Shown here: positions 1-64,000 of the stretch, piece after piece
Numbering within the stretch: position 1 is the first letter of the stretch
Layout: each line of letters starts with the position of its first letter
Origin: Candidatus Bipolaricaulota bacterium
GTDB lineage: Bacteria > Bipolaricaulota > Bipolaricaulia > M55B111
Direction of reading: 5' to 3'
Assembly: GCA_021735245.1 (NCBI GenBank)
Contig: JAIPHJ010000004.1
Coordinates: 14,652-78,651, forward strand
Length of the DNA stretch: 64,000 bases
Notes under the pieces: generated by a model
Seen by the model: only the letters and a program-made list of their open reading frames with translations
Database searches by the model: none
What the model was told of the DNA's origin: nothing
Made by a program: the position numbers and the translations under genes

Positions 1-113
1 CCGGTCTTTCGACTTCTGGCTGGATAAAACTACCAGCTAATCTGGGATACAGCAGGTTTTTGGCTCGCTCACGACTAGATAAGTATTTGAGTTACAAACT
101 GCAGTTAACCGAT

Positions 114-836
114 CTAAAATCCCAGAGCTTCTCGTTTTAACAGGTCAATTATTCCTACCGTATCTATGTCCTTTGGACAGGCTTCTTCGCAATTAAAAAC
201 TTTGTTACAGCCCCAGACCCCGCCGCGGCTATCGTCCAGAAAGTCCATCCTTTCCTCTCCCCCCTCATCCCGGCTATCTCTTTCCCACCGAAAAGCCTTA
301 ACGAAGGCTCCGGGGCCGAGGTATTTTTTATTATCCCAGTAGGTCGGACAGGCCGAAGTGCAGGCTCCACACATGATACACTCTGTAGCTTCCTGAATTT
401 GTCCCAACTCCTCCGGCGTCTGGAGTCTTTCTTCCTCGGTCTCAGAACCATTTTCGGCAATTAAATAGGGTTTTACTTCCTCGTCCTGGTCAAAAAACGA
501 TTCCAGTTCAACCACCAGGTCCTTTATTACTGGAAACCCCGGCAGGGGGGAAACTTTTATCCTTGTCTCATTTTCGGAAACTAAATCAATCAAATGAGTC
601 TTACAGGCTAATCGGTTTTCCCCGTTAATCAACATGGCACAAGAACCACAGGACCCGTGACCGCAGGAGTGACGAAAGGTCAAGCTTCCGTCTTTTTCTT
701 CTTTCAGCTTGATTAAGGATTCAAGTACGGTCAATTCCTCCAGTTCGCCATGATCTACTGGAAAAGAGAACTCCTGATAGAAATTCCCTTCTTCCGTTTC
801 CGGATTATATCTATTTACTTCAAAAACTATTTCCAA
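114..836 (-). CDS. sdhB: Succinate dehydrogenase / fumarate reductase iron-sulfur subunit
   Basis: 240-aa ORF with the three canonical Cys clusters: CGHGSCGSCAMLINGENRLAC (2Fe-2S), CIMCGACTSACP (4Fe-4S) and CNKVFNCEEACP (3Fe-4S). It lies 30 nt downstream of the flavoprotein gene. Confidence 0.9.
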   Translation of the reverse strand: MEIVFEVNRYNPETEEGNFYQEFSFPVDHGELEELTVLESLIKLKEEKDGSLTFRHSCGHGSCGSCAMLINGENRLACKTHLIDLVSENETRIKVSPLPGFPVIKDLVVELESFFDQDEEVKPYLIAENGSETEEERLQTPEELGQIQEATECIMCGACTSACPTYWDNKKYLGPGAFVKAFRWERDSRDEGGEERMDFLDDSRGGVWGCNKVFNCEEACPKDIDTVGIIDLLKREALGF

Positions 837-866
837 AGTTATCGCCTCTTACTTATATTTCAGTTT

Positions 867-2561
867 CTAGGTGTCAACTTCTCTGTACTGGTGCCTGATC
901 TCGCCGGTCGAGTCCCTGTGAAGTAACGAATGCTGTAACCAGTCCGAATCATTTCGCTCAGGATAGTCAGTTCTAAAATGAGCTCCTCGACTTTCTTCTC
1001 TGGCAAGCGCCGCCTCGACAATAACTTCCGAGTAATCCAGCATGTTTCCCAGCTCCAGGGCCATTTTTAACTCGGTATTGAATTTCTGACTTGAGTCTTC
1101 TACGACCAGTTTTCCGTCATAATCCTCCTGTAGCTGGTAAATTTGGTTCAGCGCCTCTTTCAGGTCCTCCCCAGACCGGAAAACCCCACATTTCTCCGTC
1201 ATGATCCTCTTCAACCGATCCCGTAATTCGGAAACTTTAACAGATCCCTCGTTCTCCAACAAAGACTCGATCCTTGAACCGTATTTGCTCACAACCGCTT
1301 CATCAACTTCCACCCCGTCCGAACTACTTGCTTGCTGGGCTGCAAATCGGCCGGCCCTTTTGCCAAATGTCACCGCTTCCAGCAACGAGTTCGTTCCCAG
1401 TCTGTTTGCCCCGTGGACACTCACACAGGCTACCTCACCTGCTGCGTACAGATTTTCCCAGGCAACACCTATTTCCTTACTCTGGACCCGAGCCTCGATG
1501 TCGGTCGGTACTCCGCCCATGCAGTAGTGCGCCATCGGCTGAACCGGTATTGATTGCTCTACCGGATCGATGTTGGCAAAGTCTAAAGCAAGTTCTCTGA
1601 TCGTCGGCAACTTTCGCTTTATTTTTTCTCTGGAAAGGTGGGTCAGATCCAGATGGAGGTAATTTTCTCCGTTTATCCCTCTCCCCTCGTTAATTTCCCG
1701 TTGCATCCCCCTTACAACCTTGTCCCGCGGCGCTAGTTCCATATTTTCAGGTTCGTACCTTTTCATAAACCGTTCTCCCCTGTCGTTCTTGAGGTAACCT
1801 CCTTCACCGCGAGCCGCTTCTGTAATCAGAATTCCCTTATCTTTTAAGCCGGTCGGATGAAACTGGATAAATTCCATATCTTCTATGGGTATTCCATTCC
1901 TTAAAGCTATAGCCAGTCCATCTCCTGTACTTGCCGTACCACTACTGGTGAGGTCGTAAACCTGGCTCGGACCTCCGGTGGCAAGGATTACTGCTCCCGC
2001 CCGAAAAATAACGATTTCACCAGTTTTGATGTCGTAAGCCACCAGCCCCAGGACGGATCGTCCTTCGGTTAACAGGTCCAGAACGAAGAATTCGTCGTAG
2101 AAGGTTGTTCCTCGCTTGACGTTTTCTCCGTAAAGAGAATAAACTATCGCATGTCCCGTTCGGTCCGCAGCATAAAGTGCTCTCGGAAGGCTGTGACCTC
2201 CAAAGGGTCTTTGGTCAAGAGTCCCCATCGAGGTCCTGCTGAACGGAACCCCCATATGTTCTAGCTCAATAACATTCTCAACAGCGTTCTGTGTCAGGAC
2301 CTCGCCGGCATCTCTATCGACGAGATCGGCGCCACCCTTAATGGTATCCTCCAGATGCTTTTTCCAGCTGTCGCTCTCGTTATCCCCGGTATTTCCCAGA
2401 GAAGCAGCTATCCCGCCCTGCGCAGAAACCGAATGAGACCGAAGAGTTCTAACCTTGGAAATCACACCCAAATTATCTACGTGCTTGTCCGCTTCTATCG
2501 CGGCACGGAGTCCGGCCGCCCCTCCACCGACTATCAATAACCTGTGATCTATCGTTCTCAT
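867..2561 (-). CDS. sdhA: Succinate dehydrogenase / fumarate reductase flavoprotein subunit
   Basis: 564-aa ORF with an N-terminal FAD dinucleotide fold ([17 protein letters not shown]), the FIQFHPTG motif, and a C-terminal [16 protein letters not shown] segment typical of SdhA/FrdA. Confidence 0.9.
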
Positions 2562-2592
2562 ATGTCCCCCCTTAGCAATATTTTCCCACCCA

Positions 2593-3267
2593 CTAAAGCA
2601 ATTCGTTCGAGCCCAGAACGTTCTTATCGACTATCCGGCCCTCGGCCATATAGTAGTCTCGCTGCGCCAATTCTGCGGCCAGCTGGAAGTTCTGTTCTAC
2701 AAACAATATCGAAACACCCGAATCGTATATCTTCTTCACCTTCTGAGAAAATTCTAGAACTACTTCCTGGGCCAAACCGAGGGAAAACTCGTCCAGTAGT
2801 AAAAGTTCGGGGTTGGTCATTAATGACTTTCCCAGGGCCAACATATGCCTCTCGCCTCCGCTCAACGTGGTAGCTTTTTGTCCACCTTTTTCTTTCAATA
2901 AAGGAAAAAGCTCGAACGCTTCCCCGAGTCTTTCAACCTCTTCCGGATAGAGGTATTTGCCCAGCTCAAGATTTTCTCGTACGCTCATCTGCGGGAAGAG
3001 GTGAGATTCCGAGGGGCAATAACTCAACCCGAGTTTAACTCGATCGTGAGCAGGAAGTTCGGCCAAACTCCTCCCCTTGAAGTTCATCTTGTCAGCCACA
3101 GCTCTTTCCAGTCCCGCTAAAGATCGGAGAGTCATAGTTTTACCGGACCCGTTTTCCCCCACAAGGGCGACGATCTCTCTTTCGGAGACTTTAATATTTA
3201 TATCGGTTAAAATTTGACTCCGGTCAACTCTAAGCCCCAGATCCTCGACTCTTAGCATTTCTCCCAT
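2593..3267 (-). CDS. livF: Branched-chain/hydrophobic amino-acid ABC transporter ATP-binding protein (LivF-like)
   Basis: Walker [12 protein letters not shown] signature [15 protein letters not shown] and Walker [13 protein letters not shown]. It is the second ATPase of a Liv-type operon. The real start may be the internal MLRVEDLG. Confidence 0.85.
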
Positions 3268-3961
3268 TTGGTATACTCATCCTCCCCGATTCCATATATA
3301 CCAACCTGTCGGCTACGTTTACTACGGAAGAGATATTATGCTCTACAAGAACCACTGTAAGGCCTTCGGAGTTTAAAAATTTTAAGAGCTCTGCCAGCTC
3401 CCGAAGGTCATAAGAGTGAGTGCCGCTAAATGGCTCGTCTAACAACAGTAACTTCGGATTAGTAGCAATAGCTATTGCCAGCTCCAACCGCCGACTGTAA
3501 CCATAAGAGAGGTTTTGTGCTAAAAATTCCGAATATTGTTGTAGTTCTGTAACTTTTAAAACCCATTCTACAGTAGGGCCTCCCTCTGTATTCAGTTCCT
3601 CATCTTCCTCTCGAATAGCCTCAAAGGTCCCCTTGTCACCGGCAGAATAGGTAGCGGTAATTACGTTATCTCGGACGGTCAATCCGGGGAAAACTCTGCT
3701 CCCCTGAAAAGTCCTGGTTATTCCCGCTTCGACCCTTTTGTGCACAGGCCAGCTTGAAATATTTTTCCCCTCAAGGTAAATCGCCCCCGAAGTAGGAGAT
3801 ATGAAACCGCTTATCAAATTGAAAAGGGTGGTCTTACCCGCTCCATTGGGACCAACAAGGCCAAGGATATCTCCTCTCTTGATTGCCAGATTAACGTGAC
3901 TTACGGCTCTGAGCCCCCCAAAGTCTCTGGTCAAATTATCCGTACGCAGTAACTCTTCCAT
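3230..3961 (-). CDS. livG: Branched-chain/hydrophobic amino-acid ABC transporter ATP-binding protein (LivG-like)
   Basis: Walker A GPNGAGKTT, LivG-style signature LSYGYSRRLELAIAIATNP and Walker B LLLLDEPFSG. Confidence 0.85.
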   Translation of the reverse strand: MEELLRTDNLTRDFGGLRAVSHVNLAIKRGDILGLVGPNGAGKTTLFNLISGFISPTSGAIYLEGKNISSWPVHKRVEAGITRTFQGSRVFPGLTVRDNVITATYSAGDKGTFEAIREEDEELNTEGGPTVEWVLKVTELQQYSEFLAQNLSYGYSRRLELAIAIATNPKLLLLDEPFSGTHSYDLRELAELLKFLNSEGLTVVLVEHNISSVVNVADRLVYMESGRMSIPNGRNAKSRGSGA

Positions 3962-3967
3962 AGATAA

Positions 3968-5914
3968 TCAAGCTGTTTTCTCCCTTTGACTGCCATTAAC
4001 TACTTCCTCTTCCTTTTTAACTTCTCCCACTTTTACGTATTTCTCGGGTAGCACTTTTCCTAAAACTCTCTCCCCCAGACCAATCAGTCCCCCGGGCATA
4101 TAAAGTAAGGAGACTATCAATATTCCGCTAAAAATGATCTGGGACAGGTAAGAGTTAAAGTATTGAGTTAGCTCTTCAATCCCATTTAGAACTGTCGCAC
4201 CAAGCAAGGGACCAAAAAAGCTCCCCAGGCCTCCGATCCTGTTCATCATAAGAAATCTGAAGGAAGTTACAAAATTAAACAAGTTCGGATGCAAAAAAGT
4301 TACGTAATGGGCGTATAGAGCACCCCCCAAGCCTGCAACGGATGCGCTCAAACCAAACGTCAATATCTTATACTTCCTGGTCGGTATACCAATTGATTTT
4401 GCCAGCCCCTCGTCCTCCCTGATAGCCTTGATCGATCGACCGAACCAGGAATTCAAAATCCTGTGTTTCATCCATAAAATTATTCCCAGGACAATTATGA
4501 CCAAAATATAGTAAGCTTGCTTACTCAGAAACGGATTAAACTTCAGCCCTTCGATACCGGGTAGCTTCAGCGCAAGTGTCGGTACCCCCGAGATACCACT
4601 CGCCCCCCCCGTAATGAAATCCAGGTTCGTAAATAGGATCGTAAAAATAATTGTAGTGATAAAAGTAAACGAAGTCCAGTGACGACCGGCTCTTACACCG
4701 ATGAGACCGATAATTAGCCCGACAAGCCCACTTAACACTAACCCTCCGACCAGCCCGAGAAGAGCGAAATCACCGAACTTCATTGTTAATACCGCCGAGG
4801 CGTAAGCCCCAACACCAAAGAAGGCACCCTGAGCCAGTGAGGGCGAGCCCACGTACCCGTAAAGTAAATCCAGGCTGGTAACGGCAATAGATGCTATCCC
4901 TATAATAACCGCCAGGTGAAATAAATAGGAGGGAAGGTCCACAAAAAAAGGCACAACCAGTCCCACTAAAAACAGAATTCGGGTTAGTCTTGCTTTACCG
5001 GGCAACAAAATTTGGATTCGCCCTTTATCTCTCCGTCTAATTTGCCTCCTTTCTTCCGGGCCCAGTACTTCCGGTCTAAATAGCATTACAATAATTAAAA
5101 GGACAAACGGAATTAAATTGCTGAATTTCCCCAAAAAGTAAACTGAAGTGAGGGACTCCGCCACGCCAATGGTCGCTGCCAGGCCAATAACCCCAGGGAT
5201 TGATCCCATTGAAATTCGAGAAATGACAAAGGCCTTAAGTATCGGAAATCTCCCCGTGAACGGGGTAAAAGTATAAACGGGAGATGTCAGGAATCCAGCC
5301 AGACCTGACAGCGAACCAGCCAGGGCGAAAGCAATAGCGGTCGTAGCTGGAAAATTAACCCCAACCAAGGAGGCGGCCTCCTGGTTTTGAGAAATTGCCC
5401 GGAGTCCCTTTCCCCACCTCGTCTTCTGCAATAAAAACCAGACCAGCGTCGCCAGAAATATCGTGATCAGAATAACGAATAGTTTGTGAGAAAAAATCGA
5501 GGCGGGTCCGACTTGAATCATGCGAGGAAGGAATGGCGAGGAAATCGTTTTTGCCCGCTCCCCGTAGATAATTGCTATCAGGCTCTGAACGATAAGCAGT
5601 AGACTGACTGCCCCCAGAAAGGTTGGTGCTATTCCGTATTCCCGGAGCTTACGGTAAACAAAAGTACCAAATAATATGCTAACAACCGCCGTCAGCGGAA
5701 TTACGAAAACAGGGGCTAAAAAATAACTAAAACCCAGCCCTTCTACCACTGTATAAGTAAGGTAGCCCCCAACCGTGAATAAACCACCTTGAGCGACGTC
5801 CCCAATGTCCAGCACCCCGAATACGATGGAGACGCCCAGGGCGAGAAGACCGTAATAACTCCCAATAAACAGTCCGTCCAGGACAAACTTCGGGAGAATT
5901 CCCCACTCAATCAT
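3968..5914 (-). CDS. Fused LivH-LivM type ABC transporter permease
   Basis: 648-aa polytopic ORF. The N-terminal half resembles LivH and the C-terminal half resembles LivM. The halves are joined by a basic linker (EERRQIRRRDKGR). It sits between the SBP and ATPase genes. Confidence 0.8.
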   Translation of the reverse strand: MIEWGILPKFVLDGLFIGSYYGLLALGVSIVFGVLDIGDVAQGGLFTVGGYLTYTVVEGLGFSYFLAPVFVIPLTAVVSILFGTFVYRKLREYGIAPTFLGAVSLLLIVQSLIAIIYGERAKTISSPFLPRMIQVGPASIFSHKLFVILITIFLATLVWFLLQKTRWGKGLRAISQNQEAASLVGVNFPATTAIAFALAGSLSGLAGFLTSPVYTFTPFTGRFPILKAFVISRISMGSIPGVIGLAATIGVAESLTSVYFLGKFSNLIPFVLLIIVMLFRPEVLGPEERRQIRRRDKGRIQILLPGKARLTRILFLVGLVVPFFVDLPSYLFHLAVIIGIASIAVTSLDLLYGYVGSPSLAQGAFFGVGAYASAVLTMKFGDFALLGLVGGLVLSGLVGLIIGLIGVRAGRHWTSFTFITTIIFTILFTNLDFITGGASGISGVPTLALKLPGIEGLKFNPFLSKQAYYILVIIVLGIILWMKHRILNSWFGRSIKAIREDEGLAKSIGIPTRKYKILTFGLSASVAGLGGALYAHYVTFLHPNLFNFVTSFRFLMMNRIGGLGSFFGPLLGATVLNGIEELTQYFNSYLSQIIFSGILIVSLLYMPGGLIGLGERVLGKVLPEKYVKVGEVKKEEEVVNGSQREKTA

Positions 5915-5926
5915 ACATATTGCCTA

Positions 5927-7276
5927 TTAGGAGCAGAGGGAGCCGAGTAAGTCCTCACCGTATCCCCGGTCCTTTAACAGATAATGTTTCTGTCCTTTAA
6001 ATGTACCTACTCCAAGACGGATGTTGAACTGACCACAACTCAAGAAGCCGTAATTTCCGTAAGGAGTTTTCATCACGGGACCGGCTTCCGAGGAAGAACT
6101 CGGTGGTAAGAGGTAAGAAATTGCCTCTTGCGGTAGAGATCGACGACGATCAAGCGATAAAACCTCTTCCTTGCCTCGTCTTTCGATCATTCCTTCTATC
6201 GCCTGTTTGAGTATGTACATGCTCCCCCATCCCCAGCTACCGGAAGGAGGAGAAACCGGAGGATGGCCATATTCTTTAACAAAAGCCGCCTCCATATCCT
6301 TAGCCTGATTTGGAGTATGGCCTCCTTTAAAGCCCCTCTCGTAATTCTCGCTTTCGTAATGCACGGCGTAAATTATTCCGTCGCCCATGCCTTTCTCCAG
6401 TACCTGCCTCTCGAAGTCCACCGACCCGTTCGGCGTCTGTCCCGTGTAAAACCCAAACTCGTCCTTATCAATTCCTCTCCGGTCGAACTGCCGAACGACG
6501 GAAATTATGTCCGCCGGTATGCCGGTTCCCATAATAACTCCATCCGCGGAAGAATTTAACGCCTTCGTCAACAAAGGAGAGAAATCGGTTTGGAAGGGTG
6601 TATAATAATCTACTCCAACAACCTCTCCTCCGTCCGTTCTTTCCAGTAGTTTCCTTACCACGTCTTCATAAATTCTCCCTTGCGCGTTATTTGGCACGAA
6701 CAGGTAAAGCTGTTTATCCTCTCTCTCCTTCATCAGGTATTTAATGACAGGGGCCATCTGCAAAATCGTCCGGGTCCCGTATCTAATCGACAGAGGATAT
6801 TTACTGTGATTCTTTGTAAAACTGGCAACGGTTCCAAAAAATACCTGAGGAATTTTCGCCGCACCGAATATAGGCTGAGTAGCCATTCCATGAGTACCGA
6901 TTAACGGTCCGAGAGCAAAACCAATATCTCCCCGATTAACCAGCCTGCGAGCAGCCTTTGAAGCTCCGGTCTGGGAAGTCTTTCCATCTTTAACTACTAA
7001 TTCTAGCTTTATTTCTCCCCCGATTCCCCCGGCATCATTTATTCGATCAACCGCCAACCTGGCACCTTTCTTGATCGTCTTCCCGACAGGAGCATTTGGT
7101 CCGGTAAGGGAAAATATCCCTCCTACTTTCAGGGGTCCAGAAGCAGCCCCGGCACTCTTTGACCAAGTAAAAGGGAGAGAAAGTGACAATAAAGAACCAC
7201 CGGTTAATCTAAGAAACCTTCTCCTGGTTAGGCTTTTGTCCTTATCTCGAGAGCTTCCATTTAGCACATTTATCAC
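5927..7276 (-). CDS. Type-1 periplasmic binding protein (Leu/Ile/Val-binding family) with twin-arginine-like leader
   Basis: 449-aa ORF. The N-terminus TRRRFLRLTGGSLLSLSLPFTWSKSAGAA resembles a Tat/lipoprotein-type signal. The body has the LivJ/K-like pattern (PLKVGGIFSLTGP..., GAD-rich). It is the first gene of the ABC block. Confidence 0.8.
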   Translation of the reverse strand: MINVLNGSSRDKDKSLTRRRFLRLTGGSLLSLSLPFTWSKSAGAASGPLKVGGIFSLTGPNAPVGKTIKKGARLAVDRINDAGGIGGEIKLELVVKDGKTSQTGASKAARRLVNRGDIGFALGPLIGTHGMATQPIFGAAKIPQVFFGTVASFTKNHSKYPLSIRYGTRTILQMAPVIKYLMKEREDKQLYLFVPNNAQGRIYEDVVRKLLERTDGGEVVGVDYYTPFQTDFSPLLTKALNSSADGVIMGTGIPADIISVVRQFDRRGIDKDEFGFYTGQTPNGSVDFERQVLEKGMGDGIIYAVHYESENYERGFKGGHTPNQAKDMEAAFVKEYGHPPVSPPSGSWGWGSMYILKQAIEGMIERRGKEEVLSLDRRRSLPQEAISYLLPPSSSSEAGPVMKTPYGNYGFLSCGQFNIRLGVGTFKGQKHYLLKDRGYGEDLLGSLCS

Positions 7277-7345
7277 TCCTTTCTTATTGAATTTCGAAGA
7301 ATACCCTGCCCTGTGGGCGTGGATAGCACGATTAAAGCGATTTAT

Positions 7346-8830
7346 TTATTCCTCTACTTTAAAAGCATATCGAAAGTGATAACCCTGGGGATGAGAGCCC
7401 CAGTTCAAAAACGGCCGACGGTATATGAATGGAACCTCAAATGCTTCCTTGGCAAAATTCCATTGCTTTTCGATTGTCGGGTAGATATCTATGATGTGCC
7501 AGCCAGGACTTCCGGTTGCTTTGAATTTTCCTTCGACGATTCCCGGAATATCGCCACCACAGACGTAACCAATATAGGCATTATCGTACAAAATCGTTGC
7601 CTGGTTCCAGGTTTCATTCCATCCCACCCCTTGCCCATTTAAGGTAATCTGAGTACCAACGGGGCCACTTTTGGGTTTCAACTCTTCAAGGACAGGAAGA
7701 ACGATTACGGACGTTGTCGCTACTTTTTCACCATCAATGACAGCGTGTATCGGCTGAGGGCCTCCCTGGACCGACTCCGGTGCGGGTGTAATCTGAGTAG
7801 ATAACTTTCCATCATCGCTCACAGTAGCGTTTTTAGTCAGCACAGTCGTCTCCGTATACTCCTCATTTTTTCTTACATCCTCGCGTAAATCGTTTCCCTC
7901 TATTAGTGACCAGGTTAATTTAACCTGAGCCCTCGGAGGAAACCCAAATCCTTCCACCGTGACGGAATCATTGACCGGAATTGCCCGTTCGCGCGTAGTC
8001 AGAAAGGCACCATCTTCAGGTTTGGGGTTACCGTTTTCCCGGAGTACCTCATCCGGAATTTGCTCATCTATCGGGGGTGGCAATTCTGGTTGACCTTCGG
8101 TCAGTTCAAAAGTCCAGGATAGATCGACTGTCCCCGGCATTGAGGTCAAACCGATGTGAGATTGACGGTAAGATCCAGTGTTGCCAAACGGGCACCGCTC
8201 CACATCAATTACGTGAGGGCCCGGCCTGCCGGTTGCCGGAATGTTTATTTTGGTAGTCCCTTTTGGAGTTACAGGGCTGATCATCCCTGTATGCTTATTA
8301 TCGTAATAAATGTGGTAAACCGAATTGTCTACTGAACGGGGAACTGGAAGGGGTAGACCACGTGCCGTGATGGTTATAGGAGACCCTAACGTCCCTGAGT
8401 CCGGCTCAACAGAGAAACTGGGAACTACCAGAATTCTTACTTTATTGACCCTCTTATCTTCACTGATAAGGTAAATATCATGCGAAGCGCCGTAGTCTTC
8501 CGGTACTTCAATATTCGTAAGGAATTTCCCTTGCTGGTCTGTTTCCACCGATGCAAGGATCTTCTGCCTTTCCTGGTGCTGAAAACCCAGAAACTTCCCC
8601 CATAAAACACCATCAGAATTCCTTTCTACGTCCCAATCTGCCTCGTAAGAACGCCACAATAACTGGTACTCTCGTTCTGGTGGCAAGCCTTCTCCTCGAA
8701 CTTCTACCTCTTCACCAACATTAGCCTCTTCTGGCGTTAGGTTTAACTCCCCCTGAAAACCTTCCTCGGGAGTGGGCATTTCGTTCAGATCTCTAATAAT
8801 CCCTTCTTCACTTCCTTTAACCTTTGTCAT
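7346..8830 (-). CDS. Hypothetical protein, internally duplicated beta-rich (Ig/TIG-like) modules, no signal peptide
   Basis: 494-aa uninterrupted ORF with an (A-B)(C-D) module duplication visible in the sequence (see finding). I recognise no family. Confidence 0.7.
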   Translation of the reverse strand: MTKVKGSEEGIIRDLNEMPTPEEGFQGELNLTPEEANVGEEVEVRGEGLPPEREYQLLWRSYEADWDVERNSDGVLWGKFLGFQHQERQKILASVETDQQGKFLTNIEVPEDYGASHDIYLISEDKRVNKVRILVVPSFSVEPDSGTLGSPITITARGLPLPVPRSVDNSVYHIYYDNKHTGMISPVTPKGTTKINIPATGRPGPHVIDVERCPFGNTGSYRQSHIGLTSMPGTVDLSWTFELTEGQPELPPPIDEQIPDEVLRENGNPKPEDGAFLTTRERAIPVNDSVTVEGFGFPPRAQVKLTWSLIEGNDLREDVRKNEEYTETTVLTKNATVSDDGKLSTQITPAPESVQGGPQPIHAVIDGEKVATTSVIVLPVLEELKPKSGPVGTQITLNGQGVGWNETWNQATILYDNAYIGYVCGGDIPGIVEGKFKATGSPGWHIIDIYPTIEKQWNFAKEAFEVPFIYRRPFLNWGSHPQGYHFRYAFKVEE

Positions 8831-8853
8831 TTTCCCCTCCTCCTTTCACAAAT

Positions 8854-8888
8854 AAGATAAGGGGGCCAATTTATGACCCCCTTATCTT
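8854..8888 (-). repeat. Intercistronic hairpin (12-bp perfect stem)
   Basis: aagataaggggg (8854-8865) pairs perfectly with cccccttatctt (8877-8888) around an 11-nt loop. It lies between the Tat-signal gene and the 494-aa gene. On the minus strand it is followed by only a weak T-rich tract. Confidence 0.5.
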
Positions 8889-8930
8889 ACTAAATATTGA
8901 TACTGATCGTAAAGCAAATAACAATAAAAT

Positions 8931-9524
8931 CTATCTTTCCTCTATAGTCAAAGCACGAGGGAAGGTTTCTACGTTTTTGTCCCCAAACATCTCTAGCTTG
9001 CCCGTTCCGCCTTCCTTGTCCTTGGCCGTTATCGAATAAGTCATTTTACCCGTTGAAGCACCAGGTGAAATCTTCCAGCTACCTGCCCAGAAATAAACCT
9101 TGGGTGTTTCGTCTGGCGGATGTTCGCCATGGTGCATGTCTATCTTTTCACCGTTCTCCAACTCTACCTGTAACTTCAGCCCTCGTTCCTGGATTTCCGC
9201 GTGATCATTAATTTTTTCACCCGTCTTTCCGCTAAAGGTGACGGCGTGCCAGACGACCGTTTCTCCCTTCTTGAACGTGCTGGATAGCTCACACGGTGCC
9301 CCGGTACCTTGAACAACACCGCCACCACCTTTAACTACTTCGTTCACTATCACGTAATCCTGTCCTTCTGCTGCAGCGGCTTTGAAGTTGGTTACGGCGA
9401 GAGAGCTGAATGCGATGCCACCAACTGCTGCTGCGGCACCTTTGATAAAGTCTCGACGATTCAAGTTTTCAAGAAGACTTCCTTCCTCTTCCGGCGTTTC
9501 AATTTCTTTGACTTCTTCGGTCAT
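8931..9524 (-). CDS. Hypothetical secreted protein with twin-arginine signal
   Basis: Tat motif NRRDFIKGAAAAVGGIAFSSLAV. I prefer the start at the second ATG (9524), because GGAGG lies 8 nt upstream and the first ATG of the ORF track is embedded in that SD. The mature part is beta-rich and His-rich (DMHHGEHPP). Confidence 0.75.
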   Translation of the reverse strand: MTEEVKEIETPEEEGSLLENLNRRDFIKGAAAAVGGIAFSSLAVTNFKAAAAEGQDYVIVNEVVKGGGGVVQGTGAPCELSSTFKKGETVVWHAVTFSGKTGEKINDHAEIQERGLKLQVELENGEKIDMHHGEHPPDETPKVYFWAGSWKISPGASTGKMTYSITAKDKEGGTGKLEMFGDKNVETFPRALTIEER

Positions 9525-9647
9525 GTTAAATACCTCCATAAATAGATTAAGGTTAACAGAAGATTTTCGATCCGCGAACTTTTAACTAACTAATAGGACA
9601 CTTGGTTTTTGGGTTCAAAACCACCTCCAGTCCCGGTACCTCATTCT

Positions 9648-10229
9648 TCAAGAACTAACTACTACATCCTGACCAAATACCGCTTTTAAATCCCTGACAC
9701 TTCTCCGCCCGCGTTCGCTGAGGCCTGGGTCGTCGTACTTATGAGGATAGAGGCTACCAAAATCCGATCGGGTCGGTCTGCCGATCTGGTTAATAAGACC
9801 CTGCTTAATCTGCCGGTATCGCGGCCGTATTTCTGCCAGGGTTTCCTCGTCCTCCTGCCATTCATAGTAATCCGGCTCCTCTTCCCCGTGAAAATAAGAC
9901 TTTTCCGCTTCCAACCTGTTATCGTAGGTCCTTTCTCGAATCGTCGGGTGAGTTTCAATAGCGAATTGTCGAACCCATTCTCCCGTTTTCTTCCAGACTT
10001 TAGCCCTATCCGGGCCATGCGGCCTCAAGTTATCGTCCTCCGACTCCGGGTTTCCCAGAAATCGTACTTCCGGCAAATCAATTTCCTCCCCCTCCTCTTC
10101 ACCTTCCTCGCTTACCAACAATTGTAACTCCATCACGTTATCAACCGGGCGGCCATCCAGCTTTTCTTCTCCTTCCTTCGGTCTTTTACTGGATTGGATT
10201 TCGCCAATTTGTTTTTCGTTAGTTTCCAT
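9648..10229 (-). CDS. Hypothetical highly acidic protein
   Basis: The ORF track gives 9648..10271 with a GTG start. The internal ATG at 10229 (METNEKQ...) overlaps the stop of an SD-preceded mini-ORF by 11 nt, which suggests coupling. Glu/Asp-rich (EEGEEEGEEIDLPE). No family recognised. Confidence 0.6.
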   Translation of the reverse strand: METNEKQIGEIQSSKRPKEGEEKLDGRPVDNVMELQLLVSEEGEEEGEEIDLPEVRFLGNPESEDDNLRPHGPDRAKVWKKTGEWVRQFAIETHPTIRERTYDNRLEAEKSYFHGEEEPDYYEWQEDEETLAEIRPRYRQIKQGLINQIGRPTRSDFGSLYPHKYDDPGLSERGRRSVRDLKAVFGQDVVVSS

Positions 10230-10353
10230 TGTGCTCGATAGAGGAGTATTTGAATTTTGGTCTTGGTTCACCCTGACCCCGAAATAACCTAAAGAAACTG
10301 TAAAAGTAGAGTGATATAATAATTGTAATTATTATAACAATCTTAATATTCAT
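10219..10353 (-). CDS. Candidate 44-aa membrane mini-protein (below ORF-track cutoff)
   Basis: ATG at 10353 is preceded by GGAGG (10365-10361) with a 7-nt spacer. The product is MNIKIVIIITIIISLYFYSFFRLFRGQGEPRPKFKYSSIEHNGN, with one hydrophobic helix. Its stop overlaps the ATG at 10229 of the next gene. Confidence 0.45.
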   Translation of the reverse strand: MNIKIVIIITIIISLYFYSFFRLFRGQGEPRPKFKYSSIEHNGN

Positions 10354-10606
10354 TTCAATACCTCCTTCAAATCCGAACTCTCAGAAATCTCCTCCATCAG
10401 ATCGTAAGTGTCCTTCTTTCCCTGAACAAGACCGACAATAGTCTCCTCTCCCTGACTCCGAAAATTAAGCCGCGGATAACTTGTGAAAGCAGTTACTTAT
10501 CGCTTAGCATAATAAGTAAGTGGACCTAGAAAAATATTTAGGTTTCGTCTCCATGCTAATTTCGCTATCGAGAAATCAGAAATGGGGATGTTTCTTTAAA
10601 CAATAG

Positions 10607-11026
10607 GTGATCTACGACCAGATGACGAAAGAACAGGTTGAGGAAAAATTTAACGGCAAACAGGCGAAAACGGCACCAAAACAGCCCTGCGAGGTTGCTC
10701 TCTGGCACGTCCTGCCCTGCATAAGAGCCTGTTTGGCCAGGGAATTAGTCGAAAAGGACCTTACTCAGCAAAGGGTCGCCGATATTCTCGGAATCACGCA
10801 AGCTGCAGTTTCCCAGTATATCGGGAAGAAGCGGGGTAATTTTAGAACCAAGGATAACACCGCCTATAAGATGATCGAAGAACTCGCAGAGGACCTGGAA
10901 AAGGATGCAGTGAACGATTTATCGAAAAGAATATGCCAGATCTGCAGCCAGGTCCAGCAAAGCCCACAACTGCTTAGCTTGTGTGGTGTGCCTGACAGCG
11001 AAGCCGACAGAATTAATATTTGCTAG
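10607..11026 (+). CDS. Helix-turn-helix transcriptional regulator (XRE/COG2522-like) with Cys-rich flanks
   Basis: HTH segment LTQQRVADILGITQAAVSQYIGKKRG. Conserved Cys residues lie N-terminal (C..ALWHVLPC) and C-terminal (CQICSQ...LC). Confidence 0.7.
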   Translation: MIYDQMTKEQVEEKFNGKQAKTAPKQPCEVALWHVLPCIRACLARELVEKDLTQQRVADILGITQAAVSQYIGKKRGNFRTKDNTAYKMIEELAEDLEKDAVNDLSKRICQICSQVQQSPQLLSLCGVPDSEADRINIC

Positions 11027-11159
11027 CCCGGGCCCGGTTAAGTTAAAGAATAGGGCACACAAACCGGTGTCGGTCGGCTATTTACAAAGCCAGGCCATTT
11101 TAATTGGAGTCTTAAGAAAGGCAAGGACGAAACAATTTATAATTATAGTTATAACCGTG

Positions 11160-11188
11160 TTGATAAGTTCCCGGACGCCACATATAAT
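11160..11188 (+). promoter_or_regulatory. Near-consensus sigma70-type promoter of the trp leader
   Basis: TTGATA (11160-11165), an exact 17-nt spacer, then TATAAT (11183-11188). This lies about 25 nt upstream of the leader-peptide ATG. Confidence 0.55.
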
Positions 11189-11213
11189 GATTCAAACTTA
11201 TAGAGGGTAAATA

Positions 11214-11303
11214 ATGAAGACCATAAAAATCAGTCCGGAGGTGATTTCGGCAGATAGCAATAATCCTTCCAGCAATAGTATTTCCTGGCTCTGGATAGTT
11301 TAG
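11214..11303 (+). CDS. trp operon leader peptide candidate (29 aa, Trp-Leu-Trp near C-terminus)
   Basis: ATG at 11214 with an AGAGGG SD-like element upstream. The product is MKTIKISPEVISADSNNPSSNSISWLWIV. The TGG codons are at 11286-88 and 11292-94. The stop codon lies inside the following stem. Confidence 0.55.
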   Translation: MKTIKISPEVISADSNNPSSNSISWLWIV

Positions 11304-11338
11304 AGTTCCGCGGGCCTGGATAATGCGAACTCTAAACT
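11296..11338 (+). promoter_or_regulatory. Leader stem overlapping the leader-peptide stop codon
   Basis: gtttagagttc (11298-11308) pairs perfectly with gaactctaaac (11327-11337), giving an 11-bp stem that is extendable by A-U and G-U pairs. A ribosome stalled at the Trp codons would occlude its 5' arm. Confidence 0.5.
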
Positions 11339-11345
11339 GGTTAAC

Positions 11346-11379
11346 GCTATGGGTGTTTCCCATAGTTTTTTTTATTTTT
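11346..11379 (+). terminator. Intrinsic terminator (attenuator) upstream of trpE
   Basis: Stem gctatggg / cccatag(t) with loop tgttt. It is followed by TTTTTTTT A TTTTT (11366-11379). It lies about 70 nt before trpE. Confidence 0.65.
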
Positions 11380-11447
11380 CAAGAACAGTATTGATTCAAG
11401 AAAGAAACGGAGGTGCAAAATGCAAAAAAATTACGATAATTTAAAGA

Positions 11448-12905
11448 GTGATCGGGTTTGGCTCGCCCGAAGCTAGAAAGGCCACAAGCTCTTACCGTCT
11501 TTTAGACGACTATCTTACCTCAAGCGAATTAAATCAATCCCCAACCCTCAAGCAGCTGAGATGGGAACTCACCGAGCCTTACGCAATCTACAGTCGGTTA
11601 CATTCTCAATTCGAGACGAGCTTTATTCTGGAAAGCTCGGCCGGGCCGGACGAGCTCGCCGAATATACTTTCCTTGGGTTTGATCCTAAGGTCATTCTGA
11701 CTTTATCCAGCGGCCTTTTTAAGGAAAACGGCGAAACCGTCCTTAAGACATCTAATCCTCTCCATCACTTAAAAGAACTGGAAAGAAGGCTTAAGAATTT
11801 CGCTCCTGAGGACTTTAACAGGTACCTGGGCGGCCTGGTCGGGTATACGAGCTACGATTTCGTCAGGTATCTGGAAGACCTCTCGGCTACACCCGGTGAG
11901 AAGAAATTTCCCGACCTCCAGATGGGTCTATTTACCGACGGAATCGTTCATAGCAGAGATAAAGGGACTCTGACCTACTTTTCTTACGGAAAGGACCGCT
12001 CTTCAGAACTAAAGGAACTGACGCGCGCCCCGGGTCAAGAAGGGGGATCGTCCTTCCGAATAAGCGATCTGGAGTCGGACTTCTGCCGGTCGGACTTTAC
12101 CTCAAGCGTGAACGAAGCCAGGGATTACATTTACTCGGGCGATATATACCAGGTCGTGCTCTCGCGCGAACTGACCGGGAAACTCGCAGGAGATCCACTG
12201 GAAGCTTATAAGGAACTCCGAGAAATAAACCCTTCTCCTTATATGTATCATCTGAAATTCGGAGACAGGCGGGTAATTGGCTCCAGCCCGGAAGAACTCG
12301 TTTCCGTCACCGACGACAAAATCAGCACCTACCCTATAGCGGGCACCCGCCCTTTAGGCAACACCCCACAAGAAAGAGAAAAACTGCGAACAGAGTTGAT
12401 TACGGACGATAAGGAGCGAGCTGAACACAATATGTTGGTCGATCTTGCTCGAAACGACGTTGGAAGGGTGGCGAAATACGGCTCGGTGGACGTTCCGGAA
12501 TACATGAAAGTTAAGAAATTTAGCCACGTCCAGCACATAGTTTCTAAAGTTACCGGGAAACTACCCGAAGACAGAACCCTTTTAGAAGCTTTCGCCGCGC
12601 TATTTCCCGCGGGGACGGTTTCGGGGGCCCCGAAAGTAAGGGCGATGGAGTTGATAGACGAACTCGAAATAAATCCCAGGGGACCGTACGCCGGTGCAGT
12701 CGGCTACATCTCTTTTACAGGTGACTTAGATTCCTGCATCACAATTCGCAGCCTCTTCACGAAGGAGAATCAAATCTCCCTCAGAGCCGGTGCCGGGATA
12801 GTCGCGGATTCCGATCCGAAGAAGGAATGGGAAGAAATCAATCATAAACTGGGAGCGCTCAGAGACGCCGTTTCTCCGGGAGGTGGAGGAAGTGAAAATA
12901 ACTAA
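11448..12905 (+). CDS. trpE: Anthranilate synthase component I
   Basis: 485-aa ORF with chorismate-binding family motifs (LSRELTG, GSSPE, YPIAGTRP, AEHNMLVDLARND, GAPKVRAMELIDELE, RGPYAGAVGY). It is the first gene of the trp block. The GTG start has a poor SD and is overlapped by an SD-preceded 18-codon ORF (11420-11476). Confidence 0.9.
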   Translation: MIGFGSPEARKATSSYRLLDDYLTSSELNQSPTLKQLRWELTEPYAIYSRLHSQFETSFILESSAGPDELAEYTFLGFDPKVILTLSSGLFKENGETVLKTSNPLHHLKELERRLKNFAPEDFNRYLGGLVGYTSYDFVRYLEDLSATPGEKKFPDLQMGLFTDGIVHSRDKGTLTYFSYGKDRSSELKELTRAPGQEGGSSFRISDLESDFCRSDFTSSVNEARDYIYSGDIYQVVLSRELTGKLAGDPLEAYKELREINPSPYMYHLKFGDRRVIGSSPEELVSVTDDKISTYPIAGTRPLGNTPQEREKLRTELITDDKERAEHNMLVDLARNDVGRVAKYGSVDVPEYMKVKKFSHVQHIVSKVTGKLPEDRTLLEAFAALFPAGTVSGAPKVRAMELIDELEINPRGPYAGAVGYISFTGDLDSCITIRSLFTKENQISLRAGAGIVADSDPKKEWEEINHKLGALRDAVSPGGGGSENN

Positions 12906-12927
12906 TTCTGAAAAGAGGAGGGTAGTA

Positions 12928-13500
12928 GTGATAGACAACTACGACTCGTTTACTCATAACCTGGTGCAATATTTAGGAGAACTTGACTGCGACCCCCTGG
13001 TATTTCGAAACGACGAGATCGAGCTCGCCGAACTGGAGGAATTACAACCCGGGTCCCTGGTTATTTCTCCGGGACCGGGAACTCCCGAGGATTCTCGCTA
13101 CTTCGGGCTATCCCTTACCGTCCTGAAGGAACTGTCTCCCCGAATTCCCACTCTCGGCGTCTGCCTGGGGCATCAGGGCGTAGCTGCAGCATTTGGGGGA
13201 GAGATAGTCGGTTCCCGGAGACTCTTCCACGGTAAAACCAGCGAAATTCGCCACGACCGTAACGGTATTTTCACCGGAATCCCCGATCCCTTTCCGGCAG
13301 CTCGGTACCATTCGCTTGTCATCAATTCTGATTCTCTTCCCGATGAGCTGGAAGTGACGGCGTGGGGACCGGACGATCAAATAATGGGAATTCGGCACGA
13401 GGAGCACCCAATTTACGGAGTACAGTTCCACCCGGAATCCATCCTGACTCAAAACGGAAAAGACTTACTTAATAACTTTTTGAACCTTTCCCGGAGGTAA
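12928..13500 (+). CDS. trpG: Anthranilate synthase component II (glutamine amidotransferase)
   Basis: IDNYDSFTHNLVQYL, catalytic GVCLGHQ, and HPES at the C-terminus. I prefer the GTG at 12928 (AGGAGG 6 nt upstream). The ORF track starts at 12883. Confidence 0.9.
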   Translation: MIDNYDSFTHNLVQYLGELDCDPLVFRNDEIELAELEELQPGSLVISPGPGTPEDSRYFGLSLTVLKELSPRIPTLGVCLGHQGVAAAFGGEIVGSRRLFHGKTSEIRHDRNGIFTGIPDPFPAARYHSLVINSDSLPDELEVTAWGPDDQIMGIRHEEHPIYGVQFHPESILTQNGKDLLNNFLNLSRR

Positions 13501-13505
13501 ATCCT

Positions 13506-14579
13506 ATGACTCTAATCAAAGAGGCGATAGAACACGTAACCGACCGGAAAGACCTCAATCCGGACCTCGCCCGGGGTGCGATGGACGAATTGATGAGCGG
13601 AGAAAGCTCGGAAACAAATATCGGCGCATTGCTCGCAGGATTAAAATCCAAAGGAGTTTCGGTCGAGGAAATTGCGGCTTTTGCAAACGTAATGAGAAAA
13701 AAGAGTATCAAAATAAACCCAGAATTAGACGAGGACCTGGTGGACATGTGCGGTACGGGCGGCTCGACAGTTAAGACGTTTAATATATCCACAATCAGCG
13801 CCTTCGTAGTCGCCGGAGCGGGATTTCCCGTGGCCAAGCACGGCAACAGGTCAAACACCAGCCAGAGCGGCAGTGCCGACCTGTTAGAATCTCTGGGGGT
13901 CGATCTGAACACAAAACCGGAACAAGTGGAGAAAGCAATTGAAGAAGTGGGTATCGGCTTCCTTTACGCGCCAAACCTGCATCCGGCGATGAAACACGCG
14001 GCAAAGCCGAGAAAAGACCTTGGAATAAGAACCGTATTTAATATACTCGGCCCACTAACTAACCCAGCCTCCGCTTCCCGGCAGTTGCTGGGGGTTTACG
14101 ACCCTGAACTCGTAGAAAAGTTTCCCTCCGTACTGTATAGACTCGGCGTAAGCCGTGCTCTCGTGGTTCACGGGGTGGCCGGTATTGATGAAATATCCAC
14201 TCTGGGAAAGACGTACGTGGGGGAGCTAAACCAGGGCAAAATCGACCACTATTCGTTACGTCCCGGTGATTTCGGCCTTCCGGAAGTAAACCCGGCCGAT
14301 ATAGAGGACCTGGCTCCGGAGAAAAGTGCCCGGCTGGCAATAGATATTATGACGGGTGAAATAAACGGCCCGGCTCGGGATATAGTCCTATTAAACGCCG
14401 GAGCCGGAATTTACGTAGCGGGGGGCGGAAATTCCCTCCGTGAAGGGCTCGAACTCGCCCGGAGGTCAATCGATTCCGGGGCAGCCTACAGGAAAGCCAG
14501 AGACCTGGTAAAAGAAACGGGGACCGCGGACGACCTCAGCGAGATTGAAAAAACTCTGCCACGGGAAGTACCTTTATGA
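13506..14579 (+). CDS. trpD: Anthranilate phosphoribosyltransferase
   Basis: DMCGTGGS, KHGNRSNTSQSGSADLLE and NILGPLTNPA motifs. GGAGG SD upstream. Confidence 0.9.
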   Translation: MTLIKEAIEHVTDRKDLNPDLARGAMDELMSGESSETNIGALLAGLKSKGVSVEEIAAFANVMRKKSIKINPELDEDLVDMCGTGGSTVKTFNISTISAFVVAGAGFPVAKHGNRSNTSQSGSADLLESLGVDLNTKPEQVEKAIEEVGIGFLYAPNLHPAMKHAAKPRKDLGIRTVFNILGPLTNPASASRQLLGVYDPELVEKFPSVLYRLGVSRALVVHGVAGIDEISTLGKTYVGELNQGKIDHYSLRPGDFGLPEVNPADIEDLAPEKSARLAIDIMTGEINGPARDIVLLNAGAGIYVAGGGNSLREGLELARRSIDSGAAYRKARDLVKETGTADDLSEIEKTLPREVPL

Positions 14580-15361
14580 GCGATATACTTGATGAACTAT
14601 CGAGATCTGCTCTCAACCGGGTAAGTTCGGGCTTTTACGATATCGATTCCCGGGAGGGAGAACGGAACCCTGTTTCATTCACGCAGAAAATAAATGCCCG
14701 GGCTTGTGCCCCCGTCATCGGGGAGATAAAACCGGGCTCGCCAACCCGGGGCAAAATATTCGGAGATAAATTCGACCCGGTAGAGCTTGGTAGGAGTTAC
14801 GCTAAAGGGGGCGTCACGGGCTTGTCCGTACTCACTGACCCCGACCATTTCTTCGGTTCACTCGATTACCTGGACCAGGTAGCGAAACTCGACAGGCCGG
14901 TATTAATGAAAGACTTTATCGTAGATTACTCCCAGATCAATGCCGGAAAGGCTTTAGGAGCGGACGCAATATTGCTTATTTACAGGCTATTCACCCGCGG
15001 CGTACCCAATTTTAGTCTCGAATCCGGCATTAACTACGCTCAGGAGCGGGGACTTGAGGTCCTGCTGGAGATAAACGATAGGGCGGAGTACGAATCGGCT
15101 TTGAAAACCGATGCCGACATGATCGGGATCAACAACAGGGATCTACGAAGCCTGGAAGTGGACCTATCAACCACGAGAAATATCCTGTCCGGAGCGGGTA
15201 AGGATCGAATAGTCTGGGCCATGAGCGGAATATCAGGTCGATCCGATATTAATTATTTAAGTGAGGCGGGGGCGGATGTCTTCCTCGTCGGAACCTCTCT
15301 GGCGGAAGCGGAGAACCCGAAAAGATTTCTCAAAAAACTGCGCGGTGGCTTCGATGGTTAA
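14576..15361 (+). CDS. trpC: Indole-3-glycerol-phosphate synthase
   Basis: IGEIKPGSP, LSVLTD, LMKDFI, LLEIND and GINNRDL motifs. ATGA overlap with the trpD stop. Confidence 0.9.
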   Translation: MSDILDELSRSALNRVSSGFYDIDSREGERNPVSFTQKINARACAPVIGEIKPGSPTRGKIFGDKFDPVELGRSYAKGGVTGLSVLTDPDHFFGSLDYLDQVAKLDRPVLMKDFIVDYSQINAGKALGADAILLIYRLFTRGVPNFSLESGINYAQERGLEVLLEINDRAEYESALKTDADMIGINNRDLRSLEVDLSTTRNILSGAGKDRIVWAMSGISGRSDINYLSEAGADVFLVGTSLAEAENPKRFLKKLRGGFDG

Positions 15362-16019
15362 GGTAAAGATATGTGGCAATCAAACCAGCAACGATTTACG
15401 GGTAAGTACAGGGGCTGATGCAGTCGGATTTATCGTAGCCACACCCAAATCACCGAGAAATATTGAGCTAAAAAGGGCAGCCAGACTGGCAAAAGAGACG
15501 CCTCCCTTCACCAGCTCGGTACTGGTGACGAAGGAGGGAAAACCGGAAGTTTTACGTAAACTTTCCGCAAAGGTAAAACCGGATTACCTTCAGTTACACT
15601 CGACCCTAACTTCGGACCGGATAAATGAAATAGCCCGGTCCATACCAAATAATACAGGACTCATTTCACTGGTAACGGTCGAAGGAAATCCGGAGGAGTT
15701 AAAGAATCGCGCCCACGAACTGGCAAATTCGCCGGTAGATGCGGTACTGCTGGACAGCAAGTCGGAAGGTCGGGCAGGAGGAACGGGACAAGTTCACGAC
15801 TGGGATATCAGTCGCGCGATAAGAGATACGGTTCATCCGGCTCCCGTAATTCTGGCCGGGGGCCTCGAACCTGAAAACGTCGGAAAAGCGATAGGGGAGG
15901 TTCGCCCTTACGCCGTAGATGTCGCAACGGGCGTGGAAAAAGACGAGGATAAATCGGATCAAAAGGTAGAACGTTTTATGAAAGAGGTGAATAAAAGTGA
16001 AGTTAAGTCAGTATCCTGA
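15354..16019 (+). CDS. trpF: Phosphoribosylanthranilate isomerase
   Basis: Starts [10 protein letters not shown] at the ATG at 15354, overlapping the trpC stop by 8 nt. [20 protein letters not shown] and LAGGL motifs. The ORF-track start at 15261 is an upstream extension inside trpC. Confidence 0.88.
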
Positions 16020-17175
16020 AGCGGGGAAATTCGGGACGTTTGGCGGAAGATACGTGCCAGAAATACTTCACCCGGCACTTGAGGAACTTGAAAACGCTTA
16101 CGAAGAATACAAAGAGGACAGGGATTTCGAAGAAGAGCTTCGAACTTATAACCGGGACTACGGCGGGCGACCATCACCTCTCTATTACGCGGAGCGGCTA
16201 ACGGAAGTTGCCGGAGGGGCGAAGATATACCTCAAGCGGGAAGATTTGATCCACGGGGGCGCTCACAAGTTTAACAACGTAATGGGACAGGCCCTGCTGG
16301 CGAAAAAGATCGGTAAGGAGCGGTTGATCTGTGAAACCGGGGCCGGGCAGCACGGGGTGGCCACCTCGCTCGCAGGAGCAGTTCTGGACCTAAAAACTGA
16401 AGTTTACATGGGAAAGGTCGACGTGGAAAGGCAAAAACCGAACGTATTCCGGATGGAGCTGCTGGGCGCGACGGTTAACGTGGTCGATTCGGGAAGCGCG
16501 ACCTTAAAGGACGCGATAAACGAAGCTCTCCGTGACTGGTCCGGGAACGTGAGCAACACCCACTACCTGATAGGTTCGGTTGTCGGCCCTCACCCTTATC
16601 CGATGATCGTCAGAGACTTCCAGAGGGTGATCGGGGACGAAATCAAAAATCAATTGAAGAAAAAAGAAGGTGAACTTCCCGATCACCTGGTAGCATGTGT
16701 TGGCGGTGGTAGCAACGCCATGGGGACTTTCTACCCCTTCGCGGACGATAAAACCGTAGATCTAACAGGAGTCGAAGCCGGTGGAAACGATGAGGGAAAT
16801 GCTGCAAGCCTTTCCGAGGGGACGGAAGGGGTCCTTCACGGCGCTCGTTCCTACCTTCTACAGGACGATGGAGGGCAAATAACGGAGACTCATTCTATCT
16901 CGGCCGGACTGGACTATCCGGGGGTCGGACCCGAACATGCTCTATACAAGGAAGTCGACCGGGCAAATTACGTTCAAGCTTCCGACGAAGAAGCTCTGAT
17001 CGGCTTCCGGAGGCTGGCCGAAACCGAGGGGATCATACCGGCTCTCGAACCGGCACATGCGATTCATGCCGGGATGGATATTGCCTCAACCATGAAACCC
17101 GAAGAGACACTCGTAATTACCCTGTCCGGCAGAGGGGATAAGGACCTGGATACTGTAAGAGAGAGGTTGTCATGA
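15997..17175 (+). CDS. trpB: Tryptophan synthase beta chain
   Basis: [26 protein letters not shown] (PLP lysine), ETGAGQHG and GGGSNAMG motifs. Confidence 0.92.
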
Positions 17176-17966
17176 ACGAAATCGCCACCAGAATAAAAGA
17201 AATAAATCGGAAAGACGGTGGAGCATTTATTCCCTACCTGATGGCCGGCGATCCAACTCTCGAGCGATCGTTGGATTACATTCGAGCACTCGCGGCGGGC
17301 GGAGCCGACCTGATCGAACTCGGAGTTCCTTTCTCCGATCCCGTTGCCGATGGCCCAACGATTCAGGCCGCCGGAACCAGAGCCCTGAAGACGACCGATA
17401 GACTGGAGGTGGTATTTGAGCTAGTCGAGAAAGTTAGGGAAGAGATCGAAGTACCGTTAGTACTGATGAGCTATTACAACCCGGTTTTGCAGTTAGGGGA
17501 GACCAAATTCCTGGAGAAGTGCCGGGAAAAGGGAATCGACGGAGTTATTCTGCCGGACCTCCCTCCAGAAGACGGAAACGAGTTCATCCAGTCTGCCGTA
17601 GAAGCATCAGTCGCGACTCCTCTTCTCGCGACACCGGGAACGGATAAAAAAAGGCTAACTGAACTCGCGGAAAAGGCGACGGGTTTTCTATATCTCGTAT
17701 CTCGTCCCGGTACCACCGGGGCAAAAAGCGGGATCGGTAAAATCACCACGGAGGCAATAAAATCAATTAAAACCCGGGTACCCGATGAATTACCGGTCTG
17801 TGTCGGTTTCGGTCTCTCAACGCCCAAAGGGGTCGAGCGGGTCATCCGGGCCGGGGCGGATGGAGCAATTGTTGGCTCGGCCATCGTGAGTCGCGTGGGA
17901 AACGGTGATAAACCGGAAGAGATCGAAAGGTTCGTGGCGGAGTTAAATGAGGGTACCAAATTGTAG
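17172..17966 (+). CDS. trpA: Tryptophan synthase alpha chain
   Basis: [40 protein letters not shown] and VGFGLS motifs. ATGA overlap with trpB. Confidence 0.92.
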
Positions 17967-18002
17967 TGTCCGAAATATTATTTAAATTCTCCGGCGGGTC
18001 AA

Positions 18003-18059
18003 CCGGGCCGAGAAAAGGTTTAGTGGTAAAGAGCAACTCAATACCTTTCCTCGGCCCGG
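18003..18059. repeat. Long inverted repeat between convergent trpA and the gltB-like gene
   Basis: ccgggccgagaaaagg (18003-18018) is complementary to cctttcctcggcccgg (18044-18059). That gives 15 of 16 pairs around a 25-nt loop, with no U-tract. It could be a bidirectional transcript end or stabiliser. Confidence 0.45.
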
Positions 18060-18102
18060 CTAAACAGTGAAAAAGAGTTCTAATTCATTTAATATATAGA
18101 GT

Positions 18103-19686
18103 TTACTCCATATTACCTTTTATTATCTCCATCGCCTGATCCTCGTCCGATTCCGTGACGTAATCGATGCCGGTGGCCTCCGCTGCTTCCCGGGTCAGAG
18201 CTACCAGATCGTCCCGGGCGAGATGCTCCAGCGAAAACTTTCTCGCTCCGGCCATAAATTGCTGTAATCCCTGTTCCAGCCGCTTGTAATAAGAATAGAC
18301 TCCCATCGCCGCAGGCGGGAGTTCCGGGAATCGGGAATTGTACTTGGCCTGGAGGTTTGCCGCTTCGATGAATACCTGCTCCAGGTTATCTCCGTACTCA
18401 TTCACCACTTTTCCCTGACCCGAATCTACCATGTTGCCTACGGTCTTGCCGACGTGTGCCGCGGTAATAGGTGCTCGAGCCTGAGACACGGCTTTAACGT
18501 AAGGGCTACCAAGCGCCAGCCCCTTAAAGATCTGATCTTCGAGAGCAAAACCGCCGGCAATAGCTACCGGAGGCACGTATTCACCTTCCCGGTCGAGCTC
18601 TTTTAGATACCTGTGTAACAGTGACTCGAGATATACTGTCGGAATACCCCATTCGTTCATCATCAACCAGGGACTCATACCCGTTCCGCCACCGGCGCCG
18701 TCCACTGTGAGGAGATCGAGCTCCCCTTCCGAGGCGTACCGCACCGCCCGGGCCAGGTCCTTCGGTCGATATGCACCGGTTTTCAGGGAGACGTAATCCG
18801 CTCCTTTTTCCCGCAATTCTCCTACCCTGTTGATAAAAGAGTCCCTGGAGACCATTCCTACCCGAGAGTGTCTTTCGAATTCTTTAAAGTCCCCGTTTTT
18901 GAACGCCTTCTGAACGGTCGGGTTTTCCGGATCCGGCAGAACTATATAACCCCTTTTCTTCAGAGTTTTTGCCCGGGACAGGGAGTCCAGTTTGACCTCT
19001 CCTCCGATATCCTTTGCCCCCTGACCCCACTTTATCTCCGCACCGGCCACTTCAAGCTCCTCGAGGGCGTAATCGTGGACCCCCAGACGACTATCCTCGA
19101 CGTTTGCCTGGACTATCACACCGCCGTACCCGTCCATCTGCCAGTCCCGGTATAGCTTTATCCTCCGTTCCATATCGGGCGACCTTATTATCTCTCCGTT
19201 CTCAATTTTTGAGTCCGGATCCATCGCACACACGTTTTCCCCGATGGTTATCGGCACGCCACTTATCGCCGCCCCGATAGCCAGCCCTTCCCAGTTCTTT
19301 TTGGCGATCTCCGTCGATCCCAGCGCACCGATCAACCAGGGATAGTTGAGTTTTAGACTCCCCTCACGGCCAAGACAAGTCTCGAGGTCAACTTTCGGGA
19401 AAATTGCTTCGTCGCTGTCCGCTTTCTGTCCTTTTGCTCCCACTGTCGTTCCAAGGACGTTAAAATGAGAAAAGTCCACCGGGTACTCTTTCTCCGCTCC
19501 CACCGTGATATCGCCAAACGGTTCGGGATAGACTTTTTCCGAAGACCGATAGGCGGACTTGCCAACCTCACAGAACCCGGGGCAACCGTCAAGACAGTCC
19601 ACACAAAGTCCACTCAAAGAGGAGTGGCTTTTACTCCGAAGATCAGTGTCAGTCGCAGCACTGGCGTTAGAATTTGATAAAGACAT
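18103..19686 (-). CDS. FMN-binding glutamate-synthase-family protein (GltB domain-2-like) with N-terminal Cys cluster
   Basis: 527-aa ORF. N-terminal CVDCLDGCPGFCEVGKS. GltS FMN-domain signatures DGAGGGTGMSPW and IAGGFA. Confidence 0.8.
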   Translation of the reverse strand: MSLSNSNASAATDTDLRSKSHSSLSGLCVDCLDGCPGFCEVGKSAYRSSEKVYPEPFGDITVGAEKEYPVDFSHFNVLGTTVGAKGQKADSDEAIFPKVDLETCLGREGSLKLNYPWLIGALGSTEIAKKNWEGLAIGAAISGVPITIGENVCAMDPDSKIENGEIIRSPDMERRIKLYRDWQMDGYGGVIVQANVEDSRLGVHDYALEELEVAGAEIKWGQGAKDIGGEVKLDSLSRAKTLKKRGYIVLPDPENPTVQKAFKNGDFKEFERHSRVGMVSRDSFINRVGELREKGADYVSLKTGAYRPKDLARAVRYASEGELDLLTVDGAGGGTGMSPWLMMNEWGIPTVYLESLLHRYLKELDREGEYVPPVAIAGGFALEDQIFKGLALGSPYVKAVSQARAPITAAHVGKTVGNMVDSGQGKVVNEYGDNLEQVFIEAANLQAKYNSRFPELPPAAMGVYSYYKRLEQGLQQFMAGARKFSLEHLARDDLVALTREAAEATGIDYVTESDEDQAMEIIKGNME

Positions 19687-20272
19687 TCATTATCACCTTT
19701 GAAGAAATATCAGTTACAATCGTGTTTCTCACTCTGACCGAATAAGCCGCTAATCCTAGCAAAGCTCATTTTAGCTGAATTTCGTAAATATAATCAGTTA
19801 AGAAAAATGGCTAGCTATTTGAAGGAAGGAAAGGAGGAGGGTGAGAGTACCCCCCACGTTCCACTGAAAACTACCACCCTGAATGAACCGGCCCGACCGG
19901 ATTCCAGGTGGAGACTAGCTTTTTGTAACTGGTGGTTAACTTCTAATATTATAAGCATACTTGGTTATAAATGTGATTTATTTTCAAAAATATAACGTTT
20001 TATTTATCTTTTGTCAACCCTTTGAAGTAAATTATTGACAATTTCTTGTTTACGAATCGCAGGAAGATTTCCAAAACGACAAATTATAATAGGTTAATTT
20101 CCTTATACTTCTTCTCATTGGTAGATTATACCTCCAGGTAACTTTCCTCATCCGGGTGCTGGTCGAAAGTTTCAGGAGAGAAAGTTTATTTGACCTATGA
20201 GTGGACCGGGCGGATTGAGACGGGGGACTTTGACCAGATAGATCTCTTGGTTACAATGAAAAAGAAACGCAG

Positions 20273-20340
20273 GGGTCGAGAAATATTGCCTCGGGTCGAG
20301 AAATATTGCCTCGGGTCGAGAAATATTGCCTCGGGTCGAC
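20273..20340. repeat. 20-bp tandem direct repeat, three perfect copies plus a degenerate fourth
   Basis: gggtcgagaaatattgcctc occurs at 20273-20292, 20293-20312 and 20313-20332, followed by gggtcgacaaaatata. Each unit contains CGAG-N9-CTCG dyad symmetry around AATATT. A further GGTCGAAAG lies at about 20162. Confidence 0.9.
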
Positions 20341-20522
20341 AAAATATACGACTTTTCGAACGAAGAACAGCCGCAGCTGCTCAAATGGAAGACGGAGGAG
20401 GACTATCACGAAGACATCGGATCGATTACTTACACTCAAACGCGATGAGTTTTACGAGTCGAACGGGTATCCGATCAGGAATAAATACCTAACGGGTCCA
20501 GAATATATCAAAGGTGGTGCAA

Positions 20523-21089
20523 GTGCCCGAACTACCCGACGTAGAAATTTTTAAACGGTATTTCGACTCCTACGGCCTCGATAAGAAGGTCGAGAAGGTG
20601 AAAATTCGGTCGGAGCAGGTACTCGGTAATCTGAGGCCGAAAGGGTTAGGGGCCGCGCTAACGGGAAAGAAATTCAGCTCGAGTTTGAGGCACGGAAAGC
20701 ACCTGCTCGTCTCCACAACCGGGGAGGAGTGGCTGGGGTTCCACTTTGGCATGACCGGTTTCTTTGAATATCTGGATCCTGGAGAAGACCCTGGGGGGCA
20801 TCCGCGAATCTTATTTCAGGCCGGAATCCATCCCCGGGTTGAAGCATCCAATTTATCTCAGGCTAAAATTGGGGATCTCTATGATGAAATGAAGTACGTT
20901 CTTGAGAAAGCAATTGCCCGCGAAGTCGAGGCCGATAGCTTGCCCTCGAACTTTCTTCTCCCGCATCGAACTCCCGGTACGGCCTGCCCACAATGCGGGG
21001 AAAATATTGAAAAAGTCAAGGTATCGGGGCGCAGTGCCTATTTTTGCCCGGCCTGTCAAAGTACTCCTAACTCCGAATCAGACTCTTAG
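20523..21089 (+). CDS. Fpg/Nei-family DNA glycosylase, unusually short (internal segment missing)
   Basis: The GTG at 20523 gives the canonical N-terminus (M)PELPDVE with the catalytic Pro. An H2TH remnant (ILFQAGIHPRVEASNLS) and a C-terminal zinc finger (CPQCGENI...YFCPACQ) are present. The product is only 188 aa, against about 270 aa for typical Fpg. Confidence 0.75.
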   Translation: MPELPDVEIFKRYFDSYGLDKKVEKVKIRSEQVLGNLRPKGLGAALTGKKFSSSLRHGKHLLVSTTGEEWLGFHFGMTGFFEYLDPGEDPGGHPRILFQAGIHPRVEASNLSQAKIGDLYDEMKYVLEKAIAREVEADSLPSNFLLPHRTPGTACPQCGENIEKVKVSGRSAYFCPACQSTPNSESDS

Positions 21090-21236
21090 CACCGCTCCCT
21101 AAATCCTGTCGTACTCCTGGTCCGGTACGTTGCAGGAGCGTTCTTCGGCCGGGAAGAGACCTTCCTTTACCTCTCGTCCCCCGATCATATTTTAAACCCC
21201 CGGTTGGTTATTATTATGTTCACAGTTGATTAACCA

Positions 21237-22448
21237 TCAACTATCGTTCTTTAGACTGGAGAGGGCTTTACGTAGTCTGGTTAGGGCCTGCTTTAGGCGG
21301 TCTAACGAGTTGGCGTAGCAGATCCTGAGGTAGCCATCGCCTCCGGGTCCGAAGGCCGTTCCCGGTAAAAGGGCGACCCCGGCTTCTTCCAGGAGGTAAT
21401 CGGCAAGTTCGCTTGAGGTCAAGTCAAAGGAGTCAACTTTCGGAAAAACGTAAAACGCTCCCCCGGAAGTATTGCAGGTTACTCCTTCTATATCATTTAA
21501 TCCCTCGACTACCAGGTCTCGTTTTTTCCTCAACACTTCTCGATTCTTTCGAACCCGATCCTGAGGACCCTCCAGTGCCTCTATTCCGGCGTACTGGGTA
21601 AATGTCGCCGTGCAGCCTACCGAGTGAGTAAGCAAATACCCTATCTTTTCGGCCAGCGGTTCCGGGGTTACGGCAAACCCCAGTCGCCAGCCTGTCATAG
21701 AATAAGTTTTTGAAAAACCGTCTACCATGATGGTTCTCTCTTTCATACCTCCGTAATTCATAATACTCCTGTGATCGTATTCGCCGTAGACTATACGCGA
21801 GTATATCTCGTCGGAAAGGACAAATACGTCTTCCTCCCGGGCCAGCGTAGCTATTCTTTCAAGGCTCTCCGGCGACATTAGATTACCTGCGGGATTTCCC
21901 GGCGAATTTATGAGTATATACTTCGTTCTCGAGTTAACGGAACTTTCCAGTCGATCGATATCCAGCCGAAACCCGTCGTTCTCTATCAGTGGAACCGGAA
22001 TCGGCTTGCCGCCAGCTACCTCTATCATAGATTTGTAGGTGGGAAAACCGGGGTCGGGATATATCACTTCGTCCCCTTCTTCGAGTAGTGCCACTGTCGA
22101 GAAGAAAAGCATCGGCTTGGCTCCGGGCCCCACGGCCACTTCATCAGGAGTAACTCTTACTTCTCTGGTCTCGGAAACGTGATCGGCTATTGCCTCCCGC
22201 AGCTGTGGTATCCCCTGAGACGGGTTGTAGTCGGTCTTGCCCTCGACCAGGGCTCTGATACCGGCAAGGGTTATATTGGGAAAAGTCGGGTAATCGGGCT
22301 GACCTATCTCTAAATGAACGATGTCCTCGCCCTCCTCCTCCAGCTCATTTGCTTTGGCCAGTACCCTGTAAGCACCCTCGGGCTCTAGATCGGCGACGTT
22401 CTGGTTTATTTCTGAGATAATGTTAGACTTAACAGGGAACCCGGTCAT
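21237..22448 (-). CDS. Class I/II PLP-dependent aminotransferase (aspartate aminotransferase-like)
   Basis: 403-aa ORF with NSPGNPAGN and the PLP-lysine motif DGFSKTYSMTGWRLGF. Its ATG overlaps the stop of the upstream MttB gene (ATGA at 22445-22448). Confidence 0.85.
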   Translation of the reverse strand: MTGFPVKSNIISEINQNVADLEPEGAYRVLAKANELEEEGEDIVHLEIGQPDYPTFPNITLAGIRALVEGKTDYNPSQGIPQLREAIADHVSETREVRVTPDEVAVGPGAKPMLFFSTVALLEEGDEVIYPDPGFPTYKSMIEVAGGKPIPVPLIENDGFRLDIDRLESSVNSRTKYILINSPGNPAGNLMSPESLERIATLAREEDVFVLSDEIYSRIVYGEYDHRSIMNYGGMKERTIMVDGFSKTYSMTGWRLGFAVTPEPLAEKIGYLLTHSVGCTATFTQYAGIEALEGPQDRVRKNREVLRKKRDLVVEGLNDIEGVTCNTSGGAFYVFPKVDSFDLTSSELADYLLEEAGVALLPGTAFGPGGDGYLRICYANSLDRLKQALTRLRKALSSLKNDS

Positions 22449-23905
22449 GATCCAACCAGCCCCATAATCTCCTCAACCTTATTTTCATCCAGCTTATCCG
22501 GGTCGTAGTTCTCAATTATGTCTTTTACCTTCTCGTTTAGTCTCTCTTTCGTCGAGGGAGAGCCGGCACTTTCCCATTTTTCTCTCTGGGAACGGTCGAA
22601 AAAGCGCGGTTCCCAGTAATCCCGGAAGTGATTTACCGTCTCCTCTGTTCCAATAAAGTCTCCGCCCGGACCTTCTTCTTCGATTTGATCGAGCAATAAC
22701 GTCGCCTGATTTACGGGTATCCCGGTCATCATGTGTTTGGTCATGTCTATCAGTTCGTCCGATAGTGCGACCATTTCGAGCGAGGCAGCTAACCCCGACT
22801 CCATGTAACCGACATCGTGGATCAGATTTGCCCCACTGAACCGGGCCATAATCACTGACATGGTCGCCTCGGTGGCCGCCTGTTCGTCCATCTCCTTGGC
22901 GTCAGAGCAACCGGCGTAACCCCAGGTCGGTATTCCGTAGTGGCGACCGAGTTCGGCAACTGCCGTCTTGGTCAGCTGGAACTCGGGGGAGCCGTAGCAA
23001 ATCTGCATGTTCTTCATGTCGAAGTGGTGCGGCCCCGCTCCGTATACGAACGGAGCCCCAGGGTTCTCCAGCTGATGCACGACCAGAGCACTCAGTATCT
23101 CCGCGTTACACAGGGCTATTTCTCCTGCCATGTGGATCGGGCCCGTGCTTCCCATCATCGGCGCAGGAGAGTGGACTACCGGCAACTCCGTTTCGGCCAT
23201 CAGTAACAGCTTGTCCAGGGCCGTCTCGCTCTGCTGAAGCGGCGAGGTCGGCTCGGAGTAAAGCAAGAGGTTGGGTCTGCGGCTCAAGTCCTCTCTGGAT
23301 TCTCGCAGCGTCGTTGACATGTCGATAATCGTTTCGAGGTCGTCTCTATCATCACAAACAACGACCGTTGGCTTGGTCGAGTAACGAAGCATGTGAGCGT
23401 ACTGCCACTGGTAATTGGAGACTCCGTCAGGTTTATCCTCGGGCATACCTACGCTCATCAGGAAATCCACGTTATCCAGAGCATCTACGACTCTATAGGC
23501 ATCACAAACATCTTCTGTCTCCCACTTTCTCGTCTCTCCGGTGAAGGGATCGAGATACTTCAGGGTATCAGAACCCGTACCGAAGTAGGTTTCGGTGCCC
23601 TGCAGGTTCATTGCCGGATCGCCACTTCGATCTGTCAGGACAACTCTTCCGGGGGTGGAAGATATAGCCTCCTCGATTAACCCGGGAGGGAATCGAACCA
23701 GGTCTTCCTCGCCTATATAAGCACCGGCTTCGTCCAGGAGCGTCAGTGCACGTTCGTGGTGGAACTTAACTCCGACTCGACGAAGAAGTTCCAGGGTCGT
23801 ATTATGTATATCATCTATCTGGTTATCCGAAAGTAATCTAAACTGTGGCGTGTCTAAACTGGTATGGTTGGAGTTCAGTATTTCAGCGGCTTCGTCTTCT
23901 AGCAT
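22445..23905 (-). CDS. MttB-superfamily methyltransferase, non-pyrrolysine (quaternary-amine type), paralogue 2
   Basis: 486-aa uninterrupted ORF with no in-frame TAG. Family-typical N-terminus (LSDNQIDDIHNTTLELLRRVGV) and core (SPLQQS..., GANLIHDVGYMESG, HFRDYWEPRFFDR). Confidence 0.8.
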   Translation of the reverse strand: MLEDEAAEILNSNHTSLDTPQFRLLSDNQIDDIHNTTLELLRRVGVKFHHERALTLLDEAGAYIGEEDLVRFPPGLIEEAISSTPGRVVLTDRSGDPAMNLQGTETYFGTGSDTLKYLDPFTGETRKWETEDVCDAYRVVDALDNVDFLMSVGMPEDKPDGVSNYQWQYAHMLRYSTKPTVVVCDDRDDLETIIDMSTTLRESREDLSRRPNLLLYSEPTSPLQQSETALDKLLLMAETELPVVHSPAPMMGSTGPIHMAGEIALCNAEILSALVVHQLENPGAPFVYGAGPHHFDMKNMQICYGSPEFQLTKTAVAELGRHYGIPTWGYAGCSDAKEMDEQAATEATMSVIMARFSGANLIHDVGYMESGLAASLEMVALSDELIDMTKHMMTGIPVNQATLLLDQIEEEGPGGDFIGTEETVNHFRDYWEPRFFDRSQREKWESAGSPSTKERLNEKVKDIIENYDPDKLDENKVEEIMGLVGS

Positions 23906-23953
23906 TAAGTGACCTCCTAATGGTTAGATTGTAATCATCAAATAGATCAAAAA

Positions 23954-25405
23954 TCATTCTGACTTTTTCGAGGCAAATTTGCTCTGAATTAGTTCCAGGT
24001 TTTCTTGAGTATCCCGGTTTAAATCAGGAATTCCTTCGTCGCTTTCAAAAAAGTCCGTTATATACTCGTTCGTTCTGTCAAAGAAAGACTCAACATCTTC
24101 AGAACTCTCGTTATTAAACGGGGTTCTGTCTAGAAATCTGGGATACCAGCTATCCTTGAAGTTGTCGAGAGTGTGAGGGTGAGAAACGAACTCCCCTCCG
24201 GGACCTACTTCTTCCAGTAGACCGATCTCTAATTCTTCCGTGGCCCCCACCCCGGCTACCGTATTACGAAGTAGATCGATTACCTCGTCCATTGCCACTA
24301 TCATTTCCGGTATCAATAACTTGGCGCTACCAAATAGCCCGACGTCGTGAATTAGATTTGCACCGGACAAAGTTGCCAGGTAAGCCGAAGAAAGCGCTTC
24401 CAGCACTGCCTGGCCGTCAAAGAGCTTGGAATCACCCGTTCCTGCAGTTCCAAATACGGGAAGCCCGATGTGGTGACCTAGTTCGGCAATTACTGACGAC
24501 ATCACCTGAAGCTCCGGAGCGCCGTAGGAAAAGTTCGCCGTATCCATATCCATCAATGAAGGCATGCCACCCAGGACGAATGCACCGCCGGGATCGATCT
24601 GCTGATGCAGTACCAGCCCAAATAATGATTCAGCGGTAGCCTGAGCGACTGCAGTGGCGAAGTCCTGAGGTGCCGTAGCACCCATAGCCAGAAACGGAGA
24701 ATATAGAAGTGGTATCTCTTTTACCGCACAATACCGAACTTTCCGGACTGAGCTATCTGGGTTAACGAGGGGTGATATCGGTTCGGCGTAATTGACAAAA
24801 AAGGGCTTGTCTTTAAAAGGAGTTTTGGCTTTCGCCCGGGCCATTTGATGGACCGCTTTCAGATCCTCCAGGCTTTCGGTGATTGCAACAAAAGGTTTGT
24901 CCGTGTTTAACAAGCACTGCTTTGTCGAGACTATTTCGGCCATCTGGCTGTCGTGATCTGCCGCAAACCCGGCCGGCATAAGGAAGCTTATATTGGACAG
25001 CCCGTCAACAAGCCTCACTATTCGACCGATATCTTTCTCTCGGCAGTCCTGGTAGTTACCGGAAACGGGGTTGAGCAGGTTGGGTCCGTCTATACTCGCT
25101 CCGAAATAGCTCTTGTCACCTTCAAGCTCGAGCGCCTTTTCTCCCGCCTGGTCGTATAGATTCAGCGAGTTCGGAGTTTTTTCGATCGAATCCTCGACAA
25201 GACTCCTGGGTAAGCGGGCTCTATCTCCTTCGATCCTCGCCCCGGCTCCATCCAGGACCTCTTTTGACTTTTCTTCCGTTAACTTCATTCCGATCTTTTC
25301 CAGGATTTCGTAAGCGCCTGCTTCGATCCTTTCCAGCTCAGCTTCCCCAAGCAGGTTAAACCTCACACCCTCCAGTGGAGAATATCTACTTGACAAAAAA
25401 ACCAC
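23954..25405 (-). CDS. MttB-superfamily methyltransferase, non-pyrrolysine (quaternary-amine type), paralogue 1
   Basis: 483-aa uninterrupted ORF. It has the same architecture as its neighbour (LGEAELERIEAGAYEILEKIGM, GANLIHDVGLFGSA, NFKDSWYPRFLDR) but is clearly divergent from it. A TTG at 25396 with a better SD spacing is an alternative start. Confidence 0.8.
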   Translation of the reverse strand: MVFLSSRYSPLEGVRFNLLGEAELERIEAGAYEILEKIGMKLTEEKSKEVLDGAGARIEGDRARLPRSLVEDSIEKTPNSLNLYDQAGEKALELEGDKSYFGASIDGPNLLNPVSGNYQDCREKDIGRIVRLVDGLSNISFLMPAGFAADHDSQMAEIVSTKQCLLNTDKPFVAITESLEDLKAVHQMARAKAKTPFKDKPFFVNYAEPISPLVNPDSSVRKVRYCAVKEIPLLYSPFLAMGATAPQDFATAVAQATAESLFGLVLHQQIDPGGAFVLGGMPSLMDMDTANFSYGAPELQVMSSVIAELGHHIGLPVFGTAGTGDSKLFDGQAVLEALSSAYLATLSGANLIHDVGLFGSAKLLIPEMIVAMDEVIDLLRNTVAGVGATEELEIGLLEEVGPGGEFVSHPHTLDNFKDSWYPRFLDRTPFNNESSEDVESFFDRTNEYITDFFESDEGIPDLNRDTQENLELIQSKFASKKSE

Positions 25406-25452
25406 CCTCGTAGGTTAGCTGGTTTTAAAAACAACCGTCACGTCTGACGTGA

Positions 25453-26481
25453 CTAAATGGTAAACCCTTCTACAAGAGGATCGCCCGGCGACGTGACAAA
25501 ATAATTCAATCCAGTAATATAAGAAGATCCTGTTACTTTGGGAACTATAACCTGTCGACCGTCGAATGTTTTTTCCTCCACGGCTTCACCTTTAAACTCC
25601 GTATCTATGATGCTTCGGTAACGCTTACCTTCTCCCAGGGCCAGCTCACCGCTGTAGTACTCCCAGGCAATTTGCGAACAGGTACCCGTACCGCAGGGCG
25701 ACCTATCAATTACGGCACCTTCGTGAATTACAACGTTCTTTGAATTTTTCTCCCCCTCGACGAAACGTATTCTCTCCAGAGGTACTCTTCCCGTTTCCGG
25801 GTGCTCGAGCTTGATTTCCTTTCGATCGTTGATCTCTTTCATTATTTCGTGGGCCAGAGAGTTCAATGCATCCAGATTTTGCCGGGTCACGGAAAGCTCC
25901 AGGTCCTCAACTTCCACGATTCCAAAGATATTTCCCCCGTAACTCAGCTCAACACTTACTTCTCCCGGGCCCGGCACCTCCACTTCGACGGCGTCGAAGA
26001 AGTAAGAAGGCGTGCCAAACAAATCGACCCTATCGACCCGGCCGTCCCGATAATGAGCTACCGTCTTTACGGTTCCCGCAGGAGTATCCATAGTAATAAC
26101 GTTTTCCCCCTGATCCACTTCCAAAAGCCCCAGTTCAGATAGAACGGTGGCAACGCCGATAGCACCGTGGCCACACATGTCAGCGTATCCGGCTGGATAA
26201 GGAAATAGGACTCCGATATCCGCGTCATCTTCGGCCGGTTCCATTACTATTGCACCAAACATAGCAGCATGTCCTCGGGGCTCTTTCATCGTCCGTGTCC
26301 TAAGTTGATCCTGGTTTTCCCAAATCCATTTTTGTCGATCTACCATCGTCGGTCGATCTTCCAGCGCCGGGTCGTACCCGTTCAGAATTACCCTAATTGG
26401 TTCTCCGGCCGTGTGGGCATCAACCGCCAGGGCAAAGGACTTCTCCTTTAAGTTGTTCAGAGAGTCTTTAATAGGAATCAT
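25453..26481 (-). CDS. Proline racemase / 4-hydroxyproline epimerase family protein (Cys/Cys catalytic pair)
   Basis: 342-aa ORF. It has both catalytic-Cys motifs of the family: DMCGHGAIGV and DRSPCGTGTCSQ. The second Cys is retained, so it is of the racemase/epimerase type rather than the dehydratase type. Confidence 0.85.
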   Translation of the reverse strand: MIPIKDSLNNLKEKSFALAVDAHTAGEPIRVILNGYDPALEDRPTMVDRQKWIWENQDQLRTRTMKEPRGHAAMFGAIVMEPAEDDADIGVLFPYPAGYADMCGHGAIGVATVLSELGLLEVDQGENVITMDTPAGTVKTVAHYRDGRVDRVDLFGTPSYFFDAVEVEVPGPGEVSVELSYGGNIFGIVEVEDLELSVTRQNLDALNSLAHEIMKEINDRKEIKLEHPETGRVPLERIRFVEGEKNSKNVVIHEGAVIDRSPCGTGTCSQIAWEYYSGELALGEGKRYRSIIDTEFKGEAVEEKTFDGRQVIVPKVTGSSYITGLNYFVTSPGDPLVEGFTI

Positions 26482-26501
26482 TATTTAATATGGACCCCAA
26501 T

Positions 26502-27233
26502 TCATTCGCTTTCCTTTCCCAGTTTTAAGCCTTCCGGAGTTAGTTTTTCCTCTACTTCCGATAGCAGCCAGTCAAGCGTAACTGCCAGGCCTGCCGTCAA
26601 CAGGGCCCCCTGCATCATTAAGGAGACAAAGTTAACTGACTGTCCCCGCATGATTATCTGACCCAGCCCGCCGGCATTTATCAGTGCTGCTATAGCCGCC
26701 GTACCGACACAGAGAATAGTAGAATATCGAATGCCTGACACGATTACAGGTAAAGCCAGAGGTAGTTCGATCTTTTTAAAAATCTGGAGCTTTGACATAC
26801 CCATACCCTTGGCAGATTCTATTACACTTTGATCTATATCTTCTATGCCGACGGTAGCATTGCGCAGCACCGGAAGGAGAGAATAAATAAATAGAGCAAT
26901 TATGCCGGGACGGAAGCCGATACCGAAAAAGGGCGATACTCCAGCAACCAGAGCCAGAGGAGGGATGGCAAGTCCGACGTTTGCTATTCCCGTAACCGGG
27001 GAGGCAAGAAATTTCAGACCCGACCGAGTGATCAGAAGCCCCGCAGTTATACCCACCGTTATGGCCAGGAACTCAGCTATACCGACCAGTTTGATATGTT
27101 CCCACGTTCTCAATAACAAATCCCTGCCGGAGGCCGGATCGTACCATCCCTGAGACCCGTATAACGTATAGTATATCGCCAACCCTACCATGATTATTAT
27201 TAAAATAGACGACATAATCCGCTTTCCTTTCAT
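26502..27233 (-). CDS. Betaine/choline-type ABC transporter permease (OpuCD/OpuBD-like)
   Basis: Polytopic BPD-type permease with an EAA-like loop (IESAKGMGMSKLQIFKKIELPLALP). ATGA overlap with the upstream permease gene. Confidence 0.82.
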   Translation of the reverse strand: MKGKRIMSSILIIIMVGLAIYYTLYGSQGWYDPASGRDLLLRTWEHIKLVGIAEFLAITVGITAGLLITRSGLKFLASPVTGIANVGLAIPPLALVAGVSPFFGIGFRPGIIALFIYSLLPVLRNATVGIEDIDQSVIESAKGMGMSKLQIFKKIELPLALPVIVSGIRYSTILCVGTAAIAALINAGGLGQIIMRGQSVNFVSLMMQGALLTAGLAVTLDWLLSEVEEKLTPEGLKLGKESE

Positions 27234-27916
27234 CTTCCCCCTCCCTTGGACCTCCAGTTAAGTTTTTGTTCGACCCTTCCCGATAGCCAGTCCAGGACAA
27301 TCGCGAGAACGCTGGAAAATATCGCTCCTGTAAGGATCAAGTCGACCCTCAAATTCCTAATACCCCGGAATATTGGAATTCCAAGCCCGCCACCGCCCAC
27401 GAAGACAGCTAGAGCGGCTATACCCACGCTCATGACAATGGCGTTTCTCAACCCTGCCATTATCACCGGAAACGCCAGAGGTAATTTGACTCTGTAAAGT
27501 ATCTCGCGATGAGACATTCCCATCCCTCTGCCGGCCTCAATGATCTCCGGACTAACTTCTTTAATGGCCGTGTAAGTGTTTTCGATGATCGGCATCTGGG
27601 CGTAAAGAACCAGAGCGATGATCGCCGGGACTATACCCACGCTCTGGACACCTGGTACGGCTCCCAGCAAGGGTATCATCATGGTGTAAAGAGCCAAACT
27701 CGGGATGGTAAGCATGATTTCGGCCAGATTCACCACTACGTTTGCAATTTCTTCCCTACCCTCACCCGCAATATAGACCCCGATACTAACGCCGAGTACC
27801 GTGGCAATACCGGCAGCGATTCCGACCATTATAAGGTGTTCGATAATCCACTTTGTAATCAGGGGCCAATGAGATCCAATGTACCGCCACGTCGAGCTAA
27901 ATATTTTTTCTTCCAT
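27230..27916 (-). CDS. Betaine/choline-type ABC transporter permease (OpuCB/OpuBB-like)
   Basis: Polytopic permease with the EAA loop IEAGRGMGMSHREILYRVKLPLAFP. Confidence 0.82.
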   Translation of the reverse strand: MEEKIFSSTWRYIGSHWPLITKWIIEHLIMVGIAAGIATVLGVSIGVYIAGEGREEIANVVVNLAEIMLTIPSLALYTMMIPLLGAVPGVQSVGIVPAIIALVLYAQMPIIENTYTAIKEVSPEIIEAGRGMGMSHREILYRVKLPLAFPVIMAGLRNAIVMSVGIAALAVFVGGGGLGIPIFRGIRNLRVDLILTGAIFSSVLAIVLDWLSGRVEQKLNWRSKGGGR

Positions 27917-27984
27917 AGTATTTCCTCTTGGCTGACAAGTCGAGCTACCCCGGTTTTACCCGGGGTAGCGACAATTAAGGCTGA

Positions 27985-28956
27985 TTAACCTTCTATCAGG
28001 CCGTGTTCCACCAGGAATTCTTTCGCTACTTCATTCGGGTCCTTCGGTGGATCGGAAAGGTCGGCCTCGTGGTTCATTTCCATCATGGCTTTTCTGGCTG
28101 ACGGGTATTCAGCACTACCGCCCAGCATCTCGGGTTGCGGGAATGCTCCGGCCAGTTCCACCAGCAGGTCCTTGATTTCCGGGTATTCTTCCAAAGTGTC
28201 CGTGCGAACTACGGGGAAAAGGTTGTACGGCGGCCAGAATCCTTTATCGTCCTTTAGCACTTTCAACCCCATAGCTTTGGCGTGCGGGTCGGTTCCGTAA
28301 ATCATCCCGACGGTCGCGTTACCCTGATCCACCTGGCGCATGGTTAGGCCGATCGACATCAACTGCAGCTTGTTTTGCTTGACTTCAAATCCGTACGTTT
28401 CCTGCAAAGCGGGTAGGCCATCCGGTCTCTCGTAGAATTCGTTCCCTACCGCCCATTTAACCTGCTGTTCGTTATTGATATAGTCGGCGAGATCCGAAAT
28501 TGTGTGAACGTCATTTTTCTCCGCCCATTCTACATCTACGCAGAGAGCCCAGGTATTGTTGACGTAAAGACCTTTTTCAGTTATCCAGGTTAGTCCATTC
28601 GGTTTATCCAGCACCTTCAACGCCCAGGGAAAAGCGTACCACGGAACCCGTCCTTCACCTTTGTAAGCTCTACCGAGATAGGTCGTGTAGGCTGTCCCGT
28701 CGTAAGACATCATGATATCTATGTCTCCTGATTCCACGCCGGCTCTCAGGGTCGGGCTGGGTAGATTCTTCTTCATCTGGACAGTAAAGCCTCTGTCTTC
28801 AAGTAGAAGCTTGACCATCCATCCGACGATCCACTGTTCAGTGAAGTCCTTCGTACCGACAGTAATCTTACCTTTGGACTGAGCTGCGGCCCCTATTACG
28901 GCAAAAGAGGCAAGAATCAACGAGAATATCAACAGAAAAGCAAATGTCTTTTTCAA
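27985..28956 (-). CDS. Glycine betaine/choline-family substrate-binding protein (OpuAC fold), secreted
   Basis: Signal peptide MKKTFAFLLIFSLILASFAVIGAAAQ. ITVGTKDFTEQWIVGWM and an aromatic-rich pocket pattern are typical of OpuBC/OpuCC-type binding proteins. Confidence 0.8.
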   Translation of the reverse strand: MKKTFAFLLIFSLILASFAVIGAAAQSKGKITVGTKDFTEQWIVGWMVKLLLEDRGFTVQMKKNLPSPTLRAGVESGDIDIMMSYDGTAYTTYLGRAYKGEGRVPWYAFPWALKVLDKPNGLTWITEKGLYVNNTWALCVDVEWAEKNDVHTISDLADYINNEQQVKWAVGNEFYERPDGLPALQETYGFEVKQNKLQLMSIGLTMRQVDQGNATVGMIYGTDPHAKAMGLKVLKDDKGFWPPYNLFPVVRTDTLEEYPEIKDLLVELAGAFPQPEMLGGSAEYPSARKAMMEMNHEADLSDPPKDPNEVAKEFLVEHGLIEG

Positions 28957-29018
28957 TTTATTAACCCTCCTTAGAGAATTAGGAATTCGGTTAAACCAAA
29001 TAAGATTTAACTACAGAA

Positions 29019-30152
29019 TCAACTTCCAACCTGCCTACCACCTCCTTCTTCGGTATAGGTTTCACCGATTACCTCCTGAAGGTCGTTAAAGGTAAGAATG
29101 CCTTCCAGTTTGTTGTCTTTACCAAGCACGGGAATATTTGCAACGTCTTCTTCCAACATCACGGACAGCGCATCGGAAAGAGCCGTTTCACGGCTGACCG
29201 ACCCTACGTCCTTGCTCAATACTTCATCTACCGAACCCACGTCTCCTTCCAGGTCCTGGGCCCTGATCCATCCCCTGAACCGGTTCGATCCGTCGGTAAC
29301 TATAAGGTAATCTACCTCGTTCTCTTTCATCTTTTTCTGGATTACACTTACCTCACTATCCAACCTGACAGTCTTCGGAGAAGGTTTCATTGCATCTTTC
29401 GCCCGCATCAACCGCATGCTCTTAAGAGTTCGGTCCGTGCCGACGAAGTCCCGAACGAACTGGTTCTTGGGACGAGCAAGCAATTCGGCCGGCGACGAGT
29501 ACTGAACTAATTCCCCGACCTTCAAGAGGGCGATTTTCGTTCCCATTTTGATCGCTTCATTTATGTCGTGAGTCACGAACACGATGGTCTTTTGAATCTC
29601 TTCCTGAATTTTAAGAAATTCGTCCTGTAGATTGTCTCTCGTAATCGGATCGATAGCTCCAAATGGCTCGTCCATCAACATTATCGGGGGATTGGCGCCA
29701 AGAGACCGGGCCACTCCGACTCTCTGTCTTTGTCCCCCGGATAGCTCGACCGGATATTTATCCAGATGCTCGCTGGGATCCATCCCCATAAGCTCCAGCA
29801 GTTCGTCAGCCCTGTTTCTCGCTTCACTCTTGGACCAGCCTTTGAGTTTGGGAACTGTAGCGATGTTTTCGGCTACTGTCATGTGAGGAAAAAGTCCAAT
29901 CTCCTGAATTGCGTAACCGATATCCCTCCGAAGCTCATTCTCATCGAGCTCCTGGTTGTCCGTGCCGTCTATGTATATCTTGCCTTCGGTTATTGGAATC
30001 AACCGATTGATCATCTTCATTGTGGTCGTCTTGCCACAACCCGAGGGGCCGAGAAGCACACAAAGCTCCCCTTCTTTTATTTCGAGATTGACGCTATTAA
30101 CGGCCTCCGTGCCATCAGGATAGACTTTTGAAACGTTCTCCAGCTTAATCAT
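29019..30152 (-). CDS. Betaine/osmoprotectant ABC transporter ATP-binding protein with tandem CBS domains
   Basis: Walker A GPSGCGKTT, signature LSGGQRQRVGVARSL and Walker B IMLMDEPFGAIDP. A C-terminal region of about 120 aa is CBS-pair-like (OpuCA/OpuAA type). Confidence 0.88.
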   Translation of the reverse strand: MIKLENVSKVYPDGTEAVNSVNLEIKEGELCVLLGPSGCGKTTTMKMINRLIPITEGKIYIDGTDNQELDENELRRDIGYAIQEIGLFPHMTVAENIATVPKLKGWSKSEARNRADELLELMGMDPSEHLDKYPVELSGGQRQRVGVARSLGANPPIMLMDEPFGAIDPITRDNLQDEFLKIQEEIQKTIVFVTHDINEAIKMGTKIALLKVGELVQYSSPAELLARPKNQFVRDFVGTDRTLKSMRLMRAKDAMKPSPKTVRLDSEVSVIQKKMKENEVDYLIVTDGSNRFRGWIRAQDLEGDVGSVDEVLSKDVGSVSRETALSDALSVMLEEDVANIPVLGKDNKLEGILTFNDLQEVIGETYTEEGGGRQVGS

Positions 30153-30184
30153 TCTTTACCACCATTAGATTGAGACCTCCCTCC

Positions 30185-30895
30185 TTAAGCCTTCTCGCCG
30201 TGAACCTCGGTAAATCGTTCTCTCAAGTAATCCAGATGATCGCTAACTTCTTTCTTCATTTTCTCGGCATCCCCTACCAGAAAGGCTCGGGCAAGTCTTT
30301 CGTGTTCCCGACAGTCTCTTTCCGGTGGGATCAGAGCTTGTTTGGCTTTAGAAACAATTAAGGGCAACAACAGCTCCATGACCCGGACGGCCATAGAATT
30401 GTGAGACGCCCTGGCAAGCTCTACATGAATCTGAGTAGTATAATTGATTAACTCCTCTCCCCGCTCCAGCGCCTCCTGCATCTCCTTTACAGCAAGTTTT
30501 ACCCTTTGAATATTCTCCTCTGTTGCCCTCCGTATAGCCATTACACCTATTTGTTTTTCGAGAACTTCTCTCAACTCAACCATGTCGTAGAAGTCCTCTT
30601 CCTCGAGTACAAGATCAAATAAAAGAGAGTTCTCCAGAGGTAAGGAGTAATTATCTCTGACGTAATAACCTTTTCCCGCGTGAGATTCCAGGACCCCAAG
30701 AGCCACCAACGCGTGCAATGCTTCCCGAATCGAAGACCTACCGACGTCAAATCTCTCCCGAAGCTCCTTCTCCGAAGGCAACTTCTCCCCGGGACAAAGC
30801 CCTCCTTCCCTTATATCGGAAGAAATTTCTTCTATTATCTGTTGAGTGATTGTCTTTTTACTGCTACCGAAGGAAACCGGGCTTCTTTTTTTCAT
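30185..30895 (-). CDS. GntR/FadR-family transcriptional regulator
   Basis: Winged HTH KLPSEKELRERFDVGRSSIREALHALVALGVLES plus an all-helical FCD-like C-terminal domain. I prefer the start at the ATG at 30895 (MKKRSPVS..., GGTGAT SD). The ORF-track start at 30943 lies inside a direct repeat. Confidence 0.85.
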   Translation of the reverse strand: MKKRSPVSFGSSKKTITQQIIEEISSDIREGGLCPGEKLPSEKELRERFDVGRSSIREALHALVALGVLESHAGKGYYVRDNYSLPLENSLLFDLVLEEEDFYDMVELREVLEKQIGVMAIRRATEENIQRVKLAVKEMQEALERGEELINYTTQIHVELARASHNSMAVRVMELLLPLIVSKAKQALIPPERDCREHERLARAFLVGDAEKMKKEVSDHLDYLRERFTEVHGEKA

Positions 30896-30919
30896 AAGGA
30901 CATCACCATCCCGCCTTTT

Positions 30920-30965
30920 CCTATCATACCTGTTTCCTATCATACCTGTTTGATAGGTTGTACAA
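30920..30965. promoter_or_regulatory. Candidate operator: 16-bp direct repeat x2 plus dyads upstream of the GntR gene
   Basis: cctatcatacctgttt occurs at 30920-30935 and 30936-30951. It is followed by gatagg (inverted relative to cctatc) and the perfect palindrome TTGTACAA (30958-30965). Confidence 0.5.
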
Positions 30966-31296
30966 GATGCATTATAGAATTTTTATTCCCCCACTTCAAG
31001 GATTCAGACTACTTGGTCCAGAAATTGGTCCATCCGCCAATGGGTGAGAGATCCAAGCTGGTCAGTCAACTTCACCGGGGTCGGTCGTCGCAAAATTTTG
31101 ACCAATAAAGACCAAAATCATCGCTTAAAAGTCTTTCAAAATCTTATTCTTTCGTCTTAAGGGCAGATCACCTATTCTTGTTTTAGGGTAAAACAGAAAA
31201 CTTTTGCTAATTTTGATCGGATTATGGTAGACTCTGGAAGTCTTTTTACTCGGGAACGTCTGGTTTCGATAAATCCTGAGCTCCAAGGGAGGAAAA

Positions 31297-31815
31297 ATGG
31301 AAGAAAAACTGAATTCCTTTGACCTAAAGCAGATAATCGGCTACTCCATTGAGTCGGAAAACAAGTCCAAAGAATTTTACGGCAAGTTCGTCGAATCCGG
31401 AAAGGGCCAGCTCGTCCCTGGAAGATTTAAGAGCTTAATGGAGGACGAACAGCTCCACAAAGAGGTTCTGCTCGATTTGCACGAAGAGCTTTACGGAAAC
31501 AAGGACTACGAAGTACCGAAAACCGAAACTCTGCCACCTCACGAGGATTTCAACGATCTGGGGAACGTTGAAAACCTTATTGACGCACTTGACAAAGCAA
31601 TTACGAACGAAAACAACGCAATAAGGATTTACGAGTATCTGGCAGACGCTTACGAGGAGGGTTCCGACATATTTGGATATCTGGCTTCCATGGAACACGG
31701 ACACTACGAATCTCTGAAAAAAGAAAAGAGCCTCTACGAGCGAGAAGCTGAAAGCCCTGAAGAAGAAGGACTATCCGAAGGCATCTGGAAGAGGCTGGGC
31801 CTGGGCGGAATGTAA
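31297..31815 (+). CDS. Ferritin-like / rubrerythrin-family diiron protein
   Basis: 172-aa helical ORF with two E-x-x-H motifs (EDEQLH and MEHGH) spaced as in ferritin-like four-helix bundles. GGGAGG SD upstream. Confidence 0.65.
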   Translation: MEEKLNSFDLKQIIGYSIESENKSKEFYGKFVESGKGQLVPGRFKSLMEDEQLHKEVLLDLHEELYGNKDYEVPKTETLPPHEDFNDLGNVENLIDALDKAITNENNAIRIYEYLADAYEEGSDIFGYLASMEHGHYESLKKEKSLYEREAESPEEEGLSEGIWKRLGLGGM

Positions 31816-32027
31816 TCTCGAACTGTCCAACAATCAGCAAATAGAAGTTGAAAGCTGGTGACTGTATTCGTGGGTAAGTGTCCTCCTGGGTTTAATACGG
31901 TGAATATATTCCATTAACCCGAACCCTGGCGCCAACTTTCCTATTACCCTCGCCCCCCGGTTGGTTTCTGGAAGCTCATTACTTACCATTCTTCCGATTT
32001 AATCCAAAAAGGAGGGGCCTCTTTTCG

Positions 32028-33263
32028 ATGCGGGATTACCTGACACGGTTTCGGCAATTCAGCCCTTCAGCACGGTTCCTGCTTATCGCCACTGTATTTC
32101 TTGGAATTTCAGGCGGAATACGGCGAGTAGCCCGAAATCTCTACTTCCTATCTCTGGGTTTTAACGAGAGTTTCATCGGCCTTGTGGTGGGTGCCGGCAC
32201 ATTCACCGGCTTAATGGTAGCATTGCCGAGCGGTCACTTCGGTGACAGATTTGGACCAAGAAGATCACTTATCGGGGCCACCGCCCTCGGGGCGTTTGGG
32301 GTGGCTCTCCAGGGAATTCCCCTCCGGATACCGATAATCGTCGGTGCTTCGCTGAACCGGATCGCCTGGTCCGCTTTTTTTATCGCCGGACCTGCTCTGC
32401 TAACCCAGGAAAGCGGCACCGAAGAAAGAACCCATCTCTTCAGCGCCTTCAGTTCGGCGAGACGACTGTCTCTAATACCTGGAGCTCTATTAGGTGGATA
32501 CATGCCCGGCCTGCTGGGCAGGTTGTTCCGGCTGGGGGGAGAAACGCCCTTTTCTTACAAAATGACCATATTTATCCAGGCTTTTATCATGGCCGGAGCT
32601 CTGATTCCCCTCTTCCTCATTACCACTAAACCCGAAACGGATATTGATACTTCCTCCACCTCTCAAACTTACGATCTGGACTTTTTAAAACAGGATCTAG
32701 CCAGAAAGATAATCGTTCCCGCCTTGCTGATCGGGACCGGAGCCGGGATGATATTCCCTTTCCTGAACGTGATCTTCCAGCATTACGGGGCGAGCACGGA
32801 GACCATCGGCTTGATCTTTACCGTTCAGTCTCTCCTGACGGGGCTGGTAGTATTGTACGCTCCCAAACTATCCAGAAGGTGGGGTAAAGCAAAAGGCGTT
32901 GCCGTGGCCCGACTGACCTCGATTCCGTTCCTCCTGGTCGTGGGATACGCCGGCCACGTACCGATAATGGCCGGAGCATTGATGATCCGCAGTAGTCTCA
33001 TGAGGCTGGCAAGTCCCCTCCGCAATAACCTTCTTATGAATATAGCCAAACCGGGGGAGCGCTCGAAGATAAACGGGCTGCGCCAGGTGGCTTCACGGCT
33101 AGGCCGGACGGCTGCCGGACCGCTGGCGGGCTGGATACTCTCCAACGTATCCTATAGCCTGCCGTTTCTCCTGACTTCCGTTCTCTACGCAGTCGGAAGC
33201 AGCCTTTTCTACCTTGGTCTCCATCCCCTGGAGTTAAAGGAAAAGGAGAAACCGGAGGAATGA
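32028..33263 (+). CDS. MFS transporter
   Basis: 411-aa ORF with about 12 hydrophobic segments and the MFS loop motif GHFGDRFGPRRS between TM2 and TM3. Confidence 0.8.
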   Translation: MRDYLTRFRQFSPSARFLLIATVFLGISGGIRRVARNLYFLSLGFNESFIGLVVGAGTFTGLMVALPSGHFGDRFGPRRSLIGATALGAFGVALQGIPLRIPIIVGASLNRIAWSAFFIAGPALLTQESGTEERTHLFSAFSSARRLSLIPGALLGGYMPGLLGRLFRLGGETPFSYKMTIFIQAFIMAGALIPLFLITTKPETDIDTSSTSQTYDLDFLKQDLARKIIVPALLIGTGAGMIFPFLNVIFQHYGASTETIGLIFTVQSLLTGLVVLYAPKLSRRWGKAKGVAVARLTSIPFLLVVGYAGHVPIMAGALMIRSSLMRLASPLRNNLLMNIAKPGERSKINGLRQVASRLGRTAAGPLAGWILSNVSYSLPFLLTSVLYAVGSSLFYLGLHPLELKEKEKPEE

Positions 33264-33400
33264 TTTCATGCCGGGGGATTTGTTAATTTGCCCGGAAACC
33301 TGCTGGTAGATATACTGAAGGATAGATTTTAAGAGCAGTTGCCAGAAGGATTCTTCATTAACTTTTAAGAATATTACCCCTAACCGGGAGGCATCAATAG

Positions 33401-34987
33401 ATGGACCTATTGGTCAAGAACGCGAGAGTTTATCCGCTGGACGGCAGAGATGTAGTAGAAGAAGCAATCGGAATAACCGGGGATAGAATAAGCCAGGTCG
33501 GTTCATCCGACAAACTTACCGACCTTGCTTCAGACGAAACCACCGTAATCGATGCTCGAGGGCGAACTGCCATCCCGGGATTTATCGACTCTCACGTGCA
33601 CTTCCTGGACCTGGGGGTAAAGAAGCTTCTCTACCTTGACCTGGGAGATGCTAGTACAAAAGGTGAACTGTTAGAACAGGTGAAAGAATACGCGGATGGG
33701 AAGCAAGAGCGAGACTGGGTGCTGGGAACCAGCTGGGATGAGACTACCTGGGAAGGTGACCAATCGTTTCCGACCAAATGGGAGCTGGATGAGGCAGTTC
33801 CGGATCGCCCGGTAGCCCTCCAGAGAGTCGATTGCCACACTTACTGTGTCAACAGCGCCGCCCTGGAAGCCCTGGATCTCGACCCATCGACCCGAGGAGC
33901 CGATAGGTCTTCTGAGGAATTCACGGGCTGTCTATCGGAAGACGCGGCTCAGGCGGTAAGTAACGAGATAGCTCCCTCCCAAAGGGAAATGGTTCAGGGG
34001 TTAAAGGAAGCACAAAAAGAAGCCCACTCCCGGGGCGTAACCGGAGTTCATCAGATGGTGGTCGACGACGGGGAATTTCGGGATTACTTTCGTGCTTATC
34101 AGAGCCTGCTGCTAAAGGGAGAACTTAATCTCCGCTGTCGATTGTATTTCACGCAAAATCATCTCGACGATTTTCTGAACCTGGGTATTGGTACCGGGTT
34201 CGGAGACGATAAATTAAGGATCGGTGGATTGAAGATATTCACGGACGGATCTATCGGCTCGAAAACTGCCTGGATTTCGAGCGGCTATAGCGAAGAGCCA
34301 GACAATAAGGGCATAACTATGATTGAGACCGGCGACCTTAAAGAGCTAATAGCCAAAGCCCACAACAAAAACATTCAGGTCGCAATTCACGCCATCGGAG
34401 ACCGGGCACTTCAACAGACGATCGACTCCCTGGAGGAAGCGATGGAGTCTTACGACCCCGCCGATTACGTTCCGCCCCACCGGATCGAGCACTGCGAGAT
34501 GGCTACTGACGACCAGATTGAAAAGATGGCCGAGCTGGGTCTGATTGCATCCGTGCAACCTAATTTCATTGGTAAGTGGGGTTTACCGGGGGGAATGTAC
34601 GAAAAACGTTTCGACAGGGAGAGGTTGCCGGAGTTAAACAGGATAAGTCATTTCCGGGATAAGGGAGTTAGGCTGTCGTTCGGATCGGACGGCATGCCAT
34701 TTGGGCCCCTCTACGGTCTCCACTGGGCGGTAAATTCGCCCTTCCACTCCCAGGAGCTTCCTCCCAAAGAAGCGTTAAAAACCTACACGGGAGGGGCTGC
34801 CTTTGCGGGAGGACTGGAGGAAAAGGTCGGATCACTGGAAATCGGAAAATACGCGGATATTGTCCTACTGGATGGAGATCCCGTGCGAAACCCCGACTCA
34901 ATTAAGGATTATACGGTTGAAACCACTATCGTCGACGGCGATATCGTGTTTCCGCGTGACGAGGAAGATAAAGGGAGATGTAAATAA
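33401..34987 (+). CDS. Metal-dependent amidohydrolase (Amidohydro_3 / YtcJ-like)
   Basis: 528-aa ORF with GFIDSHVHFLDLG (HxH metal ligands), IFTDGSIGS, VAIHAIGD, IEHCE and FGSDG motifs. Confidence 0.82.
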   Translation: MDLLVKNARVYPLDGRDVVEEAIGITGDRISQVGSSDKLTDLASDETTVIDARGRTAIPGFIDSHVHFLDLGVKKLLYLDLGDASTKGELLEQVKEYADGKQERDWVLGTSWDETTWEGDQSFPTKWELDEAVPDRPVALQRVDCHTYCVNSAALEALDLDPSTRGADRSSEEFTGCLSEDAAQAVSNEIAPSQREMVQGLKEAQKEAHSRGVTGVHQMVVDDGEFRDYFRAYQSLLLKGELNLRCRLYFTQNHLDDFLNLGIGTGFGDDKLRIGGLKIFTDGSIGSKTAWISSGYSEEPDNKGITMIETGDLKELIAKAHNKNIQVAIHAIGDRALQQTIDSLEEAMESYDPADYVPPHRIEHCEMATDDQIEKMAELGLIASVQPNFIGKWGLPGGMYEKRFDRERLPELNRISHFRDKGVRLSFGSDGMPFGPLYGLHWAVNSPFHSQELPPKEALKTYTGGAAFAGGLEEKVGSLEIGKYADIVLLDGDPVRNPDSIKDYTVETTIVDGDIVFPRDEEDKGRCK

Positions 34988-35048
34988 AACTTTCTCCATC
35001 CATCCAGAACGTTTCACCTTGACTTTCCGGTTTAAATTGAGAAAATGG

Positions 35049-36404
35049 CTACTGCTCTCTTATCTTTCTCCCTTTTCGATAAACAGGTCCATACATTTCG
35101 CCGTCACGGATCAAACAACCCGCTTCTACCCCGTCACTCATCATCTGAGAGCAGGCGTCACACGCTATACAGAGATTTTCTTCGTTCAGACCGTCGTCGG
35201 TCAAGATTTCCCGGGCAAACGAGGGGTTGGCAAGAGCGAGTCTCGCAGCTCCCATAACATCAATCGCACCTTCTTTCATGAAGGCCGCAGCCCCGTTCGG
35301 AAAAAATTCTCTAAGCCAGGATATTCCCCCGCCCACTTTTAGTAAACCGGGAAATTCTTCTCCGATCTCAGCCGTCACATCAAAGTTTGTGGAGATAGCC
35401 TCCAGTGGGTCTCGGTCCGGTAATTCTTGTCCGGCCAAAGACCTGTCGAAGGGCTGTTCCAGGAAAGAATCGTAGAAAGGATTACCCAGGGCGACGTTCA
35501 GGATTTCCAGCCCTCCTTCCCGTAACTCTTCCAGTAACCGAATCGGGTCCGTTAGATCGGGGCTGACATCAACGGACTTAGACACACCCCAGCCATCCGG
35601 GTAGGGAACGTCGTCGTAGACGCTCAGGCGACAGGCAAGGATCATTCCGGGCTTTTTACTTTTTACCTCGCTGATTACGCCTTTTAGAAGTTGAATCCTG
35701 TTCTCAACCGGACCCCGATACTTACTGCTCGAGTTTTCGTAAGAAAAAAGCAATTCGTGAATTAAACTACCGTGACAGGCTTTAACATCCACCGCGTCAA
35801 ACCCCGCTCGAGCCGCGAGTTCAGCAGCGTTAATGAAATCCCGTTTGATCTTCGCAAGGTCCTCGTCGGAAACTACCGGGTAATCCGGAGCAATATCGAA
35901 TTCTTCGTCTAATAATTCCGAATGTTTGGCAATTACCGGCTCGACCTCTCCTTCAGGGGCCGAATTTCGCCCGGCGTGGGTTAACTGTAGCACGGTCAAG
36001 GGCCCGTCTCCGTCTCCGTGATATTTCCGAGCAGCTTTTTTTATCTCCCTGTTTAACTGAGCAAACCCGGGGACGGACTCCTCCGACAGACACAATTGCC
36101 CGGGGTGAGACTTTCCCTTTTCAGTAACCGCCGTAGCTTCAAGCCATATGATACCCGCTCCGCCTTCGGCGTATCTTCGATACCTTCTGAAAGTTAAAGC
36201 GCTCGGCCCGCCGTTCGCATCAGCATCGTGTCCCTCCATAGGATTCAGACATAACGAATTTGGTATTACCTTACCCCCAACCTCCACTTGCTCGCTCAGT
36301 AGATCAACGTCGTCACAAAGCGGCAAAGAGTAACTTTTTCTCTTAATTTCCTGCCTTAGTTCGGACAAGTTTTCGTAATCGAATCTTCTCTTATTCTTCG
36401 CCAA
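35049..36404 (-). CDS. Old-yellow-enzyme-like NADH:flavin oxidoreductase with C-terminal Cys motif
   Basis: 451-aa ORF. OYE-type TIM-barrel motifs (GAGIIWLEATAV, HAGRN, GFDAVDVKACHGSLIHELL) and a C-terminal CIACDACSQ...GC cluster. Confidence 0.78.
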   Translation of the reverse strand: MAKNKRRFDYENLSELRQEIKRKSYSLPLCDDVDLLSEQVEVGGKVIPNSLCLNPMEGHDADANGGPSALTFRRYRRYAEGGAGIIWLEATAVTEKGKSHPGQLCLSEESVPGFAQLNREIKKAARKYHGDGDGPLTVLQLTHAGRNSAPEGEVEPVIAKHSELLDEEFDIAPDYPVVSDEDLAKIKRDFINAAELAARAGFDAVDVKACHGSLIHELLFSYENSSSKYRGPVENRIQLLKGVISEVKSKKPGMILACRLSVYDDVPYPDGWGVSKSVDVSPDLTDPIRLLEELREGGLEILNVALGNPFYDSFLEQPFDRSLAGQELPDRDPLEAISTNFDVTAEIGEEFPGLLKVGGGISWLREFFPNGAAAFMKEGAIDVMGAARLALANPSFAREILTDDGLNEENLCIACDACSQMMSDGVEAGCLIRDGEMYGPVYRKGRKIREQ

Positions 36405-36836
36405 TTTGATCCCCCAAAGTATGTTTAGGCCTTATTTTCAAAAACTCACTTTTCTGTCTTCTATAGCCTCCACCTCTTCCGCCCACCCTGCACTATTTAA
36501 CCCACATCCACATTTATCCAGTTTGTCCTTTCAGGAGTCATCTAGAACCAGCTCCTCCCGGCTACAGGAGACTTTTCTAAAAATCATACTACCCTTTTTG
36601 GCACAATAATTAAAGGAATCAAGTTTAATCGGCACACTGATAACTTTCCGAAAGCCAAACCCAAACTTTATTTACTGCGACCTGAATCCCGAATTAAAGT
36701 GGTTTAAAATCAACCATTGAAAACACTTTAATGGTATAAAGATAATAAGGCGGAATTTATAATATAGAATACGTTTGGATTAGGCCTGGTAAGTTTCAGG
36801 AATGTAAAATTTATTGATTACATCAGGTGCTTAAAG

Positions 36837-37412
36837 ATGAATATTGTCCTCGCCTCAAGTTCAAAATTTAGAAGACAGGCTCTTGACCTGTTGGAGATCG
36901 ATTATGAGGTAATTCCCAGCGAAATCGATGAAAAATCCATAAGAGATAATGATCCTAAGATGTTAGCCAGGAAGCTGGCAGAGGCAAAAAGTAAAGACGT
37001 GGGGAAAAGACTTAAAGGGGATAATTTAGTTATAGCAGGTGACTTATTCATTCTGTTTCGAGGCACTATTTACGAGAAGCCGGGGACCGAAGAGGAAGCT
37101 ATAGAGATGTTGAATGCTTTTTCCGGCAATCAGCTGGAGATAATTTCCGGCGTGTCGGTATTCGACACCGGGTCAAACGATTTGGAATCGGCCCTGGGGC
37201 ATACAGAGATAGTTTTTCGAAATATTAGTAAAAAAGAAATTGAGAGATACGTCTCCGATTATCCGGTGCTTGAACTGGCCGGTGCTTTCGAAAAAGAAGG
37301 AGTTTTGAAGTTTTCCGAAGAAGTCCACGGGGACCTGTCATTTTTAACTGGTTTACCTTTAAACAAGCTAATCCAATTGCTTCAAAATAACGGATTCCGG
37401 TTTTTGGAATGA
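36837..37412 (+). CDS. maf: Maf-like nucleoside-triphosphate pyrophosphatase
   Basis: 191-aa ORF with IVLASSSKFRRQALDLL, EKPGTEEEA and the GAFEKEG pattern typical of Maf/YhdE. Confidence 0.85.
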   Translation: MNIVLASSSKFRRQALDLLEIDYEVIPSEIDEKSIRDNDPKMLARKLAEAKSKDVGKRLKGDNLVIAGDLFILFRGTIYEKPGTEEEAIEMLNAFSGNQLEIISGVSVFDTGSNDLESALGHTEIVFRNISKKEIERYVSDYPVLELAGAFEKEGVLKFSEEVHGDLSFLTGLPLNKLIQLLQNNGFRFLE

Positions 37413-37714
37413 TGGAGCGGAGAACCTCTTATTCTCTATATCGATCTTAAATTTAGGTCCAGGTCGGCCCCCGGTTCCGGGCTGTTCTAAGTAGTTCCCC
37501 CACATTTTCCTAAATTTGAAATCCTCCAGGGACTGAGCCACGGTACCTTCTCTGGAATTTTGACTCCTGAAATTTAGGTTGCTAGGTGGTTTAAAGTAGG
37601 AATATTCCGCCTCAAATACCCGCGCCTGATTGAGCAACTTTATATTCAAATATGAGACCAGACGCCAGTAAAAATATTTTTGTTAGTGTCCGATATTAGG
37701 GAAAGAAAGATGGG

Positions 37715-37790
37715 TGGTGGAGGCGACCGGATTCGAACCGGTAACCTCCTGAGTGCAAATCAGGCGCTCTTCCGTTAGAGCTACGCCCCC
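37715..37790 (-). tRNA. tRNA-Ala (anticodon UGC), CCA encoded
   Basis: The reverse complement reads GGGGGCGTAGCTCTAACGGAAGAGCGCCTGATTTGCACTCAGGAGGTTACCGGTTCGAATCCGGTCGCCTCCACCA. The acceptor stem is 7 bp and has the G3:U70 alanine identity pair. The anticodon stem is CCTGA/TCAGG with loop TTTGCAC. The T-loop is GGTTCGAATCC. Confidence 0.93.
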
Positions 37791-38047
37791 ATGGATAATT
37801 CCCATTGATCCGGGTACAGCTAATTTGCTCTCTTTCAAAAAAGGCAAAGTATACGCCTGCTTATTTATCAGACGCTCGGATTCCTTTATTTGTGAATCTC
37901 CTTTTTCTGATATAAATACTATTCAGTAGCTTGTAACATTTCAATCCTTAACGGGCTTTTAAGGTTCGTCTCGGACCCGGATTAGATCTTTTCATCAAAA
38001 CTATCAGCGTTCCCAAGGAGGTACGTTTGCTTAAATTTGTTGTAATT

Positions 38048-38072
38048 CCCTGTTTCAGTTTCAGAAACAGGG
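38048..38072. repeat. Perfect 9-bp inverted repeat in the tRNA-integrase spacer
   Basis: ccctgtttc (38048-38056), loop agtttca, then gaaacaggg (38064-38072). There is no adjacent U-tract. Function unknown. Confidence 0.4.
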
Positions 38073-38506
38073 TGTCAAATCCTATTACCCCATTGTCACA
38101 TGCCGGGCTGTGGCCAAAGAGGAAAACCAGTCAGGGTCGATTCCTTGGTCAATTCGGATAATCCTTCTTTTAGCCTGGTTCCAATATTTTCTACCTCACC
38201 GTTTGTTTCGGGTATCATGACAAAAATTCATCTCCTCCCGGAGGCGGAAGGCAAATATTTTGGTCAGATTTTCGTTTTTTCGTTCAACCAAGCTATCTCC
38301 TCGGAAATTATCTAAACTACCCCCATTTCTCCTCGAGAGAGCTTAAAATTGCTTTAAACCTACCGGCATGGGTTACCGTTTTCGTGCAGGCCCTCATGCC
38401 AACTAGCCAGATAGTCTGGCCTTTTCGTACTGACGGAATCATCCTCTAGAAAGACTATATCAAAAACTATTTCGACTCGTTTCTAATATGAAATAATTCG
38501 TACTTC

Positions 38507-38535
38507 TTGACTTAACGGATATTAAACAATATAAT
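38507..38535 (+). promoter_or_regulatory. Near-consensus sigma70-type promoter upstream of the recombinase gene
   Basis: TTGACT (38507-38512), an exact 17-nt spacer, then TATAAT (38530-38535). It lies 55 nt upstream of the ATG at 38591. Confidence 0.5.
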
Positions 38536-38590
38536 TATGTTGTTACGAAATTACAACTTATTAATCTAATAGTTACAAAGGTCCCGTAAA

Positions 38591-39142
38591 ATGAATAAAC
38601 GAGAGATCAACAGATTAGACAGAAAAGAGTTTGAGTTGCTATGGGAGGCAGCGGTCGAAGGTGACCCCCTGGATCGGCTCATATTTGTTTGTGCGGGCCA
38701 TTTGGGAATGAGGGCTTCGGAAATTGCCCACCTGAAAAAAGACTGGATAGACTTTCAGAGTGGAACGGTCGAAGTTCCTAAGGAGGACGGGGAATTCCAG
38801 GCAAACGGGAGTTCTCGGTCTATTCCATTCAAACACCTTCGAGACAGGGTAGCTACAGAACTAAGAAGATATTTTGACTACAACTGGGTTGTAGGGGTCA
38901 ACAGGGCAACGATTTTTAGGCGGGTAAAAAATATGGCTCAGCGGGCTGATTTAACCCATAAGGTCCACCCACAGGCTTTAAGATCGACCTGTGCTTTCCA
39001 ACTAGCCGAAGCAGGGGTAAATGCTCAAGGATTGAGGCAGTTTATGGGCTGGAAGGAATTAAATACGGCCCAGAAGTATATTGAAGAGGTTGGAGTGGAT
39101 GCTAAAAAGCAGATAAAGAGGAACAAGGATAAGCTCTGGTAA
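38591..39142 (+). mobile_element. Minimal tyrosine recombinase / integrase (catalytic domain only, 183 aa)
   Basis: Catalytic-domain residues are in the expected order: R in HLGMRASEI, H-x-x-R in HPQALRSTCAF, and the terminal nucleophile Tyr in MGWKELNTAQKYI. There is no N-terminal core-binding domain. Confidence 0.75.
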
Positions 39143-39214
39143 GGGAACTTTTTTGCTGGGATCAGCAGACGATATGAAATTGACTGGACGTCGGGTTAGT
39201 AAAAGGAAAAGCAA

Positions 39215-40753
39215 ATGATAATATCTACTGATGTTTTTACGTATTTCTTTTTGGTCTTTTGCGGGCTTTACAATGGATTCCTATTTTTAAGCTTTATGTG
39301 GTTTTCTGTAAGTCTGAAGATCCTCAAGAATAAGAAACAAACGAAACCTTCGATCGGCAAATCCGACTTGCCCACCATCACTATTATGATCCCCCTACTG
39401 AACGAGGAAAACGTAATTGAAAACTCCATCACTAGATTGCTGGAAATGCCATATGAAGGTAAATTAGAAGTACTCGCCGTGGACGATAATAGTGCCGATG
39501 TAACTCCAGTAATTTTGTCTCGGTTGAGCAAAAACAAATCGGATTTTTATTATCTCCAGAGAAACCAACCCAGGGCTCAAATAGGTAAGGGCGACGTGCT
39601 TAATCAGGGATACGATTATTTACGATATAAGAAATTTCCGAACCGAGACCCTGATAACTGGATAATCGGAGTATTTGACGCGGACGGCAGGCCGGTAGAG
39701 AGAGACTTCTTCTCTAAAGTCGGAGAGCTTTTCGTTGACCCGGAAGTATCCGCTGCTCAATGTGGCGTCAGAATAAGAAATACATCCAAGCTAATTGCGG
39801 CTCTTCAGGATGTCGAATTCTCTACTTTTTCATTTATGACACAGATAGTAAGGGATAATACTTCCGGCGCAGTAGCACTTGGGGGTAACGGTCAGTTTAT
39901 CCGGGCCTCTTCGCTCGACAGCGTGAGGGCGGACGATAGATACTGGAACAACAGTGCCCTCACGGAGGATTTGGAGATAGGAACGAGGATACTGCTGTCG
40001 GGAGGACGGATTAGATTCATCAACAGGTGGGTCAGCCAGGAGGGTGTGGAATCAGCCCGGGCTCTCTTCAAGCAGCGGATAAGATGGGCCTGGGGAGCAC
40101 TGCAGGTTTTTATGAGTTACGTGCTCGGGGGTAAAATTCTCCGATCTTCCATACCGACCCGGCGTAAAATCGATCTCCATTACTATTTGAGCTTCTGGAT
40201 CGTGCCTTTTGTCGTAATGGCTACGCTGGGATTATTTCTACTGGACCAGGTGAACTTAATTACTATCGCAAATAGGTTTGGATTGATATTCTTGCTCATA
40301 AATTCATTCAGCTTTATTCCTCTTATCCTGACGGGATTAATCTGGGCCGGGGTAGGCTGGAGGAGAATACTCTATCTAACCCCAGTAACTATCGTATATA
40401 CCTATCACTGGATACCTGTTCTATTTGTCGCCTTCTTCAAGATTCTTACCAGTAGGAAACCTCACTGGGTGAAGACTGAGCGGTACGAGGAGTACGCGCA
40501 TAACGAAGCTTACCAGCCTCGAGGGACGAAACTGGGTGATATCCTGGTGGACCTGGGTATTTGTTCACCGGAGTTAATCAGTAAAGCGCTGGAACAGCAA
40601 AGTTTAGGCCAGCATAAGGAACTTCTGGGCGAGATTTTGACGAATAAATTGGGTCTAACAGAATCCGAACTGGCCTACGCAATGGATGTTCAACGGCACT
40701 TACTCAAGGATAGTTACCCGGAAGAGGCCTTCCAGGTAAATTATACTACATAA
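39215..40753 (+). CDS. Processive family-2 glycosyltransferase (polysaccharide synthase) with C-terminal MshEN-like c-di-GMP-binding motif pair
   Basis: GT2 motifs are present in order: VDDNS, FDADG, ALTEDLEIG (TED) and KQRIRWAWG (QxxRW). TM segments flank the catalytic domain. The C-terminal tail is KLGDILVDLGICSPELISKALEQQ ... LLGEILTNKLGLTESELAYAMDVQ. Confidence 0.8.
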   Translation: MIISTDVFTYFFLVFCGLYNGFLFLSFMWFSVSLKILKNKKQTKPSIGKSDLPTITIMIPLLNEENVIENSITRLLEMPYEGKLEVLAVDDNSADVTPVILSRLSKNKSDFYYLQRNQPRAQIGKGDVLNQGYDYLRYKKFPNRDPDNWIIGVFDADGRPVERDFFSKVGELFVDPEVSAAQCGVRIRNTSKLIAALQDVEFSTFSFMTQIVRDNTSGAVALGGNGQFIRASSLDSVRADDRYWNNSALTEDLEIGTRILLSGGRIRFINRWVSQEGVESARALFKQRIRWAWGALQVFMSYVLGGKILRSSIPTRRKIDLHYYLSFWIVPFVVMATLGLFLLDQVNLITIANRFGLIFLLINSFSFIPLILTGLIWAGVGWRRILYLTPVTIVYTYHWIPVLFVAFFKILTSRKPHWVKTERYEEYAHNEAYQPRGTKLGDILVDLGICSPELISKALEQQSLGQHKELLGEILTNKLGLTESELAYAMDVQRHLLKDSYPEEAFQVNYTT

Positions 40754-40893
40754 AGCTTTAAAGAAATAAGGGGAAATACGGGTTGCTAATTTTGTAAATA
40801 AAAACTGGTTCACTGTCTAAAGTAAAATTGAAATAGTTGTTGTATCAAATGGATACGCTAGAAACATTCTACTAAAAAGTAGAGGAGGAGCAA

Positions 40894-42003
40894 ATGTTCG
40901 ATTTAAATGCTGTAAATAATCAGCTGAGGAGGTACTTTGTCAAAAAGTATCTAGTTTTAGGACTAGTCATCCTTATGGGATCGAGTTTATTGGTCTCGCT
41001 CCCCGTAATGGGTCAGTTATTAGACCCTTCACGATGCAACTATAAGCCAATTCACGGGACCTGGTATATAGGATGGGATAGCGGAAGTTATGCATCCGGA
41101 ACAGTAGAAAGGGATTTATACAGGATAAAGAACGGTCTGTGTTCTGCTTATATTTCTCTACAGGCTAACGTCTATCAGGACAATAAGTATTCCAGCGATC
41201 CCTATATAGGTGTTAGAACAGTAGACGACGAAACTATGGCCAATGTAGTGAATAAAGTTCACGAGTTAGGTATGAAGGTGGTTCTTTTGACCCCCCTTCG
41301 CCCTGACGATGGAACCTGGGAAGGGGAGATACAGCCCAGAGACCTGGAAACTTGGTTCGATCACTGGGAGCAAATACTCGTTCATTACGCTAAGTTCGCC
41401 GAGGAACACGAGGTAGACGTTTTGCTTCTCGGGTCGGAGCTCCCCACTTTGAGGGATGTTTCCGGGAGATGGAAGGAAATTATTGCAGAGGTCCGAAAGT
41501 ACTATTCGGGAGAGATCAGCTTCTCGGTGAACTTCTGGACCAAGAGGTCTGAGTTCAGAGCAGTGCTAAATATGACTCAATGGGAAGACATGGACTACAT
41601 TGGCATCACGGGTTATTTTGAATTAACCCCTTCCAATAATCCTTCAATTGACCGATTAAGACGGGCCTGGTCTTCGGACCTGCACGGCCAGAACGTACTG
41701 AAGGACTTAAAGAGGATCAGAAATAAGTTCGATAAGCCCGTAGTATTCTGGGAAATAGGCTATCAGAGCAAGAACGGAACAAATACCTACCCCTGGAATT
41801 ACCTGAAAGAAGGTAAAAAAGACGAAGGTGAGCAAAGGGACAGCTGGATAGGATTTTTACAGGCTATCAAGGATAAAGATTGGATCCACGGGTTCATGGC
41901 ATTTGCGGAGCAGGTAGGTTTACCCGAAGACAAGCCAGGTTACCACGGTTACAATATGTTAGGAAAAAGAACTCAGACTGTTTTCTGTAATATCTGCCAG
42001 TAA
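40894..42003 (+). CDS. Membrane-anchored clan-GH-A-like glycoside hydrolase (tentative)
   Basis: 369-aa ORF with an N-terminal hydrophobic anchor (YLVLGLVILMGSSLLVSLPV). The candidate acid/base lies in LLLGSELPTL and the candidate nucleophile in VVFWEIGYQS, about 105 aa apart as in (beta/alpha)8 clan A enzymes. AGGAGGAG SD upstream. Confidence 0.55.
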   Translation: MFDLNAVNNQLRRYFVKKYLVLGLVILMGSSLLVSLPVMGQLLDPSRCNYKPIHGTWYIGWDSGSYASGTVERDLYRIKNGLCSAYISLQANVYQDNKYSSDPYIGVRTVDDETMANVVNKVHELGMKVVLLTPLRPDDGTWEGEIQPRDLETWFDHWEQILVHYAKFAEEHEVDVLLLGSELPTLRDVSGRWKEIIAEVRKYYSGEISFSVNFWTKRSEFRAVLNMTQWEDMDYIGITGYFELTPSNNPSIDRLRRAWSSDLHGQNVLKDLKRIRNKFDKPVVFWEIGYQSKNGTNTYPWNYLKEGKKDEGEQRDSWIGFLQAIKDKDWIHGFMAFAEQVGLPEDKPGYHGYNMLGKRTQTVFCNICQ

Positions 42004-42101
42004 CCTCTTCAGATGCTCTTACAGGGCGGAGCATTAGCTTCGCCCTATTCAATCACAAAATCATCTGAAATAATATTTTAGCTTATATAAAGAGGAAGGT
42101 C

Positions 42102-42869
42102 ATGGAAAAATATTCTGAAGCAATTAATCGAAGATATGAATACAAATATTTAATCGGGCGGGAACTTGTCAGGGGAGTTACGGGTTTTCTATCTCAGTAC
42201 CTGGAGCTAGACGAATATTGCAGGGAAAGGGAAAATAACAGTTACACCGTGAGGAGTATTTATTACGATAACCCCAGATTTACGTGTTTCCACGAAAAAC
42301 TCGACGGGCAGAAATACAGGGAGAAGTTCAGGATCAGAACTTACAACAATCCGGGTACCGCTTCTATATTTCTGGAAGACAAGAAGAAGAATGGATCATT
42401 TTACGAAAAACGCCGGGCCGAACTCAGTGAGGATACAATGAGAATAATAGATGATCCCCATTTTGACGGTAATGAGGAAAGGCCCATACCTGAAAAGGAT
42501 AAATCGCTTATTGAGAGATTTCTCTTTCACCTCCGTGGTAAAGCTTATTTTCCCGCAGCACTGGTTGCTTACGACCGCGAGGCCTACGTAGAACCTGGTG
42601 GCAATAATATCAGAGTTACCCTGGACAAGAACCTTAGAGCGGCGTCATTTCCCAGCCTGGATCAGATATTCGAGGAAGAAAGATTGGAGTACATACTGTA
42701 TAACTGGATCATTTTAGAAGTCAAGTTCTCTCAGCTCTTGCCGAGGTGGCTCAAACGGTTAGTCTCGTTATTCAATCTCAATCGCCAGGCCTGTTCCAAG
42801 TACTGTACCAGCCTAGGACATTTCCTGGGAGAAGCCCCCGAGTTAAAAGGAAGTGTGGCTAATGTTTGA
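42102..42869 (+). CDS. VTC-domain (CYTH/triphosphate-tunnel, polyphosphate-polymerase-like) protein
   Basis: 255-aa ORF with RRYEYKYLI at the N-terminus, VRSIYYDNP, REKFRIRTY (basic tunnel residues) and IILEVKF. This is the pattern of bacterial VTC-domain proteins. Confidence 0.75.
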   Translation: MEKYSEAINRRYEYKYLIGRELVRGVTGFLSQYLELDEYCRERENNSYTVRSIYYDNPRFTCFHEKLDGQKYREKFRIRTYNNPGTASIFLEDKKKNGSFYEKRRAELSEDTMRIIDDPHFDGNEERPIPEKDKSLIERFLFHLRGKAYFPAALVAYDREAYVEPGGNNIRVTLDKNLRAASFPSLDQIFEEERLEYILYNWIILEVKFSQLLPRWLKRLVSLFNLNRQACSKYCTSLGHFLGEAPELKGSVANV

Positions 42870-43548
42870 TCAACTCGATCCTGCTGTAATTTCTCTGGTT
42901 GACGTAGTTATTGCAATTACCGTCACTTTATTCCTCGGACTTTTCATAGGCTTTATCTATAGAAAGGTTACTCCGGGTTCCAGTTATTCAGTTTCAATAC
43001 TGTATGCCTTGCTTTATCTTTCGATGATAGTCTCCCTGGTGATGATGATAATTTCTAACCAGATTGCCCGTGCCTTCACCCTTGTAGGTGCCCTTTCGGT
43101 AATCAGATTTCGGACGCCCATCAAGGATGCAAAAGATACTGCTTTTATTTTCCTCGCTCTTGCCGCTGGAATGGGAACGGGCGTTGGATTATATATGGAG
43201 ACGATTCTGGGCACCGGGCTTATTGGGATATTCATATTATTAATCCATCGCTCAAGAGTTGGCCTCCAGATGAGTAAAGAAACTTTAGTTAAATTCACCA
43301 TCCCTCTTACCAACGGAAAGGACACTTCCTATCATCAAGAGGTTTTCGAAAGCTTTCTGCGAGATTATAAACTGGTAAATACCAGGTCTCTACAGGACAG
43401 CGATAGACTGGAGTTAACGTTTCTGGTGAAACCACTGGGAACCACCGAAAACATTAAATTCTCCCAGGCACTATCCTCCGTACCCGATATTCAAAGGGTG
43501 TCGGTAATGGCACTGGACGAAGAAGATTTTACCAGTAACGTCCTCTAG
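42862..43548 (+). CDS. DUF4956-family membrane protein
   Basis: It has four N-terminal hydrophobic segments, including the family hallmark LSVIRFRTPIKDAKDTAFIFLALAAGMGTG, followed by a soluble C-terminal domain. The ATG at 42862 overlaps the VTC stop (ATGTTTGA). The ORF track gives a GTG at 42853. Confidence 0.72.
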   Translation: MFDQLDPAVISLVDVVIAITVTLFLGLFIGFIYRKVTPGSSYSVSILYALLYLSMIVSLVMMIISNQIARAFTLVGALSVIRFRTPIKDAKDTAFIFLALAAGMGTGVGLYMETILGTGLIGIFILLIHRSRVGLQMSKETLVKFTIPLTNGKDTSYHQEVFESFLRDYKLVNTRSLQDSDRLELTFLVKPLGTTENIKFSQALSSVPDIQRVSVMALDEEDFTSNVL

Positions 43549-43570
43549 CGATTAATAAAGGAGAATAAGC

Positions 43571-46030
43571 ATGTCTGATACTATAGATTTCCGCCGGAAA
43601 GGTATTTTCGTCGTTCTGTTTCTTGGCCTGCTGGCTCTGATCCTGGTTGATTTTATGGTTTCGTCCCAGCCAGAATCCGTCGTTATAAACGAACTTTTAG
43701 CCTCCAATCAGGAAAGGCTTGCTGACGGTGACGGAGATCTCGAAGACTGGGTAGAGCTGTATAACCCGACCAATGAAGCAATTAACTTAGAAGGTTATAC
43801 CTTAACGGATAGGCCAAAAAACCCGACGAAATGGAGGTTTCCGGACGTTACAATTAATCCTAAGGGGTTTTTGCTTCTCTGGGCTTCCGGAAAAGACCGG
43901 CGAGCTCCCGGTAATTGGGACTTCAAAACACCTCTCAATCTGAAGTTTGAGAGTGCGGGCTATTCCGCCGGGAATTTTGCCAGCATACTGATCAATGGGA
44001 AAGAGAAATCCTTCAACCAAAGGGGGATAAACATAGCCAGACTCGATGAGGATGGCAATTTCGTGGAAAACACTGCATACGATACCTGGGCAACCCGGGA
44101 AGCCGCAGATAGTTTGGTTCGGTATTTAGACAAATTGCCGAAGGGAGATATCGTCGTATTTACAATTAAGGATGAGGCATCTCAAAATCTGCATGCGAGA
44201 GCTCGATCGGCTCTGGAGGAACTGGGGAGCGAATACATCGGCCGGCTTTCCTACTGGGATTCCTGGGGAATGATCGCGGTTGTGGGAAAAGATAAATTAT
44301 TAGAAGTCTACAAAACCAGCGGTGAGGGTGTTGCTACGGGCTCATTAGTAAGTAAGATGAATTTACATACTAATTTTAACCTGAATACAAACGGGGAGTC
44401 TTTGAACTTATTCGCTCCGAATGGTACCCTCGTGGACTCGCTGGATTTTAAGCAACAGGTCCAGAACGTTTCTTTCGGCCGCCACCCTGATGGCGGGAAT
44501 GACTGGTGTTATTTTTCTAAGCCAACGCCGGTTGGGCCCAATAATACCGCGTGTGCTACTGGAGTGACAAATACTCCCAGATCTTCTATTAAGAGAGGAT
44601 TTTACGAAGAACCCGTTAAAGTAAAACTTACTTCCTCCGGCAACTCGAAACTTTACTATACTTTAGATGGTTCCGTACCCACTAAAGCAAGCCGACAATA
44701 TTCCAAACCTCTGGTCATCGAGGAGACGAAAGTACTTCGGGTCCGGGCGTTCAAGGACGGCCTGATTCCCAGCGAAGTCCTAACCAGAACCCTTTTCATC
44801 AATCAATCCCATAGCCTGCCAGTTCTCTCGCTGATAACCGATCCAGCAAACTTATGGGAGGAGTACACCGGAATCTATACTGAGGGTCGCTATCCAGCCC
44901 ATCCAAATTACCTGCAGCGGGGAGGAGACTGGGAGCGACCGGCCGTTTTTGAATTCTACGAAGATGACACCTCCCTAGGCTTTGTCTTAACTGCCGGTAT
45001 TAGGATTCATGGGGGATACACCAGAACTTACCCTAAAAAAAGCTTTAGGCTGCACTTCTCAAAAAAATATGGTAAGGAAGAACTAAATTATCCAGTATTC
45101 ACGGAAGAGGGATTCGCTAAACCCGACTCAACTGGGTTTAAACACTTGATCATCAGAAATGCGGGACAGGACGGTTATGGTAGCAGGCCCCGAATTCGCG
45201 ACCCTCTATTGCACGCCCTCTGGGCAGAAGAAGGAGGTTTATTCTCCGCGAAAAGATCGGCTTTCGTATACCTTAATGGAGAGCCGTGGGGTATTTATAA
45301 CATTCGGGAGCGAATTGACGAACACTATATTGCCTCGAATTCTACCGGGAAAGTTACAGATCTTATCAAAGCCACGAACGTCGTGAAAGGTAATGTATTT
45401 CATTGGAGGAAAACTCTCGATTACTTCGAACATTCTGATTTGAGCGAGGAGGATAACTATGCACGAGTACAGAAATTCATAGACATAAATAACTTTACTG
45501 ACTTTTGGATCTTCCAAATTTACAGCGCAAACGTCGATATTGACGGAAATCTGATAAAATACCGAGCTGAGTCATCCGAGGGAAAATGGAAGTGGATACT
45601 ATGGGATATGGACATGGCCCTGGGTTTGTATCCAGAGGCACCCTCACATAATACCCTTGTGTGGCATACAAGAGAAAAACATAGGCCAGCTTATGGCCAC
45701 GACTGGGCTGATGGCGATCTACGCATTCCCATGATGCTTAGAAAGTTACTGGAAAACGAAGAATACCGCAGTTACTTTATAAACCGATTTGACCAGCTGC
45801 TGAACACAACCCTGCACCCGGACCACGTTGTTGCCACGATCGATGAACTGGCCTCGATCATCGAGCCGGAAATCCCCCTGGAGATGGAGCGCTGGAGTGA
45901 TGAGTGGGGAGGCTCATCAGTCGAAGAATGGCAGGCCCACCTCAACGGACTACGCGAATTTGCCAGACGGCGCCCACGATATCTGCGAGAGCACATAATT
46001 GATTACTTTGAGCTAACTGATTTTCGGTAA
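43571..46030 (+). CDS. Membrane-anchored multidomain CotH-family kinase (LTD + ILEI/GG-like + CHB_HEX_C-like + CotH)
   Basis: 819-aa ORF with an N-terminal anchor (GIFVVLFLGLLALILVDFMV). The lamin-tail-like segment is INELLASNQ...DWVELYNPTNEAINLEGYTLTD. The ILEI/FAM3-like segment is GINIARLDEDGNFVENTAYDTW...IVVFTIKDEAS...WDSWGMIAVVGK. The chitobiase-C-like segment is LYYTLDGSVPTKASRQYSKPLVIEETKVLRVRAF. The CotH core contains IRIHGGYTRTYPKKSFRLHF. Confidence 0.8.
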   Translation: MSDTIDFRRKGIFVVLFLGLLALILVDFMVSSQPESVVINELLASNQERLADGDGDLEDWVELYNPTNEAINLEGYTLTDRPKNPTKWRFPDVTINPKGFLLLWASGKDRRAPGNWDFKTPLNLKFESAGYSAGNFASILINGKEKSFNQRGINIARLDEDGNFVENTAYDTWATREAADSLVRYLDKLPKGDIVVFTIKDEASQNLHARARSALEELGSEYIGRLSYWDSWGMIAVVGKDKLLEVYKTSGEGVATGSLVSKMNLHTNFNLNTNGESLNLFAPNGTLVDSLDFKQQVQNVSFGRHPDGGNDWCYFSKPTPVGPNNTACATGVTNTPRSSIKRGFYEEPVKVKLTSSGNSKLYYTLDGSVPTKASRQYSKPLVIEETKVLRVRAFKDGLIPSEVLTRTLFINQSHSLPVLSLITDPANLWEEYTGIYTEGRYPAHPNYLQRGGDWERPAVFEFYEDDTSLGFVLTAGIRIHGGYTRTYPKKSFRLHFSKKYGKEELNYPVFTEEGFAKPDSTGFKHLIIRNAGQDGYGSRPRIRDPLLHALWAEEGGLFSAKRSAFVYLNGEPWGIYNIRERIDEHYIASNSTGKVTDLIKATNVVKGNVFHWRKTLDYFEHSDLSEEDNYARVQKFIDINNFTDFWIFQIYSANVDIDGNLIKYRAESSEGKWKWILWDMDMALGLYPEAPSHNTLVWHTREKHRPAYGHDWADGDLRIPMMLRKLLENEEYRSYFINRFDQLLNTTLHPDHVVATIDELASIIEPEIPLEMERWSDEWGGSSVEEWQAHLNGLREFARRRPRYLREHIIDYFELTDFR

Positions 46031-46186
46031 TAAAAATGCCAAAAACCAGGAAGGAAAATCTTCAAGTCAATACGGTTTTTGCTGACGAAAGGTCCGTGGC
46101 AGGGCTTATATTTCCAGATCATTCCCGTAACCATTGAGGCTAACCCAGCAAAAAAGTATGAATTTGCCAGTGAGGGGGATAAATAA
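46031..46186 (+). pseudogene. In-frame relic of the CotH C-terminal repeat module behind a TAA-TAA double stop
   Basis: The same frame as CotH continues after TAATAA as KCQKPGRKIFKSIRFLLTKGPWQGLYFQIIPVTIEANPAKKYEFASEGDK. This resembles the W-G-x-YF...PVT-x-x-A-x-P...Y-x-F tail found on many CotH proteins. Confidence 0.4.
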
Positions 46187-46667
46187 CTCCCAGATAACCA
46201 TAACTATTTCACTGGATAAAAACTTACACTCAAGGCACTTATTTGACCCTCACAACAATATATCCCTCTTTTATTTGAGTTAGAAAGTTTGTTTTTGTTA
46301 GCCCGCTAAATTGTCCATCGGTGAAGAGTTCCGCCAGTTTTCTTCGAGCTTTTAATCGTGGGACCCATTTCCTTTAATGAAGCCATTTGGGGTAAAGAAA
46401 TCGCTTTAATCGCGCTATCTCAGAACAGAGGGTGGGGCATTACGCCCGATTCATGGACTTGCCACGGCGATTTCAGTTTAATTAAACCTTGCGGATTCAT
46501 CCCCGTTCACAGGACGGGGTATTCTCCGTGAAACAATAGTTGTCGGTGGCGAGCTAATCCTGTAGGAAAATGAAATGGGAACAGGGAAGATCAAAAACCC
46601 GTCCTTAGTTGGTGCTGACATTTGCTTCATCTCTTGCAGTTATCTTCTTCCTGCAGCGCCTCCTGCT

Positions 46668-47095
46668 TTAATGAACGCTGCCTCTCTGCCGCTTTGCCCA
46701 GGAATCCAATTCCTTGATTTTCTCAAGATTCCGGGACAAAAAGTACCGGTAGGCTCCACAGAGATAGGATTTACCTTCCGGCCCACCCGGTAGCCCCCTG
46801 TAACGCTGGCAACCTCCATAGCAGTAGGGAAGGAAGTCACAGTTCTTGCATTCCCCGGTGAGATTTACTCTGCCTTCCGCAAAACTTCTGAACTCCTCTC
46901 CGCTGGCTATCTTCGGAGGGACCTCTCATTTAAGTTACCAAGTTTCTGGTCCTCCACCACGAAGAAGTCACAGGGGTAGATGTCCCCGTTGTGTTCTACT
47001 ACCAAGTAGGAACCACAGCGAGCATCAATCTTGCACATGGCAGGTTCGTTGCCCCGGGTAACGTTTACCAACGACTCGAAGTAACTGATTTTCTC
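46668..47095 (-). pseudogene. 3' remnant of a radical-SAM/SPASM maturase (anaerobic sulfatase-maturase-like), frameshifted and 5'-truncated
   Basis: On the minus strand, the upstream part reads ...CKIDARCGSYLVVEHNGDIYPCDFFVVEDQKLGNLNERSL. A frame change occurs near 46915-46925. The remainder reads EEFRSFAEGRVNLTGECKNCDFLPYCYGGCQRYRGLPGGPEGKSYLCGAYRYFL. The radical-SAM core is absent, because the FGGY gene ends at 47101. Confidence 0.7.
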
Positions 47096-47100
47096 TCAAA

Positions 47101-48651
47101 TCATTCCTCTTCAACAAGCTCGGCAAGTTCGTGCATGATTGACCTGCCTTTTTTATAAAGTTCCAGGTAAAGTTCGTAGTATTTGTCGTAGAGCTCGGTA
47201 TTCCTTTCTGTAGGGGTTATTACCCGGTCCCTGGTAAACCATTCCTCGACCTCTGAGTAATCTTCGATCGTACCGGTACCGACACCCGCCAGCAGAGCGT
47301 CTCCGAACGGTGCTCCGACTCCACCGGACGGAATAACGATATTCCGCCCCGTAACGTCCGCTATGATTTCCGTCCAAAGGTCGGACTTCGAAACTCCGCC
47401 GACCACGCTGGTCTCATCTTTCAGCGGAATGCCTATCTCTTTAGCGATTTCTATATTATGCCGGAGGCTGTACGCACCTGATTCAAGTAGCGCTCGGAAA
47501 ACATGAGGTTTGGAATGGTACAGGGAAAGCCCGATAAGGGTCCCGCTGGCCTCAGGGTCCCAGATCGGCGATCGTTCCCCTTTGAAATAAGGCAAAGCCA
47601 GCAAACCCTCGGATCCGGGAGGAACTTTTTCTGCTTCCATATCAAGTATCTGAAACGGGTCCAGGCCTGTCTTATCGGCTGCTTCTTCTTCCACAGTTCC
47701 GAACTGGTTCTTGAACCAGTTTACGAGAGCACCGGTCGTGGCCGAGCCGCCCCAGGTATATATCTTTTTTCCAGAATTAGCCACGTGGGGCATGGAGACC
47801 AATTCCTTCGTCAGCCCTTGACCCTCGTGGATTATCCCCCAGCAGGTTGAAGTCCCCATCATCGCAACATTATCACCTTCGGTGAATGCCCCGGCACTCA
47901 ACGTCGCCATTGGTGCGTCTATCCCTCCGGCAACAACTGGAGTACCCCGGGCGAGACCCGTTTTGTCGGAGGCGGAACCCGTTACCTCGCCTATAATTTC
48001 GTCCGAAGCGACCAGGTCACCGGGCACCTTGTCTATCGGTATACCCAACATCTCACAGGCTTCCCTGGACCATTCCAGCTCTTCCAGATCGAATATACCA
48101 CCTATGTTCCCTGCCGAGGAGTAGTCGACAGCCAGCTCACCGGTAAGTTTATACTCTATATAACTGGATGGAGGCACGAAGGTGTCGGTTTTCCTCCATA
48201 TCTTCGGGCGGTTGTTCTTCAACCAGAGCATTTTGGTATAACCGTAATAGGAATCGACGTAATTGCCTGTGATATCGAAAAGTCTGTCCATATCAATATT
48301 TTCTCTGACCCAGCTTACTTCGTCGGTTGCCCGCCTGTCCATCCAGATAAGACAGGGGTGGACCGGTTCCATATCTTCGTCGACCGGCACACCGGATCCA
48401 CCATAGAGGCCACTGATGGCAACTCCGGCAACGTCGCTCGGGTTGATTCCCGAGTCGTCAATTGCCTCGCTTATCGCCTCGTAGGCTGCCTCCTCCCAGA
48501 CCTGCGGCCATTGCTGAGCCCAGGAAGGAAAAGGCTGATCAACCGAGTAGAAGGAAGAGCCGGACCCAACGACCTCTCCGGAATAATCTACCACTACAGT
48601 TTTTGTACCCTGGGTACCGATGTCGGAACCCACTAGATATTTTTTTGTCAT
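47101..48651 (-). CDS. FGGY-family carbohydrate kinase (xylulokinase/ribulokinase-like)
   Basis: 516-aa intact ORF. N-terminal YLVGSDIGTQGTKTVVVD, and C-terminal GGVSKSDLWTEIIADVTG and GAPFGDALLAG motifs of FGGY kinases. Confidence 0.85.
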   Translation of the reverse strand: MTKKYLVGSDIGTQGTKTVVVDYSGEVVGSGSSFYSVDQPFPSWAQQWPQVWEEAAYEAISEAIDDSGINPSDVAGVAISGLYGGSGVPVDEDMEPVHPCLIWMDRRATDEVSWVRENIDMDRLFDITGNYVDSYYGYTKMLWLKNNRPKIWRKTDTFVPPSSYIEYKLTGELAVDYSSAGNIGGIFDLEELEWSREACEMLGIPIDKVPGDLVASDEIIGEVTGSASDKTGLARGTPVVAGGIDAPMATLSAGAFTEGDNVAMMGTSTCWGIIHEGQGLTKELVSMPHVANSGKKIYTWGGSATTGALVNWFKNQFGTVEEEAADKTGLDPFQILDMEAEKVPPGSEGLLALPYFKGERSPIWDPEASGTLIGLSLYHSKPHVFRALLESGAYSLRHNIEIAKEIGIPLKDETSVVGGVSKSDLWTEIIADVTGRNIVIPSGGVGAPFGDALLAGVGTGTIEDYSEVEEWFTRDRVITPTERNTELYDKYYELYLELYKKGRSIMHELAELVEEE

Positions 48652-48660
48652 GGAATACCC

Positions 48661-49283
48661 CTATTGTCCGTAGTTTTTCATATATTTATCGTACAATTTT
48701 TTGCCTTCTTCTGCTGAGAGTTCCGCCGGGCCTCCCCAAGATTCAGCAAGATAGGATACCCGGGCGGCGTGCTCGACTGTAACGGCTGCCTTGAGTGCCT
48801 CCTGTGGAGTGGGTCCGGCGGTAAACACCCCATGTTGCTTCATTAAAAGTACCTTTAACTTTCCCCCGGTCGCGCTGGCAGAAAACGGCTCGCCGATCAT
48901 CTCGTCACCAGGGGGTACTTAGTCGGATACAGGAATCTCCGTTCCGAACAAATCGCCCTGTTCAGTCAGGTAAAAAATGATATCTTTTCCAACCGCTGCA
49001 AAAGCTGTAGCGAAGGTTGAATGTGTATGAATTATTCCTCCGAGGTCTTTCGTACTGTTATATATGGAGGTGAGCGGGAGTGTCGACCGAAGGTTTCAGT
49101 TCTCCCTCTAAGACCTCTCCGTCAGAATTGACGGTGAGAGTTCATCGCAGGCTACCCCGCTGGGTTTGATCACACCCTGTCGTCTTTTACGCCGCTAGAG
49201 TTGCCACCTGTACCCGTGACAATCCGTTTTCTGCCAGAGCCCATCAGAGCCCGGTACACGTCGTTCCTTACGTCCTTGAGCAA
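48661..49283 (-). pseudogene. Class II aldolase / L-ribulose-5-phosphate 4-epimerase-like gene (araD/fucA-like) disrupted by frameshifts and stops
   Basis: Only the last 79 codons are open (KQHGVFTAGPTPQEALKAAVTVEHAARV). Upstream on the minus strand, homologous pieces lie in other frames: LLKDVRNDVYRALMGSGRKRIVTGTGGNSSGV, then IKPSGV, then GGIIHTHSTFATAFAAVGKDI. They are separated by stop codons. Confidence 0.75.
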
Positions 49284-49464
49284 ACTGATCACCTCTTAGT
49301 TGCTGGATCCAGGTTTCTCTGAAACCTCGAAGAGACTAAATTCTTAATCAGAGTACAAAGAAAAACAGTCCTGGTTGAGCAACTTGGTTATCATAACACA
49401 GTGTGCTGCCTAAAGCGATACATTACAACCGTAGCCCGGGGCCACAGGTTTCCCCTCTATCGAG

Positions 49465-49965
49465 CTAACTTTTCTTAAGAATCCTCTTCTTATCGGCCAT
49501 ATCGGGGAACATTGTAGCCTGGATATTTGAGGTAGGCAACACTTTATCGACCACCTCGACACCGATTACCTGTCTTAAATATTCTCTCCTTCATTTGATT
49601 CAGTGCCAGCTGTCAGGATAATCGTTTTTCCATCTCTTTCTGAGTTCCCGATCAGCGATCACTATCCCGTCTTCTATATGAATCCCCACGTACGGCTCTC
49701 CCGGAAACACGATAATGTCGTATTAAATTGCCATTCCGGACTTTACCTGGTATGGAGCATCTTGAAAGAATATACTGTGAGTCCATTCATCCGTATGAAT
49801 TAGATGTCCGGGATTTAGTTCTATCTCGAGATTACTGTAGTCGCCAATAACTTCCCGGTCCGTCTGGAATACTTCCCACCCGGACACGCCAATACGGCTC
49901 GATTCATACCAGGTAATTAAGGCTTTAAAGTAGGAAGCGTAAAATTTCTCAACCAGATCATCGAG
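49465..49965 (-). pseudogene. Gene fragment with three in-frame stops (tentatively an M24/creatinase-fold hydrolase C-terminus)
   Basis: The minus-strand frame reads LDDLVEKFYASYFKALITWYES...NPGHLIHTDEWTHS...VKSGMAI*YDIIVFPGEPYVGIHIEDGIVIADRELRKRWKNDYPDSWH*IK*RREYLRQVIGVEVVDKVLPTSN. It is clearly protein-like but interrupted by one TAA and two TGA codons. The family call is from memory only. Confidence 0.5.
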
Positions 49966-50063
49966 TATTTACTCCTGGTTATTGATGAATAAACCGGTTC
50001 TTGCGGTCAGGGTTCGCCAGTTGCCGTGTAAGCCAAATTACCCGGTAGAGGAGAGAAACTTTT

Positions 50064-50366
50064 CTACCCTTCTCTCTCCCGTATGTGAGGACCGGTCTGG
50101 AACGTGATGGCTTTAGTATTGATAAAGCTGTCGACTACTTTCTTCCGTCCGGAGTAGAGGAGTCGTTGTAACGTTCCCCGGGAAACCCCCATTTCCTCCG
50201 CCGCTTCCGTCTGATCCATGTCTTCCTTGTCGCAAAGCCTCATGGCCTCCAGTTCGTCCAACTCAACTTCCGTGATCGGTAACTGGCTGAGCGGAACTCC
50301 GGCGGGTTTAAACACTTCCGAGCCTTCAAACTTCCGGCATTGCCTCATCTTCTTTCTCCGTGGCAT
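50064..50366 (-). CDS. DUF134 (UPF0251) family DNA-binding protein
   Basis: The preferred start is MPRRKKMRQCRKF..., the typical DUF134 N-terminus. It has a sigma70-region-4-like HTH (QTEAAEEMGVSRGTLQRLLYSGRKKV). The ORF track extends it to 50435. Confidence 0.75.
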   Translation of the reverse strand: MPRRKKMRQCRKFEGSEVFKPAGVPLSQLPITEVELDELEAMRLCDKEDMDQTEAAEEMGVSRGTLQRLLYSGRKKVVDSFINTKAITFQTGPHIREREG

Positions 50367-50487
50367 GACAATTGTAAATATATCGAATGGAAACAAGGGC
50401 TGCAATGGTCGGTTAATGAAGTCTTCCTTTTGCAACTAACGGCAATAAAAGTTATTCTTTTCCCTAGTTCAAAGGACAAAAGGGGCT

Positions 50488-52146
50488 ATTATTAAAACTA
50501 CAAGATTCCTCACGCTAATTCTGATTATTATCCTGCTGACCCTGGTTGGTTACCAGACCTCGAAAAGGGTTCACTGGGACTTAACGACCAAGAATTACTC
50601 CCTGGCTACCCGTTACGAGGACATCGAGAGGACGAGTTCCCTCTACGGGGAAACGGAACTTGGTCTTATCGATAAGCTGAATCGGGCCGGCAATAACCTA
50701 ATTCTATTCCGTACTGATCTGGCGGTCGAACGGGGGTTCGTTCTACCGGGGTTAGTAGACGACCTAAAGGAAAAAGCAATTGCCCGGGGAGTTGAAGTAT
50801 CAAACCTTCAGCTGGCCGGTGAGCAAGAATACCGGCAAGTACTTGACTATTTAAACAAAATCGAACCGAAATTTGTCGTTCTCAGAGGTTTGCGAGGAGT
50901 AGACCTGCCCTCCTACCTCACGCACTGGCTCCGGCAAAACGACGTCATTCTGGGGACGGTGGAATTCAGGAACAGGGAAACGACTGAAAAACTGGTAAAC
51001 GAACAGAATCTGGACTGGGTAAGGCTCCACAGGGTATTCGACAAGGAAATCGGAACTCTGACCCGGGCTGAAATGAGGGCTAGATACGAGAGAGCTATCC
51101 GGGAGAGAAACATAGGCGTAATAGAATACAGGCTGTCACCAAACCAGGATCTTCAGACCCAGATAGAAACCCTTACTGCTATCCGCGATGAAACGGCCAA
51201 ATCCGGTTACCGGATCGGACCGATCGAAGCTGTCAGGGGAACCGGTAAGGGGGTGGAGTCTTCGCGCTGGCTAATTCTCGGTCTGATAGTGGTTTCTTTC
51301 GGACTCGTATTCCGGTTCTTATTTCTTGACAGGGGCTCTCACACGATCCTAATTTTCTGGATACTGGCTTCCACTGTCGGAGGAGCTATAGGTCTCGCCC
51401 TTTTCCCAACTCTTACGCGTCAGGCAGCTGCTCTAGTACTGGCCGTCACCGCCCCGCTCGTAGGTTACAAATTACTGAAAGAATACGGGTTGTCGTTTAA
51501 AACGGGGCGAAGCCTGCTGAGTCCTTTCCTGGATTTAATCTGGGTTTCGGGATTCTCGACCATCGCGGGATTGTTGGTCTCGACCATCCTACTTGACGAA
51601 TCGTTCGTCCTTAAACTCCAGCAGTTTCGAGGGGTTAAAGTGGCCTTATTCTTCCCGCTGCTACTGCTTGCTGTCGTGGCCTTCCGTCGGTACGGAATAA
51701 GTTTTTCAGAGATAAAATTCGATTACAAAGCCGGTCTCCTCGGGGCTGGCCTCCTTGGACTTTTCCTCTTTCTGCTATTCAGGAGCGGTAATTTTAGCTT
51801 CCTAAGAAGCGGCGACCTGGAAGAGGCGATCAGAAGATGGCTCGAGAATACCCTGTACGTAAGACCCAGGTTTAAGGAGTTCGCCCTGGGTCATCCGAGC
51901 CTGATCGCCTGGCTTTATCTCGCCGGCCGCTACGGAGGGAAGTTTCATTTTTGCAAGCTCCCCCTGCTGATGGTAGGATTTATCGGCCAGATATCCGTAA
52001 TCAACACGTTTTCCCATATTCATACTCCCCTCGTCGTCTCACTAATTAGAACTGGAAACGGTTTAGCAGGGGGGCTAATCCTGGGAGGAATATTACTCGC
52101 CGTTATCCTCGGGGGTGAATACGTTTGGAATCTTCGAAGAGGATAA
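50488..52146 (+). CDS. Polytopic membrane protein accompanying csaB (DUF5693-like), apparent non-canonical start
   Basis: The frame is open from 50449. The N-terminal TM helix FLTLILIIILLTLVGY and about 130 further conserved-looking residues precede the first ATG/GTG/TTG in frame (TTG at 50890). ATT codons at 50488 and 50491 follow an AAAGGGG SD-like element. The C-terminal half has about 9 TM segments. Confidence 0.55.
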   Translation: MIKTTRFLTLILIIILLTLVGYQTSKRVHWDLTTKNYSLATRYEDIERTSSLYGETELGLIDKLNRAGNNLILFRTDLAVERGFVLPGLVDDLKEKAIARGVEVSNLQLAGEQEYRQVLDYLNKIEPKFVVLRGLRGVDLPSYLTHWLRQNDVILGTVEFRNRETTEKLVNEQNLDWVRLHRVFDKEIGTLTRAEMRARYERAIRERNIGVIEYRLSPNQDLQTQIETLTAIRDETAKSGYRIGPIEAVRGTGKGVESSRWLILGLIVVSFGLVFRFLFLDRGSHTILIFWILASTVGGAIGLALFPTLTRQAAALVLAVTAPLVGYKLLKEYGLSFKTGRSLLSPFLDLIWVSGFSTIAGLLVSTILLDESFVLKLQQFRGVKVALFFPLLLLAVVAFRRYGISFSEIKFDYKAGLLGAGLLGLFLFLLFRSGNFSFLRSGDLEEAIRRWLENTLYVRPRFKEFALGHPSLIAWLYLAGRYGGKFHFCKLPLLMVGFIGQISVINTFSHIHTPLVVSLIRTGNGLAGGLILGGILLAVILGGEYVWNLRRG

Positions 52147-53270
52147 CCATATCGGGCTATTACGGATTCGGAAACCTGGGAGACGAAGCAATTCTCGAAT
52201 CACTGGTCACTTCGCTCAGGGATAGGTTTGGGAAAGGAGAACCGGTAATTGTCGTCTTAAGCAACGAGCCCGAAAGAACGGAAAAAGATCACGGAGTGAG
52301 GGCCACCAACAGGTGGAACCCCGTAGCCGTATTCCGAACTCTGAAAAATAGCGAGGTGTTGATAAGTGGAGGTGGTGGTCTGCTTCAGGATAGAACGAGC
52401 TCCCCGTCTCTCTGGTATTATTTAACCCTGCTATATCTCGCCCGAATTCTCTCCGTGCCAGCTTACGTAGTCGGCCAGGGGATCGGTCCGGTAAACAAGA
52501 AATACAACGAACTTTTACTCCGGGGAGCAATAGCTGGAATTAAAGGCTTCCACGTCAGGGACGATCGAAGCGCCGAGTTGTTGAGGTCATTCGGCGTAGG
52601 AGACGATAAATTAATTGTTGGAGGCGACCTGGCTTTCCTGCTTTCCGGGACCGGTACCGACAGGAACGAGTACCTAAATTATCCGGACAGGGAAATCGTC
52701 GGGGCGGCTCTAAGAAGCGACGTGGAGGGCCGTTCTGACGTGCTCAGGGCTGTCTCCAGCGGCCTGGATATGTTGTCCGAAAAGTTCGACGTCAACGTAG
52801 TCCTTTTCTCCACAAACTCCCTGTCGGACGCGGATCTCAATACCGACCTGCAGGACTCTACCGAAGTTCCCTGCAAAATCATCGATGTTGACCATCTTTC
52901 CCCCGCTCAGCTCGTTGAAATGATGGGGGACCTGGAGCTGGTCATTGCCGGGAGGTTACACGCCCTGATATTTTCCCTTCTCAGTAAAACGCCGGTTCAG
53001 AGTATTAGCTACGATCCAAAGATGGACCTCCTGATCGAAGAGCTGAACGATCCGGACGCTAATCCTGGCCTATCAATCTGGCAACCGGACGATTTAATCA
53101 ACGCTACCAAGTACCTGTCGGACCTGGAGTCAATCTATCGCCAAAGGACGGAGCTAAGGGAGAAAGTCACCAGAGCAAGGGACGAGATCGTCCAGAAAAC
53201 GGAAGAGAAAATGGACCCGGCTCTCGACTGGATCGAGGAGGAGCTCGCAGGTGAAAGACGAACAGGATAA
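52125..53270 (+). CDS. csaB: Polysaccharide pyruvyl transferase
   Basis: N-terminal ISGYYGFGNLGDEAIL, then GGGGLLQD and GRLHALIF motifs characteristic of CsaB. It overlaps the upstream membrane-protein gene. Confidence 0.85.
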   Translation: MESSKRITISGYYGFGNLGDEAILESLVTSLRDRFGKGEPVIVVLSNEPERTEKDHGVRATNRWNPVAVFRTLKNSEVLISGGGGLLQDRTSSPSLWYYLTLLYLARILSVPAYVVGQGIGPVNKKYNELLLRGAIAGIKGFHVRDDRSAELLRSFGVGDDKLIVGGDLAFLLSGTGTDRNEYLNYPDREIVGAALRSDVEGRSDVLRAVSSGLDMLSEKFDVNVVLFSTNSLSDADLNTDLQDSTEVPCKIIDVDHLSPAQLVEMMGDLELVIAGRLHALIFSLLSKTPVQSISYDPKMDLLIEELNDPDANPGLSIWQPDDLINATKYLSDLESIYRQRTELREKVTRARDEIVQKTEEKMDPALDWIEEELAGERRTG

Positions 53271-54237
53271 AAAGGATAATTTTTCAATCCATGAACCCGT
53301 TATGGTTGACGAGGTGCTGAGTTACCTTGCTCCCGAAAAGTCGAAGAGTGGGGTATTTGTCGATGCAACGACCTCCACTGGAGGCCACGCGATCGAGATA
53401 GCCCGAAGGCTGGGTCCCGGGGGAACGCTTATAGGACTCGATCTCGACGAGCGGGGACTTGAAGTAGCAAAAGACCGGCTTTCCGGCACCCCCCCTCAAA
53501 TAGAATTATACCGGGCAAATTATAAGGACATGAACCTCGCTCTGGAAGCGGCCGGGAAATCGAGCGCGGACGGCATACTGTTTGACCTGGGATTTTCTTC
53601 TTTCCAGCTAGACGAACCTTCCAGAGGATTTTCGTTTCAAAATGACGGACCCCTGGATATGAGAATGGATCCCGGCGGAGGGATTACCGCGGAAGAGGTG
53701 GTAAACGAATACTCGTTCGACGAGTTAAAACGGATAATTACCAGGTACGGAGAGGATAGCTGGGCTGACGGGATAGCCAGGAAAATCGTTGAACGCCGAA
53801 AAGAAGAAAGGATAACCACGACCGGGGAACTGGTTGAAGTAATAGAAGCCGCAATTCCCGCGGGAGAAAAAGCAAGGCGAAAGAAACACCCGGCGACTAG
53901 AACCTTCCAGGCACTGAGAATAGCCGTAAACGACGAGTTGACTAACATCGATCGGGGGCTGGAAACGGCTTTCGATTGTTTGGACAAAAGTGGTGTAATT
54001 GTGGTTATCTCCTATCACTCACTGGAGGACAGAAAGGTAAAGCGTTTTTTCACCTACAAAGAAAAAGAGTGCGTATGTCCGCCGGATCTGCCGGTCTGCA
54101 GGTGTAACAAAGAGTCGGAACTCGATATTCTGACTAAAGGAGTAGTTCGCCCTTCGGAGGGGGAAATCGAGAAAAATCCCCGGTCTAGAAGCGCAAAACT
54201 GAGGGCCGGAAGGAAACTCGTCAGGCCCAATGAATAA
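53251..54237 (+). CDS. rsmH: 16S rRNA (cytosine1402-N4)-methyltransferase
   Basis: HEPVMVDEVLSYL, DATTSTGGH, DLGFSSFQLD, TFQALRIAVNDEL, ISYHSLEDR and NPRSRSAKLR motifs. Confidence 0.92.
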   Translation: MKDEQDKKDNFSIHEPVMVDEVLSYLAPEKSKSGVFVDATTSTGGHAIEIARRLGPGGTLIGLDLDERGLEVAKDRLSGTPPQIELYRANYKDMNLALEAAGKSSADGILFDLGFSSFQLDEPSRGFSFQNDGPLDMRMDPGGGITAEEVVNEYSFDELKRIITRYGEDSWADGIARKIVERRKEERITTTGELVEVIEAAIPAGEKARRKKHPATRTFQALRIAVNDELTNIDRGLETAFDCLDKSGVIVVISYHSLEDRKVKRFFTYKEKECVCPPDLPVCRCNKESELDILTKGVVRPSEGEIEKNPRSRSAKLRAGRKLVRPNE

Positions 54238-54251
54238 AGGGTTCGGTCAGC

Positions 54252-54527
54252 ATGAATAGACTTCCCACCTGGTTAGAGGTACTGGGAGCAACTTTGATAA
54301 TACTGTTGCTCATCTTTCTTTACCTCTGGCAGGGCTGGCAGGTAATTTACCTTCAGCGAAGGGTCTCGGAACTGGAAGAAGAGCTTATTCCTCTGAGGGA
54401 GAGAAAAAGAGAACTTCAGATCACCGTTGCTCGCTATTTTTCCTACGATAGAATAGAAAGGATAGCCAAAGAGAGGCTGGGAATGGTCGAACCGGAAATT
54501 ACCGAAGAGGAAGCAAGTTCTGAATAG
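54252..54527 (+). CDS. ftsL: Cell division protein FtsL-like (single TM + coiled coil)
   Basis: 91-aa ORF directly after rsmH. It has a TM helix (VLGATLIILLLIFLYLW) followed by a heptad-rich segment. Confidence 0.7.
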   Translation: MNRLPTWLEVLGATLIILLLIFLYLWQGWQVIYLQRRVSELEEELIPLRERKRELQITVARYFSYDRIERIAKERLGMVEPEITEEEASSE

Positions 54528-54979
54528 CCCGTTACCGTACTACTCACTGCATCCCCCAGTAATTAACGGTCGTCGAAGGAGGGCTATGGAAAATGGCCGT
54601 TTTGACTGAATTGAGTGGTTTTTAACACATAAGCTGAGAAGAGAAAAGTTGTCGGTATGGGAAATTTTACAGACGAAAATTAGTCCAGCGCTCAGACAAA
54701 CTCTGGAGCCTGGCTCAGGAACTTTGACTTCCCTGCGTATAGTCTACCATACTTGTTTAGCGGCAGGATATATCTCGAGGTAACTTTTCTCATCTGAGCG
54801 ATTGTTAAAAGTTTCGGGAGGGTAAGTTGATTTAACTTCTTAGACACAACCAACCGGGTGAGATAATTAAACATCCCGAACAGTAGCTATTTATCCTGTA
54901 TCCTGATTTAGAAGTTGTTCTTCAGCAAGAAAGTAAGACAATTTAGGTCGGACCAAACTTAACCGGGATCGAAAAAATA

Positions 54980-56656
54980 ATGATAAATAAAAAAAGACTT
55001 TACTTCGTGCTGGCGATTTTCATCGTCGGTCTTGGACTCGTAATCTGGAGGCTGGTTTCGGTACAGATACTCCAGCGTGAGGACTGGAAAACCAGGGCAA
55101 AAGCCGTTCACGAGAGAAAAATATCCGTTTCCCCTAAAAGAGGGAAGATCTACGATCGAAGGGGAAGAGTCCTGGCCTTCAACCGAGAATCCTACGAAGT
55201 GGCCGTGGACTCATACAACATGACCAAGCCCGAACTGCTGATAGAGGTCCTCGGGGACGAGTTAAGCATCCCGAAGAGCGAGCTTAACGAGAAAATCTAT
55301 CAGGAATCCTACTTCACCTGGATCGACAGGTCGGTCAGTTACGAAACCGGACAGAGAATCAAAGCTCGGGTAAATAAAGCCAATATCGATGGAGTAATTC
55401 TTATTGAATCGAATCGCAGGGTTTATCCTCGAGGCGAGCTAGCAGCTCCGATAGTCGGTTTCACCGGAGTAGACGGAGATGGGTTGGCCGGGGTGGAATA
55501 CTCGCGAAATAACGTTCTCGCCGGTAAACCGAAAGTCCTTAGGTTGACTTACGGGGCAAACAGAAATCCGTATCGGAGAAGAACGCTGGTCGAGGGTCGT
55601 CCAGGTTACGACGTCTACCTCACTATAGACCTTAAGATACAACATATTCTCCAGGAAAAGCTCCAGCAAGGAGTGGAGCGCTTCGATGCAAACAGGGCAT
55701 GGGGAATAGTCCTGGACCCAGGGGACGGGGCTGTACTCGGTATGGCGAGTAACGAAAGCTTCGATCCTAACGCTTACGAGAAGTATAGTGCCGCAGAACG
55801 GAAGAACCTCCCTATCTCTGAAACCTTCGAACCGGGATCGATCCTCAAAGTTTTCTCGGGCCTTGCAGCTCTGGACCACGGCGTAGTGGAACCGAACACG
55901 ATGGTAAACGGAAATTCGCCGATCGTCCTTTACGGACACTCGATAAACAACGCCCAGTACAGGGACTACGGTAGAGTACCCTTTTCTGAAGTAATTAAAC
56001 ACTCGATAAATACGGGAATCATAAGAGTCTCTCAGGAATTAGGGGAGCGAAACCTTTATAACTTCTTAACTAAAGTAGGGTTCGAAAAAAAGACTGGAAT
56101 CGAATTGCCCGGAGAGGAGGGAGGGAAGCTCGACCACTACAGCGATTGGTCGGGACTGTCCATAGGTTCGATACCGATCGGACAGGGCATCTCGGTAACC
56201 GGCCTGCAGCTGGCTGCAAAGATGGCCACCGTGGCCAATGGCGGCAACCTCGTCAAACCCACGATAATCGAGAAGGTGGAAGGGTTGGAAGGTAAAACAA
56301 TCTCCACTTTGAGTCGGGAGAAAACAATTGCGGGTCCGGTCGCCACCAGGGAGTCCGTGACTGAAATGAAGAGGATGCTCAGGTCTGTCGTGGAGGACGG
56401 CACGGGTCAGGACGCAGATATACCGGGCTACGGAGTTTCCGGTAAGACCGGAACGGCCCAGAAGCCCGAGAAAGGGGGGTACGCCGAGGACAAGTATATC
56501 TCATCTTTTGCCGGTTACTTCCCCAAAGAGAACCCTCAATACCTCATACTAATCGTGATAGACGAAGTGGGAACCAGACCGGTCTGGGGAGGAGCCACGG
56601 CCGGAAAGGTTTTCAAAGAAGTCGGAACGAGAATTATAAAATCCGTTGAAGATTAA
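54980..56656 (+). CDS. ftsI: Penicillin-binding protein (class B transpeptidase, FtsI/PBP2-type)
   Basis: N-terminal TM anchor and dimerisation domain. Transpeptidase motifs SILK (SxxK), SIN (SxN) and KTGT are present in order. Confidence 0.88.
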   Translation: MINKKRLYFVLAIFIVGLGLVIWRLVSVQILQREDWKTRAKAVHERKISVSPKRGKIYDRRGRVLAFNRESYEVAVDSYNMTKPELLIEVLGDELSIPKSELNEKIYQESYFTWIDRSVSYETGQRIKARVNKANIDGVILIESNRRVYPRGELAAPIVGFTGVDGDGLAGVEYSRNNVLAGKPKVLRLTYGANRNPYRRRTLVEGRPGYDVYLTIDLKIQHILQEKLQQGVERFDANRAWGIVLDPGDGAVLGMASNESFDPNAYEKYSAAERKNLPISETFEPGSILKVFSGLAALDHGVVEPNTMVNGNSPIVLYGHSINNAQYRDYGRVPFSEVIKHSINTGIIRVSQELGERNLYNFLTKVGFEKKTGIELPGEEGGKLDHYSDWSGLSIGSIPIGQGISVTGLQLAAKMATVANGGNLVKPTIIEKVEGLEGKTISTLSREKTIAGPVATRESVTEMKRMLRSVVEDGTGQDADIPGYGVSGKTGTAQKPEKGGYAEDKYISSFAGYFPKENPQYLILIVIDEVGTRPVWGGATAGKVFKEVGTRIIKSVED

Positions 56657-56772
56657 GCTCGGTAAAGTTTCTAGAATATAGAGATTAAAGTTAATCTACG
56701 AACAATAGTTTATTCCGGTCTAGTTGCCTTTTTTTCGTTACCGGTTAAAATAATTCGTGGAGGGGGTAAAAA

Positions 56773-57987
56773 ATGAGATCTTTTTTATCGGAAAGAGCTA
56801 AAAATACAGAGCGCTCAGCAATAAGAGAGATATTGAAATATACCCAGGAGCCCGAAGTAATTTCCTTTGCCGGGGGGTTACCAAAGCCGGAAACCTTTCC
56901 CCGAGAAGGACTGGCGGAATCCGCAGCTAGTCAAATCCGGGACAATTACGAGAAATCCTTACAGTACGGAACAACCGAGGGAATAAAAGAGTTTCGCCAG
57001 GAGATGTCGTCCTGGCTTTCAGAGTTTGGGCTGGAACTGGAACTGAAAAATATTATTGCCACCAACTCTTCCCAGCAGGCAATAGACCTGGTCTCCAAGA
57101 CGTTTTTGGATCCCGGTGATCGGATCTTCTGCGGTCTTCCTACTTACCTCGGGGCAGTTCAAGCCTTTAGTACTTTCCAGGCTGAAAAAGTCGGAATCCC
57201 TCTGGAAAAAGACGGGATGAATCTGGAAATCCTGGAGAAAAAAATAAAAGATTCGAAATCATCCGGCAGGAGAGCAAAGTTCATATACGTAATTCCCGAT
57301 TTTCAGAATCCGACTGGGGTAACGTTAAGCAAGAAAAAACGTAAAAAGATACTGGATATTGCCGAAGAACACGACCTGCTGATAATAGAAGACACGCCCT
57401 ATTTTGGAGTAAGGTTCTCTAAAGGTTTCAAAAAACCCATAGGGACGTACGACGATAATGGCCGGGTAATAACTATTGCGTCACTTTCCAAAATACTTTC
57501 TTCCGGGATGAGGCTAGCCGTAGTGGGGGGTCCATCGGAATTACTCGCCAACCTGGTAACTATGAAACAGTCGACCGATTTGTGTACCTCGACTACCACC
57601 CAGTGGATCGCTGCCGATTGGCTAAAAAACAACAATCTATCCGACCACTTAAAAGAGCTCAGAAAGTACTACAGGGAGAACCGGGACGCCATGATAGAGG
57701 AAATGAACAGGTCGTTCCCAAAAGACGAAGGTATATCCTGGACGGAACCGAACGGCGGCCTCTTCATCTGGGTAACTCTGCCGGAAGGGATGGACTCGGA
57801 ATCAGTATTTGAAAAAGGGCTGGAAAATAACGTCGCTTTCGTTCCCGGTCACCACTTCTACGTGAATGGTGGGGGGCAAAACACCATGAGGCTTTCCTAC
57901 TCCCTATTAAATCCGGAAAAAATAAGGGAAGGGATAAACCGGCTGGGCAAAGTCCTGGAAAAAGAACTGAGCCCTATATCTCAGTAG
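56773..57987 (+). CDS. PLP-dependent aminotransferase (class I/II, 2-aminoadipate/aromatic aminotransferase-like)
   Basis: 404-aa ORF with SFAGGLPKPETFP, IPDFQNPTG and the PLP-lysine motif SLSKILSSGMRLA. Confidence 0.82.
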   Translation: MRSFLSERAKNTERSAIREILKYTQEPEVISFAGGLPKPETFPREGLAESAASQIRDNYEKSLQYGTTEGIKEFRQEMSSWLSEFGLELELKNIIATNSSQQAIDLVSKTFLDPGDRIFCGLPTYLGAVQAFSTFQAEKVGIPLEKDGMNLEILEKKIKDSKSSGRRAKFIYVIPDFQNPTGVTLSKKKRKKILDIAEEHDLLIIEDTPYFGVRFSKGFKKPIGTYDDNGRVITIASLSKILSSGMRLAVVGGPSELLANLVTMKQSTDLCTSTTTQWIAADWLKNNNLSDHLKELRKYYRENRDAMIEEMNRSFPKDEGISWTEPNGGLFIWVTLPEGMDSESVFEKGLENNVAFVPGHHFYVNGGGQNTMRLSYSLLNPEKIREGINRLGKVLEKELSPISQ

Positions 57988-58046
57988 TACGCTGGAGCCA
58001 GGGGAGCAGATTTAGCACTAAAAGTTCAACTTCAAGAGGTGGAAAA

Positions 58047-59021
58047 ATGCCGGATCGTTCCAAATTCTTGGTCATTATTGTTGGTTTAGTGCTTTTCTTT
58101 ACCTGGACCAGTCCAGCCATCGGAAGTTCTATAGACCAGCTGGAAAAACTGGCAGACTCTGACTTTATACCGGAGGTCAGGAAGGCTGCTTCGAAAGCTC
58201 TTGCGAGGAAGTACGTCGATCAAAAAATCCCACCTTCGAAAATAGTCAATATAGCGGAGAACGCCGGGACCGACCAGCTCAGGAATGCAGCAATTAAAGC
58301 GTTGACCAGGAGGTACGAGGACGCAAATGGAGTGGGGTCACTGAAGGAAGCACTGAAAAAGGCAAACCGGTTAGAAGAAAAAGTCAAATCGGGAGAGACC
58401 CTGGCGGAAAGGCGGGCCGCAAGTTCGGCACTTGGTTTCTACTATCTTGCCTTCAACGTAAACGAGGTGGAAGGCTACTCGGTAAATGACGTGGAGGCTA
58501 TAGCAACCGAGTCAGAAGAAATCGGGTTAAGGAAGGCAGGGGTTCTTGCCCTCGAATTCATCTACCCGAACCACTACTCGGCCGACGAGCTTATCGATCT
58601 GATAGATTCCACCTCCCACGAGCGAATAAAACAGGGAGCGGCGGGAGCAATAGCAATCAGGTACTCCAGCCAAATGCCACCGAACCCAGAACTCGATGCA
58701 CTGAAAGGAATCGCCTCCGACGAAAACGAGAGTTCCTGGATAAGGGAAGCTGCCGGTCGGGCCTTTGGAGAATTGGCTCCGGACCGGGTTAATTCCGAAC
58801 AGCTTAAAGAACTCGCTCTTTCCGGCAATACGGTAGAAATTAGATCCGGGGCGGCCGAAGCCTGGTCCAGGATACTGATCCGTTCAGAAAAAACACAGGA
58901 GGAACTACTAAGGATGGTCTGTGCCGCTACGGGTTTTGCGCCCCCAGCCTATAGATCAGCAATCACCGCCGCTCTGGCCGATAAAATGTTTAAGACCGGT
59001 ACAAGCATCCAGGGAGGCTAA
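58047..59021 (+). CDS. Secreted HEAT-like repeat protein
   Basis: Signal peptide FLVIIVGLVLFFTWTSPAIGSS. It has about seven repeats of the pattern x-(V/L/I)-R-x-A-A-x-x-A-(L/I)-x-x-x-Y, for example EVRKAASKALARKY, LRNAAIKALTRRY and IKQGAAGAIAIRY. Confidence 0.7.
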   Translation: MPDRSKFLVIIVGLVLFFTWTSPAIGSSIDQLEKLADSDFIPEVRKAASKALARKYVDQKIPPSKIVNIAENAGTDQLRNAAIKALTRRYEDANGVGSLKEALKKANRLEEKVKSGETLAERRAASSALGFYYLAFNVNEVEGYSVNDVEAIATESEEIGLRKAGVLALEFIYPNHYSADELIDLIDSTSHERIKQGAAGAIAIRYSSQMPPNPELDALKGIASDENESSWIREAAGRAFGELAPDRVNSEQLKELALSGNTVEIRSGAAEAWSRILIRSEKTQEELLRMVCAATGFAPPAYRSAITAALADKMFKTGTSIQGG

Positions 59022-59022
59022 G

Positions 59023-60807
59023 ATGAAGGAAACACCCGCTAGATACTTGATATTCGCCGTTCTTGCCCTTCTTATAGTTAGTCCGGCCGGCGCTGCGCGA
59101 GAGGGAGACCCACCCCCGGAACCTCTGATCGTACCGATAGGCAGAAACGACAGCCTGTGGGATATGGAAGATCTGGTTCCCGGAGAACCGGGAGGAGAAG
59201 TCCGTTATACCACCGAGAAGTTCCCGAACACTTTCAACAACCTGCTCGGGAAAAAGAAGGAGACAAAGGACGTAACGAAAATGATAATGGGTGCCGGATT
59301 AACGACTGAAAACCCCGCGAACGGTAGAGTCGTGCCCGCTTTCGCAAAATCCTGGTCGGTGTCGGAGAACGGACGTATTTATACCTTTAACCTTAGAGAA
59401 GGACTCAGGTTCTCCGACGGCAATCCTCTAACGGCCGAGGACGTAGTTTTTACCTACAGGCATCTGATCTTTAACCCGGAGGTCAACATTGAGAGAAAAG
59501 ACCTTCTCCGCATAGGAGGCGAGTTGCCTGAAATAGAACTCGTAGATCGACTAACGATTAAATTCAGACTCCCGGAATCCGACGGCACTTTTCCGAGACG
59601 GGTTAGTACCGGAATTTACCCGAAACACAAATTAAAGGGAATTACCGGAAAGGAGTTTAACGATGCCTGGAATAGAGAAATAGCAGCCGAAAATCCCGAA
59701 GAAATAGTTGGGGCGGGACCGTTTAAGTTAAAAGAATTCGTTCCGGGCGAGGAAATAACACTGACCCGGAATCCCCACTACTATAAAGTAGACCCTCGGG
59801 GAACCCAGCTTCCCTACCTTGATCGTTATAGAGTGGTTAAAGTAAAAGACAATGATGTCGAATTTGTGAAGTTCAGAAGCGGTGAAACGGATTTTCTCCG
59901 CCCCCAAATCCGTGATATGCCTTACTTATTGAGCCACAGGGACGAGGAAAACTGGAACCTAATAACGGGAAGGGGTGCACAATCCGCCCCGCTAAACGCG
60001 GACTTCTTGACCTTTAACTGGAATACACAACAAGAAGCCCTGAACGAGCTATTTCGCGAACCCGACTTCAGGCGGGCCGTTTCCCTCGCAATAGATGCCG
60101 AAGAGATAGTCCGGGAAGTATTTAATGGGTTCGGGCAACTCCAGTACGGACCGATTTCCCGCCTGTCTCCCTATCATAACTCAAATATGGAAGACGTTTT
60201 GCCAGCGCGATTCAGCCCCGAAACGGCCCGGGAAATACTAGACGGGCTGGGATTTAAGGACAGAGACGAAGACGGAATTAGGGAGCTGAATAACGGTAAC
60301 CCTGTCAGGTTTTCGATTCTGGTCAACCAGGAGAACAGGGCGAGGAATCAAATGGCCGAAATCATCGCCGGCGATCTTCAAAAGATAGGGCTGAAATCTG
60401 ATATAGTTAGTCCGGTGTTTGATGGATATTCCTCCCGGTTAATCCGCGGAAATTATCAGTCGGCAATCGCCAGCGCACTGGCAAACTCCAGAGAGCCTTC
60501 CACGCTAGCCGATATCTTCACTTCGGAAGGACCACTCCACCTGTGGAACCTGGGACAGGACAGGACCCTAACCGAATGGGAAGGAGAAATAGACCAGCTG
60601 TTCCGGAAAGGCCGGAAAGCTAACGACTTTAGGGAAAGAAAGAAACATTACGACCGGTTCCAGGAGTTGTTTGCCGAAAAGTTGTCCGTAATTTATCTTC
60701 CGGGAGAGTGCTTCCTCTACGCAACAGGCCCTTCGGTTAGAAACTGGCAGGAATTCAATCGACTGGGAACTTTCCTCGATTTTGCGGAATTCATCTGGGT
60801 AGAATAA
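59023..60807 (+). CDS. ABC transporter substrate-binding protein, family 5 (peptide/nickel type)
   Basis: The ATG at 59023 follows GGGAGG and gives the signal peptide MKETPARYLIFAVLALLIVSPAGA. The body is DppA/OppA-like (FSDGNPLTAEDVVFTY, GAGPFKLKEFVPGEEITLTRNPHYY). The ORF-track start at 58921 is an extension into the upstream gene. Confidence 0.82.
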   Translation: MKETPARYLIFAVLALLIVSPAGAAREGDPPPEPLIVPIGRNDSLWDMEDLVPGEPGGEVRYTTEKFPNTFNNLLGKKKETKDVTKMIMGAGLTTENPANGRVVPAFAKSWSVSENGRIYTFNLREGLRFSDGNPLTAEDVVFTYRHLIFNPEVNIERKDLLRIGGELPEIELVDRLTIKFRLPESDGTFPRRVSTGIYPKHKLKGITGKEFNDAWNREIAAENPEEIVGAGPFKLKEFVPGEEITLTRNPHYYKVDPRGTQLPYLDRYRVVKVKDNDVEFVKFRSGETDFLRPQIRDMPYLLSHRDEENWNLITGRGAQSAPLNADFLTFNWNTQQEALNELFREPDFRRAVSLAIDAEEIVREVFNGFGQLQYGPISRLSPYHNSNMEDVLPARFSPETAREILDGLGFKDRDEDGIRELNNGNPVRFSILVNQENRARNQMAEIIAGDLQKIGLKSDIVSPVFDGYSSRLIRGNYQSAIASALANSREPSTLADIFTSEGPLHLWNLGQDRTLTEWEGEIDQLFRKGRKANDFRERKKHYDRFQELFAEKLSVIYLPGECFLYATGPSVRNWQEFNRLGTFLDFAEFIWVE

Positions 60808-60831
60808 AAAAGGGGAGCCGTCCGGCTCCCC
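60805..60831 (-). terminator. Intrinsic terminator of ppdK (hairpin shared with the convergent SBP gene)
   Basis: ggggagcc (60812-60819), loop gtcc, then ggctcccc (60824-60831). On the minus strand the hairpin is followed by an A-then-TTTTTT tract (the complement of aaaaaa, 60806-60811). Confidence 0.7.
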
Positions 60832-60866
60832 CGTAAAGATCTAATCTAACCGGTATAAGTCAACTA

Positions 60867-63500
60867 TTATTCCGAAGAGTCAAGTTCGGCCTGAGCAGCT
60901 GCCAGCCGGGCGATAGGCACTCGGAACGGAGATGCGCTGACGTAATCAAGCCCTACTTCTTTTGCTATCTCGATGGAGTCAGGATCTCCACCCTGCTCGC
61001 CACATATCCCTATTGAGATATCCTCGTTGGTCTTCTTTCCTCGTTCGGTGGCCATTTTCATCATCGGGGCTACGCCCTTCGCGTCCAGCGTCTCGAACGG
61101 ATTGTCAGCCAGCACGCCTTCTTCGAGGTATTCCTCGAGGAATTTTCCTGCGTCGTCACGGCTGTAACCGAACGTGAGCTGGGTCAGGTCGTTTGTACCG
61201 AAGGAGAAGAACTCGGCGTCCTCGGCAATTTCGTCGGCAAGGACACAGGCTCTCGGTATCTCTATCATCGTACCTATTTCGTACTCCAGATCGACGCCAA
61301 ACGACTCTCTAACGTCTTCTTCTACGCCTTTGATCGTATCCCTGACCCGTCTCATCTCTTCGGGATCCCCGACGAGCGGCACCATGATCTTCGGTATCGC
61401 GTCCACGCCCGCTTCCTGGAGGTCAGCTGCAGCTCTAAGGATGGCCTCGACCTGCATCTCGTAGATCTCTGGCATGGTGATTCCCAGCCTGCATCCCCGG
61501 TGACCGAGCATCGGGTTGAATTCCTCGAGTTCTTCTAACTTACCCTTTACCTCTTCTGGTTCCATGCCGGCCGTAGTAGCAAATTCTTCGATCTCGTCTT
61601 CCGAATCCGGAAGGAACTCGTGGAGAGGTGGGTCAAGCAGTCGAATGATAACTGGCAGGCCTTCCATCTCCTCGAGAATACCCTCGAAGTCTTCTTTCTG
61701 AAATTTAGCCAGTTCGGAGAGGTATTGTTCCCGGTCCTCCCGGTCCTCCGCCATTATTGTCTGGCGAATGTAGGGGAGTCTATCGTCACCGAAGAACATG
61801 TGCTCGGTTCGACAAAGACCCACTCCTTCTGCTCCGTAGTCCCTCGCTTTGCCTGCGTCCTCAGGAGTATCGGCGTTTGTTCTTACACCGAGCCGGCGAA
61901 CGTCGTCCGCCCACTCCATAAGCGTCTGAAAGCTTTCGCCCATCTTCGGTTCGACGGTGGGTACCTCGCCAAGCATGACCTCGCCCGTCGTTCCGTCTAT
62001 AGATATGTAATCGCCCTTATTTACGGTCGTTCCGTCAACTTCAAATTTATTCGCCTCGTAATCTATATCGATGGCACCACAGCCGGCGACGGCCGGTTTT
62101 CCCATGCCTCTCGCAACTACTGCAGCGTGGGAAGTCATTCCACCGCGGGAAGTAAGTACCCCTTCGGCTGCCTCGAGTCCCTCTATGTCCTCCGGAGAAG
62201 TCTCCGTCCTTACAAGAATGACCTTTTCACCGTTGTCTCGTTTCTCGACGGCTTCTTCGGCCGTGAAGACTACCTCTCCCACTGCCGCACCGGGGGAAGC
62301 GTTTATTCCCTTGGCAAGCACCTCTTTGTCCGCTTCCTTGTCAAAAGACGGATGGAGTAGCTGATCCAGGGTTTCCGGGTCAATCCGACCAACCGCCGTT
62401 TCCTTGTCTATCAGACCTTCTTCAGCCATGTCGGTCGCGATCTTAACGGCAGCCTTCGCGGTTCTTTTCCCGGTTCTCGTCTGGAGCATGTAAAGGTCGC
62501 CATTCTCTATCGTGAATTCGACGTCCTGGACGTCCTTGTAGTGTTCTTCCAGTTTCTGGAAAATCTCTTCCAGCTCGTCCCAGGCTTCGGGCATCTCGTC
62601 CTTTAGAGTCTTTATGTCTTTGGGCGTCCGTACTCCTGCCACGACGTCTTCTCCCTGGGCGTTTTTCAGGTATTCTCCGTAACGTTTCTTTTCTCCCGTG
62701 GAAGGATTTCTTGTAAATGCAACGCCGGTTGCAGAATTTTCACCGGTGTTACCAAAGACCATCGTCTGAACGTTTACGGCCGTTCCCAGAGCGTCGTGAG
62801 GCAAGTCGTTGATCTCACGGTATTTTATCGCTCTCGGATTATTCCAGGATCCGAATACCGCGTCAATAGCGCCCCAGAGCTGTTCGCGAGGCTCCGTCGG
62901 GAACTCCTCACCGAGGTTTTCTTCGTAAATTTCTTTAAACTTGTTAACGACCTCTTTCAGATCATCCACGTCTAAATCCGTGTCGTTTTCGGCTCCTTTC
63001 TCGTCCTTTATGTCTTCGAGGGCCAGGTCAAATTCCCGGGCGTCAATTCCCTTAACTACTTCGCCGTACATCTGAATCAGTCGGCGGTAGGAATCCCAGC
63101 CAAACCTTTCATTGCCGGTTCTATCCACGAGCCCCTGTAAGGTCTCCTCGTTCAGACCGACGTTCAGGACGGTATCCATCATACCCGGCATCGAAACGGC
63201 CGCTCCCGATCTGACCGAAAGCAGCAGGGGATCTTCCGGGTCTCCAAATTCTCTACCATTTACCTCTTCCAGCTTACTGAGATTCTCGTCAACAGATTTT
63301 TCAAGTCCTTCCGGGTACGTCTCGTCGTGCCTATAGTAATGCTGACAGACCTCTGCCGAAAGCGTGAACCCGGCGGGTACAGGTATGCCAATATTGGTCA
63401 TCTCCGCCAGATTAGCACCTTTTCCTCCAAGAATGTCCTCCAGTTCTTCTGAACCGTCAGCTTCTCCGGCCCCAAAAAAATAGACGTAATCCATAAACAA
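60867..63500 (-). CDS. ppdK: Pyruvate, phosphate dikinase
   Basis: 877-aa ORF with GGKGANLAEM at the N-terminus, the phosphohistidine motif GGMTSHAAVVARG, and the PEP-utiliser TIM-barrel motifs GLCRTEHMF and SFGTNDLTQ. Confidence 0.93.
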   Translation of the reverse strand: MFMDYVYFFGAGEADGSEELEDILGGKGANLAEMTNIGIPVPAGFTLSAEVCQHYYRHDETYPEGLEKSVDENLSKLEEVNGREFGDPEDPLLLSVRSGAAVSMPGMMDTVLNVGLNEETLQGLVDRTGNERFGWDSYRRLIQMYGEVVKGIDAREFDLALEDIKDEKGAENDTDLDVDDLKEVVNKFKEIYEENLGEEFPTEPREQLWGAIDAVFGSWNNPRAIKYREINDLPHDALGTAVNVQTMVFGNTGENSATGVAFTRNPSTGEKKRYGEYLKNAQGEDVVAGVRTPKDIKTLKDEMPEAWDELEEIFQKLEEHYKDVQDVEFTIENGDLYMLQTRTGKRTAKAAVKIATDMAEEGLIDKETAVGRIDPETLDQLLHPSFDKEADKEVLAKGINASPGAAVGEVVFTAEEAVEKRDNGEKVILVRTETSPEDIEGLEAAEGVLTSRGGMTSHAAVVARGMGKPAVAGCGAIDIDYEANKFEVDGTTVNKGDYISIDGTTGEVMLGEVPTVEPKMGESFQTLMEWADDVRRLGVRTNADTPEDAGKARDYGAEGVGLCRTEHMFFGDDRLPYIRQTIMAEDREDREQYLSELAKFQKEDFEGILEEMEGLPVIIRLLDPPLHEFLPDSEDEIEEFATTAGMEPEEVKGKLEELEEFNPMLGHRGCRLGITMPEIYEMQVEAILRAAADLQEAGVDAIPKIMVPLVGDPEEMRRVRDTIKGVEEDVRESFGVDLEYEIGTMIEIPRACVLADEIAEDAEFFSFGTNDLTQLTFGYSRDDAGKFLEEYLEEGVLADNPFETLDAKGVAPMMKMATERGKKTNEDISIGICGEQGGDPDSIEIAKEVGLDYVSASPFRVPIARLAAAQAELDSSE

Positions 63501-63522
63501 ACCTCCCGTTTATTTTGGTAAG

Positions 63523-64000
63523 TTATCTAAACAATGCTTCAACAAATTCTTCTCTGTCAAACTCGTGCAAATCTTCCTGATTCTCGCCAACTCCAATCAA
63601 TTTTATGGGAGCGGAAAATTCATCTACAATTTGGAAGATCACCCCTCCCTTTCCGGTGCTATCCAGTTTAGTCAAAATAATCCCGGTAAGCCCGACAGCC
63701 TCGTCGAACTTTTCCGCCTGAGAGACACCGTTCTGTCCATTCGTCGCATCTATAGTGAGCAACCTCTCGTCGACCGGTCGGCCGAGCTTCTTTTCGACCA
63801 CCCGGTCAATCTTCTTCAACTCCTCCATTAGGTTATGCTTCGTCTGCAGCCGACCCGCTGTGTCGATCAACAGAAGATCGGCGTCATTGTTCAAAGAATA
63901 CTCCAGTCCGTCGTAGGCTACGGCCGAGGGATCAGCCCCAATGTCGTGACTTATCGCCTTTGCCCCAACTTTATCCGCCCAGAGCTCCAGCTGTTCTATC
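63523..64000 (-). CDS. ftsY: Signal recognition particle receptor FtsY (5' end outside the window)
   Basis: SRP-GTPase motifs DTAGRLQ and TKLDSTGKGG. The frame stays open to the window edge (IEQLELWADKVGAKAI...). Confidence 0.85.
   Translation of the reverse strand, partial: IEQLELWADKVGAKAISHDIGADPSAVAYDGLEYSLNNDADLLLIDTAGRLQTKHNLMEELKKIDRVVEKKLGRPVDERLLTIDATNGQNGVSQAEKFDEAVGLTGIILTKLDSTGKGGVIFQIVDEFSAPIKLIGVGENQEDLHEFDREEFVEALFR

Follow-up and report, generated by a model that had tools for sequence, protein, structure and literature searches.

The 64-kb window, the whole stretch of DNA that was analysed, contains nine minus-strand open reading frames at 21237-30943, all co-directional and tightly packed. 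In the direction of transcription, they encode a GntR/FadR-type (FCD) regulator (30185..30943; PF00392, 70 bits; PF07729, 63 bits), an OpuCA/ProV-type ABC ATPase with a tandem CBS pair (29019..30152), an OpuAC-family substrate-binding protein (27985..28956; PF04069, 170 bits), two BPD_transp_1 permeases (permease 1, 27230..27916, PF00528, 91 bits; permease 2, 26502..27233, PF00528, 76 bits), a proline-racemase-family Cys/Cys enzyme (25453..26481; PF05544, 285 bits), two non-pyrrolysine (non-Pyl) methyltransferases of the MttB superfamily, MttB-A (23954..25405; PF06253, 233 bits) and MttB-B (22445..23905; PF06253, 297 bits), and a class I/II PLP aminotransferase of the class I, AspAT-like type (21237..22448; PF00155, 231 bits). 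The intergenic gaps measure 32, 62, 68, -4, 20, 47, 48 and -4 nt. ATGA overlaps were read directly at 27230-27233 (permease 1/permease 2) and 22445-22448 (MttB-B/aminotransferase). The layout reported in the first-pass annotation, nine co-directional genes with small gaps and both overlaps, was thus recovered on re-reading, with all nine ORFs in place and only the start of the GntR gene in need of revision.

The host is a salt-lake/halophile-type Bipolaricaulota (Acetothermia) bacterium, and the operon is conserved. The same order of nine genes recurs in eight or more related genomes and metagenome contigs of Bipolaricaulota, with amino-acid identities of 63-97%. The best promoter match of the region (10/12) is a sigma-70-type TTGAAG-17 nt-TATAAT element on the minus strand (30971..30999), and its -35 CTTG and -10 TATAAT align across nine related loci. 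The palindrome TATCAAACAGGTATGATA, present in tandem (30922..30955, minus strand), exceeds all other non-coding sequence upstream of GntR in its conservation across nine loci, and is a candidate GntR operator. The annotated GntR start at 30943 falls within this conserved block, and a GGTGA ribosome-binding site and an ATG at 30895 (M17 of the ORF) are kept in relatives; this ATG is more likely to be the true start. The earlier proposal of a single operon under GntR is backed both by the shared gene order and by the conserved promoter and operator 5' of the regulator.

The transporter had been described as a betaine-type importer with CBS domains, and this description is supported. The ATPase contains two CBS stretches and scores above the cut-off of the NCBIfam proV subfamily (betaine/proline/choline; TIGR01186, 376 bits versus 326.6). 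The best solved relatives of the binding protein are Bacillus subtilis OpuCC (3PPN) and A. fulgidus ProX, at only ~120 bits to each, and alignment shows that the four-residue aromatic cage of OpuCC is retained as Y85, W136, Y220 and Y244. The CBS-pair ATPase, two permeases, separate OpuAC-type binding protein and common cage all resemble the OpuC/OpuB osmoprotectant importers of B. subtilis. Here, however, the importer sits inside a GntR-regulated catabolic operon and is not under osmotic control alone.

MttB-A and MttB-B share 34.6% identity and neither gene has an in-frame TAG, in keeping with the initial view of two clearly different non-Pyl paralogues side by side. The top PDB sequence match of both is MtgB from Desulfitobacterium hafniense (2QNE/9YCE; 145 bits for MttB-A, 211 bits for MttB-B), with which they share the TIM-barrel fold (TM 0.84-0.88) but just 24-28% identity. 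The AlphaFold2 (AF2) model of MttB-A (pLDDT 88.5) superimposes on MtgB and MttB with TM 0.87-0.90, and that of MttB-B (pLDDT 86.7) on MttB with TM 0.88. Out of four experimentally defined glycine-betaine-binding residues each protein keeps H348 only, Y97, R312 and F356 being replaced. Arg312, which binds the carboxylate, is conserved in all characterised non-Pyl MttB members (PMC13080624) and is exchanged for Phe318 in MttB-A and Trp328 in MttB-B. Judged from the loss of Arg312, with Y97 and F356 also replaced, neither MttB-A nor MttB-B is a glycine-betaine enzyme, and neither carries the motif of any characterised member. The signature of MttB-A is I105/F318/T323/H353/A361, and its family pattern, x-F-T-H-A, was found in 29 sequences.

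MttB-B belongs to a large, uniform clade, whose members are ~75% identical across quite different contexts. Within Bipolaricaulota it evolves more slowly than MttB-A (79-85% versus 63-70% identity). Its signature (W328, Cys333 and the set H245/H277/H293/H294/C303) is invariant in 120/120 and 93/93 homologues, and in the alignment C333 falls exactly in the Pyl334 column of pyrrolysine-containing MttB from Methanosarcina barkeri (7XCL). The two proteins also share the Gly-Thr of FGTG, the xSDAK motif and, at the positions of R312 and F356, an aromatic residue and a Gly respectively (PMC9842639). They differ in that the MttB-B gene has no UAG codon and the protein no pyrrolysine, that Tyr364 is replaced by His363, that MttB-B scores below the TIGR02369 cut-off (397 versus 525 bits), and that the invariant His/Cys set is absent from MttB.

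The racemase homologue contains both catalytic cysteines, as the first reading of the sequence had held: C103 in MCGHG and C263 in DRSPCGTG. Among NCBIfam models it scores best against proline racemase (279 bits versus a cut-off of 556), and it is ~39% identical to AsProR (7PB3). The same A-type MttB neighbour recurs, since the racemase homologue adjoins A in 23/23 loci with room, compared to 1 of ~63 loci without A. The association is found both as ProRac-A-B and, in the opposite order, as B-A-ProRac, and the racemases involved fall into two clades of only 36-38% mutual identity. This is not a chance neighbourhood, and it supports a functional tie between the racemase and A-type MttB, as had been suggested for MttB in general. 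A-type MttB in turn always adjoins B-type (10/10 loci with room in A-seeded searches), and B is likewise found beside further variable MttB types, among them P-M-A-H-A; some relatives cluster three or four MttB genes. B-type stands without a second MttB in 15 of the 31 loci that have at least 1.6 kb on both flanks. In other genomes, solo members of its clade keep company with a corrinoid protein, a pterin-binding methyltransferase (MT2), the same aminotransferase and an ABC importer for amino acids. Loci L081, L087 and L089 have the corrinoid protein, the MT2 and an importer of the Liv type, and L094 resembles them. L059 has B and a racemase, with no A, behind a Liv-type importer. No locus showed a proline dehydrogenase or a D-proline reductase.

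Among solved structures, the aminotransferase is most closely related to P. horikoshii 1DJU/1GD9 and bacterial AspATs. Its PLP lysine is K247, and K111 lines up with the GGKQ lysine of bacterial AspATs. An orthologue lies near B-type MttB in 21/93 loci, 10 of these 21 without A or racemase, and often immediately 3' of B, as in the ATGA-coupled arrangement here. The first-pass annotation had placed the enzyme after a proline product. Such a role is conjectural: proline has no primary amine, and the scheme leaves unexplained why the orthologue follows B regardless of A or racemase. The association with B, together with the overlap, suggests that the product of B has a primary amine, unlike proline.

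A scan of all ORFs of at least 150 aa against Pfam revealed no B12-binding, pterin-binding or activase gene in the 64-kb window, and tblastn of two corrinoid proteins against the same window gave only E > 0.05. The absence of a corrinoid protein, MT2 and activase noted for the locus therefore extends to the entire window. A corrinoid protein is present in 25/93 related loci, and adjoins orthologous A/B clusters in six (L004, L024, L041, L045, L047 and L073). In Eubacterium limosum, MtpB, MtcB and MtyB are encoded apart from MtqC, MtqA and RamQ (PMC8604678), so the missing gene is not anomalous here. With this precedent and the corrinoid protein beside related clusters, the partner is most likely supplied in trans, one of two options originally offered.

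The operon probably imports a betaine and removes the N-methyls by means of two different MttBs that lack pyrrolysine. In the leading explanation it is a substrate-inducible catabolic operon for an osmolyte that has a quaternary ammonium group on a pyrrolidine-2-carboxylate skeleton, proline betaine being the most likely candidate. The first-pass annotation had suggested stachydrine or hydroxyproline betaine, demethylated stepwise; both the substrate and the succession of the two MttBs are tentative. The GntR/FadR protein would act as a repressor on the tandem palindrome just downstream of the promoter, and the OpuC-type importer, with its aromatic-cage binding protein and CBS ATPase, would take up the betaine. 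MttB-A lacks an activating residue at the pyrrolysine position and would start on the quaternary amine, which is cationic already, moving its first methyl to a Co(I) corrinoid protein. MttB-B, generic and highly conserved, with Cys333 where MttB has pyrrolysine and an invariant His/Cys set of its own, would then demethylate the resulting tertiary N-methyl amino acid; if so, it acts on a non-quaternary amine as Pyl-MttB does. The racemase may switch the proline-type product, or an intermediate, between its L and D forms, and the aminotransferase may pass the released nitrogen and carbon to central metabolism. The corrinoid protein, methylcorrinoid:THF methyltransferase and reductive activase would be encoded elsewhere in the genome, with the methyls entering C1 metabolism. 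The analysis establishes which genes are present, how they are conserved, to which families they belong and which residues mark them; from these we infer the substrate, the order of steps, the parts played by racemase and aminotransferase, and that a metal may be involved. Uptake of a proline-type betaine followed by removal of the quaternary methyl by A and the tertiary one by B is our preferred reading, held tentatively and a little short of probable. Several observations weigh against it: the Phe of A where MtpB keeps Arg312, the tie of the aminotransferase to B even where A and racemase are absent, the three or four MttB genes of some relatives, and the lack of proline dehydrogenase and D-proline reductase in the loci. 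So does the uniformity of B across contexts, which a single common substrate, or a structural role, would explain more readily than tertiary amines that change with the context.

This last point is also what an A-B heteromer would predict, in which one methyl only is removed, the variable A binds the substrate and the conserved B is a corrinoid-docking dimer partner. In the MttB-MttC crystal each corrinoid protein touches both subunits of the MttB dimer, and the catalytic pair is stabilised by the dimerisation loop of the partner subunit (PMC9842639). That A is never found without an adjacent B, that other variable types also sit beside B, and that B is the slower-evolving of the two all agree with such a complex. 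We nevertheless consider it unlikely, as solo B with its own corrinoid protein and MT2 indicates a self-sufficient enzyme, and a pure scaffold would not need the invariant, active-site-like His/Cys set. A similarly modest chance attaches to an acyclic N-methylated alpha-amino acid, or its betaine, as substrate, from which B would release a primary amino acid (possibly Asp/Glu) for the aminotransferase, the racemase acting on an N-methyl (secondary-amine, proline-like) intermediate. The company kept by the aminotransferase, its GGKQ-type lysine and the Liv-type importers at solo B loci point this way, as do departures from canonical ProR at two positions flanking the catalytic motifs in both racemase clades (L to A/E and F to H/L; the clade here is marked by A100 and H253). 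Against it, the racemase homologues of all these loci score best as proline racemase (279-409 bits) and keep the CGH histidine and DRSPC aspartate, and a three-methyl betaine needs a third demethylation, for which the window encodes no enzyme. A further objection is that, to our knowledge, all proline-racemase family members described so far have substrates with a pyrrolidine ring.

Corrinoid-independent MttB homologues with other chemistry would account for the lack of a B12-binding gene in 64 kb and of the motif of characterised members. This is very improbable given the corrinoid proteins beside orthologous A/B clusters, the full set of MT1, corrinoid protein and pterin-binding MT2 around solo B, the documented in trans partners of E. 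limosum, and the retention in B of the Gly-Thr whose counterpart in MttB forms a hydrogen bond with the corrin ring (PMC9842639). Least credible of all is an ordinary MtgB-type locus for glycine-betaine uptake and demethylation with unrelated neighbours. The proV-level ATPase score and OpuAC-family binding protein would suit it, and one distant A homologue bears the source name 'Glycine betaine methyltransferase', but the single retained binding residue, the low identity to MtgB and the strict A-racemase association in two gene orders argue otherwise.

The proposed demethylation of proline betaine by A and B has a close counterpart in the MtpB-MtqC-MtqA-RamQ proline betaine:THF system of E. 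limosum, in which a non-Pyl MttB-superfamily enzyme likewise acts on a quaternary amine under anoxic conditions. That pathway ends at N-methylproline. It uses one MttB per substrate, whereas the present operon unites a pair of unlike MttBs with a racemase homologue, an importer and an aminotransferase. The likely substrate class is the same, and there too the methyltransferase gene lies apart from a shared corrinoid protein, MT2 and activase (PMC8604678). MtpB keeps Arg312 (PMC13080624) where MttB-A has Phe318 and MttB-B Trp328, a comparison made at this one reported residue; if A uses proline betaine, its binding mode would differ. Our literature search found no description of a betaine importer, two different non-Pyl MttBs and a proline-racemase-like enzyme in one operon. 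Aerobic catabolism of proline- and hydroxyproline-betaine in Paracoccus and Rhodobacter employs the HpbD racemase, of the enolase superfamily, with Rieske and flavin demethylases that are oxygen-dependent. Its logic is similar, with betaine import, a 2-epimerase/racemase, two successive N-demethylations and substrate-controlled transcription, but the operon described here combines a Cys/Cys ProR-family racemase with corrinoid-type MttB homologues suited to anoxic life.

Nine minus-strand ORFs occupy 21237-30943. They are packed as tightly as the first-pass annotation had described, with intergenic gaps of 32, 62, 68, -4, 20, 47, 48 and -4 nt, and the two ATGA overlaps are present at 27230-27233 and 22445-22448. 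Pfam and NCBIfam searches identified a GntR regulator with an FCD domain (30185-30943), a ProV-subfamily ATPase, an OpuAC binding protein, two permeases, a proline-racemase-family protein (25453-26481), two MttB-family proteins, MttB-A (23954-25405) and MttB-B (22445-23905), and a class I aminotransferase (21237-22448), all of which are from known families. On either side lie housekeeping genes without a relation to the locus (a trp operon, a truncated fpg, and genes for rubrerythrin, an MFS transporter and an amidohydrolase). The formamidopyrimidine-DNA glycosylase ORF (20514-21089, plus strand) encodes 191 aa only, with a partial H2TH domain, and its place in L001, one of the related genomic and metagenomic loci fetched for comparison (L-numbers throughout), is taken by a 76-aa fragment. 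This gene may be decaying at the operon edge.

The nearest relatives are Candidatus Bipolaricaulota (Acetothermia) MAGs, the top one (JAGXLB010000121) sharing 90% nucleotide and 87-97% amino-acid identity. Synteny is conserved: the order GntR, ATPase, binding protein, two permeases, racemase, MttB-A, MttB-B recurs in L011, L013, L014, L019, L020, L021 and L101, and is intact up to the contig ends in L010, L012 and L015. The aminotransferase follows MttB-B in most relatives; L001 has a third MttB there instead, and L014 has hom/asd/ask genes. Identity between these relatives and the window is 79-93% for the transporter and MttB-B but only 63-70% for the racemase and MttB-A.

The two MttB proteins are divergent paralogues, as proposed, with 34.6% identity to each other. 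Both belong to the MttB superfamily PF06253 (MttB-A, 233 bits, span 15-471; MttB-B, 297 bits, span 16-480; curated cut-off 25 bits). Their AlphaFold2 (AF2) models are confident (pLDDT 88.5 and 86.7, respectively) and adopt the MttB/MtgB TIM-barrel fold, with Foldseek TM scores of 0.84-0.90 to 9YCE, 2QNE and 7XCL. We mapped residues by alignment to the glycine betaine methyltransferase MtgB (2QNE/9YCE) and to pyrrolysine (Pyl)-containing MttB (7XCL), the two characterised members covered by direct sequence comparison, read from the PDB alignments. The glycine-betaine site of MtgB consists of Y97, R312, H348 and F356 (PMC13080624, a 2026 study). The equivalent residues are I105, F318, H353 and A361 in MttB-A and S112, W328, H363 and G371 in MttB-B, so that the histidine is the sole residue kept. 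Since the binding motif is replaced, neither protein is of the MtgB type. R312 binds the acidic group and is reported to be conserved in MtcB, MtpB, MthB and MtyB (PMC13080624). The two proteins differ in this from every characterised non-Pyl member, having Phe318 and Trp328 where the others keep the acidic-group arginine.

Assignment of both genes as non-Pyl was borne out. Neither ORF contains a TAG codon, and the Pyl column is occupied by Thr323 (ACG) in MttB-A and Cys333 (UGC) in MttB-B. Both fall below the Pyl-MttB equivalog TIGR02369 (255 and 397 bits, respectively, versus a cut-off of 525). Among the marks of Pyl-MttB (Pyl334, Tyr364, Gly110-Thr111), pyrrolysine is absent from both, Tyr364 is replaced by histidine, and Gly-Thr is kept in MttB-B only; in MttB this peptide touches the corrin ring (PMC9842639). 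MttB-B resembles Pyl-MttB more closely than MttB-A does, both in its higher TIGR02369 score and in sharing the Gly-Thr within FGTG, an aromatic residue at the 312 position, glycine at the 356 position and xSDAK after the Pyl column. The Rfam model PYLIS_3 matches MttB-A at 24340-24439 (minus strand, 38.6 bits versus a gathering score of 38) and MttB-B at the homologous place, 22810-22910 (minus strand, 25 bits). Each match is in phase with the codon that takes the place of the Pyl UAG. We rejected them as Pyl insertion elements, as model position 1 coincides with the codon for Thr or Cys and several of the model's pairs are disrupted. They look like residual coding-sequence homology and not like a functional element.

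Searches with MttB-A define an A-type family of 29 sequences, 40-92% identical to MttB-A, with the signature x-F-T-H-A. All 29 genes adjoin a gene of the MttB-B family (B-type), and A-seeded searches, which carry no bias to B, gave a B-type neighbour in 10 of 10 loci with room. A Cys/Cys racemase homologue likewise adjoins A-type in 23 of 23 loci with room, a count that omits five loci whose contig ends lie less than 700 nt from A. The roughly 63 loci without A contain a racemase homologue in L059 only. The window's homologue carries both of the catalytic cysteines attributed to it (C103 and C263), keeps the CGH histidine and the DRSPC aspartate, and belongs to the proline racemase family PF05544 (285 bits versus a cut-off of 27). 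It scores below the equivalogs for proline racemase (NF010576, 279 versus 556; relatives, 330-409) and 4-hydroxyproline epimerase (NF010578, 223 versus 376). Proline racemase is the best model for all of the homologues, at 279-409 bits, every one below the 556 cut-off.

The genes occur in two orders. ProRac-A-B (ProRac being the racemase homologue) is found in Bipolaricaulota and the L004/L024 group, with a racemase clade marked YADMCGH...VIHEG.VIDRSPCGTG, and B-A-ProRac is found in an Anaerolineae-type group, with a clade marked YEPMCGH...VILGDHMVDRSPCGTG. The two clades are 36-38% identical, no closer to each other than either is to Acetoanaerobium sticklandii ProR. As the association spans an inverted gene order and two racemase clades, comparative genomics provides strong evidence that A-type and the racemase homologue are functionally linked. 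The association also gives the best indication that the substrate is of the pyrrolidine type. In the Anaerolineae-type clusters L099, L100, L070, L086, L090 and L040-L042, a third MttB type (S-F-S/M-H-G) lies upstream of B-A-ProRac and the aminotransferase, and an upstream PLP enzyme of Cys/Met metabolism is methionine gamma-lyase-like, with scores below the cut-offs. Anaerolineae-type loci, these clusters included, face an Opp-like ABC importer. The Sinorhizobium proline-betaine importer Prb is also Opp-like.

The B-type clade is larger, its hundreds of members coming from Bipolaricaulota, Anaerolineae and other Chloroflexota. A W...C...H...G signature is present in 120 of the 120 best database homologues of MttB-B and in all 93 B-type sequences of the fetched loci; the tryptophan at the MtgB-312 position is found in 120 of the 120 homologues. 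Also common to B-type sequences are H245, H277, H293, H294 and C303, a set absent from MtgB, Pyl-MttB and every other MttB type of the same loci. Two of the three low-confidence loops of the MttB-B model (249-252 and about 291-300) fall at residues of this set. B-type proteins are about 75% identical across very different neighbourhoods, which almost equals the similarity within neighbourhoods.

Flanks of at least 1.6 kb on each side are available for 31 loci, and in 15 of these the B-type gene has no second MttB beside it. L081, L087 and L089 hold a textbook set of aminotransferase, pterin-binding methylcorrinoid:THF methyltransferase (MT2), Liv-type ABC importer, B, SMP-30-like protein and corrinoid protein. 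L094 combines a Liv-type importer, B, a corrinoid protein and a DHDPS-Fae fusion, and L059 a Liv-type importer, B and a racemase homologue with A absent. These solo contexts, together with a corrinoid protein in 25 of the 93 non-redundant related loci, suggest that B is a self-sufficient, predicted corrinoid-dependent methyltransferase; by context, its substrate would be taken up like an amino acid. The fusion in L094 (10276-11739) joins a DHDPS-family aldolase to a Fae domain directly 3' of B and its corrinoid protein, and is found in L060 too. An SMP-30/gluconolactonase-like beta-propeller gene lies directly 3' of B-type in nine loci (L081, L087, L089, L059, L044, L064, L078, L093 and L029). 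A second recurrent pairing joins B-type to a partner MttB of the P-M-A-H-A type (L007, L050, L057, L065 and L069). Around the L007 pair lie genes for a molybdenum hydroxylase, an MmgE/PrpD protein, a ferredoxin-like protein, an amidohydrolase and a protein resembling methylaspartate ammonia-lyase. This gene set recalls nicotinate fermentation; as pure speculation, the pair might act on an N-methylated heteroaromatic compound, for example trigonelline.

The annotation of a betaine-type importer with CBS domains also holds (ATPase TIGR01186, 376 versus a cut-off of 326.6, with two CBS stretches; binding protein PF04069, 170 bits; two permeases). The system is of the OpuC/ProU type, with a CBS pair in the ATPase and an aromatic cage in the OpuAC protein. 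The binding protein is closest to B. subtilis OpuCC and A. fulgidus ProX (about 120 bits each). Its Y85, W136, Y220 and Y244 align with OpuCC Y71, Y117, Y197 and Y221, which we take to be the cage residues, their numbers fitting the alignment with a constant offset. Since all four cage positions are aromatic, the alignment indicates that the predicted ligand has a fully methylated 'onium' head group.

The regulator is a member of the GntR/FadR subfamily (N-terminal winged helix PF00392, 70 bits; C-terminal FCD PF07729, 63 bits). The best sigma-70 match of the region, TTGAAG-17-TATAAT (30999-30971, minus strand), is kept in nine related loci; the region as a whole has as many terminator and promoter matches as shuffling predicts. 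After this promoter lies a tandem of the palindrome TATCAAACAGGTATGATA (30955-30922, minus strand), the most conserved non-coding element, which we infer to be a candidate GntR operator. The palindrome TTGTACAA downstream of the -10 was rejected as operator, as it is conserved in no relative and the conserved element is the TATCA-N8-TGATA tandem. The annotated GntR ATG, a longest-ORF start at 30943, falls within this tandem. Because relatives keep GGTGA plus an ATG at 30895, 48 nt downstream, the start is probably at 30895 and the protein 236 aa long, not 252 aa. A terminator-like hairpin (25453-25437, minus strand; 7 bp, GC-containing, followed by GGTTGTTTTT) starts at the racemase stop codon, before MttB-A. 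Only the closest relative has it, in degenerate form, so it is probably no regulatory terminator. With this hairpin not conserved, no observation speaks against the single transcript that had been suggested.

The aminotransferase is an AspAT-like class I enzyme. Its closest solved structures are 1DJU/1GD9, followed by bacterial AspATs, its best equivalog scores 332 versus a cut-off of 550, and K111 lines up with the lysine of GGKQ, the residue for distal-carboxylate recognition, in the bona fide AspATs 6F77 and 1J32. Orthologues (at least 480 bits) lie near B-type in 21 of 93 loci, 10 of which have neither A nor racemase, and often directly 3' of B. By this distribution, the aminotransferase is best assigned to B and not to the racemase.

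A corrinoid partner, an MT2 and an activase had been noted as missing from the locus, and the absence extends across the window: a Pfam scan of all ORFs of at least 150 aa in the 64 kb found no B12-binding, pterin-binding or activase gene, and tblastn with two corrinoid proteins gave only E > 0.05. Outside Bipolaricaulota, an MtgC/MttC-like corrinoid protein adjoins orthologous A/B/racemase clusters (L004, L024, L041, L045, L047 and L073). The E. limosum genes for MtpB, MtcB and MtyB each lie away from those for the shared MtqC, MtqA and RamQ (PMC8604678). Given this precedent, supply of the corrinoid partner in trans would be expected and no anomaly. A gene passing the PanB (ketopantoate hydroxymethyltransferase) equivalog recurs beside the corrinoid protein or the aminotransferase in L004, L008, L014, L020, L022, L024, L041, L045, L052 and L098; it is not in the 64-kb window. 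As it lies above the PanB cut-off (325 versus 208), we make no claim for a new MT2; the gene may be an ordinary panB or may be tied to the pathway via methylene-THF.

The likeliest interpretation, held tentatively and at somewhat short of an even chance, is that the locus is an inducible operon for taking up and demethylating a proline-type betaine. MttB-A, which lacks special residues, would take a methyl off the quaternary amine, a step that needs no activation. MttB-B, with cysteine for Pyl and its private His/Cys set, would then take a methyl off the resulting tertiary N-methyl amino acid, where activation is needed. The racemase homologue would act on a proline-type product or intermediate, and the methyl groups would pass to a corrinoid protein encoded elsewhere. 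The aminotransferase-B tie is the main observation left outside this scheme; in a rival reading, the substrate is an acyclic N-methyl amino acid, the end product of which goes to the aminotransferase. An ordinary glycine-betaine locus is contradicted by the replaced glycine-betaine-binding motif, and we reject it. A non-corrinoid chemistry of these MttB proteins is unlikely, as the genomic context speaks against it. An A:B heteromer is plausible on structural grounds, since MttC touches both subunits of an MttB dimer (PMC9842639), but an obligate one is weakened by the B-type genes that stand without a second MttB.

We propose further, as a doubtful extension, that B-type proteins may be Pyl-independent methyltransferases for tertiary or secondary N-methyl amino acids, in which the invariant His/Cys set would replace Pyl in activating a non-quaternary amine for Co(I) attack. 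The proposed constellation is H245, H277, H293, H294, C303 and C333, possibly a metal site like the MtaB zinc. If true, B-type with substrate-specific partners such as MttB-A would achieve complete anaerobic betaine demethylation, here from proline betaine to proline. To our knowledge, the action of characterised non-Pyl MttB enzymes on a quaternary amine stops after the first methyl. The locus bears on how Pyl-free anaerobes remove later methyls from tertiary and secondary amines (dimethylglycine, sarcosine, N-methylproline). For glycine betaine, physiological data led to the proposal that several MttB paralogues demethylate it step by step, with the second-step enzyme unassigned, and the DCMF proteomics paper explicitly calls the identity of the dimethylglycine methyltransferase unclear (PMC9768040). 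The locus gives concrete candidates, a substrate-specific A always locked to a generic Cys-for-Pyl B with an invariant His/Cys set. Its design also offers the racemase homologue as a substrate-class pointer, an importer, and a regulator with a candidate operator. In the literature searched on MttB with proline racemase, N-methylproline, zinc and Bipolaricaulota, we found no account of such an arrangement and no earlier description of the A-ProRac-B module or the Cys-for-Pyl clade.

Elsewhere in the window (36000-46100), a tRNA-Ala (37715-37790, minus strand) precedes a short ORF of the phage integrase family (38591-39142) and a block of lower G+C content (43-45% versus about 50%). The block encodes a GT2 glycosyltransferase, a GH113 protein, a VTC-domain protein, a DUF4956 protein and a large CotH protein. 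This region may be an integrated island.

Follow-up and report, generated by a model that had tools for sequence, protein, structure and literature searches.

VTC-domain and DUF4956 proteins are obligate partners, and a CotH-family kinase is frequently encoded beside them. In Candidatus Bipolaricaulota bacterium, the resulting VTC-DUF4956-CotH trio closes a same-strand run of genes with a GT2 polysaccharide synthase and a GH113 hydrolase at its start, within the 64,000-nucleotide stretch of DNA that was analysed here (the window). Our preferred, still tentative reading of this arrangement is that of an exopolysaccharide run ending in a portable "phosphate module", the trio, that would decorate or condition the polymer or the cell surface. 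The three open reading frames carry the VTC, DUF4956 and CotH domains given in the preliminary description, as checked against Pfam, and the same three genes result from an independent gene call on an identical metagenome contig. The reported overlap between the end of VTC and the start of DUF4956 is real and measures 8 nt: the ATG of DUF4956 sits within the 3' end of VTC (ATGTTTGA), with AAGGAAG 8 nt 5' of it. The gap between DUF4956 and CotH is 22 nt, as claimed, and includes AAGGAG.

The distribution of the three families was surveyed in a sample of 80 species-representative loci, collected through DUF4956 and spanning many phyla. VTC lies at most 10 kb from DUF4956 in 76 of them and immediately precedes it in 74; the four loci lacking a nearby VTC are contig ends. 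The two genes overlap by 8-26 nt in seven of the eight gene-called loci. The proposed conservation of the VTC-DUF4956 linkage is thus borne out, the two forming a near-invariant and mostly translationally coupled pair. The broader claim of a three-family linkage holds as well, and chance does not account for it, but CotH is a common and optional neighbour of the pair. CotH is found at a distance of 10 kb or less in 44 of the 80 loci and, when only the 42 well-covered loci are considered (flanked by 8 kb or more on either side), in 25, in 24 of which it is within 3.5 kb. Since it is missing from about 40% of the well-covered loci, CotH is better described as a facultative client than as an obligatory third part. 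In 40 of the 80 loci, VTC is directly preceded by a periplasmic adaptor of a distant MacA/EmrA/AcrA type (profile E 2.6e-7 over residues 136-341), an arrangement that points to transport across the envelope; in many of these adaptor-type loci, glycan genes are missing from the neighbourhood. The link between the trio and the neighbouring synthase, also suggested previously, is strengthened by two observations. A natural GT2::VTC fusion (P0122), confined to one 90% cluster but found in two independent data sets, has DUF4956 and a CotH orthologue downstream, and its GT2 half is 50% identical to the window synthase. Moreover, a DUF2334-GT2-GH113-VTC-DUF4956-CotH cluster is conserved in relatives. 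Another surface-glycan cluster has the trio at its head.

All the features located here lie on the plus strand of the window. Upstream of the gene run, the best sigma-70-like promoter match (TTGACT-17-TATAAT, 38507..38535, 11/12) is no more than a consensus match, and promoter-like sites are not clearly more numerous here than in shuffled controls. A short tyrosine-recombinase-like ORF of 183 aa, made up of the catalytic domain only (38591..39142; Pfam PF00589, E 2e-19), has no homologue adjoining the cluster in the other loci compared; DUF2334 occupies its position in the related clusters. The membrane-embedded GT2 synthase (39215..40753; Pfam GT2 families) carries an MshE-related c-di-GMP-binding domain at its C terminus (residues 439-492), scores 45.4 bits against NCBIfam NF053729 (cut-off 38) and is partially similar to the XrtP-associated GT and to PgaC/IcaA. 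It is also NfrB-like: NfrB-type synthases share its GT2 catalytic domain, membrane helices and C-terminal MshE-related domain. Nevertheless, in sequence it resembles NfrB itself only distantly (E 6e-10, well short of the cut-off), and we saw no NfrA-like outer-membrane partner for it. The GH113-family glycoside hydrolase (369 aa, 40894..42003; Pfam PF22612, E 1e-44) is N-terminally anchored, its translation showing a hydrophobic segment at that end, and it likely trims or releases the polymer. The position of its gene is identical in four relatives (L003, L004, L088 and L089). The spacer between GH113 and VTC (42004..42101) is predicted to be structured (-28.3 kcal/mol, z -4.2), none of 200 shuffles being equally stable. 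It contains a 10-bp hairpin at 42023-42046, and in the predicted fold the ribosome-binding region of VTC is base-paired with the 5' end of the spacer. The spacer matches no Rfam family and, since it is missing from relatives, is a local feature.

The soluble VTC-domain triphosphate-tunnel protein (255 aa, 42102..42869; PF09359, E 2e-46) has no hydrophobic segment in its sequence and is predicted to be cytoplasmic. Its profile matches the catalytic domain of Vtc4 (3G3Q, E 8e-23), while the non-catalytic Vtc2/3 score worse. The invariant residues K15, R77, R79, K94, K103 and Y157 correspond to Vtc4 K200, R264, R266, K281, K294 and Y359, and R159, R171, E206, S232 and K233 to R361, R373, E426, S457 and K458; every Vtc4 catalytic tunnel residue that could be mapped is kept, and all are invariant among 20 diverse bacterial VTC proteins. 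The protein is accordingly a candidate polyphosphate polymerase, although the tunnel residues are common to triphosphate-tunnel enzymes with other activities and are not in themselves proof of this one; the literature searched yielded no biochemical data on any bacterial VTC protein.

The DUF4956 protein (228 aa, 42862..43548; PF16316, 51.3 bits, cut-off 30.6) had been described as having four hydrophobic segments, but the AlphaFold2 model, a monomer of moderate confidence (pLDDT 70), gives five helices instead and, after them, an ACT-like C-terminal domain in the cytoplasm. Positive-inside analysis indicates an N-out, C-in topology. Both the model and the charge distribution place the invariant basic motif IRFRTPIKD (residues 81-89, codons at 43102..43128) where helix 3 ends on the cytoplasmic side; in 62 sequences, R82, F83, R84 and T85 never vary, and K88 and D89 recur in at least 90%. 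In this topology, the RFRTPxKD motif and the ACT-like domain would both be on the side of VTC, the cytoplasm. The protein is MgtC-like: it matches MgtC/SapB weakly (NCBIfam E 0.002), PF02308 is detected on some homologues, and a Foldseek search with the model returned ACT/ferredoxin-like matches only, including the MgtC C-domain 2LQJ, with no solved relative of the membrane part. The MgtC/SapB/YhiD family has the same succession of several helices and a cytoplasmic ACT-like domain, but DUF4956 forms a separate Pfam family, PF16316, has its own invariant signature (ARAF...IRFRTPxKD...GMGxG) and, unlike MgtC, is linked to VTC in genomes. No relationship to the yeast VTC channel subunits was detectable.

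The yeast and protist VTC complex combines the Vtc4 catalytic tunnel domain with a Vtc1/2/3/4 transmembrane channel (3G3Q, 7YTJ, 8I6V), and an analogous catalytic-plus-channel pairing had been proposed for the window. The catalytic half of the analogy has support in sequence, the window VTC being homologous to the Vtc4 tunnel domain and having its catalytic set; no such kinship links the membrane halves, as the partner here is an MgtC-like protein unrelated to the three-helix channel subunits of yeast. The window VTC also differs in having no SPX domain and in being a separate soluble protein, and the putative product would be destined for the cell exterior instead of the vacuole. Yet, as both systems unite a cytoplasmic catalytic domain with a membrane component, a model in which synthesis is coupled to translocation is a reasonable one to work with.

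The CotH-family kinase (819 aa, 43571..46030; Pfam) has a single N-terminal hydrophobic segment preceded by RRK, which suggests an N-in anchor with the bulk of the protein outside. This upholds its predicted extracytoplasmic location, and nearly all the CotH neighbours in other phyla have signal peptides or anchors. The protein comprises LTD (32-143), ILEI (151-239), CHB_HEX_C/Fn3_assoc (342-407) and CotH (477-805) domains, and its CotH domain profile matches B. cereus CotH 5JD9 with an E of 6e-55. In the alignment, D656, N660 and D679 fall on the catalytic loop and on the metal-binding Asp (B. subtilis D228 and D251). The catalytic Asp is present in the window CotH and in 12 of 14 aligned sequences, two lacking it, and every one of the 14 retains the Asn and the metal-binding Asp; the active site of the window kinase is intact. 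It thus shares the kinase-like fold family and these three residues with the Bacillus spore-coat kinase (5JD9/5JDA), but differs from it in being signal-anchored and extracytoplasmic, in the 470 residues, with LTD, ILEI and chitobiase-C domains, that precede the kinase domain, and in having neither a sporulation context nor a nearby Ser-rich substrate of the CotB/CotG type. We know of no protein-kinase-fold enzyme that uses polyphosphate as donor.

Gram-positive pel loci contain cotH, polyphosphate-polymerase, DUF4956 and DUF4832 accessory genes (Whitfield et al. 2020, PMC7112168), and the trio-containing accessory genes of S. intermedius are SIR_1591-1594 (mBio 2025, PMC12345266). The trio was correctly said to have no known function, but its linkage had already been published in these two papers. 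The latter (PMC12345266) reported no finds of it outside Pel loci; nevertheless, it does occur outside them, in the window and in many other loci. The Pel accessory operon and the window have in common an operon that unites the three families next to a synthase-dependent exopolysaccharide system, an extracytoplasmic glycoside hydrolase, a secreted CotH, and a DUF4956 with a membrane part and a cytoplasmic ACT-like domain. They differ in that the window has no pel genes, its synthase being a GT2 that resembles PgaC and NfrB and has a c-di-GMP domain of the MshE type, that its hydrolase is GH113 instead of a DUF4832 protein, and that its host belongs to the Bipolaricaulota.

Several scenarios may explain this arrangement. 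One, possible if somewhat unlikely, is that two separate functions share an address. VTC-DUF4956, joined in diderms by the adaptor, would make and export polyphosphate as an end in itself, for instance to serve as a matrix polyanion, to chelate cations or to store phosphate outside the cell, a notion in line with the bacterial PPK-independent extracellular polyphosphate now reported (PMC13484657). CotH would be an ordinary Ser/Thr kinase of secreted or surface proteins, dependent on ATP like the CotH protein kinases characterised so far (PMC7821199) and supplied with it before or during export or by leakage from cells, and the genes would cluster because all serve the envelope or biofilm. The pair indeed lacks CotH in 36 of the 80 loci, 21 have a bare adaptor-VTC-DUF4956 unit, and Bipolaricaulis anaerobius has VTC-DUF4956 without CotH. 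Yet, where CotH is present it is close by, as counted above, and generally shares an operon with the pair; its N-terminal domains belong to glycan-binding types, and the trio travels as one between different synthase systems. A signal-anchored kinase would also be without an ATP source outside the membrane.

The phenotypes of S. intermedius raise another scenario, regulation, which we consider improbable. Deletion of VTC has no aggregation phenotype there, whereas those of DUF4956 and CotH do, with Pel going up in the former and down in the latter (PMC12345266), a pattern that a regulatory role explains no less well than a linear donor pathway would. Regulation is also what the authors of the two Pel papers suggested (PMC7112168, PMC12345266). 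DUF4956 would be an MgtC-like regulator governing phosphate/ATP homeostasis or a partner enzyme, consistent with its weak MgtC similarity and the ligand-binding type of its ACT-like domain, and VTC, at the cytoplasmic face, a tri-/polyphosphate sensor or hydrolase. Synthase output would be tuned post-translationally, in place of c-di-GMP or beside it, and CotH would phosphorylate a component of the secretion machinery. In the GT2::VTC fusion, VTC does take the C-terminal place of the c-di-GMP receptor domain of the window synthase. Nevertheless, the invariance of the Vtc4 catalytic residues in bacteria argues for catalysis over sensing alone, the frequent periplasmic adaptor fits poorly with a purely cytoplasmic regulator, and many loci have no nearby synthase to regulate. 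Finally, a non-enzymatic CotH, acting as a surface adhesin or scaffold like the Mucorales CotH invasins with a kinase fold that merely binds polyphosphate or polysaccharide, is suggested by its large extracellular multi-domain build and by the two aligned neighbours without the catalytic Asp, but is very improbable given the conservation of that residue in the window protein and most others and the invariant Asn and metal-binding Asp.

In the preferred reading, that of a trio modifying the polymer or the cell surface, the c-di-GMP-responsive GT2 synthase would make and extrude a polymer and the anchored GH113 hydrolase would trim it outside the cell, roles assigned by similarity. The altered Pel level and aggregation of the S. 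intermedius DUF4956 and CotH deletions (PMC12345266) also count in favour of this reading. VTC would dock on a DUF4956 oligomer and polymerise phosphate from NTP, the chain being fed across the membrane; in diderm lineages, the added periplasmic adaptor would extend the export route. Outside the cell, CotH would phosphorylate the polysaccharide or surface proteins and, because ATP is not available there, would plausibly draw on the exported polyphosphate. Putative polyphosphate export feeding CotH is thus a plausible mechanism, and one that is now better supported.

The final part of a same-strand gene run in the window consists of genes for a VTC protein (42102-42869, +, 255 aa), a DUF4956 protein (ATG at 42862, end at 43548, +, 228 aa) and a CotH protein (43571-46030, +, 819 aa). 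The end codons of the VTC gene (ATGTTTGA) contain the DUF4956 ATG, which is preceded by AAGGAAG and gives an overlap of 8 nt, and a spacer of 22 nt containing AAGGAG separates DUF4956 from CotH. The three ORFs, their domains, the overlap and the gap had been reported in the preliminary description and are confirmed by the ORF list and raw sequence, by Pfam matches and by the same three gene calls on an identical contig of a public metagenome. The third protein carries the Pfam domains LTD, ILEI, CHB_HEX_C/Fn3_assoc and CotH. The trio is preceded by a GT2 synthase gene (39215-40753, +, 512 aa) and a GH113 hydrolase gene with an N-terminal anchor, assigned by Pfam (40894-42003, +).

The VTC protein matches PF09359 over profile positions 2-231 of 235 (158.7 bits, cut-off 23, E 2e-46). 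A profile of bacterial VTC proteins retrieves the catalytic domain of yeast Vtc4 (3G3Q, E 8e-23), and the non-catalytic Vtc2/Vtc3 more poorly (1e-12 to 1e-9). Twenty diverse bacterial homologues share 27 invariant positions in their alignment. Eleven catalytic tunnel residues of Vtc4 are identical in the window protein and invariant in these 20 homologues: K200 (K15 in the window), R264/R266 (R77/R79), K281 (K94), K294 (K103), Y359/R361 (Y157/R159), R373 (R171), E426 (E206) and S457/K458 (S232/K233). The Vtc4 numbering was mapped through the PDB alignment, together with the Vtc4 literature. The 255 residues of the window VTC contain no hydrophobic segment, SPX, membrane domain or second Pfam domain; in contrast to the eukaryotic VTC complex, neither this protein nor DUF4956 has a three-helix Vtc1-type transmembrane channel or an SPX domain. 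No characterised bacterial VTC protein was found in the searched literature.

The DUF4956 protein matches PF16316 (51.3 bits, cut-off 30.6). Four hydrophobic segments had been proposed for it; its AlphaFold2 model (62 sequences, mean pLDDT 70) has five helices instead (12-36, 44-64, 68-84, 90-108 and 111-131), followed by a beta-alpha-beta-beta-alpha-beta C-terminal domain. The charge distribution places the N-terminus outside, and the C-terminal domain and the loops with R34/K35, R82/R84/K88 and R130/R132 inside. Since the R82/R84/K88 loop is put inside, the invariant IRFRTPxKD motif would face the cytoplasm, the side of VTC. In Foldseek searches against the PDB, the membrane part had no match and no chain of the yeast VTC complex was retrieved; the C-terminal domain gave weak ACT/ferredoxin-like matches only, including the MgtC C-domain (2LQJ, E 0.018). 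DUF4956 shares with MgtC several helices and a C-terminal ACT-like alpha/beta domain, and some of its homologues also match the MgtC Pfam family; the window protein scores below the family cut-off of NCBIfam PRK09977 (MgtC/SapB; 17.8 bits, cut-off 214) and is, judging from these profiles, a distant relative only of the MgtC/SapB family.

The conservation of the trio was studied by scanning one genome per GTDB species with the DUF4956 alignment, which confirmed at least 481 relatives among the 600 pattern matches listed. The best 80 of these, which come from many phyla and are the best matches rather than a random sample, were analysed by translating all ORFs from stop to stop and searching them with HMMs iterated from the window proteins in HMMER only. 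In 76 of these best 80 of at least 481 loci, DUF4956 has a VTC gene no more than 10 kb away, which in 74 is its immediate upstream neighbour on the same strand; the four VTC-less loci are each cut off by the contig edge on the relevant side. Of the eight gene-called loci, seven show an overlap of 8-26 nt between the two genes. The VTC-DUF4956 pairing is therefore near-obligate. CotH was found within 10 kb in 44 of the same best 80 loci, a count that misses any CotH gene located elsewhere in a genome; among the 42 of them with 8 kb or more of sequence on either side it is present in 25, in 24 cases within 3.5 kb. Of 52 CotH neighbours, at least 38 start with a clear hydrophobic signal or anchor, and most of the others with a weaker one. 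CotH is thus facultative but frequent, and extracytoplasmic by prediction. The linkage of three families that had been proposed stands for VTC and DUF4956, whereas CotH proved optional. That the pair and CotH share an address but have independent functions is a serious alternative to a common pathway.

The arrangement of the loci varies around the pair. The order DUF4956-x-CotH-VTC occurs in two of the best 80 of at least 481 loci, from Magnetococcales and Pelagibacter, where the unannotated insert x differs from one found in Gemmatimonadota. The latter, a conserved protein of about 400-450 aa without annotation or Pfam match, is encoded between DUF4956 and CotH in seven loci from Gemmatimonadota and a planctomycete (L044, L051, L052, L054, L065, L072 and L077). 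In one locus three CotH paralogues precede the VTC-DUF4956 pair, while Bipolaricaulis anaerobius has Cthe_2159-VTC-DUF4956 without CotH. A locus from a 6.6-Mb genome (L084, 9724-12425) has a CotH of window-like architecture split into three consecutive ORFs (LTD and ILEI; CHB_HEX_C and CotH; CotH), due to either a pseudogene or long-read frameshifts. A large cluster of neighbouring proteins was considered as a fourth partner and rejected, as its sequences, judged by reading, look like unrelated secreted proteins that share only a type IX sorting-signal-like C-terminal tail; two divergent Gemmatimonadota CotH proteins were recovered from this misleading cluster by model iteration. Inspected by eye, the genes 3' of DUF4956 in the CotH-less loci look heterogeneous, with no outer-membrane or phosphatase partner recurring among them. 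In seven loci (L035, L041, L047, L049, L064, L067 and L079), an SdiA-regulated/phytase-like beta-propeller protein (PF06977, E 1e-18; PF13449, E 2e-12) is encoded no more than 7 kb from DUF4956, and directly 3' of it in at least four (L035, L047, L064 and L079).

In 40 of the best 80 of at least 481 loci, from Ignavibacteriota, Bacteroidota, Calditrichota, Marinimicrobia and others (loci L005-L082; for instance L073, about 8100-9200), the gene immediately 5' of VTC encodes a protein of about 360 aa. The protein has an N-terminal helix and a coiled coil, and its profile retrieves the periplasmic adaptors MacA (E 2.6e-7, residues 136-341) and EmrA (4e-6), as well as ZneB and AcrA. Among the same best 80 loci, 19 have both adaptor and CotH, 21 the adaptor only, 25 CotH only and 15 neither. 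In many diderm lineages, VTC-DUF4956 accordingly has this putative, distantly MacA/EmrA-like adaptor as a partner, whether CotH is there or not. No periplasmic adaptor gene was found in the window, and no recurrent outer-membrane partner was seen at the adaptor loci. DUF2490 is a family of putative outer-membrane proteins. In Bacteroides thetaiotaomicron (BT3498-3499), a DUF4956 gene that is down-regulated under low iron is listed beside one for a DUF2490 protein (PMC10434189); this species could serve as a tractable model organism for the pair.

The CotH protein matches PF08757 with 164.5 bits (cut-off 23.8). A profile of its kinase domain retrieves Bacillus cereus CotH (5JD9) with E 6e-55 over residues 40-357, a match that needed the profile, as a single-sequence phmmer search of the domain against the PDB returned nothing. 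The window residues D656, N660 and D679 align with the NFD...N and WD motifs of B. cereus CotH and, by this alignment, would be the catalytic loop and the metal-binding Asp. Mutation of the counterparts D228 and D251 inactivates the B. subtilis enzyme (residue numbers from PMC7821199). Residues 11-30, after RRK, form a predicted signal anchor, which would put the remainder of the protein outside the cell, in agreement with the extracytoplasmic position that had been anticipated. The spore-coat CotH works in a sporulation context, on CotB/CotG-type substrates and in the mother-cell cytoplasm; the window protein shares none of these features and differs from it in its signal anchor, its extracellular domains and its exopolysaccharide operon context. 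No gene with a Ser-rich repeat of the CotB/CotG type was found near it.

The neighbourhood of the trio points to surface polysaccharides. Residues 439-492, at the C-terminus of the GT2 synthase, score 45.4 bits against NF053729 (MshE-related c-di-GMP-binding, cut-off 38) and represent a candidate c-di-GMP-binding domain. Relatives whose DUF4956 is 59-74% identical have the order DUF2334-GT2-GH113-VTC-DUF4956-CotH and the same CotH architecture. When the window VTC was searched against 1.84 billion representative proteins, 2,649 clusters were retrieved at E <=1e-10; the best 150 consist almost entirely of stand-alone proteins of 230-300 aa. The exception is P0122, a 718-aa fusion of a synthase orthologue (50% identity to the window synthase over 435 aa) and a VTC domain (residues 474-703), the latter at the C-terminal place that the c-di-GMP domain has in the window synthase. 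P0122 is encoded on two contigs from different sources (L086, 3251-5407; L087, 607-2763), and on both the next genes are DUF4956, which it overlaps by 11 nt, and an 822-aa CotH sharing 53% identity with that of the window. No second GT2::VTC fusion cluster was found in a collection of 5.8 billion proteins; since it is known from a single cluster, the fusion is supportive but rare. A marine contig has CotH-VTC-DUF4956 at the start of a surface-glycan cluster. The module is thus repeatedly embedded in surface-glycan loci, including one synthase fusion.

The window is not the first place where these genes have been found together. A conserved set of accessory genes made up of cotH, a polyphosphate polymerase gene, DUF4956 and DUF4832 was described beside pelDEADAFG in streptococci, clostridia and bifidobacteria (Whitfield et al. 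2020, PMC7112168). In Streptococcus intermedius, the DUF4832 protein is an active hydrolase; deletion of DUF4956 raises Pel and lowers aggregation, deletion of CotH lowers both, and deletion of VTC leaves aggregation unchanged (PMC12345266). This 2025 study reports no occurrence of the trio outside Pel loci (PMC12345266). The same gene order, with an adjoining chitin-synthase-like gene, is found in Clostridium perfringens NELoc-2. Like the Pel accessory module, the window has the three families contiguous in one operon, but it lacks pelDEADAFG and the DUF4832 hydrolase: their place is taken by a PgaC/NfrB-like GT2 and GH113, and no Pel or DUF4832 family match was found among the neighbours of the trio. 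The window module is therefore the one already described, here with a different synthase and hydrolase and in a different phylum. What appears to be new is the pair as invariant core, the periplasmic adaptor, the synthase fusion and the occurrence well outside Pel loci.

Several scenarios may explain this association. To our knowledge, there is no ATP outside the membrane. The preliminary description had proposed that VTC and DUF4956 export polyphosphate and that the secreted CotH kinase uses it, a mechanism that is plausible and somewhat strengthened by the present analysis. In that case, VTC would dock onto a DUF4956 oligomer, make polyphosphate and pass it outward, and CotH would phosphorylate the polymer or surface proteins using the exported polyphosphate. 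As a complete chain this proposal is tentative, and we would place it a little short of an even chance. A broader version would see in VTC-DUF4956 a widespread prokaryotic polyphosphate polymerase-translocase independent of PPK1/PPK2, which crosses the diderm envelope via a dedicated adaptor, and in the signal-anchored CotH proteins the first enzymes of protein-kinase fold that use polyphosphate instead of ATP, on exopolysaccharides or surface proteins outside the cell; this we consider improbable. Extracellular polyphosphate made independently of PPK is reported for the B. cereus group in a 2026 preprint, according to which this group lacks a VTC4 homologue (PMC13484657). Alternatively, VTC and DUF4956 could have a regulatory role, a serious rival favored by the deletion phenotypes of S. 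intermedius and by the fusion in which VTC stands in place of the c-di-GMP domain. An anti-phage defence system is not supported, as PADLOC gave no meaningful defence-protein match for any of six window proteins.

Acquisition of the cluster as an island is suggested by a tRNA-Ala upstream (37715-37790, -), a short tyrosine-recombinase-like ORF with the catalytic domain only (38591-39142, +) and a GC content of 0.43-0.45 over 36-44 kb against roughly 0.47-0.53 in most of the window. Nevertheless, a search up to 47200 for a direct att-like repeat of the tRNA end was negative, and this explanation was not retained. In relatives, DUF2334 stands in place of the recombinase gene. The top promoter-like match of the region (38507-38535) lies directly before the same-strand run, which is weak evidence. 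The GH113-VTC spacer (42004-42101, +) folds unusually well (-28.3 kcal/mol, z -4.2), with a 10-bp hairpin and a 5' end that pairs with the VTC ribosome-binding region; an Rfam search of this spacer matched no family, and the spacer is missing from related clusters. On the 3' side of CotH, about 1 kb of decayed sequence with broken ORFs (46031-47100) includes a SPASM-domain fragment (46907-47071, -, Pfam E 1e-6); located between the CotH and FGGY sugar kinase genes, it is what is left of a radical-SAM maturase gene. About 5 kb downstream, DUF5693 and polysaccharide pyruvyl transferase genes (50890-53270, +; Pfam labels from the identical contig) represent a further cell-surface glycan function near the cluster.

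These results bear on polyphosphate synthesis and its route out of the cell in bacteria without PPK, on the phosphate donor of a kinase working outside the membrane, and on the role of the conserved Pel-locus accessory genes in streptococci, clostridia and bifidobacteria. The comparison splits the hypothesis into testable parts, namely the VTC-DUF4956 core, the diderm adaptor, the CotH client and the synthase fusion, and the module is present in culturable, genetically tractable species. Should VTC-DUF4956 export polyphosphate, bacteria would have their own equivalent of the yeast VTC machine, built around an unrelated membrane part and relevant for biofilm chemistry, phosphate cycling and host interaction. 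Otherwise, the module would still be a conserved regulator or modifier of exopolysaccharide production.
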